A stretch of DNA of 64,000 nt from Podarcis vaucheri (taxonomy: Eukaryota). The stretch is from assembly GCA_965113315.1 (NCBI GenBank), contig OZ220363.1. One strand, written 5' to 3'. Numbering within the stretch: the first letter of the stretch is position 1; every line of letters begins with the position of its first letter. A program made the position numbers and the translations under genes. Positions 1 through 64,000 of this stretch are shown one piece after another. Below the pieces are notes generated by a model that was given only the letters and a program-made list of their open reading frames with translations, was not told the DNA's origin and did no database searches.

Positions 1-1
1 A

Positions 2-3000
2 AAGGAAAGAAACAGCATTTTGTGGACAAAGGTAAACAAGACAGTTATTCAAGACACACATTACAAAACATCTAACCTTGAAGAAGGCATTGAATATGAA
101 TTTAGAGTAGCTGCAGAAAATATTGTTGGTGTTGGCAAAGCAAGCAAAGCTTCTGAGTGTTACGTAGCGCGTGACCCTTGTGATCCTCCAGGATGCCCTG
201 AAGCTATTATTGTTAAAAGAAGTTCAATTACTCTGCAATGGACAAAGCCAGAATATGATGGTGGCAGCAAAATTACAGGCTACGTAGTAGAGAAACGTGA
301 TTTGCCTGAAGGTCGTTGGATGAAAGCAAGTTTCACCAATATAACTGAAACTCAGTTTACCGTAACAGGCCTTACTGAAGACCAACGATATGAATTTAGA
401 GTCATTGCAAGGAACGCCGCTGGAGCAGTAAGCAAGCCATCTGATAGTACAGGACCGATAACAGCAAAAGATGAAGTTGAGCTTCCAAGAATATCCATGG
501 ATCCCAAATACAAAGATGCAATTGTTGTAAACGCTGGAGAAACATTCAAACTTGAGGCTGATGTCCATGGGAAGCCAATTCCCACTATTCTGTGGTTGAA
601 AGGAGATAAAGTACTTGAAGATACTGCCCGATGTGAAGTAAGGAATACAGACTTTAAGGCCTTGATAACTGTTAAAGATGCCATACGTGTTGATGGTGGG
701 CAATATATTTTGCAGGCCTCTAATGTTGCAGGAACAAAATCAGTACCAATAACAGTAAAAGTACTGGACAGACCAGGACCTCCAGAGAGTATTCAAGTTT
801 CTGGAGTTACTGCTGACAAGTGTTCCTTAACATGGGCGCAACCGATCCATGATGGTGGCAGCGACATTTCTCACTACATAATTGAGAAGAGAGAAACAAG
901 TCGCCTTGCATGGACAATTGTTGCTTCAGATGCTGTAGCCACAATGCTGAAAGTAACAAAACTTCTGGAAGGAAATGAGTATATCTTCCGCATAATGGCA
1001 GTTAATAAATATGGAGTTGGGGAGCCTCTGGAGTCTGCACCAGTATTAATGAAAAATCCATTTGTTGTTCCTGGTCCACCAAAATCCATTGAAGTAACCA
1101 ACGTTACAAAGGATTCCATGACCGTCTGCTGGCATCGTCCAGATAGTGATGGTGGCAGTGAAATAGTTAACTACATTGTCGAAAAAAGGGACAGAGCTGG
1201 TATCAGATGGGTGAAATGTAACAAACGCCGAATTACAGACCTGCGATTAAGAGTCACAGGATTAGCAGAAGATCATGAGTATGAATTTAGAGTATCCGCT
1301 GAAAATGCAGCTGGAGTTGGAGAGCCAAGCCAAATCACTCCCTTTTGGAAAGCATGTGACCCTATGTTCAAACCTGGCCCACCCACTAATGCCCATGCTG
1401 TGGATACTACCAAGAATTCAATTACAGTAGCATGGGGTAAGCCTATTTATGATGGCGGTAGTGAAATCCTGGGATATATTGTAGAAATCTGCAAAGCGGA
1501 TGAAGAAGAATGGACAATAGTTACCCCACAGACTGGTCTGAGAGTCAATCGCTTTGAGATCAAGAAACTCATTGAACATCAAGAATACAAACTTAGAGTT
1601 TGTGCTCTTAACAAAATTGGAGTAGGTGAAGCTGCAGCAGTTCCTGGCACAGTTAAACCAGAAGATAAACTTGAGCCACCTGAACTTGATATTGACTCAG
1701 AATTAAGGAAGGGAATTGTGGTTAGAGCTGGTGGATCTGTCAGGATAAACATACCTTTCAAAGGACGCCCAACTCCTGAAATCATGTGGTCTCGAGAAGA
1801 AGGAGAATTTACAGATAAGGTTCAAATTGAAAAGGGCCTGAATTACACACAGTTATCCATTGATTACTGTGATAGAAATGATGCCGGAAAATATATCCTT
1901 AAACTGGAGAACAGCAGTGGCTCTAAGTCTGCATTTGTCACAGTTAAGGTACTTGACACACCGGGACCACCGCAAAATTTAGTAGTCAAAGAAATAAGGA
2001 AAAATTATGCTGTACTGACGTGGGAGCCTCCAGCTAATGATGGTGGGGCAAAGATAAAGAACTATGTGATTGATAAACGCGAATCAACCAGAAAAGCATA
2101 TGCAAATGTGAGCACAAAGTGCAGCAAAACAAGTTTTAGAGTTGACAACCTTATTGAAGGGGCAATTTATTATTTCAGAGTAATGGCTGAAAATGAATAT
2201 GGAATTGGTGTTCCAGTTGAAACTGCAGATGCCTCAAAAGCTTCAGAACCACCTTTGCCTCCTGGAAAAGTGACTCTCACTGATGTGACTCAGAGAAGCG
2301 CATCATTTATGTGGGAAAAGCCTGAACATGATGGAGGTAGCAGAATTGTGGGGTACGTTGTTGAAATGCAGCCAAAAGGAACTGATAAATGGAGTGTTGT
2401 TACTGAAACCAAAGTCTGCAATGCAGTTGTGTCTGGTTTGAGTTCTGGACATGAATATCAATTCCGTGTCATGGCATACAATGAAAAAGGCAAAAGTGAC
2501 CCTAGACCACTGGCAGTTCCTGTGATTGCCAAAGATCTGACCATTCAGCCAAATATCAAACTGATGTTCAATACATACACTGTACAAGCTGGAGAAGACC
2601 TTAAAGTAGAAATACCCTTTATAGCTCGACCAAAGCCTACTGTCACTTGGGAAAAAGATGGTCAGCCTCTAAGACAGACAACCAGGTTACACGTTGAAGA
2701 TACACCTACATCAACTACTTTGTATATTAAAGAAAGCAACAAGGATGATTTCGGTAAATATACTGTGACAGTAACCAACACTGCAGGCACAGCAGCAGAA
2801 CATCTTAATATCATTGTGCTAGAGAAGCCTGGCCCACCACAAGGACCTGTCCGCTTTGATGAAGTTAGCTCGAATTTTGTTGTTCTGTCATGGGAACCAC
2901 CAGCATACACAGGTGGCTGTCAAATATCCAATTACATTGTAGAGAAGCGTGACACTACTACCACTACCTGGCAGATGGTCTCAGCGACTGTTGCAAGAAC

Positions 3001-6000
3001 AACTATTAAAGTAACAAACCTTAAAACGGGTAGTGAATATCAGTTTAGAATTAGTGCTGAAAACCGATACGGAAAGAGCACCGCACTGGATTCTAAACCA
3101 GTTCTTGTTCAATATCCCTACAAAGAACCAGGTCCACCAGGAACACCATTTGTCACCATAGCTACCAAAGATCATATGATAGTACAATGGAATGAACCAG
3201 TTAATGATGGAGGAAGCAAAGTTCTTGGTTATCATCTAGAACGTAAAGATAAAAACAGCATTCTTTGGACAAAATTGAATAAGGCCCTCATTCAGGACAC
3301 AAAATATAAATCAGATGGCCTTGAGGAAGGTCTTGAATATGAGTTCAGAGTTGCTGCTGAAAACATTGTTGGCATAGGTAAGGTTAGCAAATCATCTGAA
3401 CTGTATGTTGCTCGAGATGCTTGTGATCCACCTGGCCGTCCAGATGCCATTGTTATCACAAGAAATTATATAACACTAAAATGGAAAAAACCTGAATATG
3501 ATGGTGGCAGCAGAATAACTGGATATGTTGTGGAAAAGAGAGAACTTCCTGAAGGTCGTTGGATGAAAGCCAGTTTTACAAATGTAACAGAAACAGAGTT
3601 CACAGTAACTGGTCTTGTGGAAGACCAACGATATGAATTCAGAGTAATTGCAAGAAATGCAGCTGGTAGCATAAGTGAACCATCTGAAAGCACAGGACCA
3701 ATTATTGCCAGAGATGAAATTGAAGCTCCAAGAGCTTCACTGGATCCAAAATACAAAGATGTCATTGTTGTTCATGCTGGAGAAACATTTGCTCTTGAGG
3801 CTGACATCCATGGCAAACCCATTCCTGATATTATATGGTCGAAAGATGGAAAAGAATTTGAAGGAGCAACTGCAAGAATGGAAATTAAGTCTACCATTGA
3901 GAGAACAACCCTCACAGTCAAAGATTGTATCAGAGTAGATGGAGGCATTTATACACTTAAACTGAGCAATGTTGGTGGCACAAAGTCTATACCAATCACT
4001 GTAAAAGTACTTGACAGACCTGGACCTCCAGAAGGTCCTTTGAAAGTTACAGGTGTGACTGCAGAAAAGTGTTATCTGGCATGGGGACCACCTTTACACG
4101 ATGGTGGCTCTAACATTTCACATTATATTATAGAAAAGAGAGAGACAAGTCGACTTTCATGGACACAAGTGGCATCTGATGTGCAAGCTCTGAACCACAA
4201 AGTAACCAGGCTTCTTCCAAACAATGAGTACATTTTCCGTGTAATGGCTGTCAACAAATATGGAATTGGTGAACCACTGGAATCCGAGCCTGTGTTGGCA
4301 TGTAATCCATACAAACCTCCAGGCCCTCCTTCAATACCTGAAGTTTCTGCAATCACAAAAGATTCTATGATTGTAACCTGGGGTCGTCCAGAGGATAATG
4401 GTGGTGCTGAAATTGAAGGGTACATACTAGAAAAGCGAGACAAAGATGGTATTCGGTGGACCAAGTGCAATAAGAAGAGACTAACAGACTTAAGACTCAG
4501 AGTAACTGGACTTACAGATGGCCATTTCTATGAATTTAGGGTTTCTGCTGAAAATGCTGCTGGTGTTGGTGAACCTAGTGAACCATCAGTTTTCTATCGA
4601 GCCTGTGATGCAGTGTATCCACCAGGCCCTCCAAGCAATCCAAAGGTGACAGATACCTCCAGATCATCTGTATCCCTTGCATGGAACAAGCCCATTTACG
4701 ATGGTGGCGCACCTGTTAAAGGATACATTGTGGAATTTAAAGAAGCTACTGCTGATGAATGGACAACTTGCACACCTCCATCAGGGTTACAAGGAAAGCA
4801 ATTCACAGTAGAAAAACTTAAAGAGAATAGTGAGTATAATTTCCGCATCTGTGCTATGAACTCTGAAGGAGTTGGAGAACCAGCAACTATACCTGGTAGT
4901 GTTGTTGCTGCTGAAAAAATTGAACCTCCTGAAATTGAACTTGATGCAGATCTCAGAAAAGTTGTCACCGTACGTGCTAGTGGCACATTGCGATTGTTTG
5001 TCACTATCAAAGGGAGGCCAGAGCCAGAAGTAAAGTGGGAGAAAGCAGAAGGCACTCTGAGCGACAGAGCCCAGATTGAGGCTACCAGTTCATATACAAT
5101 GTTGGTCATTGATAATGTAAACAGATTTGACAGTGGTAGATATAACCTGACCTTAGAAAACAATAGTGGCAAAAAATCTGCTTTTGTTAACGTGAGAGTT
5201 CTTGATACACCAAGTGCACCTGTGAACTTGAACATCAGAGAAGTGAAGAAAGATTCAGTGACATTAGCTTGGGAGCCCCCACTTATTGATGGTGGTGCTA
5301 AAATTACAAATTACATCATTGAAAAACGAGAAACCACAAGAAAGGCATATGCCACTATTACAAATAACTGTGCCAAGAATGTCTTCAGAATTGATCAGCT
5401 ACAGGAAGGATGTAGTTACTACTTCCGTGTCTTGGCGGCAAATGAATATGGAGTTGGTTTGCCAGCAGAAACAACTGAACCAGTTAAGGCTGCTGAACCA
5501 CCCTATCCACCTGGAAAAGTTACCCTTGTTGATGTTACACGCCACACTGCTACTATTAAATGGGAGAAACCTGAGAGTGATGGTGGCAGTAAAATAACTG
5601 GCTATGTAGTAGAAATGCAAACTAAAGGAAGTGAAAAATGGAGCACCTGCACACAAGTTAAAACATTAGAAGCAACAGTATCAGGATTAAGTATGGGAGA
5701 AGAATACACTTTCCGAGTATGTGCTGTCAACGAAAAAGGGAAGAGTGATCCAAGACAGCTTGGGGTTCCAGTAGTTGCGAAGGATATTGAAATCCAGCCT
5801 TCAGTTGAGCTCCTTTTCAATACTTTCAGTGTTAAAGCTGGTGAAGATCTTAAGATTGAAGTGCCCATCAGAGGAAGGCCAGTTCCATCAGTTAGCTGGA
5901 AGAAGGATGGACTGCCTTTAAGAGAGACAACAAGGGTAAATGTCCACACATCAAAGACATCAACCTCACTAACAATCAAGGAAGCATTGAAAGAAGATGT

Positions 6001-8732
6001 AGGGAGTTATGAATTAAATGTTTCAAACAGTGCTGGCTCTACAACAGCTTCCATTACTGTAATTGTACTGGACAAGCCAGGACCTCCAACAGCATTGCAT
6101 ATTGACAATGTCAGCAATGATAATGTAACCATATCTTGGAAACCCCCGGAGTATGATGGTGGATGTCAAATTAATAATTATATTGTGGAGAAGAGAGAAA
6201 CAACTACTACAACATGGAGTATAGTGTCTGCGGCAGTTGCACGAACTTCGATAAAAATAATTCGCTTAACCACAGGATCAGAATATCAATTCCGTGTTTC
6301 TGCAGAAAATCGCTATGGTAGGAGCACTTTCGTTGAAACTGCACCTGTTGTTGCAGAGTATCCATTTAGTCTTCCTGGACCACCTGGTACTCCCCGAGTA
6401 ACACACGCAACTAAAGCCTTCATGGTTGTAACCTGGCAAGAGCCAGTTAATGACGGAGGTAGCAGAGTACTTGGTTATCACCTTGAGCGTAAAGAAAGAA
6501 GCAGCATCCTTTGGACTAAAGTAAATAAAACCCTTATAAGTGACACACAGATGAAGGTCACAGGCCTTGATGAAGGACTAATGTATGAATATCGTGTGTA
6601 TGCAGAAAACATTGTAGGAATAGGTAAATGTAGCAAATCATGTGAGCCTGTTGCTGCAAGGGACCCATGTGATCCTCCTGGCCAACCAGAAGTGACTAAC
6701 ATTACAAGAACATGTGTCTCACTCAAATGGACCAAACCAGAATATGATGGTGGTGCTAAGATCACAGGCTATATTATAGAGCGGAAAGAGTTACCAGATG
6801 GTCGTTGGCTGAAGTGCAACTTCACCAATGTGCAAGAAACTTTCTTTGATGTAACAGGACTTACTGAAGACCAGCGATACGAATTCCATGTAATTGCAAG
6901 GAATGCTGCTGGACTATTTAGTGAGCCATCTGAATCAACTGGGCCAGTGACTGTAAAGGATGATGTTGAGGCTCCAAGAATTATGATGGATGTCAAATTC
7001 AGGGATGTTGTTGTTGTTAAAGCTGGAGAGATCTTGAAAATCAATGCCGATATTGCAGGGCGACCCTTACCAGTAGTTTCATGGACAAAGGATGGCAAAG
7101 ACATTGAAGAGAAAGCAAGAGTTGAAATTGTTTCAACGGATAACACTACTGCAATAACTGTCAAAGACTGCATTCGACGTGATTCAGGGCAATATGTGCT
7201 AACATTACAAAATGTTGCTGGAGTTAGATCGTTGGCTGTCAATTGCAAAGTACTTGATAGACCTGGTCCACCAGCAGCCCCACTAGAAATCAAAGGACTT
7301 ACTGCTGAAAAATGTCATCTGTCATGGGGACCGCCTCAAGAAAATGGAGGTGCAGAGATTGACTATTATATTGTGGAAAAGCGTGAGACCAGTAGAATTG
7401 CATGGACTCTTTGTGAAGCAGAGCATCCAACAACATCCTGCAAAGTGACAAAACTACTTAGAGGAAATGAATACATCTTCAGAGTCATGGGGGTTAACAA
7501 GTATGGTGTTGGTGAGCCTTTGGAAAGTGAAGCTGTCAAGGCCCTTGATCCATTTACTGTTCCAAGCCCACCTACATCTTTAGAGATTACTAGTGTGACA
7601 AAGGAGTCCATGACTATTTGCTGGGCAAGACCTGACAGTGATGGAGGTAATGAAATTTCTGGATATGTGATTGAAAGGCGTGAGAAAAACAGCCTGAGGT
7701 GGATACGTGTGAACAAAAAGCCCGTTTTTGATCTAAGGGTAAAATCTTCAGGCCTTCGGCAAGGATGTGAATATGAATACCGGGTATTTGCCGAAAACAC
7801 TGCAGGTCTTAGTCTTCCTAGTGACACTTCACCACTTATTAAAGCAGAAGATCCCGTTTTCCTTCCATCACCCCCATCTAGGCCTAAGATTGTGGACTCT
7901 ACAAGGTCACATATAACAATTGGATGGACAAAGCCATTATTTGATGGTGGTGCTCCTGTTACTGGATACACAGTTGAATACAAGCTAACCAGTGAAACTG
8001 ACTGGTCAACTGCTATTCAAAGCTTAAGAGGTACAGAATACACTGTAATCGGTCTTACATCAGGAGCTGAATATGTTTTCAGAGTAAGGTCTATCAACAA
8101 GGTTGGCACTAGTGATCCAAGTGATGTTTCAGAACCTCAGGTGGCAAAAGAAAGGGAAGAAGAGCCTGCATTTGATATTGACAATGAAATGAGAAAGACT
8201 TTAGTCGTGAAAGCTGGTGGCTCATTTACAATGACTGTACCTTTCAGAGGAAAGCCTATCCCTAATGTAATGTGGAGCAAGCCAGATACTGACCTTCGTA
8301 CTCGAGCAAGTATTGATACTTCAGATAACCGCACCTCAATTACTGTTGAAAAAGCAACCAGGAATGACTCTGGAAAGTATACACTAACATTACAAAATAT
8401 TGTAAGCACAGCTACTTTGACATTAGTTGTCAAAGTACTTGACTCACCAGGACCTCCATCTAATATCGTTGTAAAAGATGTCACAAAAGAATCAGCCGTG
8501 TTATCTTGGGAAGCTCCTGAGAACGATGGAGGTGCTCCTGTGAAGAACTATTATATTGAAAAACGAGAAGCAAGCAAGAAAGCTTGGGTCACTGTAACCA
8601 ACAATTGCCATCGTCTTTCCTACAAAGTTACCAATCTGCAAGAAGGTGGAATTTATTACTTCAGAGTCTCTGGAGAAAATGAGTTTGGTGTTGGAGTCCC
8701 AACTGAAACAAAGGATGGAGTGAAAATAACAG
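2..8732 (+). CDS. TTN: TTN giant A-band exon (equivalent of human exon 326), 5'-truncated by the window edge
   Basis: Open frame from base 2 with 11-domain super-repeats; donor ACAG|gtttgt at 8732/8733. Confidence 0.97.
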
Positions 8733-11700
8733 GTTTGTTCTTTTAAATATGTTAATTATATATGCATGTGAGTGCATGACTATCTACCCATGCATACACA
8801 TGCACACTAATTGTTTACAGGACTTTAGTCTTAATGTGTAATGTTTATATTACTGTTATTAATTTATTGTAAGGCAGTAATCAAAATTTTAGGTGTCTTG
8901 AAAACACCTAATAACTCTAATAATATTTTAATATAGGCATGCAAGATAAAACTTCACTATTTGTGTTTTTAATATCCGATTGGGAGCCGCACAGAGTGGC
9001 TGCGGAAACCCAGCCAGATGGGCGGGGTATAAATTATTATTAGTATTAGTATTATTAAAATGTACAGCTTTCCTGTGGAAAATATGTGCTTGCTGAATAC
9101 ATTAAAATTAAGTGGAATGCATATGACACATTTGCTCTCGATTCATCTTCTATTTATTCATTTCTTGATCATCTTCTCTTTATTTCTCAGAAAAACCAAG
9201 CCCACCCGAAAAACTGGGAGTATCAAACGTTACTAAAGATAGTGTATCTCTTGTGTGGCTAAAGCCAGAACATGATGGAGGAAGCAGAGTTGTCAGCTAC
9301 CTTGTTGAAGCCCTAGAGAAAGGGCAGCAGAAATGGGTCAGATGTGCTGTAGTCAAGACAACTCATCATATTGTCCAGGGTCTCAAGGAGAATGCGGAGT
9401 ACTTCTTTAGAGTATTTGCTGAAAACCAAGCTGGTCTAAGTGACCCCAAAGAGCTTCTTCATGCCGTTACAGTTAAAGAACAACTAGGTATGTGGAAATG
9501 GTGCATTCTTCTTGGAATCACCTCGGTGGCACTGATGGCAATTTGGCATCTGCTAAAAACAGATCATAATAACATGTCTATTTTGATCTAAAGTTGACTG
9601 GTATTTTACTTATTCTTTAAGTTTTGATGTAATTTTAATGTGTATGTGTATACTGCCTTGTGATGTTTACATGAAAGGTGGTATAAAAATAGTTTTAATT
9701 AATAAATAATAAATAGTTAGCATAGAGCTCATACAAATTCAGATGAAAATGCACTTGAAAACCATTGTTTATAACATTTTGCAAACGTATTTTTTTCAGA
9801 ATCTCCTGAAGTCGACATGAAAGGTTTCCCGAACCACACCGTTTATGTAAGAGCAGGTTCAAACCTAAAGGTAGAGATTCCAGTTTCTGGAAGACCATTG
9901 CCGAAGGTGACTTTATCCAGGGACGGCATTCCTCTCAAACCAACGATGAGGTTTAACACTGAAACCACAGCTGAAAGTGTCATCGTTAATCTCAAAGAAA
10001 GTGTGGCTACTGATTCTGGTAGATATGACATCACAGCTTCCAACTCCAGTGGAACTACTAAATCTTTCCTTAAGATTGTTGTCCTAGACAGACCAGGCCC
10101 TCCAGTTGGTCCTGTTGTTGTAAGTGATATCACTGAACAAGGTCTTACCCTTAAGTGGGAGCCACCTCGTTACGATGGCGGAAGTCAAGTTACCAACTAC
10201 ATTGTACTGAAAAGAGAAACAAGCACTGCTGTGTGGTCTGAAGTGTCTGCAACTGTTGCTAGAAACATGATTAAGATCACGAAACTAACAACCGGAGAAG
10301 AATATCAATTCCGTATTAAAGCAGAAAATCGCTTTGGCATAAGTGACCATATTGACTCAGCATGTATAACTGTGAAGCTTCCTTACAGTAAGTGACTTTT
10401 TGTTTGCTCGTTTTCTGAGTTTTTCAGGCATGTATTTGTGATTTATTAACCTGTACTTAATATTCATTTAGCACCCCCTGGACCACCTTCCACACCATGG
10501 ATCACCAACGTGACTCGAGAAAGCATCGTTGTTGGATGGCATGAACCTGTTTCCAATGGAGGCAGTGCAGTCATTGGCTACCATTTGGAAATGAAGGACA
10601 GGAACAGTATTTTATGGAAGAAAGCTAACAAAACGATTATACGCACAACTCACTTCAAGGCCTCCAATATCACCGCCGGTCTCATTTACGAGTTCAGAGT
10701 GTATGCAGAAAATGCAGCTGGTATTGGAAAAGCAAGCCATCCATCTGATGCAGTTCTTGCTATAGATGCCTGTGGTATGTAGTCTGTAGTAAAGGATAAG
10801 AATCATATTTCAAATAATGAATTTAATAGAAAATATTTATTTGGTGAGTCATTGTTGAATGAACACATTAATTCCAAATGTTTTGTTGCTGTTTCATACT
10901 GCAGAGCCGCCAAGAACCCTTCGTGTCAAAGATATTTCCAAAACATTTGTCAATCTTTCTTGGACACAGCCAGCTTTTGATGGTGGCAGCAAAATTACTG
11001 GATATATTGTTGAGAAACGTGATCTTCCAAATGGAAGGTGGACAAAAGCAAGCTTCACCAATGTCATTGAGACTAATTTCACTGTATCAGGACTGACTCA
11101 AAACTCCCAATATGAATTCCGTGTTTTTGCTAAGAACGCTGCTGGTTCAATTAGCAATCCATCTGATGTTTTAGGCCCCATAACATGCGTGGATACATAT
11201 GGTAAGAAACTAATAACGCATAACCACTGATATCCAGTTATATGTTTGAGTTTAAGGTAAATACTGTTAACAGAAATTCTAATTTGAATTCAGGGGCCTT
11301 AGCTGGGCAGCACAGTACAGTTTCAAGCTTGCCTTTCACTATCAGAGGATACTAGGAAATTATTATTTGGCACTGAATGCTGCTTTGTTATCAATCTTTC
11401 TGAGAATTTCAAAAACGTTAATATATTTTCTATTCTGCTTCTTTTTCATTAAGGTGCACCTGAAATTGATGTACCCCCAGAATATACAGAAGTAGTCAAA
11501 TACAAAGCAGACACAGCAATTAAACTGAAACTTGGCATCTCAGGAAAGCCTGTGCCTACAATTGAGTGGTTCCACAATGGTAAAGAAATACATACCAGTG
11601 CCCAGGTATCCATTGAAAACACCACAGAATCTTCAGCTATACTGATCAAAGAAGCAACCCGTATTAACAGTGGAAGTTACGAACTGAAATTAAAGAATGC

Positions 11701-14700
11701 CATGGGTTCTGCATCTGCCACCATTAGGGTACAGATACTTGGTATGTTTGGAGCATTTTCATATCATATTTTCTTCTGTCAATTCAACTAGCTGTATCCA
11801 TTATTGCCTATTTAAAATATATAATTTTCTTGCATATTAAACAGATAAACCAGGACCACCGGGTGGACCTATACATTTCAAAACTGTCACCGCAGAAAAG
11901 ATTACCCTTATGTGGCAACCGCCAGCAGATGATGGAGGTGCTGCTGTAACACATTACATTGTTGAGAAACGTGAGACAAGCCGTGTGGTATGGTCTGTGG
12001 TTTCAGAGAAACTTGAAGAATGCATTGTCACTACCACAAAAGTCATAAAAGGAAATGAATATATATTCCGTGTACGAGGCGTAAACAAATTTGGTGTTGG
12101 TGAACCGCTGGAATCTGACACTGTCATAGCTAAAAATGCATTTGGTAAGTTAAAGCAGATGGCCATTAATACCTTTTTTATTATCTCTAGGTGATTACCT
12201 ATTAGTTTATATTGACCTAATGTTATTTTTGTTTCAATAAAAATGCAGTTACACCTGGACAACCTGGTATACCAGAGGCTTCCATGATAACTAAACAGTC
12301 TATGACCATAGTCTGGAGCAGGCCAACTGTAGATGGTGGTAGCGAGATAAATGGATATTACCTTGAGAAACGGGATAAGAAAAGTCTAAGCTGGTTCAAG
12401 GTGTCTAAAGAAACCATTCGTGACACCAGGCAGAAAGTGACGGGACTAACAGAAAGCAGTGAATATCAGTTCAGAGTTTCTGCTGTGAATGCAGCTGGGC
12501 AAGGTCCCTTCTCTGACGCATCGGACTTCTACAAAGCTGAAGATCCTATAGGTAAGAAACCTTTCATTGGATTGTGCAAAAATGCAAAGGTCAAATTATA
12601 CACATTCTTGAAACTGTGTAAGGGCATCTATTGCTCTAAGTTATTGCTATTAGTTGTCAGGGTTGTCAAGTCTCGTTTTTGTTACTTGCATTTTGCAGAA
12701 AAACCTGGGCCACCTCTTAAGCTAAAAGTTGTGGATACTACAAAGACATCTGTCACACTCAGCTGGACTAAACCAGCCTATGATGGAGGAAGTGCAATTA
12801 CCAGCTATGCTATTGAAAAGAGAGAAGGGGAAGAAGAAGAATGGACTCTGGTCAGTGCAAGAGGAGAAGTGCGAACCACAGAGTATGTTGTTTCTCACCT
12901 TCAGCCAGGAATCAATTACTACTTCCGTGTAGCTGCTATAAATTATGCTGGACAAGGTGAACCCATTGAAATGACAGAAGCTGTACAAGCTAAAGACATA
13001 CTTGGTATGTAAATTCTATTATTATATTTAATATTCAGTATTTTCATCTTTTCCCCAAATACGAATTATTTTTCTTTTAACGTAATTTTATTATTATTTT
13101 ATTTTTTGCAGAGGAGGCACAGATTGATCTAGATGTTGCTCTCAGAACCTCCATTGTGGCTAAAGCAGGTGAAGATGTACAGATAATGATTCCATTCAAA
13201 GGAAGACCACCTCCAACTGTCACATGGAGAAAGGGTGACAAAAATCTAGGTGTTGATGAAAGATACAGCATTCAGAACACAGAATCGTCCACACTCCTTA
13301 GTATTCCTCAAGTCACTCGCAATGACACAGGAAAATATGTCCTCACTATTGAGAATGGAGTTGGAAAACCCAAAACTTCATTTGTGAACGTTAAAGTCCT
13401 TGACACTCCATCTGCATGCCAGAGACTGCATCTTAAACATGTTTCTCGTGGAACTGTGACATTGGTATGGGACCCACCACTCATCAATGGTGGTTCTGAA
13501 GTAACAAATTATGTCATTGACAAAAGAGATGCCACAAAGAGAGCATGGTCCTCTGTTACAGCCAAGTGCTCTAATACATCATTTAAGATAACTGACTTGT
13601 CAGAGAAGATCCCATACTTCTTCCGTGTTCTTGCAGAAAATGAAAATGGATTGGGTGAACCATGTGAAACTTCAGAACCAGTGAAAGCAGCAGAAGTCCC
13701 TGGACCTGTACGGGATCTGGCCATGAAAGATTCAACAAAGACGTCTGTCACTTTACAGTGGAGCAAACCTGAATTTGATGGTGGTAGTATCATAACCGAT
13801 TACGTTATTGAGAAGAAACTGAAGGATGAACATGAATGGTCATATGCAGGGGCAAGTAAAGCATGCGAATTTGAAGTTGAAAAACTTAAGGAGCTTTCTG
13901 TTATGGAGTTCAGAGTTTCTGCAAAGAATGAAAAAGGAAGAAGTGATTTTTCTGTAATTGGACCCATTACAGTGAAAGACTATGTAATAACACCTGAAGC
14001 AGACCTTTCTGATATACCTGGAGGACAAGTAACAGTGAGAATAGGTTATAATGTACATGTTGAATTACCATATAAGGGAAAGCCCAAGCCAACTATGAGC
14101 TGGCTGAAAGACAACATTCCTCTTAAAGAAAGTGAACAGGTTCGCTTCAAGAAAACTGAAAACAAAATAACTTTAAGCATTAAGAATGTGAAAAAAGAAA
14201 ATGGTGGCAAATATACCTTAATTCTTGATAATGGTGTTCACAGGAAGTCATTCCCAATCACAGTTATAACACTTGGCCCACCATCTAAGCCCAAGGGACC
14301 CATTAAACTAGACGAAATCAGAGCAGATAGTATGGTTCTTTCATGGGGTGTTCCTGAAGATGATGGGGGAGGAGAAATCACCGGCTACAGCGTTGAGAAG
14401 CGTGAAACCTCACAGACCAACTGGAAAATGATCTGTTCTAGTGTGTCAAGGACAACCTTCAAAGTTCCCAACCTTGTTAAAGATGCAGAGTATCAGTTCA
14501 GAGTCCGCGCAGAAAACAGATACGGAGTGAGCCCACCACTAAACTCCATTGAGGTCATAGCAAAACACCAGTTCAAACCACCAGGTTCACCCGGGAAGCC
14601 TGTTGTTTACAATGTGACAGCTGATGGAATGACCATATCTTGGGATGCTCCAGTCTATGATGGAGGAGCAGAAATTACTGGATACCATGTTGAAAAGAAA

Positions 14701-17700
14701 GAACGAAATAGCATATTGTGGCAGAAAGTCAATTTGTCACCAATATCTAATAGAGAATACAGAATTACTGGATTAATGGATGGTTTGGACTACCAGTTCC
14801 GTGTATATGCAGAGAACTCTGCTGGATTAAGCTCCGCTAGTGACCCAAGCAAATTTGCCTTGGCCGTTTCCCCAGTAGGTAAGTGACTGATCACTGAATA
14901 TAATGCACCTGTCTCAACACGCTGTTGGAATTTATGCTGAATTATATTACTATTAATGCACCTGTGTTTCTTTCAGATCCACCTGGCACCCCTGATTACA
15001 TTGATGTGACTAGGGAGACTATTACTCTGAAGTGGACAGCACCTCTGCGTGATGGAGGCAGCAAGATTGTGGGCTACAGTATTGAGAAACGTCAAGGAAG
15101 TGGTGATCGCTGGGTCAGATGCAATTTTATTGATGTCAGTGAATGCCAGTATACAGCTACAGGACTTAGCCCCGGCGATCGGTATGAATTCAGAATACTT
15201 GCAAGAAACGCTGTTGGAACGATCAGCCCTCCTTCTCAGTCTTCGGGCTATATCATGACCAGAGATGAAGCCGGTAAGCCTTATTTATAAGCATGTTACG
15301 TGTAAGCTCTCCTAAAGTTTATGGGCCACAGCACTTTATTTACAGCCAATGGCTGTATTACTGAATGACTTTGAATTCTGGTGACTATCTCACTATCTGC
15401 TAAGCAACTGATTAACACTGTCCATTGCTACTAACACTGTAAATCAGGAGTAGGCAACCTTTTCCATCCAAAGCACACAGTCCCTCATGGATAATCTTCA
15501 TGGGGACACATGCTTGGTGTGGACAGCAGAGGCAAAAATGGACAGAGCAGTGGATGTGGCTCTTACTTTTTTTCAGTAGGCTACATTCCAGACATGCAAA
15601 AATAAGAGGCTTCTACTTTTCTCTCTCTCCCTCTCTTATGTCTCTCAGTAGGAAAATGACTGTGTGTGTGTTTGTGTGTGTGTGTATCTTTGTATTAATG
15701 TAACATTTTCATATACAGCTGTGTATTTTTGTAATATTTTGTTTAAGTTGTCTGTTTTTGCTTCAGTTTTCTGTACAGCATTTTGTGTTATTTTTAATAT
15801 AGTAAGTGATGTACAAATTAGTTAATCAATCAGTCCTCGACGTAGCCAAGCAAGGGGTATCATCACTCTTCAGAGACACATTCCAGTCATGCAAAAGCAC
15901 TTGAGCAGACTTCCTCATCCTCAGCCCTCCAGATGTTTTGAGACTACAATTCCCATCATCCCTGATCACTGATCCTGCTAACTAGGGATCATGGGAGTTG
16001 TAGGCCAAAAATATCTGGAGGGCTGAGGTTGAGGAAGCCTGCACTTGAGGAATGTGTGAAGCTGCCTCAGAGAGGGTTATGACTTGAGGAGAGTGGGGAT
16101 GACTGACTAGGGAAAATCCTGAGGGCTAACTGGAAAGCTTGGGCTTCCTCATCCCTGCTGCAAAAGATCATAAACATGAACTGAGTGACTCAATTTAAAA
16201 AAACACACACAAACTGATATTATGTGGAAGACTGGCATATACATACTGATAGTTTTGTATTTAATATTAAGTGACACTCTGACATAAAATAACTAGTATA
16301 GCTCTTTATATTGTTCTGTAAGAAAATACATTGCTGACCATTAAGTGAACATTATTTTACTTCTTTTTATTCTTTAGTTGCGCCAAATATTGAGTTCGGT
16401 GCCGAACATTTCGAAGGTCTTACAGTGAAAGCTGGGGAAACCATAAGGTTTAAAGTTTTCATCACAGGCCGGCCAGTTCCTCAGGTGATGTGGTATAAAG
16501 ATGGGCAAGAGATTGACAAGAGGCTGAATATGGAAATAAACAATGCCATTGGCTATAGCACCTTGTTTGTTAGAGATGCTTCCCGGGAACATCGTGGAGT
16601 ATACAGGATAGAAGCCAAGAATGCATCGGGCACCAGACAGGCAGACATAACCATAAGAGTACACGGTAACTTTCCTTATATGAAATTGAGCAACTTTTAT
16701 TTAGCGTTCTGTTCATTCTATATTAAAATAAGAACAGATAAGAATAACTGATAATTGACTGTTACAGATACCCCAGGAAAAGTCGGTGGGCCAATACGAT
16801 TCACCAATGTTACTGAAGAGAAGGCGTCGTTATGGTGGGAGGCGCCTGCTAACGATGGCTGTGCAGCCATTACTCATTACGTGATTGAAAAGCGTGAGAC
16901 CAGCCGAGTATCCTGGGCATTGATTGAAGACCACTGTGAAACATGCAGCTACACAGCGCACAAATTAATAAAGGGCAATGAATACCAGTTCCGTATCTCA
17001 GCAGCTAACAAGTTTGGTGTCGGCAGGCCACTGGAATCTGATCCAATCGTAGCACAGGCACATTATAGTAAGTTTTACATTAAATTGAGAAATCTTAAAT
17101 TACAGTGTTGGCAACCTTGTTGAGGATGTTATCTGATTGGCTTCTTTTATTTTGCAGCTGTCCCCGAGGCTCCTGGCACGCCAGAACCAAGCAACGTAAC
17201 AGGAAACAGCATTACGCTTACATGGATGAGGCCAGCATCAGATGGTGGAAGTGACATCAACCAATATATCTTGGAGAGGAGAGAAAAGAAAAGTATTCTC
17301 TGGGTTAAAGTGTCCAGCAAGAGGCCCATTTCTGAGACACGGTTCAGAGTCACAGGCCTAACCGAAGGCAATGAATATGAGTTCCATGTCATGGCGGAAA
17401 ATAACGCTGGAGTTGGGCCGCCGAGTGGTGTCTCAAGGCTGATTAAATGCAGGGAGGCGGTTCATCCACCAAGTGCTCCTACTGTTGTCAAAGTGACCGA
17501 CACATCAAAGACCAGTGTCAGCTTGGAATGGACCAGGCCTGTTTTCGATGGAGGCCTGGAAATAATTGGCTACATCATCGAAATGTGCAAAGCAGATTTA
17601 GGAGAATGGCATAAAGTCAATGCTGAGACTTGCATTGCTACCAAGTACACTGTGGTTGATCTAGAACCAAACGAAAACTACAAATTCCGAGTCAGTGCTG

Positions 17701-20700
17701 TAAATGGTGCAGGCAAAGGAGAAAGCTGTGAAGTTTCTGCTTCGGTGCAAACAATAGATAGACTCTCTTCACCAGAACTTGATATTGATGCTAGCTTCAA
17801 GCAGACACATATTGTCAGAGCAGGTGCAACTATCCGTCTGTTTATTGCCTTCAAGGGCAGACCTGTTCCTACTGCTGTATGGTCCAAAGCAGATTCATCT
17901 CTTAGCCTGCGTGCTGACATACATACAACAGACTCATTCAGTACATTAACTGTGGAGAACTGTAACAGAACAGATGCTGGCAAATACATATTGACTGTAG
18001 AAAACAACAGTGGTAAGAAATCTGTTGCCTTCACTGTTAAAGTACTAGACACTCCAGGGCCACCAGGGCCCATTACATTTAAGGATGTGACCAGAGGCTC
18101 TATCACTTTAATGTGGGATGCTCCTATTTTGGATGGAGGTGCTCGCATCCATCATTATGTCGTGGAGAAGCGAGAAGCAAGCCGTCGCAGCTGGCAGGTT
18201 GTCAATGAAAAATGTACTCGTCAAATTGCTAAGGTCACAGATCTTGCAGAAGGTGTGCCCTATTTTTACCGTGTTTCAGCAGAAAATGAATATGGAATAG
18301 GTGAACCTTGTGAATTAACAGAGCCAGTTGTAGCCACAGAAGAGCCTGCTCCACCTAAGAGATTAGATATTGTTGATACTACCAAGTCATCTGCAATACT
18401 AGCCTGGCTGAAACCTGATCATGATGGTGGTAGTCGCATCACTGGATACCTCCTAGAGATGAAACAAAAGGGATCTGACTATTGGCTTGAAGCCGGTCAA
18501 ACTAAACAGCTGACTTTTACAGTTGAAGGTCTTATAGAGAACAATGAATATGAGTTCCGTGTCAAAGCAAGGAATAATGCTGGCTACAGTCAACCAAGAG
18601 AAGCCTTTTCTTCTGTTATTATTAAAGAGCCACAGATTGAGCCAACTGCAGATCTCAGCGGAATAACTAAACAACTTATAACTTGCAAAGCTGGTAGCTC
18701 TTTCACTATTGACATACCAATTAGTGGACGTCCTGTTCCAAAGGTAACATGGAAACTTGAAGAAATGAGACTCAAGGAAACAGACAGAGTGACTATAAAG
18801 ACAACAAAGGAAAGAACCACACTGACTGTTAAGGAGAGCATGAGAGGTGACTCTGGTAAATATTATTTGACACTTGAGAACACAGCTGGCGTGAAAACTT
18901 TCACTGTCACAGTCGTTGTTATTGGAAGACCTGGTCCAGTTACACGCCCCATAGAAGTATCATCTGTGACAGCCGAATCCTGTGTGTTGTCATGGAAGGA
19001 GCCTGAAGATGATGGTGGCACTGGTATTACAAACTATATTGTTGAAAAACGTGAATCTGGTACAACAGCATGGCAACTGGTAAACTCCAGCGTCAAACGT
19101 ACACAGATCAAAGTAACTCACCTCACTAAATATATGGAATACACTTTCCGTGTAAGCTCAGAAAACAGATTTGGTGTCAGCAAGCCAGTAGAATCAGTAC
19201 CGATAGTGGCTGAGCATCCATTTGGTAAGTAATAATTGTTTTAACAGATGTGCATAAATTAATTCCTTTTTTAAAAAAAACCAAAACCAAACAAACACAG
19301 CAGTATTTAACAGTATTTCCCTTTATTTTCTTTCGTTAGTCCCACCAAGCCCACCCACTAGACCCGAAGTCTATTTTGTTTCTGCCAATGCCATGTCCAT
19401 TCGGTGGGAAGAACCGTATCATGATGGCGGCAGCAAAGTTGTTGGATACTGGATTGAAAAGAAAGAACGCAACACAATCCTTTGGGTGAAGGAAAACAAA
19501 TCTCCATGTATTGAATGTAACTACAAAGCTACAGGGCTCGTGGAAGGTCTGGAGTATCAATTCAGAATATATGCATTAAACGCTGCTGGGCTGAGCAAAG
19601 CCAGTGAAGCTTCAAGATCTGTCTTGGCCCAAAATCCTGTTGGTAAGTATAACTGGTAGAGAGAAAGTGTGTGTCCTATGACTATTTAAAGGAACAATGG
19701 AGTGATATTTTTGCATTATGTTCTCTTACAGATCCACCGGGCAGGCCAGAGGTCACAGATGTAACAAGGTCTTCAGTGTCATTAACCTGGTCTCCCCCAC
19801 TTTATGATGGTGGAAGCAAAATTGTTGGCTATATTGTAGAACGCAAACCATACAATGAAGCTGGAGATGGACGCTGGCTGAAATGCAACTATACCATTGT
19901 CTCTGAAAACTCCTTTACCGTGACAGCTCTTAGTGAAGGAGAGGAATATGAATTCCGTGTTTTGGCAAAGAATGCTGCTGGTGTAATTAGCAAGGGTTCT
20001 GAATCTACTGGCCCTGTTGCCTGTAAAGATGAATACTGTAAGAGAAGTTCATGTGGGTTTTAAAATTAGGTCATGAATTGTCCATATTTTAAGCGATCAA
20101 AATACACATTTATTTCTTTTGCTTTTTTTTCATAGCACCGCCTAAAGCTGAACTGGATGCCAAATTGCAAGGAGACGTTGTAACAGTTAGGGCTGGATCT
20201 GACCTGGTTCTTGAGGCATCAATTGGAGGAAAACCAGAACCCAAAGTATTTTGGTCTAAAGGTGACAAAGAACTGGACCCAAGCGAAAAGGTCGCTTTGC
20301 AATACACAAGCAAGCATGCTGTTGCAATCATCAAGTTCTGTGACCGAAGTGATACTGGAAAATACACATTAACTGTTAAAAATGCCAGTGGGACAAAGCA
20401 AGTTGCTGTCCTTGTCAAAGTGCTTGGTGAGTATTTCATATCTGCTAGTTTTCTGTGGCTATTTAACTTCTTTCCTTTAAAGTTTCATTTTGAGATTAAA
20501 GAATTTCTTTCACTGCAGTAATTATCCTTTTACTCTTTGTCAATAGATTCGCCTGGTCCATGCGCTGGCAAAATCACCATAAGCAGAGTTACAGAAGAGA
20601 AGTGTACCTTGGCTTGGCGGATGCCTCAAGAAGATGGAGGGGCAGAAATTACTCATTACATTGTAGAGAGACGCGAGACAAGCAGACTGAACTGGGTTAT

Positions 20701-23700
20701 TGTTGAACCCGAATGCCCAACACTGTCATGTGTAGTAACCAGACTTATAAAGAATAATGAATATATATTCCGTGTAAGAGCTGTCAACAAATATGGACCA
20801 GGTGTTCCACTTGAAACAGAACCCATTATTGCTAGAAATTCATTCAGTAAGTACTTCTCTAGCCTTGTGAAGTCTTTCCCCTTTGGGGGGAGGCACAAAG
20901 TAAGTTGTGTTACACACAATAAATGTGAAATACCTAATTATTTTCCTGCCTTTAATAAATATTTACAGCTATCCCATCACCACCTGGTGTTCCTGAATCA
21001 GTGGGTGCTGGCAAAGAGCACGTCATTATTCAGTGGCTGAAGCCAGAGTCGGATGGGGGTAACGAGATCAGGACCTATCTTGTAGACAAACGAGAAAAGA
21101 AAAGCCTACGCTGGACCCGCGTTAACAAAGACTACATCATTTATGACACAAGGCTGAAAATTACTGGTCTAATGGAAGGCAGCGAATATCAGTTCCGTGT
21201 CACTGCAGTAAATGCTGCTGGCAACAGCGAGCCCAGCGATGCTTCGCAGTACGTTTTGTGCAAAGACCCATCATGTAAGTTCATTCATTTATATTCATTA
21301 ATATTGTAGATTAAACAATATGAAGACCGCATAGGCCTTGAATCAGGAAGGTCCAGTGGTGCTGTTTGGACCATTCACCACAGCACCAAAGAGAATATAT
21401 TTATTTATTTTTAAGCCATTTTTATGCCACCAGGATGGATGGCCTTAGAATGATAGAATCATAGAACTGTATAGTTGGAAGTGACCCCAAGGGTCATCTA
21501 GTCCATCAGCCTGCAATGCAGGAATCTCAACTAAAGCATACATGAACGTTGGCCATCCAACCTCTGCCTAGAAACCTCCAGTGAAAGAGAGTCCACCACC
21601 TCCCAAGGGAGTCTGTTCCACTACTGAACAGCTCTTACCATCAGAAAGTTATTGCTGATGTTTAGTCAGGACAAATTATTCCAATTGGTTTGGTTCCTAG
21701 CCTCCAGAGTAGGAGAAAATGAGCTTGCTCCATCTTCCCAGTGACAGTCCTTTAGATATTTGAAAATGGCTATCATATCTCCTGTCAACCTGCCCTTGAA
21801 CAGCCTAAACATATGCAACTTTGTCTGCAGCAAGGAAGGTAAGGGCTGAATTTTAAGGGACAAGCTACAAGAGGGAGAAAAAGGAGATAACATGTGAAAG
21901 TTCCTTCAAATAATAATAATAATAATAATTTTTTATTTCTAACCCACCCGTCTGGCTGGGTTTCCCCAGGCACTCTGGGCGGCTTCCAACAGAAGGTTAA
22001 AAATACATTAAAACATCAGTCATTAAAAATTTCCCTATACAGGACTGCCTTCAGATGTCTTATAGTTGTTTATCTCTTTGACATCTGATGGGAGGGCATT
22101 CCACTCCAAAGTGTTTCGTGTACTCCTGAACCTTCTAAGCCCTATTATTCTATTGTATCACTTTCTTGCATACCACAAGCTAAAGAAACAGCAGCACCTT
22201 AAACACATCTGTTCCTTGGGAGCAGGCTGTACTGAAACAGATAGCCAGTGTTAAAATTATATCCCGTTCCAAGTACAGGAGCAGTTCAAAATATATAATC
22301 ATAGCTACTACAGAAGTGTTTAAATGATTATTCATTCAGGTTTTAAGGATCCACTGTAGTAACATGAAGTGTGTATTTTTTTTCCTTTCCAAAGATACTC
22401 CTGCTCCACCTTCACCGCCAAGAGTTGTGGACACTACTAGAACTAGCATAAGCTTGGCTTGGACAAAGCCCATGTATGACGGTGGCGTTGATTTATTAGG
22501 CTATGTCCTTGAAATGAAAGAAGAAGGAACTGAACAATGGTATCGGGCCCATAGCACTGCCACCATAAGAAACACCGAATTCACTGTGACTGGTCTGAAA
22601 ATAAGCCAGAAGTACCGCTTTAGAGTGGCTGCCACAAATGTAAATGGTATGAGTGAATACAGTGAGACCCCTGCTGAAATAGAACCTGTGGAAAGGCTAG
22701 GTAATGTCAAGATCGAGTCTTTGTAAAATATTTGCAAACTTACAAATTGAAAATTTGTTCAGAAATATTCAAATGCAACCTAATCTTTTATTTCTATCCC
22801 CACCTATAGAAATACCAGAACTTGAGCTTGCTGAAGACCTCAAGAAGACTATTACGGTCAGAGCAGGTGGTTCTTTACGTCTAATGGTGTCAGTATCTGG
22901 CAGACCAACACCAATGGTTACATGGAGCAAGAAGGGTGTTGACCTAGCAAGTCGAGGTATCATTGACACCACAGACAGCTACACACTGTTGGTTGTGGAT
23001 AAAGTGAACCGGTACGATGCTGGAAAATACGTCCTTGAGGCTGAAAATCAATCAGGAAAGAAATCTGCCACAATTATGGTTAAAGTCTATGGTAAGTGCA
23101 AATACCGTTGTTTATTGTTACAGCAATACCTTTGCCCATTCCATCACAAATTTAAAGAAATTTGCTAAAAAAAAGAAAAGAAAGAGGGATTTAGTTTGCA
23201 GAGTCTCCAACTTTAATTTGCTTATGCAGAAAAAATACTATGCAGAGTGTAATGCACATAAAATATGACGAAGGTCTATTTTGCCGTTTGTTCCACAGAT
23301 ACCCCTGGACCACCAGGAGCAGTGAAAGTTAAAGAGGTTACAAAAGAGTCTGTGACAATTACTTGGGATATTCCAACTATTGATGGAGGAGCTCCAGTCA
23401 ACAACTATATAATAGAGAAACGTGAGGCTGCCATGCGAGCATTCAAGACAGTAACTACTAAATGCAACAAAACCTTTTACAGAATTTCCGGGCTCATTGA
23501 AGGAGCGCTATACTACTTCCGAGTACTGCCAGAAAATATCTATGGCATTGGTGAACCCTGTGAGACAGCAGATGCAGTGCTGGTGTCAGAAGTTCCAAGT
23601 GCGCCACAGAAACTGGAGGTGGTTGATATAACTAAATCTACTGTATCGCTTGCATGGGAAAAACCACAGCATGATGGTGGCAGCAGATTAACTGGCTATG

Positions 23701-26700
23701 TAATTGAGGCCAGTAAAGCTGGAACAGAAAGGTGGATGAAAGTTGTAACACTGAAACCTACGGTCCTTGAGCACACAATAATTTCATTAAATGAAGGTGA
23801 ACAGTACCTGTTTAGAGTAAGAGCACAAAATCAAAAGGGTGTGTCTGAACCAAGAGAGATAGTCACAGCAGTGACAGTACAAGAACAAAAAGGTAAGAGT
23901 CATAATTACAATGGGGGGGGGGAATGGAATATTATTCAAAGTGCTGAGACATGGTTTAACAAATATTAATAATGTTGGGTTTACTATTATTATTATTTTA
24001 GTTCTACCTGCAATTGACCTTGCTGGAATACCTCAAAAGACCATTCATGTACCAGCTGGCAGACCTATAGAGCTAGCTATCCCAATTTCTGGACGACCAC
24101 CTCCAGCTGTTTCTTGGTTCTTTGCTGGCTCTAAACTACGAGAATCAGACCGGGTCAAAGTTGAAACAGTTGCTAAGGTAGCTAAATTAACCATACGTGA
24201 AACCACAATACATGACACTGGAGAGTACACACTGGAACTGAAGAACACAACTGGAACAGCTACTGAAAGAATAAAAGTTATTATTCTGGGTAAGAATTTG
24301 CTTTGAAAATATAATTGTCCATATTTTTTCTTGCATAATTTCCCCAAATTTAGGTATTTCCTTGTTTAACTATTTCTTTGTTTATATCTCATTTATTTCA
24401 TTTTCACAGACAAACCTGGACCACCTACTGGACCTATTAAAATTGTTGATATTGATTCAACTTTTGTAACCATTTCATGGGAACCACCTGAGATGGATGG
24501 GGGCGCAGCACTAAGTGGATATGTGGTGGAGCAACGAGATGCACATCGTCCAGGATGGTTACCAGTGTCTGAATCTGTAACCCGGACAACATATAAGTTT
24601 TCTAAACTTACTGAGGGTGCTGAATATGTGTTCCGCGTGGCTGCCACAAACCGCTTTGGAATTGGATCATACTTGCAGTCTGAAATTGTAGAATGCAAGA
24701 GCAGAATTAGTAAGTAAATATTCTTTTTTCTAGTCCTCTGCATTTAAAAAATCCAGATCAGTTTACATGGACACATATAGAAGAAACAAGTCTTGATACT
24801 ATGTACCTTCTATTTTCATTTTCCTGAAATAAGAATGAAAGGACTAGTCTACAATACCCTGCTTATTCAGACCAAAATATGATTATAAATGGAATTTTCA
24901 TCTCATTTTAAAAATCTATTTATTGTAGGTGTTCCTGGTCTTCCTGGTACCCCAGAAGTGTTTGATATCTCCCGTGATGGAATGACACTTACTTGGTATC
25001 CACCAGAAGAAGATGGTGGTTCACAGATCACTGGTTATATTGTGGAACGCAAAGAAGTTAAATCAGAGAGATGGGTCCGTGTAAACAAAGTTGCAGTCAC
25101 TATGACACGCTATCGTTCCACTGGGTTGATTGAAGGACTGGAGTATGAACATCGTGTCACAGCTATCAATGCTAGGGGTACTGGCAAACCAAGCCGAATT
25201 TCCAAGCCTGCAGTTGCTAGAGATCCAATTGGTAAATAATTTGCAAAATTCATAACATATACTAGTGACTTCTGTTCAGTCATTTTATTTGTAAAATAGT
25301 TGATGCTAATATTTTGGACTGCCTTTTAAACATGAAAACTATGCCTTTAATATATCTAACACGCTCTAATAATATATTTCAGCTCCTCCGGGTAAACCTC
25401 AGAATCCAAGGGTAACAGATACTACAAGAACATCTATTTCTTTGGCTTGGAGTCCGCCAGAAGATGAAGGCGGGTCTAAAGTCACTGGCTACTTGATTGA
25501 AATGCAAAAGGTTGATCAGTTTGAATGGACCAAATGCAATACCACCCCCACCAAGATCCGTGAATACACTCTAACACATCTTCCACAAGGTGCAGAGTAT
25601 AGATTCCGTGTTATAGCATGCAATCTCGGTGGCCCTGGCGAACCTGCTGATGTTCCTGGAACAGCCAAAGTGACTGAAATGCTTGGTAAGATGCTTTAAT
25701 GAAATACAAATTTTAAAGAACATAGCGCTATTTAGCTTTCTGCATCCATAACATGATCTCTTTTTCCTCCTCCCAGAATTCCCCGATTATGAACTTGATG
25801 AAAAATACCTGGAAGGTGTATTTGTAAGGCAAGGTGGAGTAGTTAAGCTTACAGTGCCAATTAAAGGTAAACCCATTCCAATATGCAAATGGACTAAAGA
25901 GGGACATGATGTCACCAAGAGAGCCATGATTGCGACTTCTGAATCAGATACTGAACTTGTGATAAAAGATGCAGAACGAGAAGATTCTGGTACCTATGAT
26001 TTGACGCTTGAAAACAAATGTGGCAAAAAGGTTGTCTACATCAAGGTCAGAGTGATTGGTATTCCAAATCCACCAGAAGGGCCACTTGAATATGATGACA
26101 TACAAGCACGCTCTGTTAGAGTCAGCTGGAAGCCTCCAAGTGACGATGGTGGCGCAGATATAATAGGATACAATATTGAGAGGCGTGAAGTACCAAAGAC
26201 TGCCTGGTACACCGTGGGCTCCAGAGTAAGGGGTACATCACTGGTAGTGAAAGGACTCAAAGAAAATGTGGAATACCACTTCCGTGTTTATGCTGAAAAC
26301 CAGTTTGGTGTAAGCAAGTCCCTGAAATCTGAAGAGCCAGTTGTGCCAAAGACACCTTTGAGTAAGTATACGGGTTCAGAAAATGCATGTATGTGTGTGC
26401 ATCTCTCACATACTTTATTTTATTTTCCAAGGTGCTCGGGGGAGTGTACATTGTCTGCCCCCTTTTTATCCTGATAATAAGCCTGTGAGGAAGGTTAGGT
26501 TGAGAGAGAATGACTGCCCAAAAGTAACTGAGGTTGCAGTCCTATACAGGCTTATCTGGGAGTAAGTCCTATTAAAGTTAGGGTCACTTAGTTCTGAGTT
26601 GACATGTACAGCACTGTTTAGTGAGTTCATGACTGAACGGACTTGGGACCCCAGCTTTCCATGGTTGTGGTCCAATACTCTTAACTGCTATGCCAGAATG

Positions 26701-29700
26701 ACAAATGGTTATTGTTACATTCTTTTCAACAGATCCTCCGGAGCCTCCAAGTTATCCCCCAGAAATCCTTGATGTCACAAAGAGTTCCATTAGCTTATCT
26801 TGGTCCAGACCTAGAGATGACGGTGGCTCTCGCGTCACTGGCTACTATATTGAACGTAAAGAAACAACTACTGAGAAATGGGTCAGGCACAACAAGACTC
26901 ACATCACAACTACAATGTATACAGTCACAGGGCTGGTTCCAGATGCTGAATATCAGTTCCGTATTGTAGCCCAAAATGACATTGGTGAGGGTGAACCCAG
27001 CCCTGCTTCTGAACCAGTTGTGTGCAAGGATCCATTTGGTATGTAAATGTAACTTCTGTGTTAGAGGGTATCAGTATGGCGGGTGGTTTTTTTTTGAAAA
27101 TACACTTTTTTAAATGAAAATACTTTGAAATTTTGCAGACAAACCAAGCCAGCCTGGAGAAATTGAGATCACGTCCATATCTAAGGATAGCATTACTTTA
27201 GAATGGGAGCGCCCTGAATGCGATGGTGGTAAAGAAATCATCGGATACTGGATTGAATATCGCCAGTCTGGAGAGTCTACCTGGAAAAAGTGCAATAAAG
27301 AACGTAACAAAGACAGGCAGTTTATAATGGGAGGCTTACTGGAAGCTACAGAATATGAATTCAGAGTTTTTGCAGAAAATGAGACTGGACTCAGCAGACC
27401 TCGTAGAACAGCTATGGCAGTAAAGACAAAACTGACATGTACGTTTAACTATTCCATTATATTCCATTAAATATATACATATATTTATGTAGCTGTTGAA
27501 AAGATATGACATGTCACAGTAAACTGTGCTATGGTATAAAGTGGTTTTGAAGTAATTTGGCAATTCCATTATGTAACTAGGACACTCTGCTTTCATATAT
27601 TTACTTTTCTGAATGGACCTCGAGGAAGGAAATAAGCTTTTTCCTACTCCAGGGCTAATAAAATTAATGATTCATTAAATAGGCAGCATAAAAATTATGC
27701 TTGGTACCATAGCATTATGGTTTGGGAGGAAATGTGGAATAAAAGACAATGGGAAAAGCTTTCAATACATTTTTTCTCCCTTTATAAATATAGCTGGAGA
27801 GGCACCAGGAGTAAGACAAGAAATGAAGGATGTTACTACTAATCTGGGTGAATCAGCTCAGTTATCATGCCAGATCCTTGGGAGACCTCTCCCTGATATT
27901 AAATGGTATCGTTTCGGCAAAGAATTGGTACAGAGCAGAAAATACAAGATGTCATCAGATGGGCGCACTCACACACTGACAGTGCTCACAGAAGAGCAGG
28001 AAGACGAAGGAGTTTATACTTGCAAGGCTATCAATGAAGTTGGAGAGGTTGAAAGTAGTGGCAAGCTACTCTTACAAGCTCCTCCACAATTCCACCCAGG
28101 CTTTCCATTGAAAGAGAAATATTGTGCAGGTGTAGGATCCACACTTCGCCTCCATATTGTATACATTGGTCGTCCAGTGCCTGCTATCACTTGGTTCCAT
28201 GGCAAGAAACTATTGAAGAGCTCAGAAAACATTACTATTGAGAACACAGAGCATTATACTCACCTTTCCATTAAAAACGTACAGCATAAAGCCCACGCAG
28301 GACACTACAAAGTACAACTCAGTAACACGTTTGGAACTGTTGATACTGTACTAAACGTGGAAATACAAGGTATGTCTTGGCATTATATTTTCTTGAAATC
28401 ATGGGAAATACTTCTTCTACTTAACTTTAAACACTGCCTTTTCTTTTTGTAGATAAACCCGATATACCAGCAGGGCCAATTGTTATAGAAGCTTTGCTGA
28501 AGAACTCTGTGGTCATCAGCTGGAAGCCACCTGAAGATGATGGAGGTGCTCTAGTAACAAATTATGTTGTAGAGAAAAGAGAAGCAAAAGAAGGCACAGA
28601 GTGGCAGCTGGTTTCTTCAAGCATTTCTGGCACAACCTGCAGAATTGTTAACCTAACTGAGAACGCAGGCTATTATTTCCGTGTCTTTGCTCAGAATGCA
28701 TTCGGCATGAGCGAAGCATTAGAAGTTTCATCTGTTGTTATTATCAAGACTCCATTTGGTAAGTGTGTTCCGTAAGCCACCTTTCTGTTTACCTGCAGTT
28801 CAACGAAGCAAACTGACTTCATGTCCTGAAAATTATTATTTCTTCTTTACAGAAAAGCCAGGCCAACCAAGTCAGCCAGTTGCATCTGCTGTGACAAGTG
28901 AATCCTGTGTTGTTTCTTGGAGGCCACCTGCTAGCGATGGAGGCTCAAAGATCAGAAATTACTTCCTGGAGAAACGTGAAAAGAAACAAAACAAATGGAT
29001 TTCTGTAACCACAGAAGAAATACGCGAAACCGTCTATTCTGTCACAGGTCTTATTGAAGGCCTGGAGTATGAATTCCGTGTAAAATGTGAAAATCTTGGC
29101 GGTGAAAGCGAATGGAGCGAAATTTCACAACCAATCACTCCCAAATCTGATGTAGCAATTCAGGCACCGCATTTCAAGGAAGAAATCAGAAACCTAAATG
29201 TGAAATTCAGAGGTCATGCCACATTTGTTTGCAAAGTCACTGGTCATCCGAAGCCTGTTGTGAAATGGTTCAGGCAGGGCAAAGAGATTTTGGCAGATGG
29301 TGAAAAGGTGAAGATACAAGAATTTAAGGGTGGCTATTACCAACTGGTAATTACAAATGTAACAGATGATGATGCCACTGTATATCAAGTGAGGGCAACC
29401 AACCAGGGAGGATCTGTTTCTGGAACTGCTTCCTTGGATGTTGAAGGTAAGAAATGTGCTTTGATCTTAAATTTAGTTTTTATTTAATTTTTCATTCAGA
29501 GTAAGCTTATGGGCTACAGGGAGTGGGTGGAAACTCTGAGTCTGGAATAGTATTTTCTTAATAGCCTTAAAGTAATTCAGATTGTGGCATGGTCATCTAA
29601 ATATTTATGGTGTAGTCCTAGGTGAAGTGGGAGAGATGCGAGATGTTCTACTGGCTCACTCTGGCTAGGGAAAGAAGAAGAGATGTTTTTCTCCTTTTTT

Positions 29701-32700
29701 GTTCTCATGGATTGCCATTTTGGAACACACACACCCCAAGATAATGGGAGGAAATAACTACACCAGCTCCAAACTGGCATAGTTGATGAGCCTGATCCAG
29801 GGTCCTCGAAAAAGAATGAAGGGCTTGTACCCCAGCAGATCCAATGCTGTTTCTGATTTGCCCTCAAAATGCCCACTTTCAGTGCTTAGACTGGCTACTG
29901 CTGGTGAAAACACCACCAGCTAAGTCTAAACCAACAGAGTATTCTGTGGGCATCAGAATGGCCTCCATGATGGGCATGTCCCCCTGCTGATGGAGAGGAA
30001 GGACCACCCAAACGTAGCCCTGTCCAGCCAGTGGATTTGGGGGTCAGGATTGTTCTGTTAGTCATAACAGACAGAATTTTCATTTGAACAATGAAAGTAT
30101 AATAGGATACATATGGATAAACAGTATATGAAACAAACGTTAAATACAAAACATCCACATTTATAACTATGCGTGCTTTGGTAGCATTGGTCTGGTGATC
30201 AATTTTGTTTAAGATGTTATCAGACTGTAAAATGATAAAAGGCTTAGGTTTCGGTCTATTTTAAAGCAATAGTTTACACACATTTTGTTTCTTCCCTTCC
30301 CTCTGTGTTTTTGCTGCAGTTCCTGCTAAGATCCACTTGCCTAAAAATCTTGAAGGCATGGGAGCCGTTCACGCTCTCCGTGGTGAAGTCATCAGCATCA
30401 AAATCCCATTCAGTGGCAAGCCTGATCCAGTGATCACATGGCAGAAAGGGCAAGATCTTATTGATACTAATGGACACTACCAAGTTATCGTGACACGGTC
30501 ATTCACATCTCTTGTTTTCCCTAATGGTGTGGACAGGAAAGATGCAGGCTTCTACATTGTCTGTGCGAAAAACAGATTTGGCATCGATCAGAAAACAGTT
30601 GAATTAGATGTCGCTGATGTTCCTGATCCCCCAAGAGGACTGAAAGCAAGCGAGGTTTCAAGGGACTCGGTCAACCTGACATGGAATGCTCCAGCAAATG
30701 ATGGCGGAAGCCGAGTCACACACTATACTGTTGAGAAACGCGCTACCACAGCTGAGAGATGGATTCGTGTTGGCCAGGCTCGTGACACTCGATACACTGT
30801 GATAAACCTATTTGGCAAGACAAGCTATGTATTCCGTGTTATAGCAGAGAATAAATTTGGACAAAGCCAGCCTTCTGAACCTACAGATTCTGTAATAACA
30901 AAGGAAGATAAGACCAGAACAGTCAATTATGATGAAGAAGTTGATGAGGCCAGAGAAGTCACTACAGCAAAAGCAGCTCACTCTAATACAAAAGAACTCT
31001 ATGACAGATATATGATTGCTGAAGAACTTGGGCGGGGACAATTTGGAATTGCCCACAGATGTGTTGAGATAGTTTCAAAGAAGACTTACCTGGCCAAGTT
31101 TGTCAAAGTAAAAGGTGCTGATCAAGTGCTCGTAAAGAAAGAAATCTCCATCCTCAACATTGCTAGGCATAGAAATATCTTACAGCTTCATGAATCATTT
31201 GAAAGCCTGGAAGAACTTATCATGATCTCTGAGTTCATATCTGGAGTTGACATCTTTGAAAGACTTAATACTCCTGCATTTGAACTTAATGAAAGAGAAA
31301 TTATAAGCTATGTACGTCAAGTATGTGAAGCACTTGAATTCCTGCACAGTCATAGCATTGGTCACTTTGATATCAGGCCAGAGAACATCATCTATTTCAC
31401 AAGAAGAAGCTCCATAGTTAAAATCATTGAATTTGGTCAGGCAAGGCAGCTGAAACCTGGTGATAATTTCAGACTCCAGTTTACTTCTCCTGAATATTAT
31501 GCGCCTGAAGTCCATCAGCATGATATGGTCAACACAGCCACGGATATGTGGTCACTTGGAACCCTAGTGTATGTACTTCTAAGCGGCCTGAATCCTTTCA
31601 TTGCTGAAACAAACCAACAAACAATTGAAAACATCATAAGTGCTGAATACAATTTTGATGAAGAAGCCTTCAAAGATATCAGTATTGAGGCCTTGGACTT
31701 TGTTGACCGCCTGCTAGTAAAAGAAAGGAGAGCTCGCATGACTGCTACTGAAGCCCTTGAACATGCTTGGCTGAAGCAAAGGACAGAGAAAACAAGCACC
31801 AAAGTTATCAAAACACTGAGACACAGACGTTATTATCAAACACTGGTGAAGAAGGAATGGAACACAGTTGTGTCAGCGGCCCGTGTTGCATGGGGTGGTG
31901 CAGTCAGATCCCAGAAGGCCGTTACAGTTGCTAAAGTTAAAGTGGCATCAATTGACATTGGACCCATTACTGGGCAGATAATGCATGCTGTTGGAGAAGA
32001 AGGCGGGCATGCCAAGTATGTCTGCAAGATTGAAAACTATGATTCATCCACAGAAGTAACCTGGTACTTTGGAGTCAGACAATTGGAGAACAGTGAAAAA
32101 CATGAGATCAGCTACCATGAAGGAGTGGCCACAATGTATGTCAAAGACATTGCTAAATCAGACGACAGTACCTACAGGTGCAAAGTTACAAATGACTATG
32201 GTGAAGACAGTTCCTACGCAGAACTATTTGTTAAAGGTGTGAGAGAAGTTTCTGACTTTTACAGACGCAGAACTGTCAGGAGAGTGAAGCGCCGAGTAGA
32301 TACCTTGAGACTTTTGGAGAAGCCACCAGAATTTACGCTGCCTTTATACAACCGTACTGCCTACGTTGGTGAAAATGTCAGTTTTGGAGTAACAATAACA
32401 GTTCACCCGGAACCTCGTGTAACGTGGTTCAGATCAGGTCAGAAGATCAAACCAGGAGATGATGACAGGAAGTATACCTTTGAAACTGATAAGGGTCTTT
32501 ATCAGCTTCTTATCCATAATGTCAATGAAGATGATGATGCTGAATATACTGTGCTGGCTCGCAACAAATACGGCGAGGACAGCTGCAAAGCTAAGTTAAC
32601 CGTTGTTCAGCACGCTCCTCCAGAGGCTACCACGATGAGACCCATGTTCAAAAGACTACTGGCAAATGCAGAATGCCAAGAAGGCCAGAGTATCTGCTTT

Positions 32701-35700
32701 GAGATAAGAGTATCTGGAATACCAAAACCAGCACTAAAATGGGAAAAGGATGGACAGCCCTTATCAGCTAGTCCAAATATTGAAATTGTACATGAAGGAT
32801 TAGATTACTATGCTTTGCATGTCAGAGATACTTTACCAGAAGACAGTGGTTATTACAGAGTTACTGCTACAAACAGTGCTGGGTCAACAAGTTGCCAGGC
32901 TTACCTGAAGGTAGAACGCTCAAAATATATCAAGCGTCAATACAAGAGTGAAGAAGAGCGGCAAAAGCACGTACAGAAAAGCATTGACAAGACAGTGAGA
33001 ATGGCAGAAATCCTTTCTAGAACAGAATCTGTCCCATTGACAGATGTAGCACAGGAAGCTCTCAGACAAGCTGCTATCCTGTATAAACCAGCTGTAAGCA
33101 CTAAGACTGTCAAAGGTGAATTTGAACTTAAAAAAGAAGAAATTAAAGAAGAAAGGAGACTGCGGATGCCTTATGAGATCCCAGAGCCTCGCAGACGTGC
33201 AGCCGCTACTCTGGAAGAAGATCAGAACATCAAACTGTTTGTGCCTATGTCAGACATGAAGTGGTACAAGAAGCTGAGAGACCAATATGAAATGCCAGGG
33301 AAACTTGATAGAATTGTTCAGAAGCGACCAAAGCGCATTCGCCTTTCCAGATGGGAACAGTTCTATGTGATGCCACTGCCACGCATTACTGATCAGTATA
33401 AACCTAAGTGGCGCATACCCAAATTGTCACAAGATGATCTCGAGACCGTCAGGCCAGCACGCCGGCGTACACCATCTCCTGATTATGAATTTTATTACCG
33501 ACCAAGAAGACGATCACTCAGTGACCTGTCAGATGAAGAACTGCTGCTACCAGTTGATGATTATTTAGCCATGAAGAGAACTGAAGAAGAAAGACTGCGA
33601 CTTGAAGAAGAACTGGAGTTGGGCTTTTCTGCATCACCTCCAAGCAGAAGCCCTCCACGCTTTGAACTGTCTTCTCTCCATTACACGGCAGCAGATGCTC
33701 ATATTGCCACAGAGGAATCTAGGCAAAGAGAGCTGAGGTATGGCACTTATCACATACCCTCTAAAGAAGATACCGCTGCATCTTATGCACAGCTCCGGCA
33801 ACGCCATGACAGAGCAATTTATAGACCACCAAAACAAAAACAGAGAATTATGTCTGAGAAAGAGGATGAAGAGCTGCTGCGACCAGTAAAAACAACCCGC
33901 CGGCTTGCTGAATACAAGAGTGAGCTTGAGTATATGTCACAAGAAGAAAAGAGCCGACTGAGAAGAAGGAGAGAGAGAGAAATAACTGAGGTCAGATCAG
34001 AAGAGGAAGAGGAAGAAATAGAAATGGTGAGGCACGTTCACAGGGAATTTTCTCCTCCCTCAAGATTACTAGGAAGAAGGCGCTCTCTTTCTCCAACTTA
34101 CATTGAATTAATGCGTCCTGTGTCTGAATTAATTCGACCCCGATCACACCCTGTGGAAGAAACGGAGAGAAGATCTCCTACCCCAGAGAGAACACGGCCA
34201 CGCTCACCAAGCCCAGTGTCTAGTGAGAGATCTCTCTCACGATTTGAGAGGACAGCAAGATTTGATATATTTTCCAGGTATGAATCCATGAAAGCTGCTT
34301 TGAAAACCCAAAAAACAATGGAACGGAAATATGAAGTTCTGACTCAAGAACCTTTCACTCTGGATCATGCCCCACGCATAACTCTGAGAATGCGCTCACA
34401 TCGTGTACCGTGTAACACCAACACCAGATTCATTTTGAATGTCCAGTCCAAACCAACTGCTGAAGTGAAATGGTATCACAATGGTGTTGAAATTCAGGAA
34501 AGCCATAAGATTCATTTCACTAATACTAGTGGCGTATTAACCTTGGAGATTCTTGATTGCCATATTGATGATAGTGGTACATACCGTGCTGTGTGCACAA
34601 ATTATAAAGGAGAGTGTTCTGACTATGCAACATTAGATGTTACAGGAGGAGACTACACTACATATACCTCCCAGCGAAGAGATGAGGAAGTACCAAGATC
34701 TATTGTACCAGACTTGACAAGGACTGCAGCATATGCAATCTCCTCATTTAAGAAAGTCTCTGAAACAGAAGCAAGTTCTTCAATAAGAGCAAGCAAATCA
34801 GAACTGACAGAAACCAGAGAATCGCTATCATCATATGAGCACCATGCTTCTGCTGAAATGAGAGTCAGTGCTTCAGAGGAGAAATCACTGGAAGAAAGAG
34901 CTGTTCATCGGAAGTTTAAGACCACTCTGCCTGCAACAATATTAACAAAGCCACGGTCAATCACTGTCTCTGAAGGGGAGACTGCAAGATTTTCTTGTGA
35001 CATTGATGGTGAACCAACACCAACTGTAACATGGATCCGTGCAAGTCAAGCTATTGTTTCTTCTGGACGTTTCCAAGTAACACGTACGCAGTATAAATCT
35101 ACCTTTGAAATTTCATCTGTCCAGACCTCAGATGAAGGAAGTTACACTGTTGTGGTAGAAAATTCTGAAGGAAGACAGGAAGCCCACTTTAGTTTGACTG
35201 TACAAAGGAAAAGGGTCCCAGAAAAAGCAATTACATCACCCCCAAGGGTCAAATCTCCTGAGCCTCATGTGAAGTCCCCAGACAGAGTAAAATCTCCCAA
35301 GCGAGTAAAATCCCCTGAACCATCTCCTGCACACTCTAAAGCCAAGTCAACACCTGCAGGTAAAACAACACCATCAGAGAAAGCAGACTTGCCTGTTGCT
35401 GCTCCCCCTAAGATAAAACAACAGCTGAAAGTGGAAGCTTCTGGGGACAAAGCAAAATTCTTCTGTTCAGTTGAAAGCAGTGTTTTGAGTGTCCAAGAAG
35501 TAGCCTGGTACAAAGATGGCAAGAAACTAAAAGAGGATGATCATTTCAAATTGCATTATGCAGCTGATGGAACATATGAACTTAAAATCCATAACCTCAA
35601 GGAATCTGATCAAGGTGAATATACCTGTGAGATTATTGGGGAAGGTGGCGCCTCCAAAACCAACTTTCAGTTTGTTGGCCAAGCTTTTAAAAGTATTCAT

Positions 35701-37957
35701 TCTCAGGTGTCAAGCTTAAGCAAAACTCAAAAATCAGTTCAGAAAGAGTCTGAAATACCTGAGGTATCTGCCCAGAAAAAATCTGCAATGACTTCTCAAG
35801 AAAAGGCAGTGGTTGAAGAAGAATATGTTAAAAAGTCTCTTGTGTCTGATGAAGCTAAAACATCTTACACAGAAGTTAAATCTACTACCACTAAAATGAC
35901 TGTGTCTGAAGGTCAAAAATCTACCCTTAAAGCCAGTATTGCTGGTGCTTCTAATGTAAAATGGTTACTGAATGGAATAGAGCTAACTAACTCTGAAGAT
36001 TATAGGTATGGTGTATCAGGAAGTGATCATACTCTAACTATCCAAAAAGTGACCCAGAAAGATGAAGGAATAGTTACCTGTGAAGGAAAGACTGAACAGG
36101 GTATCATCAAATGTCACTTTGAAATGAGTCTTTCAAAAGATCAATCAAATGCCCCAGCCTTTATCATACAACCAAAATCTCAAAACATCAATGAAGGACA
36201 AGATGTGTTGCTTACCTGTGAAGTTTCTGGAGATCCTTCCCCTGAAATCCACTGGTTTAAAGATAACCAGCCAGTAAGTAATTACTTATGTCAGCCTTGA
36301 AATTAAATGACCCATTCATAACCCTGAGTATAACTTGATCTTAACAAAGTATCTCTTTCATTATCAGATTGCTCTCTCATCCAACATCCGAGTAAATCGC
36401 TCCAAGAATGTTTATTCTCTTGCAATCCAAAATGCTGCAGTGAGTGATAGTGGAAAATACACAGTCAAAGCGAAAAACTTCCATGGGCAGTGTTCTGCAA
36501 CAGCATCTCTGACTGTCCTTCGTAAGTTTTTTTAAGTCTTGTCTTAATATGAGTAGGGCTTCTACAATATGGCAAAAGCAGTTGATTGTTTTGATTCTTT
36601 GAAAAGCTGTTAGTTTCATTACTGAACCTAAAATGCAATATACATTATAATTACAAAATACTGAATTTAAAATATATGTACTTATATGTTTCTCACCCGC
36701 TCAGTGTTACCAGAAGGCTTTGAACATCTTGCTATTAACCCGTTGGTTCCAGTGATCACTATTTAATAAACTATCAGAATAATTAATGCCCAAAGGGTTA
36801 GTTCTCTGGATTTTTTTCTTACGTTTCATTAAACTTCTCAGATACAAACTTGCTGCGTTTTAAAATCATCTGGATACCAGGAGCCAACGGGTTTCTCTGT
36901 GTTTTGCTGTTGATGTATGTATGTGCTTGTGTTTAAGGAAAACAGCAGTGTTTTTTTTATGGTGGTGTAGTAGTTTTAATGGCAGAATACCTGCCGAGTT
37001 ACGTAAAGTAAGAAGGGAAAACAAAACACCATCCAAAGGGGCTGTATCTCAACAGCATGCATATTAAAATGAAATTATTATTATTCTTATTATTATTATT
37101 ATTACATGATTACAACGAAATTCTGTTTTCCTTAAACAGCAAGCCAGTCTCTTTCTCCATCCATAAAGTATATATATTTAAGTCACATGGCTTACCAGTC
37201 AACGTGATGTCATTGGTTTTTCCGTTCTATGTTTGCTATTGTCCACAGCTCTAATTGAAGAACCTCCAAAAGAGGTAGTGTTGAGAACAAGTGGTGATGC
37301 AAGCATGCAGGAAAGTTTCTCTTCGCAGTCATTTCAAATGTCCGCTTCTAAACAAGAAGCTTCGTTCAGCAGTAGCAGCATGAGTGAGATGAAATTTGCA
37401 AGCATGTCTGCCAAAAGCATGTCCTCCATGCAAGAATCCTTTGTAGAGATGAGTTCCAGCAGTATAATGGGGAAATCTAGTCTGACCCAACTGGAGAGTT
37501 CTTCTAGTAGAATGCTTAAATCTGGTATGAGAGGTGAGCAATACTATTATACGTAGAGTTAGAAAAACACCACAATATCCTAGATATGTAGAATTAGTCA
37601 TTATAGTAGAACTTCAGTTTCCGCTAAGAACTAACTTGATTTTTCCCCTTCCCATTTTGCAAAGGAATACCACCCAAAATTGAAGCTCTTCCAAATGATA
37701 TTTCCATTGAGGAAGGAAAGGTTCTCACCATATCCTGTGCCTTCACTGGTGAACCTACTCCTGACATAACATGGTCCTGCAAAGGGAAAAGCATTTCTAG
37801 TCAAGGTGGTAGATTCCACGTTGAAACCAGTGAAGACTTAACCACTCTTATCATCATGGATGTTCAAAAGGACGACGGGGGACTTTATACACTGAATTTA
37901 GGAAATGATTTTGGCACTGACTCTGCCACTGTGAATATTAACATTCGATCAATTTAA
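2..37957 (+). CDS. TTN: Titin (connectin), 3' part of the multi-exon CDS: A-band C-zone and P-zone, kinase and M-band; 5'-partial, 36 coding exons in window
   Basis: Fn3/Ig super-repeats (PGPP...W..P..DGGS.I..Y.VEKR), titin kinase with EFG motif, KSP repeats, C-terminus ...TVNINIRSI*. All exons join in frame through GT-AG sites. Confidence 0.99.
8978..9058 (+). mobile_element. Short LINE (L2-like) 3' end
   Basis: agagtggctgcggaaacccagccagatgggcggggtataaat + (att)n tail, shared with ~45305-45375 and 21905-21985 (reverse). Confidence 0.6.
9191..9487 (+). CDS. TTN: TTN A-band exon (Fn3), 297 bp
   Basis: ttctcag|AAAAACC...CTAG|gtatgt; phase 1-1. Confidence 0.95.
9800..10387 (+). CDS. TTN: TTN A-band exon (Ig+Fn3), 588 bp
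   Basis: tttcag|AATCT...TACA|gtaagt. Confidence 0.95.
10472..10774 (+). CDS. TTN: TTN A-band exon (Fn3), 303 bp
   Basis: tttag|CACCC...TGTG|gtatgt. Confidence 0.95.
10905..11201 (+). CDS. TTN: TTN A-band exon (Fn3), 297 bp
   Basis: tgcag|AGCCG...TATG|gtaaga. Confidence 0.95.
11454..11741 (+). CDS. TTN: TTN A-band exon (Ig), 288 bp
   Basis: ttaag|GTGCA...CTTG|gtatgt. Confidence 0.93.
11845..12144 (+). CDS. TTN: TTN A-band exon (Fn3), 300 bp
   Basis: acag|ATAAA...TTTG|gtaagt. Confidence 0.95.
12249..12551 (+). CDS. TTN: TTN A-band exon (Fn3), 303 bp
   Basis: tgcag|TTACA...ATAG|gtaaga. Confidence 0.95.
12699..13004 (+). CDS. TTN: TTN A-band exon (Fn3), 306 bp
   Basis: tgcag|AAAAA...CTTG|gtatgt. 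Confidence 0.95.
13112..14878 (+). CDS. TTN: TTN A-band exon (Ig-Fn3-Fn3-Ig-Fn3-Fn3), 1767 bp
   Basis: tgcag|AGGAG...GTAG|gtaagt. Confidence 0.95.
14977..15273 (+). CDS. TTN: TTN A-band exon (Fn3), 297 bp
   Basis: ttcag|ATCCA...GCCG|gtaagc. Confidence 0.95.
15445..16157. mobile_element. Older hAT-like non-autonomous element hosting the MITE
   Basis: Termini caggagtaggcaac / gcttcctcatccctg; degenerate 8-bp TSD ctgtaaat / ctgcaaaa; similar ends to the element at ~61064. Confidence 0.5.
15906..16041. mobile_element. hAT-type MITE, 136 bp, hairpin-forming
   Basis: Perfect 8-bp TSD cacttgag (15898-15905 / 16042-16049); long imperfect inverted arms. Confidence 0.88.
16378..16665 (+). CDS. TTN: TTN A-band exon (Ig), 288 bp
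   Basis: tttag|TTGCG...CACG|gtaact. Confidence 0.94.
16768..17067 (+). CDS. TTN: TTN A-band exon (Fn3), 300 bp
   Basis: tacag|ATACC...TATA|gtaagt. Confidence 0.95.
17158..19224 (+). CDS. TTN: TTN A-band exon (7 domains), 2067 bp
   Basis: tgcag|CTGTC...TTTG|gtaagt. Confidence 0.95.
19340..19642 (+). CDS. TTN: TTN A-band exon (Fn3), 303 bp
   Basis: gttag|TCCCA...GTTG|gtaagt. Confidence 0.95.
19732..20037 (+). CDS. TTN: TTN A-band exon (Fn3), 306 bp
   Basis: tacag|ATCCA...TACT|gtaaga. Confidence 0.95.
20136..20426 (+). CDS. TTN: TTN A-band exon (Ig), 291 bp
   Basis: catag|CACCG...CTTG|gtgagt. Confidence 0.95.
20547..20846 (+). CDS. TTN: TTN A-band exon (Fn3; resembles human A150/Fn3-119, the HMERF domain), 300 bp
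   Basis: aatag|ATTCG...TTCA|gtaagt; EKCTLAW..PQEDGGAEITHY...RLNWVIVE...NKYGPGVP. Confidence 0.93.
20969..21274 (+). CDS. TTN: TTN A-band exon (Fn3), 306 bp
   Basis: tacag|CTATC...TCAT|gtaagt. Confidence 0.95.
21447..21810 (-). mobile_element. CR1 LINE 3' fragment
   Basis: tagaatcatagaa tail; minus-strand remnant reads LTGDMIAIFKYLK (CR1 ORF2 C-terminus). Confidence 0.8.
21905..22103 (-). mobile_element. L2-like LINE 3' fragment with (AAT)n tail
   Basis: Reverse complement closely matches the 3' end of the element at 44868-45375. Confidence 0.7.
22395..22700 (+). CDS. TTN: TTN A-band exon (Fn3), 306 bp
   Basis: caaag|ATACT...CTAG|gtaatg. Confidence 0.94.
22810..23091 (+). CDS. TTN: TTN A-band exon (Ig), 282 bp
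   Basis: tatag|AAATA...TATG|gtaagt. Confidence 0.94.
23299..23892 (+). CDS. TTN: TTN A-band exon (Fn3-Fn3), 594 bp
   Basis: cacag|ATACC...AAAG|gtaaga. Confidence 0.95.
24002..24289 (+). CDS. TTN: TTN A-band exon (Ig), 288 bp
   Basis: tttag|TTCTA...CTGG|gtaaga. Confidence 0.94.
24410..24709 (+). CDS. TTN: TTN A-band exon (Fn3), 300 bp
   Basis: cacag|ACAAA...ATTA|gtaagt. Confidence 0.95.
24929..25231 (+). CDS. TTN: TTN A-band exon (Fn3), 303 bp
   Basis: tgtag|GTGTT...ATTG|gtaaat. Confidence 0.94.
25383..25685 (+). CDS. TTN: TTN A-band exon (Fn3), 303 bp
   Basis: ttcag|CTCCT...CTTG|gtaaga. Confidence 0.95.
25777..26361 (+). CDS. TTN: TTN A-band exon (Ig+Fn3), 585 bp
   Basis: cccag|AATTC...TTGA|gtaagt. 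Confidence 0.95.
26410..26697 (-). mobile_element. Old MIR/Squam3-like SINE with an inserted short hairpin element (~26533-26615)
   Basis: cctgtgaggaaggttagg...tgactgcccaa core and ...aatactcttaactgctatgcca head. Confidence 0.55.
26733..27038 (+). CDS. TTN: TTN A-band exon (Fn3), 306 bp
   Basis: aacag|ATCCT...TTTG|gtatgt. Confidence 0.95.
27139..27438 (+). CDS. TTN: TTN A-band exon (Fn3), 300 bp; missing from the ORF track
   Basis: tgcag|ACAAA...ACAT|gtacgt; encodes KPSQPGEIEITSISKDSITLEWERPECDGGKEI... Confidence 0.93.
27794..28369 (+). CDS. TTN: TTN P-zone exon (Ig-Ig), 576 bp
   Basis: tatag|CTGGA...CAAG|gtatgt. Confidence 0.95.
28453..28758 (+). CDS. TTN: TTN P-zone exon (Fn3), 306 bp
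   Basis: tgtag|ATAAA...TTTG|gtaagt. Confidence 0.95.
28853..29446 (+). CDS. TTN: TTN P-zone exon (Fn3 + Ig A168), 594 bp
   Basis: tacag|AAAAG...GAAG|gtaaga. Confidence 0.95.
30320..36273 (+). CDS. TTN: TTN large M-band exon, 5954 bp: A169-A170, titin kinase, M1-M6, M8 and first half of M9 (covers the region of human Mex1-Mex3)
   Basis: tgcag|TTCCT...GCCA|gtaagt; one open frame containing GRGQFG, HFDIRPEN, IEFG, four KSP motifs; phase-0 3' end. Confidence 0.96.
36368..36521 (+). CDS. TTN: TTN Mex4-equivalent exon (second half of M9), 154 bp
   Basis: atcag|ATTGC...CTTC|gtaagt. Confidence 0.95.
37249..37533 (+). CDS. TTN: TTN Mex5-equivalent exon (Ser-rich is7), 285 bp, symmetric and skippable in frame
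   Basis: cacag|CTCTA...AGAG|gtgagc; LIEEPPKEVVLRTSGD...MKFASMSA. Confidence 0.95.
37665..37957 (+). CDS. TTN: TTN terminal coding exon Mex6 (Ig M10) with stop codon
   Basis: caaag|GAATA...; GIPPKIEALPNDISIEEGK...TVNINIRSI-TAA (37955-37957). Confidence 0.97.
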
Positions 37958-38985
37958 AAGCTTGATCTTTTTTATTTTTTGGCACTTGACTTTTGGCAAG
38001 TGATTCATATGGACTGAAATAATTGATCTGTAAATATATATTTTAAAAAATATTTTTGTACCTACCTGAACCAGACAAAGTCCAAGGATAGACGCTATGA
38101 CTTATAGTCATTATTATTTGACTTTAAAACAATTTTTCATTTGACATGTACATACTGTATATAGCCGCAGATAACGGTTATGGAGCTTTGTACCATTTAT
38201 TTTATGACATTTTAAAATGTAACTTTTGGAACAAACCGTTGGTAGGAGAAAGTTTCTTAGGGAACGAATACCCTGCTCAACATTTAACTAATTTTTGTGC
38301 CTCAACAAAATGTTGATGTCTAAGAATGCCTCAACAGGTAGAGAGGCTCCCTGTTGAAGACTTATTTTACCGACACCTAAGAGATGATGCTGTGCACGGT
38401 TTCATTATACGTGCACGAATTTATTTTGAATCAGAGACATAAGGCATTGGTGAGGTTTGCAAATACCCTCCTGTAAGCCACACTTTAATATCTTATGTTA
38501 CATCTGATCGACGTCAAAACTATATTTTGTTCATGACTGACTCGCAATACCTTGAACAAAGTGCAAGCGGCCAGCATTTTGTTCAGCACCTATCGTATTG
38601 TTTCTGACACGCCAACTACCCAAATAGCTTTCCAATAAAGTAACATCACCTGGCCATCCCGTTAAAAAAAAAAAAGCCATTTGGGTACTTGAGTGCAGAA
38701 ACAGTACCAACTCTTGGAGGTTCCTAGGATGCAGTGATTGTGTGGTAGCAATTAGGATTTTGGCTAGATACTGTCAACTGCAGGCAACTAAGATTTGAAC
38801 CACAGTTTAAGAAAAGCTAAAACTGTTGTTATAACATCACATCTTGCCCTGAACTTAGGAAAAAAAATGAATTAGTTTTATTTTATGTAGTAGTAAGTTG
38901 TTCGGTTAGCTGTTTTGTTGAACCTCCTCGAGATAGTATTGTTCATTTGAAATAAAGCATGCTACCTGCACCTCATCAAGTGTAT
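37958..38985 (+). other. TTN: TTN 3'UTR (~1 kb; end approximate)
   Basis: AT-rich, repeat-free stretch from the stop to AATAAA at 38951 and a following GT/T-rich element. Confidence 0.7.
38951..38956 (+). terminator. Probable main TTN polyadenylation signal
   Basis: AATAAA followed ~25-60 nt later by gtgtatgtttctggtctttgtgtg...tttattttt. Confidence 0.7.
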
Positions 38986-40235
38986 GTTTCTGGTCTTTGT
39001 GTGAGCTTTCTTTATTTTTGGATGCCTGCATTTACCACATTCAGCCACTGTCCATTTTAAGTCAGATTTGTCCCTGCTTATATTCGCTCTTCGCTACATC
39101 CAACAAAAACTACATCTCCTGAGATGTACAGTATCCATTATTGGAATACATTTGGGACAATTCCTAATTTTTAATAAGAGAACAGGCCACATAGGTAGCA
39201 CATTAGCAATAGAAGAAAAAGAAAAAGAAAGGCCTCAAAGTCAATAGGCTGAGGTAAAAATGGTCATAAAAGTGGAAGGCATTGCCCAGGGAGGGAAGTG
39301 TGGTTTACAAGCGAAATATTATAACCTAAAATGACTTCATTAATTTGTACCTTTTTTAAATAAAACAACTCATTAGGAGGCCCAGAAACCAAATGCCTAG
39401 GCCTGTCGGCACTTCTTGCCTTCTTCAGTCCCAGCCATGGACCAATGGAGGTGTTATGGTGTACTGAAGAGAGAATTAAATGCAGTAGTGTATAAATGCT
39501 ATGCGAAGTATAGATAATGATCCTCACAGGTGTGGATGTTCAGTTGTATTGTAGTGTTAGTTCCTGAAGTACAGTGAAATGGCAGGGCTGGGAAGGGAGA
39601 GGTAGCAAGAGAGTGGGATCCCCTTTTGTCAGCTTCAGGCTTCTATTTTCCTCAAATTCACTCCTCAGCTGTTGACTCAGCTGCTTAAACTCCCCTGGCA
39701 ATAACCGCGAGTCGTTATGCAATGATGCCACCAATTAAAGCTATGCAAAAGAAAAAGATCCACAACAGCAAAATGCAGGAACGCAAATGAACAAACCACT
39801 CCCACTCCCACTTGGACCTTTCCTAGGAAGAGAACGGCTATTTTTACTCACTTGAATTACCAGATTATCTACAAAGAAGTCCCCTGTACCAAGTCTCATC
39901 CTTTATCTGCCAGTTTACTTTTTCACTACATTTCCAAGTACGATGGATCCATAAATCTGCCACCTACATAAAGATGGATCGGCGATGCTTTCAAAGGGTC
40001 CTTGGCAGGGCGTGCCGCCAGAAGCCAGAGATTTGGGTGGCCATTTGGCTTTCAGATGCCCCAGCAAATTTGAAAATTTAGGAACACAGGAAGCTGTCAT
40101 AGCCGAGCAGGATTTGTCCATGTGGCCTAGTAGCACCTACACTAACTGGCAGCAGCTCTGCAGGATATCAGGCAGAGCTTTTTCACTTTGTCTATCTTCC
40201 CCCATTCCTTTTAGCCTGCCATACCCTTTCAGCTA

Positions 40236-40580
40236 GAGACGCGGGTGGCGCTGTGGTCTAAACCACTGAGCCAAGGGCTTGCCGATCGGAAGGTTGGCGG
40301 TTCGAATCCCTGCGACGGGGTGAGCTCCTGTTGTTCGGTCCCTGCTCCTGCCAGCCTAGCAGTTCGAAAGCACGTCAAAGTGCAAGTAGATAAATACCGT
40401 AGGTACTGCTCCAGTGGGAAGGTAAACAGTTTCCGTGCGCTGCTCTGGTTCGCCAGAAGCGGCTTAGTCATGCTGACCACTGTACACCAGCTCCCTCGGC
40501 CAATAAAGCGAGATGAGTGCCGCAACCCCAGAGTCGGCCACGACTGGAGTTAATGGTCAGAGGTCCCTTTACCTTTACTG
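40236..40580 (+). mobile_element. Sauria SINE, near full length
   Basis: tRNA-like head (A box ggtggcgctgtgg, B box ggttcgaatccc), (ACCTTT)n tail, 9-bp TSD tttcagcta (40227-40235 / 40581-40589). Confidence 0.92.
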
Positions 40581-41009
40581 TTTCAGCTACCTGAACTTTG
40601 GAAATACGGTACTTTGGATCTCAGCTGGTGTTGACTGTCTACTGGGGTTTTGAGATGGATGTGGAGTAAATGGGTGGTGTGCCACTAGGATTTAATAACT
40701 CACTGGGGCAGAGGTAATGTGTCCAGTAAGTCCAAGACTCCTTCCCCATGAGTGAGAGTCTATGGGCAATATAAGACAGATAGGGCACCATTTCATATTT
40801 TGATTCAGCTGCAAAATTGTCCTGATTCCAAATTTGAATATGATGTCATTATTAGCACAGGCATTAGCTGGGTGAAGCTGAGGCCCTCTAATTCCCCACC
40901 TCCCCCAAAACATGCTAGTTTATTTTGGTATCTTTCCTTTCCTGTTCCAAAATGCCACATCATGTAATAGGAGCTGGCATGTGACTTTCAGATTATGGCT
41001 ATTTTATTC

Positions 41010-41453
41010 TGTTTGTTGAATTTATACACCACCCTATATCTGGAGGTCTCAGGGTGGTTCGCAGAACAAAATCAAAATATAAAACCACAAAATATATAAT
41101 CAAAATAAAAACAACCACCCAATAACACACACCCCCAAAAAAACCCCACATTTTAAAAGGGCATAGGATGTAAAATCAAATCAATTAAAGGCCTGGTTAA
41201 AAAGGAATGTTTTTGCATAGCGCCAAAAGGTGTATAATGAAGGTGCCAGGCGAACTTCCCTGGGGAGAGCATTCCACAGATGGGGAGCCACTGCAGAGAA
41301 GGCCCTCTTCTCGTGTTGCCACCCTCCGTTCCTCTTGAGGAGGCGGCACATGAAGGAGGGCCTCAGAAGATGATATCAGGGTCCGGGTAGGTTCATATGG
41401 AAAGAGGCGTTCCTTGAGGAATTGCGGTCCTGAGCCGTTTAAGGCTTTATAAT
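41010..41453 (-). mobile_element. L2-like LINE 3' fragment
   Basis: Minus-strand remnant YKALNGSGPQFLKERLFPYEPTRTLISS, typical of L2 ORF2 C-termini. Confidence 0.75.
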
Positions 41454-42515
41454 CAGGTCTCTGCTGCTTTTTCGCAGCTCCACAAAATGCAATCCGGAAT
41501 CTGTACAAAACTGGCAAGTCCATGATGGTCACTGCAGCTCAAGTAGTAGTAGCAAGACCTGGTGAACCAGAGCTGCCATGTCATGCCCTGCAAACCATCA
41601 GCCAGAAGCTAGTGGTTTTGTTTTTTTGTTTGTTATTTATTTGGTACAAGACTAATTTTTTTTAAAAAGGCCAAAGACACCATCCCTTTTAGGAGTCTGT
41701 GAAAACAGTAAACTCCAACAAACTTTATCTTATGCGTACATCAGTGGAAAAATAGTGCAGAAAAACAAAACAAAAACAAAAAAGAATGTTAGAAACTTGT
41801 GGACAGGCTGTGAAGAAAAGACAACAGAAGTCCTGAAACACACACAGGTTCATACTGGAGTGAAGAGGCCAAGAATGTAGTGTATCAGTGGATCTCAGTA
41901 CTTTATATTAATCACAGCACCAACAATTTATTATAAGCATGCAGAAAGGCAGGCAGACAGACAGACAGAAAGAGACACGTGAGAGAGATCTCTGAATGGA
42001 GCAGAGCATATAATTGAATTTGGAGAAGAAAATGGAGGAAATGAAGCACTCTGAATTTTAGCTGCTATATAAATATGGTGGGAAGCCTATCCAGACAATA
42101 ATAAGCAAGGTTTCTGGCAGTAGTCAAGCTGTGAAATTGCTGTATGCAAGTTGGACTTGCAGCGATGTCTTCCTGTGGGATACTCCATTCTACCTTCTCC
42201 CCTGTTTTCTTCTGTTCTTTCTTCCAAACTGGCACTCAATTGTGCATGCTCAATCTTCATTGGGTTGGACTGTTTTGTTGTTGTTGCTACTTGTTTCATT
42301 AATTTTAAAAAATGTGTGTTATTTTACTTCTGCGGTTGGGAGGGACAGAAGAGTGTGATTTCTCTCACCTTGCTGTGCATTACCTTTACACACAGTGAAG
42401 CTCCTCCAAGCAAGCCCTGTGACTACCAAATGAAAGCATCCTAACAGGAACCAAATATAGCCGAAAAGATTTGACCAGAAAACAAAGTTGTGCATGCCTG
42501 CGTGTAAAAACTGTA

Positions 42516-42521
42516 TTTATT
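42516..42521 (-). terminator. Probable PLEKHA3 polyadenylation signal (3'UTR ~1.85 kb)
   Basis: tttatt on + strand (AATAAA on -) followed on - by T/GT-rich sequence. Confidence 0.5.
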
Positions 42522-43851
42522 GAACACTTACATTTTAAAAGAAAGCTTCTTCTTTTTTTAACATTTTTATAAAAGTGCTCCATGGCCAAGACATAATATA
42601 CCAAGTTTATCCCAAAGTGAATACAAAAACAAAGAATTTACATTTCAAAACACTAACAACTTTGGGCTCAATTCGTCAGAAATTTCTGTGCAAACCTTGC
42701 TGAAATTTAAGCTGCTTTTCCCCCTTTTGCTTTTTGCAAGGACAGCCTGTGCAAGAAAGGTTTCTGACAAACTGGGCCCAAAATATATGGTAGGTGGTGG
42801 CTAAGTTACATGGTTCATTCTCTGGTTCAGAGTGTGTTTCTCGGCTCAATTAGAAATGAATTCGTATTTGTCATTCAAGTTAACTGAGAGGAGAATATTG
42901 CTGTACAAGTATGCTCTTCTGAAGTTATTGGGCTCACAATGATAAAAGCCACCCTCCCCCTTTGGTATAAATAGATCATAAATAAATGTACAGCTGCAGC
43001 TATGAATACGTTACAACAGCATCTCAAGAGCATATTTTAGAAACTGGAGCTAAAATAACACTTTGGTAAAAAGACACATCAAGGATATCTTGCTGTTTAG
43101 CGAAAAGGAGGGGCAGAATCCAGCCAAAGTCAAGTATTTCTTAGTCCCATGTGCTTTACATATTCTTCAACTGAAATCAAGTGCACACTTTGGGTTGGAT
43201 CATGTCCCACGATTTTTAAAAAACAATGCTATTTAGTAATGGAACACACCTCAGCGACGATTAAGCACATCTCACCCCCCAACCCCACCCCAGTATTGAC
43301 AAGGAGGCATTTTGTGGTGCAAAAAGGAATAAATACATCAAAACGTTAAAATACCTTTACCCCATGTATAATGCCTCGGAAATCAGATAATTTATATGAC
43401 TATTTAGAAAAATACTTCACATCTAACACTTTTTTTAATTGGCTAGACTTTGGGTGCAAGCCAGAGAAATGCAGGTGTTCTGAGTCCAAGAAAAGAAAAG
43501 GCACAAGAAAGGAACAGGAAAGGAAAGAGAAAAGGATGGAATTTAAGAATTTAGAGCAAGATTCTGCCAAACCTAAGCAAGCTACAATCTCATTGGTTTC
43601 ATTCTCATTAAAACCAAGAGGGCTTCAGAGGGCTTAATTTTGGCTGGAACATGCCCTGAGACTATACTCAAGTGTCACTAATTCCAACCAGACGGAAGAG
43701 ATCCAAGTTGCAGAGATGATGCCCTTATGTACACCACGGTTTTTAAGAAGGGGAAAATATTAAATTACCAATAAACCATGTTTTAGGAATACCATCTCAG
43801 TCTAAATGTGAGAAAAAGCATCCCCTGGCATGAAAGGTGCAACCACGAGCC

Positions 43852-43902
<51 letters not shown>
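43852..43902 (+). repeat. (AAT)~17 microsatellite inside the probable PLEKHA3 3'UTR
   Basis: Perfect trinucleotide run. Confidence 0.97.
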
Positions 43903-43903
<1 letters not shown>

Positions 43904-44350
43904 GGTAGCACTGCCACTCAATTCAATAGAAAGTGAACTGTGTGCAAGAATAGGATATTGTACCAGCAAAGCAACGATGTGTTCAAGTGAGCAGTCCGGT
44001 CTATGGCACAAGTTTTCCCTATCCCAATGTAAAACTTTTTTTTTTTTTTTGTCAAGGCTCTAAACGACCATCACACTTTGTAAAAAGGAGGGCTACATTT
44101 GTAAAGGTACATTACCTATCCGTCGAACCATAATTTGTTTCAAAAATGCACAAACTGAAGGTTGTAGGAAAATATTCTTGCAAATAAACTATATAAAGAT
44201 AAAATACGCTTTGAAGTTAGTTTTTACATTATTCTATAAAGTGCAGAGAAATCCTTCACACAGGGAACGAACTACCCCCCTACGACAACAGGAGAAGTAC
44301 AGCAGCTTTTGCATAGCATTACTTAGAGAAAGGTGATTCCGTTCAGTTCT

Positions 44351-44475
44351 TCAGGATGTAGGCGGTAGAGTCTCTTCGCGTTCTGATTGTTTCTTTGACA
44401 CCAACAGGGCTGTGTCGGAAAAGGTTGAAAGCGCCAAGTCTCCATTGAGAGTATGCCTGGAACAGTAAGCTGGTC
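44351..44475 (-). CDS. PLEKHA3: PLEKHA3 exon 8, coding part with stop
   Basis: gtag|GACCAGCT...; [17 protein letters not shown]...ETLPPTS-TGA. Confidence 0.92.
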
Positions 44476-47400
44476 CTACAAAGAGACAGATCGGGGTTTG
44501 TTTTCAACTGTGCCTTGAAAAATGTTGCATTTAGTCATTTTGGCACACGTTGCACAAAAATGTTGTGCTCCATCCTATCCAATGTGCTCAGCACAGAACT
44601 ATAGGGTGGGAAGAGATCAACATATGGCTGAAAGAAGCTTCTTAACCTCCCTTCATCTCTCCCTGCTGGACCTTGACAAGCTGGGTGCCTTATATAAAGT
44701 TAGACTATTTGACCATCCAGCCCAGTCTTGTCGACCCTGATTGACTCTTCAGAGGGCCTTTTCCACACCTCCAAATGGGGCAGGGCATAAAGAGAAAGGA
44801 TCTAAGTTTGGCCCAGTAAAAATATACAGGTATGATTTCAATTCTTAAAAATCATTTGCACTCTATGTGGGGCTACTTTTAAAGTGACTTGGAAACTACA
44901 ACTAATCCAGAACGTGGCCGCTAGACTGGTGACTGGGAGCAGGCACCAGGACCACATAACACTGGTCTTAAAGGATCCACATTGGTTCCCAGTATGTTTC
45001 CAAGCACAATTCAAGGTGTTGGTGCTGACCTTTAAAAGCCTTGTCCCTGTATAATTGAAGGAACATCTCCACCCCCATCGTCCAGCCCAGACACTGAGAT
45101 CCAGCTCTGAGGGCCTTCTGGTGGTTCCCTCTTTGTGAGATGTGATGTGACAGGGAACCAGGCTTCTTGGTAGTGGTGCCCTCCCATCAGATGTCAATGA
45201 GATTAATAACTATACAACTTTTAGAAGAAATCTGAAGGCAGCTCTGTATAAGGAAGTTTTTAATGTTCAATGTCTTATTGTGTTATTCTATCAGCTGAAA
45301 GCTGCCCAGAGTGGCTGGGGGAAACCCAGTCAGATGGGCAGAGTACAAATAATAAATTTATTATTATTATTACTAGTATTAAAAAGTCTAGAGCAAGTCT
45401 CCCAAAGAAGCATGAACTAGTGCCAAGCCTATTTCCATCAAGCACCAAATGATGAATACGGATATTTAGATACCGTATTTTGCGCCCCATAAGACGCTCC
45501 GGCCCATAAGACGCACCTAGTTTTTTGAAGGGGAAATAAAGGGGAAAAAAATTATTTTTCCCCCCCCCCCAGGTGCGGGGCTGGAATAACCAGGTCGGGG
45601 AACAGTGGGAAGGCACGCTCTGCCTCCCCGCTGTCCCCCGAGCTTGTGGGGCTGGCGATGGGCAGAGCTGTGCTGATCCCGGGATGGCAGGCAGCTCTGC
45701 GCCGCCATCCGGAGCGGGGCAGGACTTAGCGCCCCGCTCCGGATGGCGGCGCAGAGCTGCGCTGGTCCCAGGATCGCAGGCAGCTCTGCACAGCCACCAG
45801 GAGCGGGGCGGAGCTTCTCCCCCGGCTCCTGGTGGCCGGGCAGAGCTGTGCTGGTCCCAGGACCGCAGGCAGCTCTGCGCAACCCTCGGAGCCGGTCTCC
45901 CGAGGGTTGCGCAGAGCTTCCTGAAGCCTGGAGAGCGAGAGGGGTCGGTGCGCACCGACCCCTCTCGCTCTCCAGGCTTCAGCGAAAGCCTGCATTCGCC
46001 CCATAAGACGCAGGCACATTTCCCCTTCATTTTTGGAGGGGGAAAAGTGCGTCTTATGGGGCGAAAAATACGGTACCCCAAATCTCTGAATTTAATTTGT
46101 GCTATGTGTGCGCAGAGCAATCACTTGCAGGCAGCACATGTATGTTTAAATGGCCACATTTCCCTATGAGAAAAACAGATGTGATCATCATTCCTGTATT
46201 TATGGCGAAGAAACTCACTCCTATAAACTAACATGCACTTCACAATGGGCAGCAGCATGCCTGTGCTTTGCCATTTTAAAAGTCTCCTACTTTTTCATAC
46301 CTATGTTCAAAAAGTATAGATGGAGTCCACATGGAGGCTCTTGAATGTGCCAAAAGGCAAGCTGCAAACTCCTTGAGCACCCACCTTGGCTGGGGCAATG
46401 CAGGAGACTACGTTGCTCATTGCTGTAGCGGATTTGTTACTGGATAGATAATGGCCGTGGAGCCTTCTATCTCAAAGCAGAACAAGAATCCAACTGAAGC
46501 ACAAAGATAGTAGAATGCACATGGGTACACCAGAACTTACTATCTATATCATCAGGGGGAACATCTACAGATGGTTCTGGATCTAAGACTGTCCTTCTCC
46601 ACCTTTGGGATAACCGGTGAGAGGATGAATTTGGTTCTTTTACAGAGTGACTGCTCCTGCAAATGAAATAGCATTGCACATTTCATTACGTGTCCTTAAC
46701 ACCCAAAGTTCTCTCCAGCTCATCTTACTTAATTTTAAAAATGGTCTTTGTTTGGTACACTTTCCTGAAATAAGGTACCAAAAAATATTAAAGAGAAACA
46801 GGAGTTCTGTATGTGGAAGGGATCTCCATGGGAGACACATGGGCATCCACTCACAACAAGAGGAGACGTCCATCATGTGTCACATACTTGGAAGTCGAAC
46901 GGAATCCATTCCGGAAGTCCGTTCCAACTTCCAAAACGGTTGAAAACCAAATCGAGGCTTCTGATTGGCTGCAGGAAGCTCATGCAGCCAAACAGAAGCC
47001 GTGGAAGCCTCATCGGACATTAGGCTTCCAAAAGAATGTTCACAAACTCGAACAGTCACTTCTGGGTTTGGCGAACAAACCAAAATCAACCCCCCCCCAA
47101 TCAACTAAGTAATAGTTGTGGGGTTGGATCCAGATTTGCCCTTTGGGGAAATAAAGAGCTCTTTCCGTTAGTGTAAGCGAGTGAGATCCAGCAGAGGCTG
47201 TCACTGGAAGAATCAGAAGGCCATTTCTCCCTTCCCTCTGAAATCCCCACAGTGCCACCTCTCCCATTTGTTCTGCAGGGTCCTTAACCCTCTGAAACAT
47301 GTTTTTTTTTTGGGGGGGAGGATAGGGAAAAACAAATGAACAAAAAATCCTCTCTCCTGTCCTTCCCTTTCTTTCATCAAGCGCAGCACTGTTGCAATGT

Positions 47401-50400
47401 GCCTAGTTAGTCGGTGACCAAGAGTTGGAGGCCCAGGCTCAGAAAAACACCTATACAGTGGTACCTTGGGTTAAATACTTAATTCGTTCCAGAGGTCCGT
47501 TCTTAACCTGAAACTGCCCTTAACCTGAGCCCCACTTTAGCTAATGGGGCCTCCTGCTGCCGCCACACCGCTGGAGCACGATTTCTGTTCTTATCCTGAA
47601 GCAAAGTTCTTAACCTGAAGCACTATTTTTGGGTTAGCGGAGTCTGTAACCTGAAGCGTATGTAACCTGAAGCGTATGTAACCTGAGGTACCACTGTACA
47701 GAGGATAGGTGTGAGGATAAAACTGGGAGGGAGAGGACCATGTATGCCACCTTTGGCTTCTTGGAGGAAAAAGGCGTTATCTAAAAGAAACATAAATATA
47801 CAGATAAACAAAAAAAGAATTTGGATTTGATATCCCGCTTTATCACTACCCGAAGGAGTCTCAAAGCGGCTAACATTCTCCTTTCCCTTCCTCCCCCACA
47901 ACAAACACTCTGTGAGGTGAGTGGGGCTGAGAGACTTCAGAGAAGTGTGACCAGCCCAAGGTCACCCAGCAGCTGCATGTGGAGGAGCGGAGACGTGAAC
48001 CCGGTTCCCCAGATTACGAGCCTTAACCACTACACCAAACTAGCTCTCTAACAAGAGCTGTAACCAAGGCTAGTTCTTGGCTACAACTGGTGGTTAGTGA
48101 GAACAGAACTTAAACACATGTCCTGGTTCAGATGACATGCTATGTCAAACCTTGGTTTAGTGTGACAAAGCAATAAATAAAAAGTACCGGAGAGAAGCAC
48201 GCTATTTGTCAGCTCCAGGAACCTCCATATTTGTGCACGTCATGCAAAGCAGCTTTCTGTGGGTGGTATTCAACAATTAAATTTTACTCATAGTAGATCC
48301 ATTGAAGTGAATGGGCCTGACTTTGCCATGCTCATTCATTTCAATGGGTCTGGCTCTGAGTGAAACTTGGCTGAATACCATACTGCGAGTTTGGATTAAC
48401 CAGGAAACAGATAACTGCTTTTTTATTTGAGACGATACGGGGCTTCATATAATAATAATGAAGAACCTTTCTATTTATTGGTTGGCTGGTTGGTTTCCAG
48501 ACTTTAAAAAGTAATACGTTCGCCATTTTGTACTTACCTCTCTGGATTACAAGTACCTGGGTGGCTAACAGAACGTTTCATCTAGAAAATAATTTTAAAA
48601 CAAAACAGGTTATTACATACTTCCTAATTCTTTGTTGGTTATCTGTATCTTAAGGATGATGCTTTCTTTAATAAAGAAAAAATAAGGGATGGATTGGGTG
48701 GGTGTTTGTTTTATTTTGAAGCAGGTAATTTTAAACATAGGATGCTGTCTCATATAGAGTCAGAATACTGGTCCATCTAGTTCAGTATTGCCTACACTGA
48801 ACTGGCCAAACAATTAAACCCCTGTGTTGCAAACAATTATCAGTAATATCCAAGGCAAGTTTACCAAGTACAACAATGCGATGTCAATATAAACAATATA
48901 ATCTATACACAACATTGAACAGTATGAAATATGCATCTGTACCAAATGTACAGAAATCTTATAAATCTCTGAAAATCACAAATTATGCACTCTTGATGGA
49001 TTCTCTTGGAAACATAGAACCAAATAAACGTAACTGTACATTTGGTTTTGCAGAGTTTTTCCTTGGATATTACTACAATGAACTAGCAGCAGCTTTCCTG
49101 GGATTCAAACAGGAAATTGCCCAGCCCTACTTATTTATTTCATAAAATTTATAAACCTCTTGATTGCAAAAAACAACAACAACAACCCCAAACCCTCAAA
49201 GCAGTGAATATGTTGAGGACTGGACCAGGGTGCAACCTCCTGTGTACAACAAAGCAGATGTTCTATCATGGCCTCCCCTTTTGGAGGAAGGGCAACGTTA
49301 AAAACAGAAACACATAAAATAAAACAATAAACATAGATCCAGTGTGGCCAGGTGGTTAGAGAGTGCTAACTAAGGCTGGGGGGTGGGGTGGCCAGAGTTC
49401 AAATTCCCATTCAACCACAAAGCTCCATGGGTAATTTTGGGCTCTTGGCCTACCCCAGAGTAGTTGTGAGGATAAAACAGGGAGGAGCCATGTAGGCCGC
49501 CCCAGAGCTCCTCAGAGGGAAGGCTGGAGAAAAATGACAAACGTATTTCACTCACAAATAAATCCCACTGACTTTATTGGGCACTGAAAGGCCTCACTGA
49601 CTACCCCAAAACATATCCAAGTTTGCTTCCACACACACATGCAGCCAGGCATTTGCAGACACTTAAAAATGTAAACACTTACCGTATTTTTTGCTCTATA
49701 AGAATCACTTTTCCCCTCCTAAAATGGGAAATGTGTGTGCATCTTATGGAGCAAATGCAGGCTGCGCAGCTATCCCAGAAGCCAGAACAGCAAGAGGGAT
49801 CGCTGCTTTCACCGCACATCGATCCCTCTTGCTGTTCTGGCTTCTGAGATTCAGAATATTTTTTCTCTTGTTTTCCTCCTCCAAAAACTAGGTGCGTCTT
49901 AGGTCTGGTGCGTCTTATAGAGCGGCGAAAAATACGGTATTTATTGGTGAGGATCGCAGCCTTAATTACTCTTGAGAGAGGATCAACTCACTGACTTGGG
50001 GAAAGCAGACTATGGCAGTTTGGGGGAACCTATCCTTTTGAAAACCACCCTACCACCATAATCTCTCAAATTCTCTCCAGTCTGGGGGGGGGGGGGAGAG
50101 AGAGATTAAAAAATGTCCAACCATTTGCACAGGTGAAGGCGACACAGGAGAAACTAAAGGATCCGGATGAGGCAACTGAAACATCTCTGGCTTGAACTTG
50201 GCATTTGCTATTTTCACACATTCTTCGAGGGTCGTGATAAACGTGTCACAGGTAGCGCTGAGCAAGGAGGACGCTTCGTTCATATTCTGGAAACACGGAA
50301 GCAATTGAGAAAGGTGAATTCACTTAACATTTGTGGCCCGATAAAAGCTTTTTGGTGAAACAAGAGATGCTGGCTGGGCAACCCGTCAACTCTTTAATGA

Positions 50401-53400
50401 ACTGCAAGCTTGTGTAGCATTCTTCTTGGCTTGTATTTTAGACTGACTCTGATGAACATTCAGCATTTGGGTAAAGCATTATCCTTGACTACTGGCAACG
50501 CTGCCTGGGGCTGATGGTGTCCCAACAGCCTCTGAAGGGGCCACAGATTTCATATCCCTGCTGTAAAGGCAGACAGAGATATAAAAGTAGGCCAAAACTC
50601 CGCTGGCGTTTCTGTTGTGGTGTATCAATTTTCTCTGGTGCAACGGAAGAAGAAGAAGAAGAAGAAGAGTTTGGATTTGATATCCCGCCTTTCACTCCCC
50701 TTCAGGAGTCTCAAAGCGGCTAACATTCTCCTTTCCCTTCCTCCCCCACAACAAACACTCTGTGAGGTGAGTGGGGCTGAGAGACTTCAAGGAAGTGTGA
50801 CTGGCCCAAGGTCACCCAGCAGCTGCATGTGGAGGAGCAGAGACGCGAACCCGGTTCCCCAGATTACAAGACTACCGCTCTTAACCACTACACCACACTG
50901 GCATTTTGGATGAGCATTTTCATTTGCGAATGCCAAGGACCTGAAATTCCTGCTAACCAGGGTGGATAAAAAATAAATAAATTGGATTTTTAAAATTTAA
51001 ATCGGATTTTTAAAATAAAATGCTTTTGAAGGAAAAATCTTTCTAGTTTTCTATTTAAGTTACATGCAAGTCGAAAGACTATTCATCAGGAAATAAGGAT
51101 CTGTTTAAGTTTTTCATGTGTACTTAGTCTAAGTTTTTTTTTTTTTTTAAGATATTTAACCACAACAGTTAGCAAACATGGCTATACATGCTATAATGTT
51201 ATTGTTTTAGTTAAATAAATTGTTTAAATTGTTCTTAAGGGAATGTTTATCTTTCTCCTTCCAATAAAGTGCAGCAGAAAAGCTGTCCAAATATAAAGTT
51301 AACTTATTAAACCTCACAATAATTTCATAATTATCGCTGTATGTATTTCAAATAGTATAACCAAATCAGTAATTTCTGATATAACTGTAAAAACTACTCT
51401 GGAAATTGATTGTTCCAAAAATAAAGCCCTCATCTGATTGTAAATATTAAGATGATACCAGCAAGAATGAGTCTTTCTGTAAAAAAAAAAAATTAAATCA
51501 AGTCTTACTGACTAGTGATTTAAAGTGTGATTTAAATCAAATCCAACTTGCTGCTAACTGTGCAGTCCTATACAAGTCTACTCAGAAGCAATCTCTCTTG
51601 AGTTCAATGGGACTTGCTCCCAGGCAAATGGGTACAGGACTGCAGCCTCTGTTTCACACCCACTGTTTCAACAATCCGGTGCTGTTTCGCTATTTTCACC
51701 TAATGCCATTTTACCAATTGTTGCTGCTCTTTCTGCTTGTTTTTTGCCTGCCTTTTGCAATTAAGTTTTCTACTATTTATTTTGCTGTTTCATATTGATC
51801 TCTGTGGGTAATTTTATTTGTGCAGGCCCCTTTCAGTAGGCCTGGAGATAAAAGAGTGATGTGTTTTTTATATTTATCTAAACACTTACATGCTGCCCCA
51901 TAACAAAGTTCTGTGGGTGACTCACAATAAGTAAGTCAAAAAACAATCTGAATAGGAAGTCATAAAATCAAAAGCAACCTAAATACAACAGGAAAACAAA
52001 AACACACCAACAACTCCAATGTTAAAAACACAGTTTTAAAAAGAAGAAGAAGAGTTTGGATTTGATACCCCGCCTTTCACTCCCTTTAAGGAGTCTGAAA
52101 GCGGCTAACATTCTCCTTTCCCCTTCCTCCCCCACAACAAACACTCTGTGAGGTGAGTGGGGCTGAGAGACTTCAGAGAAGTGTGACTGGCCCAAGGTCA
52201 CCCAGCAGCTGCATGTGGAAGAGCGGAGATGCGAACCCGGTTCCCCAGATTACATGACTACCACTCTTAACCACTACACCACACTGTGAAGACCAGGCTA
52301 AATAGGCCATTTAACATATACATAAACCAAAAGTAATTATTGAAACTAAAGACTTGTATTTGGGCCCTACTGGACAAAGTAGTGGGTCCACCTTAATGCT
52401 GATGCTTCTCCTCCCAATCCAAAACAAATAATATTAATTTAAAAAATGATCTGATACCTCAATGCTGGGTGACAGGTGATTTTCATCATGGTGAACGTAT
52501 TCTTGAATTGTATGGACCTGCTGCATTAGAAGGTCGCAGTAGAGACGAAGCTCAGACATTTTGGTTTTCAGAGATTCATTGGTTTCATTAACTTCTGCAA
52601 GGACATTAGGAAGCAGAAACTTCACTGGTCAGGTATGTAATTTCCCGTGACAAGTTTTAAGATGTAGGCATTTACAGTGGTACCTTGGTTCTCAAAACGC
52701 TGTGGTCTAAACCACAGAGCCTAGGGATTGCTGATCAGAAGGTCGGCGGTTCGAATCCCCGCGACAGGGTGAGCTCCCGTTGCTCTGTCCCAGTTCCTGC
52801 CCACCTAGCAGTTCGAAAGCACGTCAAGTGCAAGTAGATAAATAGGTACCGCTCTAAAGGGAAGTTCTCTCTCTGCACACAACTGTCGCATTATGGGAAA
52901 GTATTGCTTCTTTTCTCTTGCATTCTGGGAAGTCTTGCTTCTAAGCTTTGTTTTGCTCACGCTGCATAAACTGTGCTGATGCTAAGACATTCCATCATCA
53001 CCCTGGTACGTTCTGTTCACCTTGAGTTCACACCATATCAATCTGTACTTACCCCTCCTTGTACATTCCTTTTTCGTACCACTCTGGTACGGGCAGTCCG
53101 AACCCATGCCTGTGTAAACTCCGCGTTCCTTTTCCCAACCTTTAACCTGTCTATGACTAATGTCTTATATGCAATAATTAATGTCTTGTATGCAACCCTT
53201 GTTTTGAACTTATGTTAACCAATCAGCAACAAGCACACGTGGCAAACGCAGTAATATTCAATAAAAGGGAGTCTCCGAGGTTTGCTCAAGAGACGCCTCC
53301 CGTATGACACCTACCTGCTCGTCTGTCGCTCATTTTCAACCCAACCGGTTGGGAAGGTAAACAGTGTTTCCATGCACTGCTCTGGTTTCACCAGAAGCGG

Positions 53401-56400
53401 CTTAGTCATGCTGGCCACATGACCCGGAAGCTGTATGCCGGCTCCCTTGGCCAATAAAGCGAGATGAGCACCACAACCCCAGAGTCGTTCGTGACTGGAC
53501 TTAACTGTCAGGGGTCCTTTACCTTTACAGTGATTATTGCTTTCATTTTATGGCTCAAAGGTCTCATTAAATAGTAAGATTCATGTTAAATTGCAGTTTT
53601 AGGGGTTGTTTTTAAAAGTCTGGAACAGATTAATCCGTTTTGCATTACTTTCTATGGGAAAGCGCGCCTTGGTTTTGGAATGCTTTGGTTTTGGAACGGA
53701 CTAAGTTTGAGAACCAAGGTACCACTGTATATTCCTTTAAACAAAAGGAATGTCTGACTTTTATTAGTAGTAGTAGTAGTTACATTTGTTAGTCGCTTTA
53801 TACAACAACAACAACAACAACAAATGTCTCCAAGTGACTTGACTTAAGATAAAATACAAACAGGAGCCAGGGCCAATGAGCCAACTAATTTTTGCTCTGT
53901 CCCCATCCTCCTCCTATGATGGCAACACTGAGACTAAGGAGAAGGAAGCTGGTCGCCAGGACCACTGTCTAGACTGGATGTAAATAAGAAGATAGGCAGG
54001 TAAGGGTTGGCTAAGGGCAGACTGAGGTAGCTGGGGCAGGGCCCTATCCGCCCTAACAGACCAGCCTCCACACACCGTGAGCAGGGCCCATCTTGTCTTT
54101 TAATATCTCTAGGGTGCTTAGAAAATACTATGGGCTTTGCTAGCGTTAAGAAATAATAATGTAAGGAGCTGTAAACCTCAAAACCCCTCAAAAGTGTGCT
54201 ACCTACTGCCATAAATAATTACTTTACATTTGCTGGGCATTTGACCGATAACTACAATAGTTAAAAACCAGGTGTTTTTAATAGGTTGCTTTTTCTTTTT
54301 ATAAAAAAGAAAGTATGAGTACCTTTTTCTTTTTTTGTTCTGGTGTCTGCCAAGCAGGCTTTCGAGCTCCCCAGAGCTACCAGCCACCGCTGTCGTTCAG
54401 CTGCATTAACGGCTTTCATGTAGAAATGCTGTTCCCCTGGGATGATTAACTCCATCCTGGTGCTGTCGGTCGGATGAACTTGCGACAGGGGCGAGATAAA
54501 TTAGAAGAACAGATTTTTCAAAGACTGCATGGAGTTACGTTAGTACTTCCCAGTTACGACTGTCCTGCTTCTAATATCTTGCCACTGTGATCCATGCGAC
54601 TGTCACCTCCAGGCTTGATTATGGTAACACGCTCTACGCGGGGCTGCCCTTGAAGCTGACCCAGAAACTCCAGTGGGTGCAGGTGGGTGCAGAATGGCGC
54701 GGCGAGACTCCTTAAGGAGTCCTCGCCGTGGGATCACATTCACCCGGTGCTATACCAGCTGCACTGGCTCCTGGTGGAGTACAGGATCAGGTTTAAGGTG
54801 CTGGTTTTAACGTTTAAAGCCCTCTACGGCCTAGGACCCTCGTACCTACAGGGCCGCCTCTCCTGGTATGCCCCACAGAGGATGTTATGGTCAGCAAATA
54901 ATAACATTTTATAGGTCCCGAGCCTCAAGATTAGACCCGGCCAGGTGGAACACTCTGTCACAAGAGACCAGGGCCCTGCAGGATTTGACATCTTTCCACA
55001 GGGCCTGCAAGATGGAGCTGTTCCACCAGGCCTTTGGTTAGGGTTCAGTCTGACTCCCTCTCCCCTTTCATAAGAACTTGCATGAAAGTGGCCTCCCAAT
55101 TTTTCTCACAGGCCCATATAAGTTCAGCACAAACAGTTGGGCCTGGTAAGCATTTAAGGTCCCCAACCCTAATCTGCAGGTTGCCAACTGATTGGATTTT
55201 ATTCTGATCCTGATCTGATTTTAGGATGTATTTTAATTGATTGCCTGATTTTATGTTAATGTGTTATACATTTGATGTTAGCTGCTCTGAGTCTGGTTTT
55301 GGCTGGGGAGGGCCAAAATCAATATTATTATTATTATCATCATCATCATCATCATCTAGTATATCAATCCAGCATACTGTTCTCACAGCAGCCAACCAGG
55401 TGCCTTTGAGGAAATCTGCAAGCAAAACCTGAGCACAATAGGGATCTCCCCATGGGCAATTCCAAGCAATTGCCTCTGACAGTGGAGGTAGAATATAGCC
55501 ATTGGGTGGAATTCAATGTTGCAGTCTTCCAATCCCATGTGGATAGCTCAGTTGGTTACAGCATGGTGCTGGTAACACCAAGGTTGCAGGTTCGATCCAC
55601 AGGGTCCCTTCCAACTCTACAGTTCTAGGATTCTATATCCCAATTGATCCAGCAGCACAAGCATTCTAGCCTGCCAGATGGAACAATACCCTCTCCCCTG
55701 CACTATTCTGGGGGGGTTCTCCCACCCCAGAAGCCTATTTTGGGGGGGGGGGCAAAGAGGGGGAAAGCCCCATTGAAAAAGCAGAGGTCCATGCACAGGG
55801 TGGTTAGGTGAATCCTGCCCATTGCATATCCACTGTTAGTCATACTCAGCATAGACCCATTGAAATTAAGGGACCTGACTAATCTAGGTTCATGAATTCC
55901 AATGGTCTACTCTGAGTGGCACTACCACCAGATGTAACCCACAGTTTTTCACCTGAGTTAAGGAAAATAAAGGCAGCAGAGCCTCTCTGGGTGATTCTGG
56001 AGAACAGCGGGGTGACATTGGGCAAGAAAGAGGAGGGAGGAAAACCCAAAAAAACGAAGGAGCAAAGGGAGAACCCGACCCTCAATTACTGGACCTGTGA
56101 CTATATACAGTAATAACATTTGTACTTGTACTAGGCGACAAGCTGATGCTTGAAATAATCGGCTTATTTTGCAAAGACTGCCTAGCTGGACTGGGCGATA
56201 TATCCTCCAAAACTGGTTTGAAGTTCATATTGTGATACCGGTTTCAGAGTTTTTGACCTGGCAATATATTGCGAATCATTATGTATGTGCGTGCGCGCAA
56301 AAATCACAATGTGGTAAAAACTGTGAAGCCAGCCAATGCCACTACACAGCTCCATCCTTATTTCAGAAGTTGTGATATATCGGTATATTACGATGTTTAG

Positions 56401-59400
56401 CTGGCGATATATTGCAATACTGGAAACCAGATATCGCCCAGCCCTACTGCTCACGTTAGATACCTAGCCTAGAAGGTAAGGAGAGTTTTCTTACTGAGAG
56501 AGCCTACCTTTGATTTCACACACTGCCATCTTTATGCTGCCTTTGCTGCCTTTGCAAACATCATCCTGCGAATCGTAGTAAGACAATATCCCGTTATCAA
56601 GAACAAACCAGCGAGGCTGCCAGCCTAGGGAAACAGTGCAAACAGAAAAAAACAACATTAATCTGCTTTGTTTCAAAATGCAATTATCACACGCAAGCAA
56701 CAGCACCGTTCCTCAGCTTAGACCCTTAGTTGTAAGCAAGATTTAAGTCTGTTTATGTAATGATCAAAATCAAAACAGACAACACACATTAATAACATAC
56801 AAATACGAATCGACATTTCCCAGACTTTGCCAGCTCTGTCAAAGTCCCGTACTATTTTTAAAAACTCATGAAATTGGGCATGGAGTTGGGCAATGTTCCC
56901 CCAATGTAGCTCTAATGAACAAAGCTGTGGAATCTCTTTAGATCAGCATTTGGAGTGGGGAGTGGAATTGGCATATACAGTGGAACTTAATCCGTTCCGG
57001 GAACCCGTTCGACTCCCGAATCCATTTGCAAACCAAGGAGCAGCTTCCTATTGGCTGCAGGAGCTTCCTGCATTCAAGCGGAAGCCGCGTCGGATGTCCA
57101 GCTTCCCAAAAACGTTCGCAAACTGGTATACTTACTTCCAGGTTTGCACCGTTCGGGGGCCGATTTGCTCGGGAACTAAGCCATTCGGGAACCAAGGTTT
57201 GACTGTACACAAGCAGGAAGCCTTGTTTGGATGAAAACTGAACCAGTTTAATCAGCAGACTAATTAATGTGTTCATTAATCAATGGGAGGAAAAAAATTA
57301 ATCAATAGGGCACACTTTGGGGCGTGTGTCTCTTTTTATTCCGACATGCAAAAATGCCACCCTGTGTTGAAAATACAATATTTAATGTGTACTGTATTTT
57401 TTTTAAGTGATTTATCATGAGACATAGATCTGTAATTAGTAGACAACCCTAGCAATATGCTGAAGTCCCTGATCACAAATGCAGAGAGTGGAGGGACAGA
57501 ATCTGAGTGTGACCTTTTTCCCCACTGGCAAGGGGCAGGTAGTTGAGTACTGTAGTGCTTTAAACAACAAAAAGATCAAGAGGGAGATGTAAAGGATGCT
57601 TACTGTGTAGATTTCACAGCTCTGTGCCTGTTAATTCATGCACAACAAAGCTGATAAGGAAAAAGGATAGCTCACATTTACCAGCTGCTTTTAGGAGCAT
57701 ATGAGATTAAATCTGTAAGTGCATTTAAAGCACTAAGCCGACACATCTGCCTCGCAAGTCACTGATATCTCCACCTAAAGGAAGGCTCTATGAATCTGGT
57801 ATGACAGCCTGTCTGAACAATACAATGCTACAAGTGTACATTTGGCACTGGAGGAGAAAATGCACAGTTACTACAAGGAAACCCAATCTTATAAGCAAGA
57901 ACTGTCCGCATTACAGCCGAGTGTTTTGTCCTCCATGTGTTCCAACCAGTCAAGATCTATTCATGGGAACGATGACATTCCTGAAGGAAAGCACATAGGT
58001 GAGTATCACTACAGATCATAAAAAACCCTAAATCTGGTGCACGCCACAGCGCAACAGACACTATTTCCCAGTGGAGTGTTTTTTGCCACCTGCAAATGTG
58101 CTTTGGTCAAAACGGTATGAGGAAATATGATAAAGAATGTATGGGTTAATGATCCAAGACAGATCAATTCGCAAGTTCAAAAAGACAGACCTTGCTATCT
58201 AAGCCTATTGCAGGAATTTGAACTTGATTCAAGTTGAGCAGAATGAGAAAGGAACTGCAGAATTAAACAAATTAATCAATCAATCAATCAATCAATCAAT
58301 CTTTATTACGGTCCAGAGACCCAACAAATCATTACAAATCAATACACAATTCATACAGCCTACCTCCAGGTTAATCAAGCATTTTGTTTAGAATATAGGG
58401 CTCATTTGTTCTTGCAACCACCGATAAAAACTTTGCCACTGCTAACGTTCTAGCATTTGTCCTGTCTTCCAGTAGGAACCTGACATAGTGAGCCTCTGAT
58501 TTTCCCGGGAAAGGTACCAGCAAGGGTATTAAACAAAGTCAGTGGTGCTGCAGTTAAGGTAGAGACCCGATGAAGCAGCTTATGGAACTCATATGGGATC
58601 TGCTGCAACAACAGCCTTGTTGTTCTGGCAAGTAAGAAAGCCTTTTCAACAAAATAAAAGGAAACAGCATCCTTTGCTGTCCCAGTGGCCAGCCCTGTAG
58701 AACAAACTGGAACCAACGAATAAATCAAATAAAATCCTCATGAGTTGGTGGAATCATTTATTCAATGATTCATTCTATTATCTATTATCTCTTTATGCTT
58801 TAAAGTGCAAATGTATTTTCAGCATGTATTTCACTTGTATACTCCTTTAAATTAATAACCTACTCAAGAAAATTTCCGTAGAGTGTTCTCTCTTATCTCA
58901 TTGCACAACGTTTGTACACCCAGTCCTTATCTAGCAAATGTTGGTTACAGACACAGCTTCTTCAGAAAGGCCCAAAAATTATTAAAGTAAAAAACAACAA
59001 CACCTCAGTATGTACCAGTTTGGGATTAACAGATCTATTTTCTGCCTCGGTCAATTTTGCACGTGTTTGTTCCATAGTCTGGCTCTGTCCATTTCTACAT
59101 TAATCTGCAACTTTTTTCCATTCAGAAATTAATATTTAAATGTGTATTTTAAATATGCACTTAAGTATATACCTTATCACAATATGCATATTTACCGTAT
59201 TTTTCGCTCTATAACACGCACCCGACCATAACACGCACATAGTTTGTAGAGGAGGAAAATCCGTAGGCATGCCACCAGTAGGCATTCCCTCCATAACACG
59301 CACAGACATTTCCCCTTACTTTCTAGGAGGAAAAAAGTGAGTGTTATGGTGCAAAAAATACGGTAAATACCTATTTTTATTTCAGTGTTACATTTCTAAA

Positions 59401-62400
59401 TGTATTCTGTCCTAAAATATGCATTTTGATACGTTTTCCGGGAGGGAAAGTATATTGCAAAATTTGGAAATGTACAAAATCCCAAGGATAATTTATGGTG
59501 TGATCTGTGTATTAGCCTAGGAGTTCCAAACTACCTAGGTCAGTCTTCTTAAAAAAATGCAGACCAACCAAAAACCTCCTTCGTCCCCTACTACCACTAC
59601 TGTATTGTGTATAATCAGCATGTCTTGCATGGTTGTCGTGCCAGCGGGGATAGTTTAGTGGGTGGGTGGGTAGAGGCGTCGAGGCTGCAATGCGAATGGT
59701 CTTGCCTCCCACAAATCAAAACTGCAAGACCTGACCACCAGCCATCATTATCAGCAGAATCAATCATTTGTCTAGGTTTTCAGTCATGTATTGATATGAC
59801 ACACCAGCTGCAGCCAAAGTTATCGAGCATCACTGTATACATGCACGAACATCTGTATGGCTGGCAGGCAGTCATAAGCCATTCCTTCCTAACCAATCTC
59901 CCCCAACCAGCTACTTCCTCCTCAACATTCCACCAGCCAAATCAACCCAAGCAATCCTTGTTGCCTTGGAGCTTGCCTGTTTCATTATATTTTTGTATAC
60001 ATTTTTAAGTTGCATTTTTTTTAAAAAAATAATAATTCCATTTTTGAAAGCTACCCTGGAAATTTCAAGGAAGGGAAAGGTATAAAACGAACAAATAACA
60101 ACTTGTGCGACTTTCTTCCCCTGCATTTCTGCCAAGCGATTGCTCCAACATCTTACTAGCATATGGTGACAAGGAGGGTCAAATATCTATTGTATTCTCA
60201 ACATACCTGCACAGTAGGGTTTTTTTTAATTCACATCTACTTGCTTCCTTGAACTGCCCCAAAGCTATCTTTGAATGTCAAGGTTCATCACCAGGGTCTT
60301 ATTCGTTCAAATAGCACCATATGTGTGCCGGGGCTGCTTACAAAGAAGGAGAAAACAAGTCTACTCCAGGGGGCTTACAATCAATGGAAGTGGAGTGAAG
60401 TGGGGGAAAACATGAGATTATTTCTGTTAAGCTTAGTTCCTGCAGGGTATTGGCTCTATGGGGTTGTTCTGATAGCTCCATAGAACAAGTATATGAAATG
60501 TTGTCTGTCCTTTCAGACAAGATACCCTCTCTGTCTACATTCAACAGAGTTTGCTGTGGTCATGTGAAGTCTCTAAATTTGCCGAAGGGGCCTGGGTATA
60601 ATTAAATGTCATATCATGCTAGAGATCAAATAGTGTCATGTTAGGAATTATGGCTGGGGCAACTCTACAAAATGCTTCTGAACCCTTTTACTGTAATTAT
60701 TTTTCAACATTTCCTTCTGTTACTTCCCCCTCCCCCAGCGATGCGATGCAATGCAACTCCAAGCCCTCTTTTATCTGTCAGCAGCCATATCTGCCATTAT
60801 CTCTGCGTGCAGCCTTATTTACTCAGCCAAGTTGCTAAATTTAAAGCAGGGAAGCTACTGTTAAAAGCACAGGCAAACAGAGTGCAACTTTAATTACACC
60901 TGCAGTCACCATATATATTTTGGGTAAGAGCTCTTGAGATAGGATGATAGATAATAAAAGAGGGAAGTTCTGGTGAGAACCTAGATGTGATGAAGGCAGC
61001 CAATTTGCCCTTTAATTGTCTCCTATGTTTGCATTTAAAATTGGCAAGTGAAACTTGGTAGGAGCAAGGTAGGGAACCTGTTTCAGCACGAAAGCCACAT
61101 TCCACTCAGGAGAAACAAGCCGGTGCCCCAGGGCATAGCCATAGCAAAAAGTGGAGGAAGCAAAGAATGCAAACCTCACCTCTGTACAGTAGATGAGCTC
61201 AGCTACCCTCCATTCCGGGAAGCAAGAGGCATTGTCAGAGCCAGGCAAGAGCCAGGCAAGAGCACTCAAAGAGGGTGTGACCCAGGACCAGAAAGGGGTG
61301 CCTCTGGGAGGGAATGGATTGGCCAGGAAAGTCTCAGGGGCCAGACAGAGGAGCTTGGAGGGCTGCACCCAGCTCTCAGGCCCTTGGTTCCCCCACCCAA
61401 GTCATGGAGCAAAAGGGCAGCCTTCGAAATTCGCCAGGCACATTTTGCACCTGACTATCGGCCACTTGCGACCAAGCGAAGCTCCCTGATGTCTCTGCCA
61501 TCTGAAGGTGAATGCCTGGGGATCCTTGGATCTTGACTATTTTCACACACTAGCAACACATCCCGGTGAATTCAGCAAGTTATATTTTATCTGCACCATT
61601 AGAATGGATTTCAGGAACCCAAAAGTCATACTGAGAAATACGACTTTCGAGCTGTCTGGCAGAAACACGGCAACAAGGCATTCTGTTTTGGTGACTGTAG
61701 CCCTGATTTAAAGAGCCATTTGGCACCGAGCTTATATGAGTTTCTAACACTGCAAAATGGGCATATGAGGGAGCCCCCCGCCCCTTTCCACACACAATCG
61801 CCTCTCTGCCCTGTGGGGCTGCCAACTATTTTATCCAGTCCAGCTCTAAGATTTCATTTCATTTCCCTTTTAATTTGCATACCGCCTTTCTATATTACTA
61901 TACACACGGCGGCTTACAAGCTGAAGAAACAACAAAATAAACAGCAAAGATCGCACACCTAATAACAACCCGGTATGAAAAGAAACTCATGACGACTTAA
62001 AAACAAACGACTTCTATCAAATGAAGCAATATCCCATAATCCATTAGAAGACAATAAGGAAAGATGAGGTAAACTTGGGGGGGGGGGGGAGAGAGATGGA
62101 TGCACACCCAGCCCCTATCCTGGAGGACCTTTGACAGGCAGCAAGGATTGTTTCCCACCCCACATTAAATGCCCATAGACTAGCATGTGTGGGAAGGGGT
62201 TCTCGGATTAGGGGGCTGGCAGCACTAGGCCAAACGCAGGAGCGCACGCTTTGAAGCGGCAGCCTCTTGCTTCCCCAGCCCTCGCCAAGCGCGCCTTCCA
62301 TTCTGCCAGGCAGAAACCCGGTCCAAGCCGCCCGGCTGCCACCCCCAACCCGGAAGCCGGCGCCCGGGCTCCAGCAGCGTAGCCAGGGACGACGACGGAG

Positions 62401-62491
62401 CAACAGCAGCGGGCGGGCGGCCCTCGCCCAGGTGCCCAGGACGCCCCTCACCTGTGATGTAATTGGTCCACTTGTACAGAACTCCTTCCAT
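44351..62491 (-). CDS. PLEKHA3: PLEKHA3 / FAPP1 (PH-domain PI4P adaptor), complete 8-exon CDS, 299 aa
   Basis: Spliced exons (40+117+156+137+165+44+116+125 = 900 nt) give [52 protein letters not shown]...ETLPPTS*; synteny with TTN. Confidence 0.97.
44868..45375 (+). mobile_element. L2-like LINE 3' fragment
   Basis: [15 protein letters not shown]...FKVLVLTFK remnant and (att)n tail. Confidence 0.8.
45473..46073. mobile_element. Tc1/mariner (Tc2/pogo-like) non-autonomous element with a GC-rich hairpin array
   Basis: TA TSD; TIRs ccgtattttgcgccccataagacgc / gcgtcttatggggcgaaaaatacgg. Confidence 0.88.
46541..46656 (-). CDS. PLEKHA3: PLEKHA3 exon 7
   Basis: [25 protein letters not shown]...DDID; cag| and |gtaag. 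Confidence 0.93.
46890..47075. mobile_element. Internal fragment of a Tigger-like MITE (family of 56978-57205)
   Basis: Shared core attggctgcaggaagct...aagcc...cgga...cttccaaaa. Confidence 0.55.
47456..47696. mobile_element. Tigger-like MITE
   Basis: TA TSD; TIRs cagtggtacct / aggtaccactg; subterminal tandem gtaacctgaagcgtat. Confidence 0.88.
47810..48047 (-). mobile_element. tRNA-derived SINE (Squam3-like), copy 1
   Basis: Near identical to 50647-50901 and 52042-52286. Confidence 0.85.
48538..48581 (-). CDS. PLEKHA3: PLEKHA3 exon 6 (44 bp; missing from the ORF track)
   Basis: ctag|ATGAAACGTTCTGTTAGCCAC...GAGAG|gtaagt = [14 protein letters not shown](R). Confidence 0.92.
49339..49540 (+). 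mobile_element. Older tRNA-derived SINE (MIR/Squam3-like)
   Basis: ccagtgtggccaggtggttagag...gagttcaaattccc head; gttgtgaggataaa core. Confidence 0.6.
49682..49937. mobile_element. Tc1/mariner (Tc2/pogo-like) MITE with an internal perfect hairpin
   Basis: TA TSD; TIRs ccgtatttttt / aaaaatacgg. Confidence 0.85.
50122..50286 (-). CDS. PLEKHA3: PLEKHA3 exon 5
   Basis: [36 protein letters not shown]...SPSPVQM. Confidence 0.95.
50647..50901 (-). mobile_element. tRNA-derived SINE (Squam3-like), copy 2, with (TTC)n tail
   Basis: Minus-strand head ccagtgtggtgtagtggttaagagcggtag with B box gggttcg; (gaa)n on +. Confidence 0.88.
50958..51550. mobile_element. hAT non-autonomous element, AT-rich, 593 bp
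   Basis: Perfect 8-bp TSD ctgctaac (50950-50957 / 51551-51558); TIRs cagggtggat / atccaacttg. Confidence 0.85.
52042..52286 (-). mobile_element. tRNA-derived SINE (Squam3-like), copy 3
   Basis: Near identical to copy 2. Confidence 0.88.
52458..52594 (-). CDS. PLEKHA3: PLEKHA3 exon 4
   Basis: [32 protein letters not shown]...SPSIE. Confidence 0.95.
52675..53727. mobile_element. Tigger-like MITE containing a Sauria SINE (~52698-53528) that is itself interrupted by an LTR-like insert (52865-53350)
   Basis: Perfect 22-bp TIR cagtggtaccttggttctcaaa and TA TSD; SINE halves match 40236-40580; gggaag at both insert junctions. Confidence 0.85.
54323..54478 (-). CDS. PLEKHA3: PLEKHA3 exon 3
   Basis: [39 protein letters not shown]...KKEK. 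Confidence 0.95.
54588..55355 (+). mobile_element. L2-like LINE 3' fragment
   Basis: QNGAARLLK...[38 protein letters not shown]; (att)/(atc) tail. Confidence 0.85.
55540..55636 (+). mobile_element. Short SINE remnant with a tRNA-like head and CR1-like tail
   Basis: gatagctcagttggtt...gcaggttcgatcc directly followed by gggtcccttccaactctacagttctaggattcta. Confidence 0.65.
56186..56446. mobile_element. hAT-like MITE
   Basis: TIRs ctgggcgatat / atatcgcccagcccta. Confidence 0.7.
56508..56624 (-). CDS. PLEKHA3: PLEKHA3 exon 2
   Basis: [16 protein letters not shown]...VCEIK; ctag| and |gtagg. Confidence 0.96.
56978..57205. mobile_element. Tigger-like MITE, left TIR partly deleted
   Basis: ta-cagtgg...aaccaaggtttgactg-ta. 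Confidence 0.7.
58274..58460 (-). mobile_element. 5'-truncated LINE 3' end with (GATT)n tail
   Basis: Minus strand: ORF remnant [11 protein letters not shown]...*, then ggtctctggaccgtaataaa and (gatt)n. Confidence 0.5.
59195..59363. mobile_element. Tc1/mariner (Tc2/pogo-like) MITE, 169 bp
   Basis: TA TSD; TIRs ccgtatttttcgctctataacac / gtgttatggtgcaaaaaatacgg. Confidence 0.85.
61064..61400. mobile_element. Old hAT-like non-autonomous element
   Basis: caaggtagggaacc ... ggttcccccaccc termini. Confidence 0.5.
62452..62491 (-). CDS. PLEKHA3: PLEKHA3 coding exon 1
   Basis: actATGG Kozak; [13 protein letters not shown](G); donor G|gtgag. Confidence 0.96.
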
Positions 62492-63865
62492 AGTTCAGCG
62501 GCGCGCTTCGCGCAGCATCCTGCTCGCCCTCCTCCGGAGAAAAGGCAGCAGGAACGGCGCGGGCCCTCTCTCCCCTTCGGCGCTCTCCAGCAAACGCGTC
62601 GGCGGCGGCAACCGGCCCCGCTATGTACATGGGCGGCTGGGTGGTTTAGCTTAGCGGGGGAGCAGCGGCAGCCGCCTTCGGGTCCGGCTGGCTTTGGGGG
62701 TGCTGCGCGGACTGGGTTGTACGGGCACGTGCGGCAGGAAGAGGAGCGGCGGAGTCATGCATTGCCTATGCACATCGCAGCCACTGGGGAAACAAAGCGG
62801 TTACCAAACCCTCTCGCACAGGCTGCGGCTGCCTCCCTCTTCTCCTCGCCGGCCTCTTTCTTTCTTTTTCTCCTTCCCCTTTTCCCCCTCCCCCCCCCAC
62901 CTTTCTCGGGCCTTTGCGCTTGGTGCCATTGACCCCGACGTCTCATTTACTTCCTGGATGAAAGGGGCTGGTGGATGAAACAAAACAAAAAAAAAAGCAA
63001 GCTACGCGCACACGCATTTGGGCTGCTTGCCTCCACCGCCGGTCCGAAAACTCGAGCGCCACGTCTGCACTGCAGCCTTCGCCGGGCGTAATTAATATAT
63101 ATTATATAGATCTACCCTGCATATATGCGATCGCTCGCTCTGCGCATTGAGCACGGCGGCTTTCCACGTTTAAATACACCCGCTCGCCTTCCTATTCTGC
63201 CTGGCCCGCTCGCTGGGCATCCCGCTCGAGGCTGCAACCCTTATGCTCTCATCTGCTCGGAAGCAGCTATCCAATGAGGGGACCTACTGGCGGGACTGAC
63301 TTCCGATCAGGCACGCACAAGATCGGGCTCCGGCTTTTGTTTTTTAATTTGAAAAAAGCGTCTCCTTCGGCCTCCCCCACCTCGGGCGCAAAAACACCAT
63401 CGCGCAGAGAAAAAAACGCTGCAGCGACGCCGATTTGCAAACGTCGCGGGGGGACCGAGGAGGAGCTCCCCTTCCCGATTACAAATCTGCCATCTCTGCA
63501 TCCACCTGCAATCCTGCCCACTTGGGCCATCCTTCCCCAAACGAATAGCTACCATCGCTCTGCCTAGATGGGGATGCGGGAGGAGACCTTCAGCTCCGGG
63601 GATTAAAGCGGCTCCGCGCCGTCGTGCCGCCCCCCGAAAGACCTACATGGGGAAGGCGGAGGAGGCAAAGCGGGCCAGCAGCGCAAGCGGGGCACATCCC
63701 GCGCCGCCCGCGCGTCCGCCGGAAGGAGGCGAGGCGAGACAGAGGCTGGAGCAGCCCCGGGCCGCGCCCCTCTCGGCTCCCGTGACGTCGAACAATGCCA
63801 GTGCCACGCAGCCCCGGCGAGCAGCGAGGCAGATCCCGCAGCCGCGATCTCGTGCTCCAGCAGCT

Positions 63866-64000
63866 ATGCACTTCGCCGCGGGGATCTGTTTCTTCCTCCA
63901 GGCTTTCGCCCTGGTAACCCTCCGGGCGGACGGGCAGAAGAAGGAGGAGGGCGCCTCCGCCGACGAAGTTCAAATGGAAGTTGTGCACGTCCCCGAAAAC
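63866..64000 (+). CDS. FKBP7: FKBP7 (ER peptidyl-prolyl isomerase FKBP23) coding exon 1, 3'-truncated by the window; missing from the ORF track
   Basis: MHFAAGICFFLQAFALVTLRADGQKKEEGASADEVQMEVVHVPEN: signal peptide plus QKKEE..EV..EV.H.PEN, as recalled for the FKBP7 N-terminus; head-to-head synteny with PLEKHA3. Confidence 0.9.
   Translation, partial: MHFAAGICFFLQAFALVTLRADGQKKEEGASADEVQMEVVHVPEN

What the first reader, a model, noticed from the sequence alone, without database searches (positions are those of the whole stretch)
35680..35900. Titin M-band lacks Ig domain M7; Mex1, Mex2 and Mex3 are one exon
Seen: one uninterrupted exon (30320-36273) runs from M6 (...GGASKTNFQFVGQAFKSIH) through only ~65 low-complexity residues (SQVSSLSKTQKSVQKESEIPEVSAQKKS...) into M8 (MTVSEGQKSTLKASIAGASNVKW). 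Known (recalled): human titin has Ig M7 (SKPVIVTGLQDTT...SSSCKLTIK) here, split over Mex1/Mex2 with two introns, plus a longer is6. Neither M7 nor those introns is present, and the nearby introns (94 and 727 bp) show no Ig-coding sequence. The junction falls near 35745. Inference: a clean in-frame genomic deletion in this lineage, or a mammalian gain, giving a 9-Ig M-band about 170 aa shorter. This could change M-band geometry. The rest of the exon layout matches the human pattern, so the difference stands out.
Basis: partly seen in the sequence, partly recalled or inferred. Interest (0 to 1): 0.8.

Follow-up and report, generated by a model that had tools for sequence, protein, structure and literature searches.

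The report
Lizard titin lacks Ig domain M7
This lizard's titin gene lacks the M-band domain M7 and the two introns around it, but so do the birds, turtles, snake, other lizards and frogs I could check, while mammals and some fish keep M7, so this is an old inherited deletion and not a peculiarity of this genome.

Summary
Window 30320-36273 (+) is one uninterrupted exon. It encodes titin's last A-band Ig and Fn3, the kinase, M1-M6, a 65-residue low-complexity linker (35701-35895), M8 and the first half of M9. Three more exons follow: the rest of M9, then is7, then M10. That gives nine M-band Ig domains, not ten. No M7-like sequence lies anywhere in the 64 kb.

- The source is a lacertid lizard, 99% identical to Podarcis muralis titin over the parts compared.
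- The same M6-linker-M8 layout, with a 65-66 residue spacing, occurs in a gecko, a cobra, two turtles and many birds. Anolis, Varanus and tuatara models carry the same linker-to-M8 sequence. Frogs have 48-49 residues.
- M7 is not a mammalian gain. Teleosts (Fundulus, Electrophorus, Maylandia and one unnamed fish) carry a clear M7 orthologue at the same place, split by an intron at the same point as in mammals.
- M7 is therefore ancestral. It was most likely lost once in the sauropsid stem and separately in frogs and some fish.
- The longer is5 and is6 of mammals are mammalian expansions.

Public gene models already show the nine-domain form. I found no paper that describes it for sauropsids. 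Interest is modest.

The parts
30320..36273 (+). One exon, equivalent to mammalian Mex1 fused to Mex3. It encodes the last A-band Ig and Fn3, titin kinase, M1-M6, the linker, M8 and the first half of M9.
   Evidence: Open frame; acceptor and donor sites; Pfam Fn3, Pkinase and nine I-set stretches.
31009..31773 (+). Titin kinase domain.
   Evidence: Pfam Pkinase, residues 230-484 of the exon translation, E 1.4e-55.
35392..35700 (+). Ig domain M6, ending ...FVGQAFKSIH.
   Evidence: Coordinates; aligned to M6 of mammals, birds and frogs; confident Ig fold in the AlphaFold2 model.
35701..35895 (+). 65-residue linker made of the start of is5 joined directly to is6. This is where M7 and two introns lie in mammals and teleosts.
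   Evidence: Alignment; composition; pLDDT below 50 for model residues 108-162.
35737..35766 (+). Interval that holds the deletion junction (VQKESEIPEV). This stretch aligns both with the continuation of is5 and with the first residues of Mex3.
   Evidence: DNA read; alignments. The exact breakpoint cannot be resolved.
35896..36138 (+). Ig domain M8.
   Evidence: Aligned to mammalian M8; Ig fold in the model.
36151..36273 (+). First half of Ig domain M9, ending at the GTAAGT donor.
36368..36521 (+). Exon for the second half of M9 (the Mex4 equivalent), after a 94-bp intron.
   Evidence: Pfam I-set positions 44-90; splice sites; 51/51 residues identical to Podarcis muralis.
37249..37533 (+). 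Exon for is7 (the Mex5 equivalent), after a 727-bp intron.
   Evidence: Translation; splice sites; no Pfam family.
37665..37957 (+). Last coding exon: Ig domain M10 and the TAA stop (the Mex6 equivalent), after a 131-bp intron.
   Evidence: Pfam I-set E 9.4e-21; splice site and stop; 96/96 residues identical to Podarcis muralis.

Best explanation
The window holds the 3' end of the titin gene of a lacertid lizard very close to Podarcis muralis. Its M-band region has nine Ig domains. An old in-frame genomic deletion removed most of is5, the whole of M7, and the two introns that in mammals and teleosts split M7 and separate it from is6. The deletion joined the Mex1 and Mex3 equivalents into one exon. 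M7 and its introns are ancestral, because bony fish and mammals share them. The deletion most likely happened once in the stem of Sauropsida. Similar, separate deletions occurred in frogs and in some fish titin copies. The result is a titin whose M6 and M8 are joined by a 65-residue linker predicted to be unstructured, in place of roughly 235-260 residues that include a folded domain. Shown here: the absence of M7, its taxonomic spread, the orthology of fish and mammalian M7, and the intron position inside M7. Inferred: a single sauropsid event, the deletion mechanism, and any effect on M-band geometry. M7 is evidently dispensable for a working sarcomere.
For: Continuous ORF with nine I-set hits. 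No M7-like sequence in the window. Genomic ORFs of three other squamates (P0001-P0003), a bird cluster (P0006, which reads through the M9 intron and so is genomic) and frogs (P0010, P0009) show M6-linker-M8 in one frame. Annotated proteins of Sphaerodactylus, Naja, Chrysemys, Pelusios, Cuculus and other birds, and Leptobrachium show the same. The M6-to-M8 spacing is 65-66 residues in every sauropsid measured, 48-49 in frogs and 233-259 in mammals. Mammalian Mex1 ORFs from three clusters (whale, rodent/primate, P0020) stop four residues after ...WTKDGK, in the middle of M7, as expected for a GT donor. Fundulus M7 is 55% identical (108 bits) to hamster M7, against at most 36% to any other M domain. 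It matches the solved human M7 structure 3puc at E 8.8e-29. That entry is named as M7 in PMC6922384. The fish ORF P0096 runs from the second half of M7 through a short intron into is6-M8-M9a, which is the same exon plan as in mammals. A tree of M8-M9a follows the species tree with tetrapods monophyletic. The window is 173/175, 51/51 and 96/96 residues identical to Podarcis muralis A0A670I0I1.
Against: No reads could be laid on the junction, so the evidence against an assembly error is comparative only. Crocodilians, salamanders, caecilians, lungfish, coelacanth and monotremes were not sampled. For marsupials only a Vombatus model that starts after M7 was seen. The Anolis, Varanus, Podarcis and tuatara models start at or near the junction, so they do not show M6-to-linker continuity themselves. 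Some fish and frog evidence rests on automatic gene models. The Mex2/Mex3 boundary in mammals was inferred from fish and from my recollection of the mammalian gene, not seen in mammalian DNA here. Breakpoints cannot be fixed because both flanks are K/E/S/T/Q-rich and resemble each other.
Confidence: 0.85

Rival explanations
1. M7 and its two introns are a mammalian gain, and the lizard shows the ancestral nine-domain state.
For: Every non-mammalian tetrapod sampled lacks M7. Before the fish data came in, this was the most parsimonious reading. Mammals did add length to is5 and is6.
Against: Fundulus, Electrophorus, Maylandia and P0096 carry a domain 55% identical to mammalian M7. It sits between the KSP region or M6 and is6-M8, is split at the same ...KDGK|..QGGKY point, and matches PDB 3puc.
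Confidence: 0.04
2. The absence is an assembly collapse or gap-closing artefact in this genome.
For: No reads could be laid. The linker is low-complexity sequence.
Against: The frame is intact and there is no N in the window. The linker is near-identical in the Podarcis muralis protein, 173/175 from the junction onward. The same architecture appears in separately assembled contigs and models of squamates, turtles and birds. Nineteen runs from nine studies and six coded organisms hold half or more of the sampled words of 34900-38000.
Confidence: 0.02
3. Differential retention of old paralogs: an early vertebrate had one titin copy with M7 and one without. Mammals kept the first, and sauropsids and frogs kept the second.
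For: Teleosts have two titin genes, and both M7-bearing and M7-lacking fish sequences were seen.
Against: In the M8-M9a tree the tetrapods form one clade, with mammals inside the amniotes. Fish sequences with and without M7 are intermixed: Fundulus (with M7) is sister to P0016 (without M7) at 99/97 support. This is not the pattern expected for old paralogs.
Confidence: 0.04
4. M7 is still encoded, but elsewhere or as an unrecognised alternative exon.
For: None found. The idea arises only because M-band exons such as Mex5 are alternatively spliced.
Against: tblastn of M7 against all 64 kb found nothing beyond the known Ig domains. M6, the linker and M8 lie in one open frame, so an M7 exon could be included only by splicing inside that exon.
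Confidence: 0.02

Closest known systems
Mammalian titin M-band region (kinase, M1-M10, is1-is7; exons Mex1-Mex6)
   Same: Same gene and same order of kinase, M1-M6, M8, M9, is7 and M10. Same intron inside M9, before is7 and before M10. KSP repeats lie before M6. M8-M10 are highly conserved.
   Different: No M7. No intron inside M7 and none after it. Four M-band exons instead of six. The M6-to-M8 spacing is 65 residues against 233-259. There is no 13-residue is5 repeat and no extra ~50 residues of is6.
Titin of other sauropsids in public databases (Podarcis muralis A0A670I0I1, Naja naja A0A8C6V297, Chrysemys picta, Pelusios castaneus, Sphaerodactylus townsendi, 'Titin, partial' of many birds)
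   Same: The same nine-domain M-band with a 65-66 residue M6-to-M8 linker and a conserved junction sequence ...K(E)xEALKVSTQKK....
   Different: Only small sequence differences. The window is 99% identical to Podarcis muralis over the parts compared.
[quoted passage not shown]
   Same: Loss of individual M-band Ig domains in a vertebrate titin has been published, so the kind of variation is known.
   Different: Different domains and lineages. The teleost sequences seen here keep M8 and M9, some keep M7, and some lack M6. The paper does not cover sauropsids or amphibians.

Membership tests
Titin (connectin), C-terminal kinase and M-band region | Ig-Fn3-kinase module followed by a series of I-set Ig domains with unique insertions | tested here: met
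   Pfam fn3, Pkinase (E 1.4e-55) and nine I-set stretches in one exon.
Titin (connectin), C-terminal kinase and M-band region | Orthology to annotated titin | tested here: met
   Best hits are clusters named Titin in birds, a frog, and a whale and hamster. The window is 99% identical to the Podarcis muralis model. The tree follows the species tree.
Titin (connectin), C-terminal kinase and M-band region | KSP phosphorylation repeats before M6, and the is7 plus M10 C-terminus ending ...NINIRSI | tested here: met
   VKSPEP and VKSPKR repeats and the C-terminal exons were read directly.
Ten-Ig M-band architecture as described for human titin | Ten Ig domains M1-M10 after the kinase | tested here: not met
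   Nine domains. M7 is absent from the exon and from the whole window.
Six-exon Mex1-Mex6 layout | An intron inside M7 (Mex1/Mex2) and an intron after M7 (Mex2/Mex3) | tested here: not met
   The frame is uninterrupted from M6 to the middle of M9. Mammalian ORFs end in the middle of M7, and the fish ORF P0096 shows the intron after M7.
Six-exon Mex1-Mex6 layout | Introns inside M9, before is7 and before M10 | tested here: met
   GT-AG introns of 94, 727 and 131 bp at the expected points.

The most novel reading that the evidence does not exclude
The missing block starts about 12 residues into is5 and appears to end, within one or two residues, at the first codon of the Mex3 equivalent. For example, tuatara KETEALKVSTQK aligns with mammalian KDTEAQKVSTQK, which comes right after M7. 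Comparable fusions arose separately in frogs and at least one fish. This would fit repeated replacement of the genomic segment by a reverse-transcribed, M7-skipping splice form, or repeated slippage between the similar is5 and is6 motifs. It would imply that an M7-less titin isoform existed ancestrally and may still be made in mammals.
Probability: 0.15. Interest if true: 0.55.

Novelty: new variant of a known kind. Interest (0 to 1): 0.3.

Why it matters
The ten-domain M-band is the textbook layout of titin, and chicken muscle is a classic model for M-band ultrastructure. The sampled birds, turtles, squamates and frogs build working sarcomeres without M7, with a linker about 170-190 residues shorter. 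This is a natural deletion experiment. It argues that M7 has no indispensable partner and bears on how M7 (Mex1/Mex2) variants in human TTN are read. It also means that epitope maps and models of M-band titin spacing cannot be carried over unchanged from mammals to birds or reptiles. For this genome the feature itself is ordinary.

Tried and rejected
**Steps that failed or were not run**
The junction therefore has no read or RNA check.
The Pfam scan of the is7 exon came before it. The local tblastn used the whole window file as subject inside the closed script machine, and no hit fell in those places.
I could not fetch mammalian, fish or frog genomic loci to read the Mex1-Mex3 introns and breakpoints at DNA level.
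- The search of protein representatives was not run. It carries no names, and multi-Ig giant proteins would swamp the best 150 hits, as the unrelated giant proteins did.
Exons were handled one by one by reference.
- I fetched no contig that could be human. Mammalian comparisons used hamster, langur and whale proteins.

**Searches that added little**
- The PDB search of M6-M9a gave only generic Ig hits. 3puc (M7) was not among the best 60.
- Five literature searches and seven papers consulted gave no statement on M7 in sauropsids or amphibians. The only related remark is the fish note in PMC6922384.
- The taxa of P0009, P0011, P0016 and P0020 could not be named. They were placed only by the tree.

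**Readings rejected**
- Mammalian gain of M7, assembly artefact, differential paralog retention, and a hidden M7 exon. See the rival explanations.

Full report
**What is in the window.**
The frame starting at 30322 is open for 1984 codons up to 36273. The exon begins at the acceptor ctgcag| at 30320 and ends at a GTAAGT donor at 36274. Pfam finds an Fn3 domain, a protein kinase domain (E 1.4e-55) and nine I-set Ig stretches in it.

Read in order, the exon encodes:
- the last A-band Ig and Fn3, then titin kinase;
- M1, is1, M2, M3, the long is2, M4, is3 and M5;
- the KSP repeats and M6, which ends ...FVGQAFKSIH at 35700;
- a 65-residue linker (35701-35895);
- M8 (35896 to about 36138) and the first half of M9, up to 36273.

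Downstream lie a 94-bp intron, exon 36368-36521 (second half of M9), a 727-bp intron, exon 37249-37533 (is7), a 131-bp intron and exon 37665-37957 (M10 and the stop).

**Is M7 really missing?**
- A local tblastn of hamster and Fundulus M7 against all 64 kb gave only paralog-level matches to known titin Ig domains: at most 36% identity and 63 bits, with nothing in the introns or beyond the stop codon. True M7 orthologues score 55% identity and 108 bits.
- An AlphaFold2 model of M6-linker-M8, built on an alignment of 11 sequences, shows two confident Ig sandwiches. The linker has pLDDT below 50 for model residues 108-162 and no strands.
- The linker has 13 S, 11 K, 9 E, 8 V and 7 T, and no C, G or W. 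It hides no degenerate Ig domain.

**Whose genome is it, and is this an assembly error?**
From the junction onward the window is 173/175, 51/51 and 96/96 residues identical to the Podarcis muralis protein A0A670I0I1 (P0085) in the three exon parts compared. It groups with that protein in a tree.

I could not lay reads. Nineteen runs from nine studies and six coded organisms hold at least half of the sampled words of 34900-38000. More to the point, separately assembled sequences of many other species show the same architecture, as set out next. An assembly artefact is very unlikely.

**Taxonomic spread.**
A word search with the M6-M9a part of the exon returned ORFs of about 1900-2100 residues. 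These are the equivalent exons of other vertebrates.
- Three are squamate-like (P0001-P0003) and one is the gecko Sphaerodactylus (P0004).
- One cluster is avian. Its members are named 'Titin, partial' in Cuculus, Merops, Corvus, Tyto, Aptenodytes and others.
- One cluster is anuran and includes Staurois parvus.
- All of these run M6-linker-M8 in one frame.

A second search with a bird fragment added named models.
- Models that span M6 to M8: Naja naja, Chrysemys and Pelusios (turtles) and Leptobrachium (frog). None has M7.
- Models that start at or near the junction: Anolis, Varanus, Podarcis and Sphenodon. They carry the same linker-to-M8 sequence but do not show M6 continuity themselves.

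The M6-to-M8 spacing is 65-66 residues in every sauropsid measured, 48-49 in frogs and 233-259 in mammals.

**Mammals.**
Mex1-type ORFs from three mammalian clusters (one with Balaenoptera, one with Cricetulus and Pygathrix, and P0020) continue from M6 through is5 into ...KPVIVTGLQD...WTKDGK. They stop four residues later, after a V, as expected for a GT donor in the middle of M7. Spliced hamster and langur proteins show the whole M7, a long is6, and then M8.

**Polarity.**
At this stage a mammalian gain looked the most parsimonious reading. The fish data overturned it.
- Electrophorus (P0092), Fundulus (P0094) and Maylandia (P0095) models, and a genomic ORF of an unnamed fish (P0096), contain a domain just before is6-M8.
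- That domain is 55% identical over its full length to hamster M7 (108 bits), against at most 36% to any other M domain.
- It matches the crystal structure of human M7 (3puc) at E 8.8e-29. PMC6922384 names 3puc as titin M7.
- P0096 reads from the second half of M7 through a short intron into is6-M8-M9a. The spliced fish models join ...KDG(K/R) to ..SQGGKY at the same point where the mammalian ORFs end. The exon plan with M7 split in two is therefore shared by teleosts and mammals.

M7 is ancestral to bony vertebrates, and its absence in sauropsids and frogs is a loss. On the accepted phylogeny, with amphibians outside amniotes and mammals sister to sauropsids, the frog and sauropsid losses must be separate events. 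The constant 65-66 residue linker and the conserved junction sequence in birds, turtles and lepidosaurs point to a single loss in the sauropsid stem.

A tree of M8-M9a follows the species tree. Tetrapods are monophyletic, and fish sequences with and without M7 are intermixed. This argues against differential retention of old paralogs. Some fish copies have their own losses: P0016 lacks M6 and M7 in one open frame, Arapaima P0091 has the end of M6 but no M7, and Fundulus lacks M6.

**The junction.**
The first 12 linker residues (SQVSSLSKTQKS) align with the start of mammalian is5 (EQVSSISETKRS in hamster). What follows aligns with the sequence right after M7 in mammals, without gaps in sauropsids generally. 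Turtle VEKEAEALKISTQKK and tuatara KETEALKVSTQK align with mammalian AVKDTEAQKVSTQKT.

In fish the intron after M7 lies directly after the last strand. By homology, the 3' edge of the missing block falls within a residue or two of the start of the Mex3 equivalent.

The same residues can also be aligned, less well, with the continuation of is5 (STQKTAES...). I therefore place the junction only within 35737-35766.

Mammalian is5 carries one to five copies of a 13-residue repeat (AQKTAESTETKK-like), so this region is prone to slippage. Fish is6 is as short as sauropsid is6. The long is6 of mammals is thus a mammalian expansion, not a sauropsid reduction.

**Mechanism.**
Shown: an in-frame loss of coding sequence and two introns that fused two exons. 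Inferred: either a plain genomic deletion, perhaps helped by the similar K/E/S/T/Q motifs on both sides, or replacement by a reverse-transcribed splice form that skipped M7. The apparent match of the 3' edge with an exon start hints at the second, but I cannot test it here.

**Function.**
Inference only. One Ig domain of about 4 nm and more than 70 linker residues are missing between M6 and M8. I know of no M7-specific binding partner, but I did not check this systematically in the papers. The successful sarcomeres of the sampled birds, reptiles and frogs show that M7 is dispensable.

**Novelty.**
The nine-domain form is already present in public gene models of many sauropsids, so the data are not new. 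In five literature searches and seven papers consulted, I found no statement about M7 in sauropsids or amphibians. [quoted passage not shown] A 2025 paper gives ten Ig domains as the M-band composition and calls the shark A-band region almost identical in domain structure to human. I rate this a new, undescribed variant of a known architecture. It is of modest interest and is ordinary for this genome.

**Limits.**
- No read or RNA evidence for the junction.
- No genomic loci of other species.
- Crocodilians, non-anuran amphibians, lobe-finned fish, cartilaginous fish and monotremes were not sampled. For marsupials only a model that starts after M7 was seen.
- Several comparisons rest on automatic gene models.
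- Exons were never joined into a spliced protein for a search.
- No contig that might be human was fetched or compared.

Noticed in passing
window 52434-62491, minus strand: Exon-like ORFs of a PH-domain gene that converges on titin's 3' end. They include [11 protein letters not shown]... at 62491 and ...[22 protein letters not shown]... at 56491-56706 (Pfam PH, E 4e-06). From memory this looks like PLEKHA3, the neighbour of TTN in mammals.
   Followed up: partly
P0084 (Sphenodon), P0080 (Nothoprocta), P0085 (Podarcis), P0087 (Varanus); window about 35740-35750: Several short UniProt/Ensembl models of sauropsid titin splice from different upstream points (kinase, is2, is3) into an acceptor at or next to the M7-deletion junction (...|KETEALKVSTQKK, ...|SEILEVSAQKK). 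This could be a surviving Mex3 acceptor used inside the fused exon, or an artefact of model building.
   Followed up: no
P0049, P0017, P0058, P0077, P0057, P0020 (mammalian is5): Mammalian is5 holds a 13-residue repeat (AQKTAESTETKK-like) in 1 to 5 copies depending on the species. Is5 length runs from 35 residues in the langur to 87 in the fin whale.
   Followed up: partly
P0094 (Fundulus), P0016, P0091 (Arapaima), P0092 (Electrophorus): Teleost titin copies differ in their M-band domains. Fundulus goes from the KSP region straight to M7 with no M6. P0016 lacks both M6 and M7 in one open frame. Arapaima has the end of M6 but no M7. All keep M8 and M9. This does not fit the published remark that M7-M9 are missing in zebrafish and salmon, unless that remark concerns another copy or incomplete models.
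   Followed up: partly
P0006 (bird genomic ORF): In a bird the short intron inside M9 has no stop codon in frame, so the ORF reads through it (...NNQPVSISLTRSLENLEFF...QIAISSH...) and is 2090 residues long.
   Followed up: no
The tool says its filter also trips by chance. This exon is highly conserved between lizard and mammal proteins.
   Followed up: no
window 43783-44063: A long trinucleotide microsatellite, which reads as runs of Y, L or N in different frames, lies in the intergenic DNA downstream of titin.
   Followed up: no
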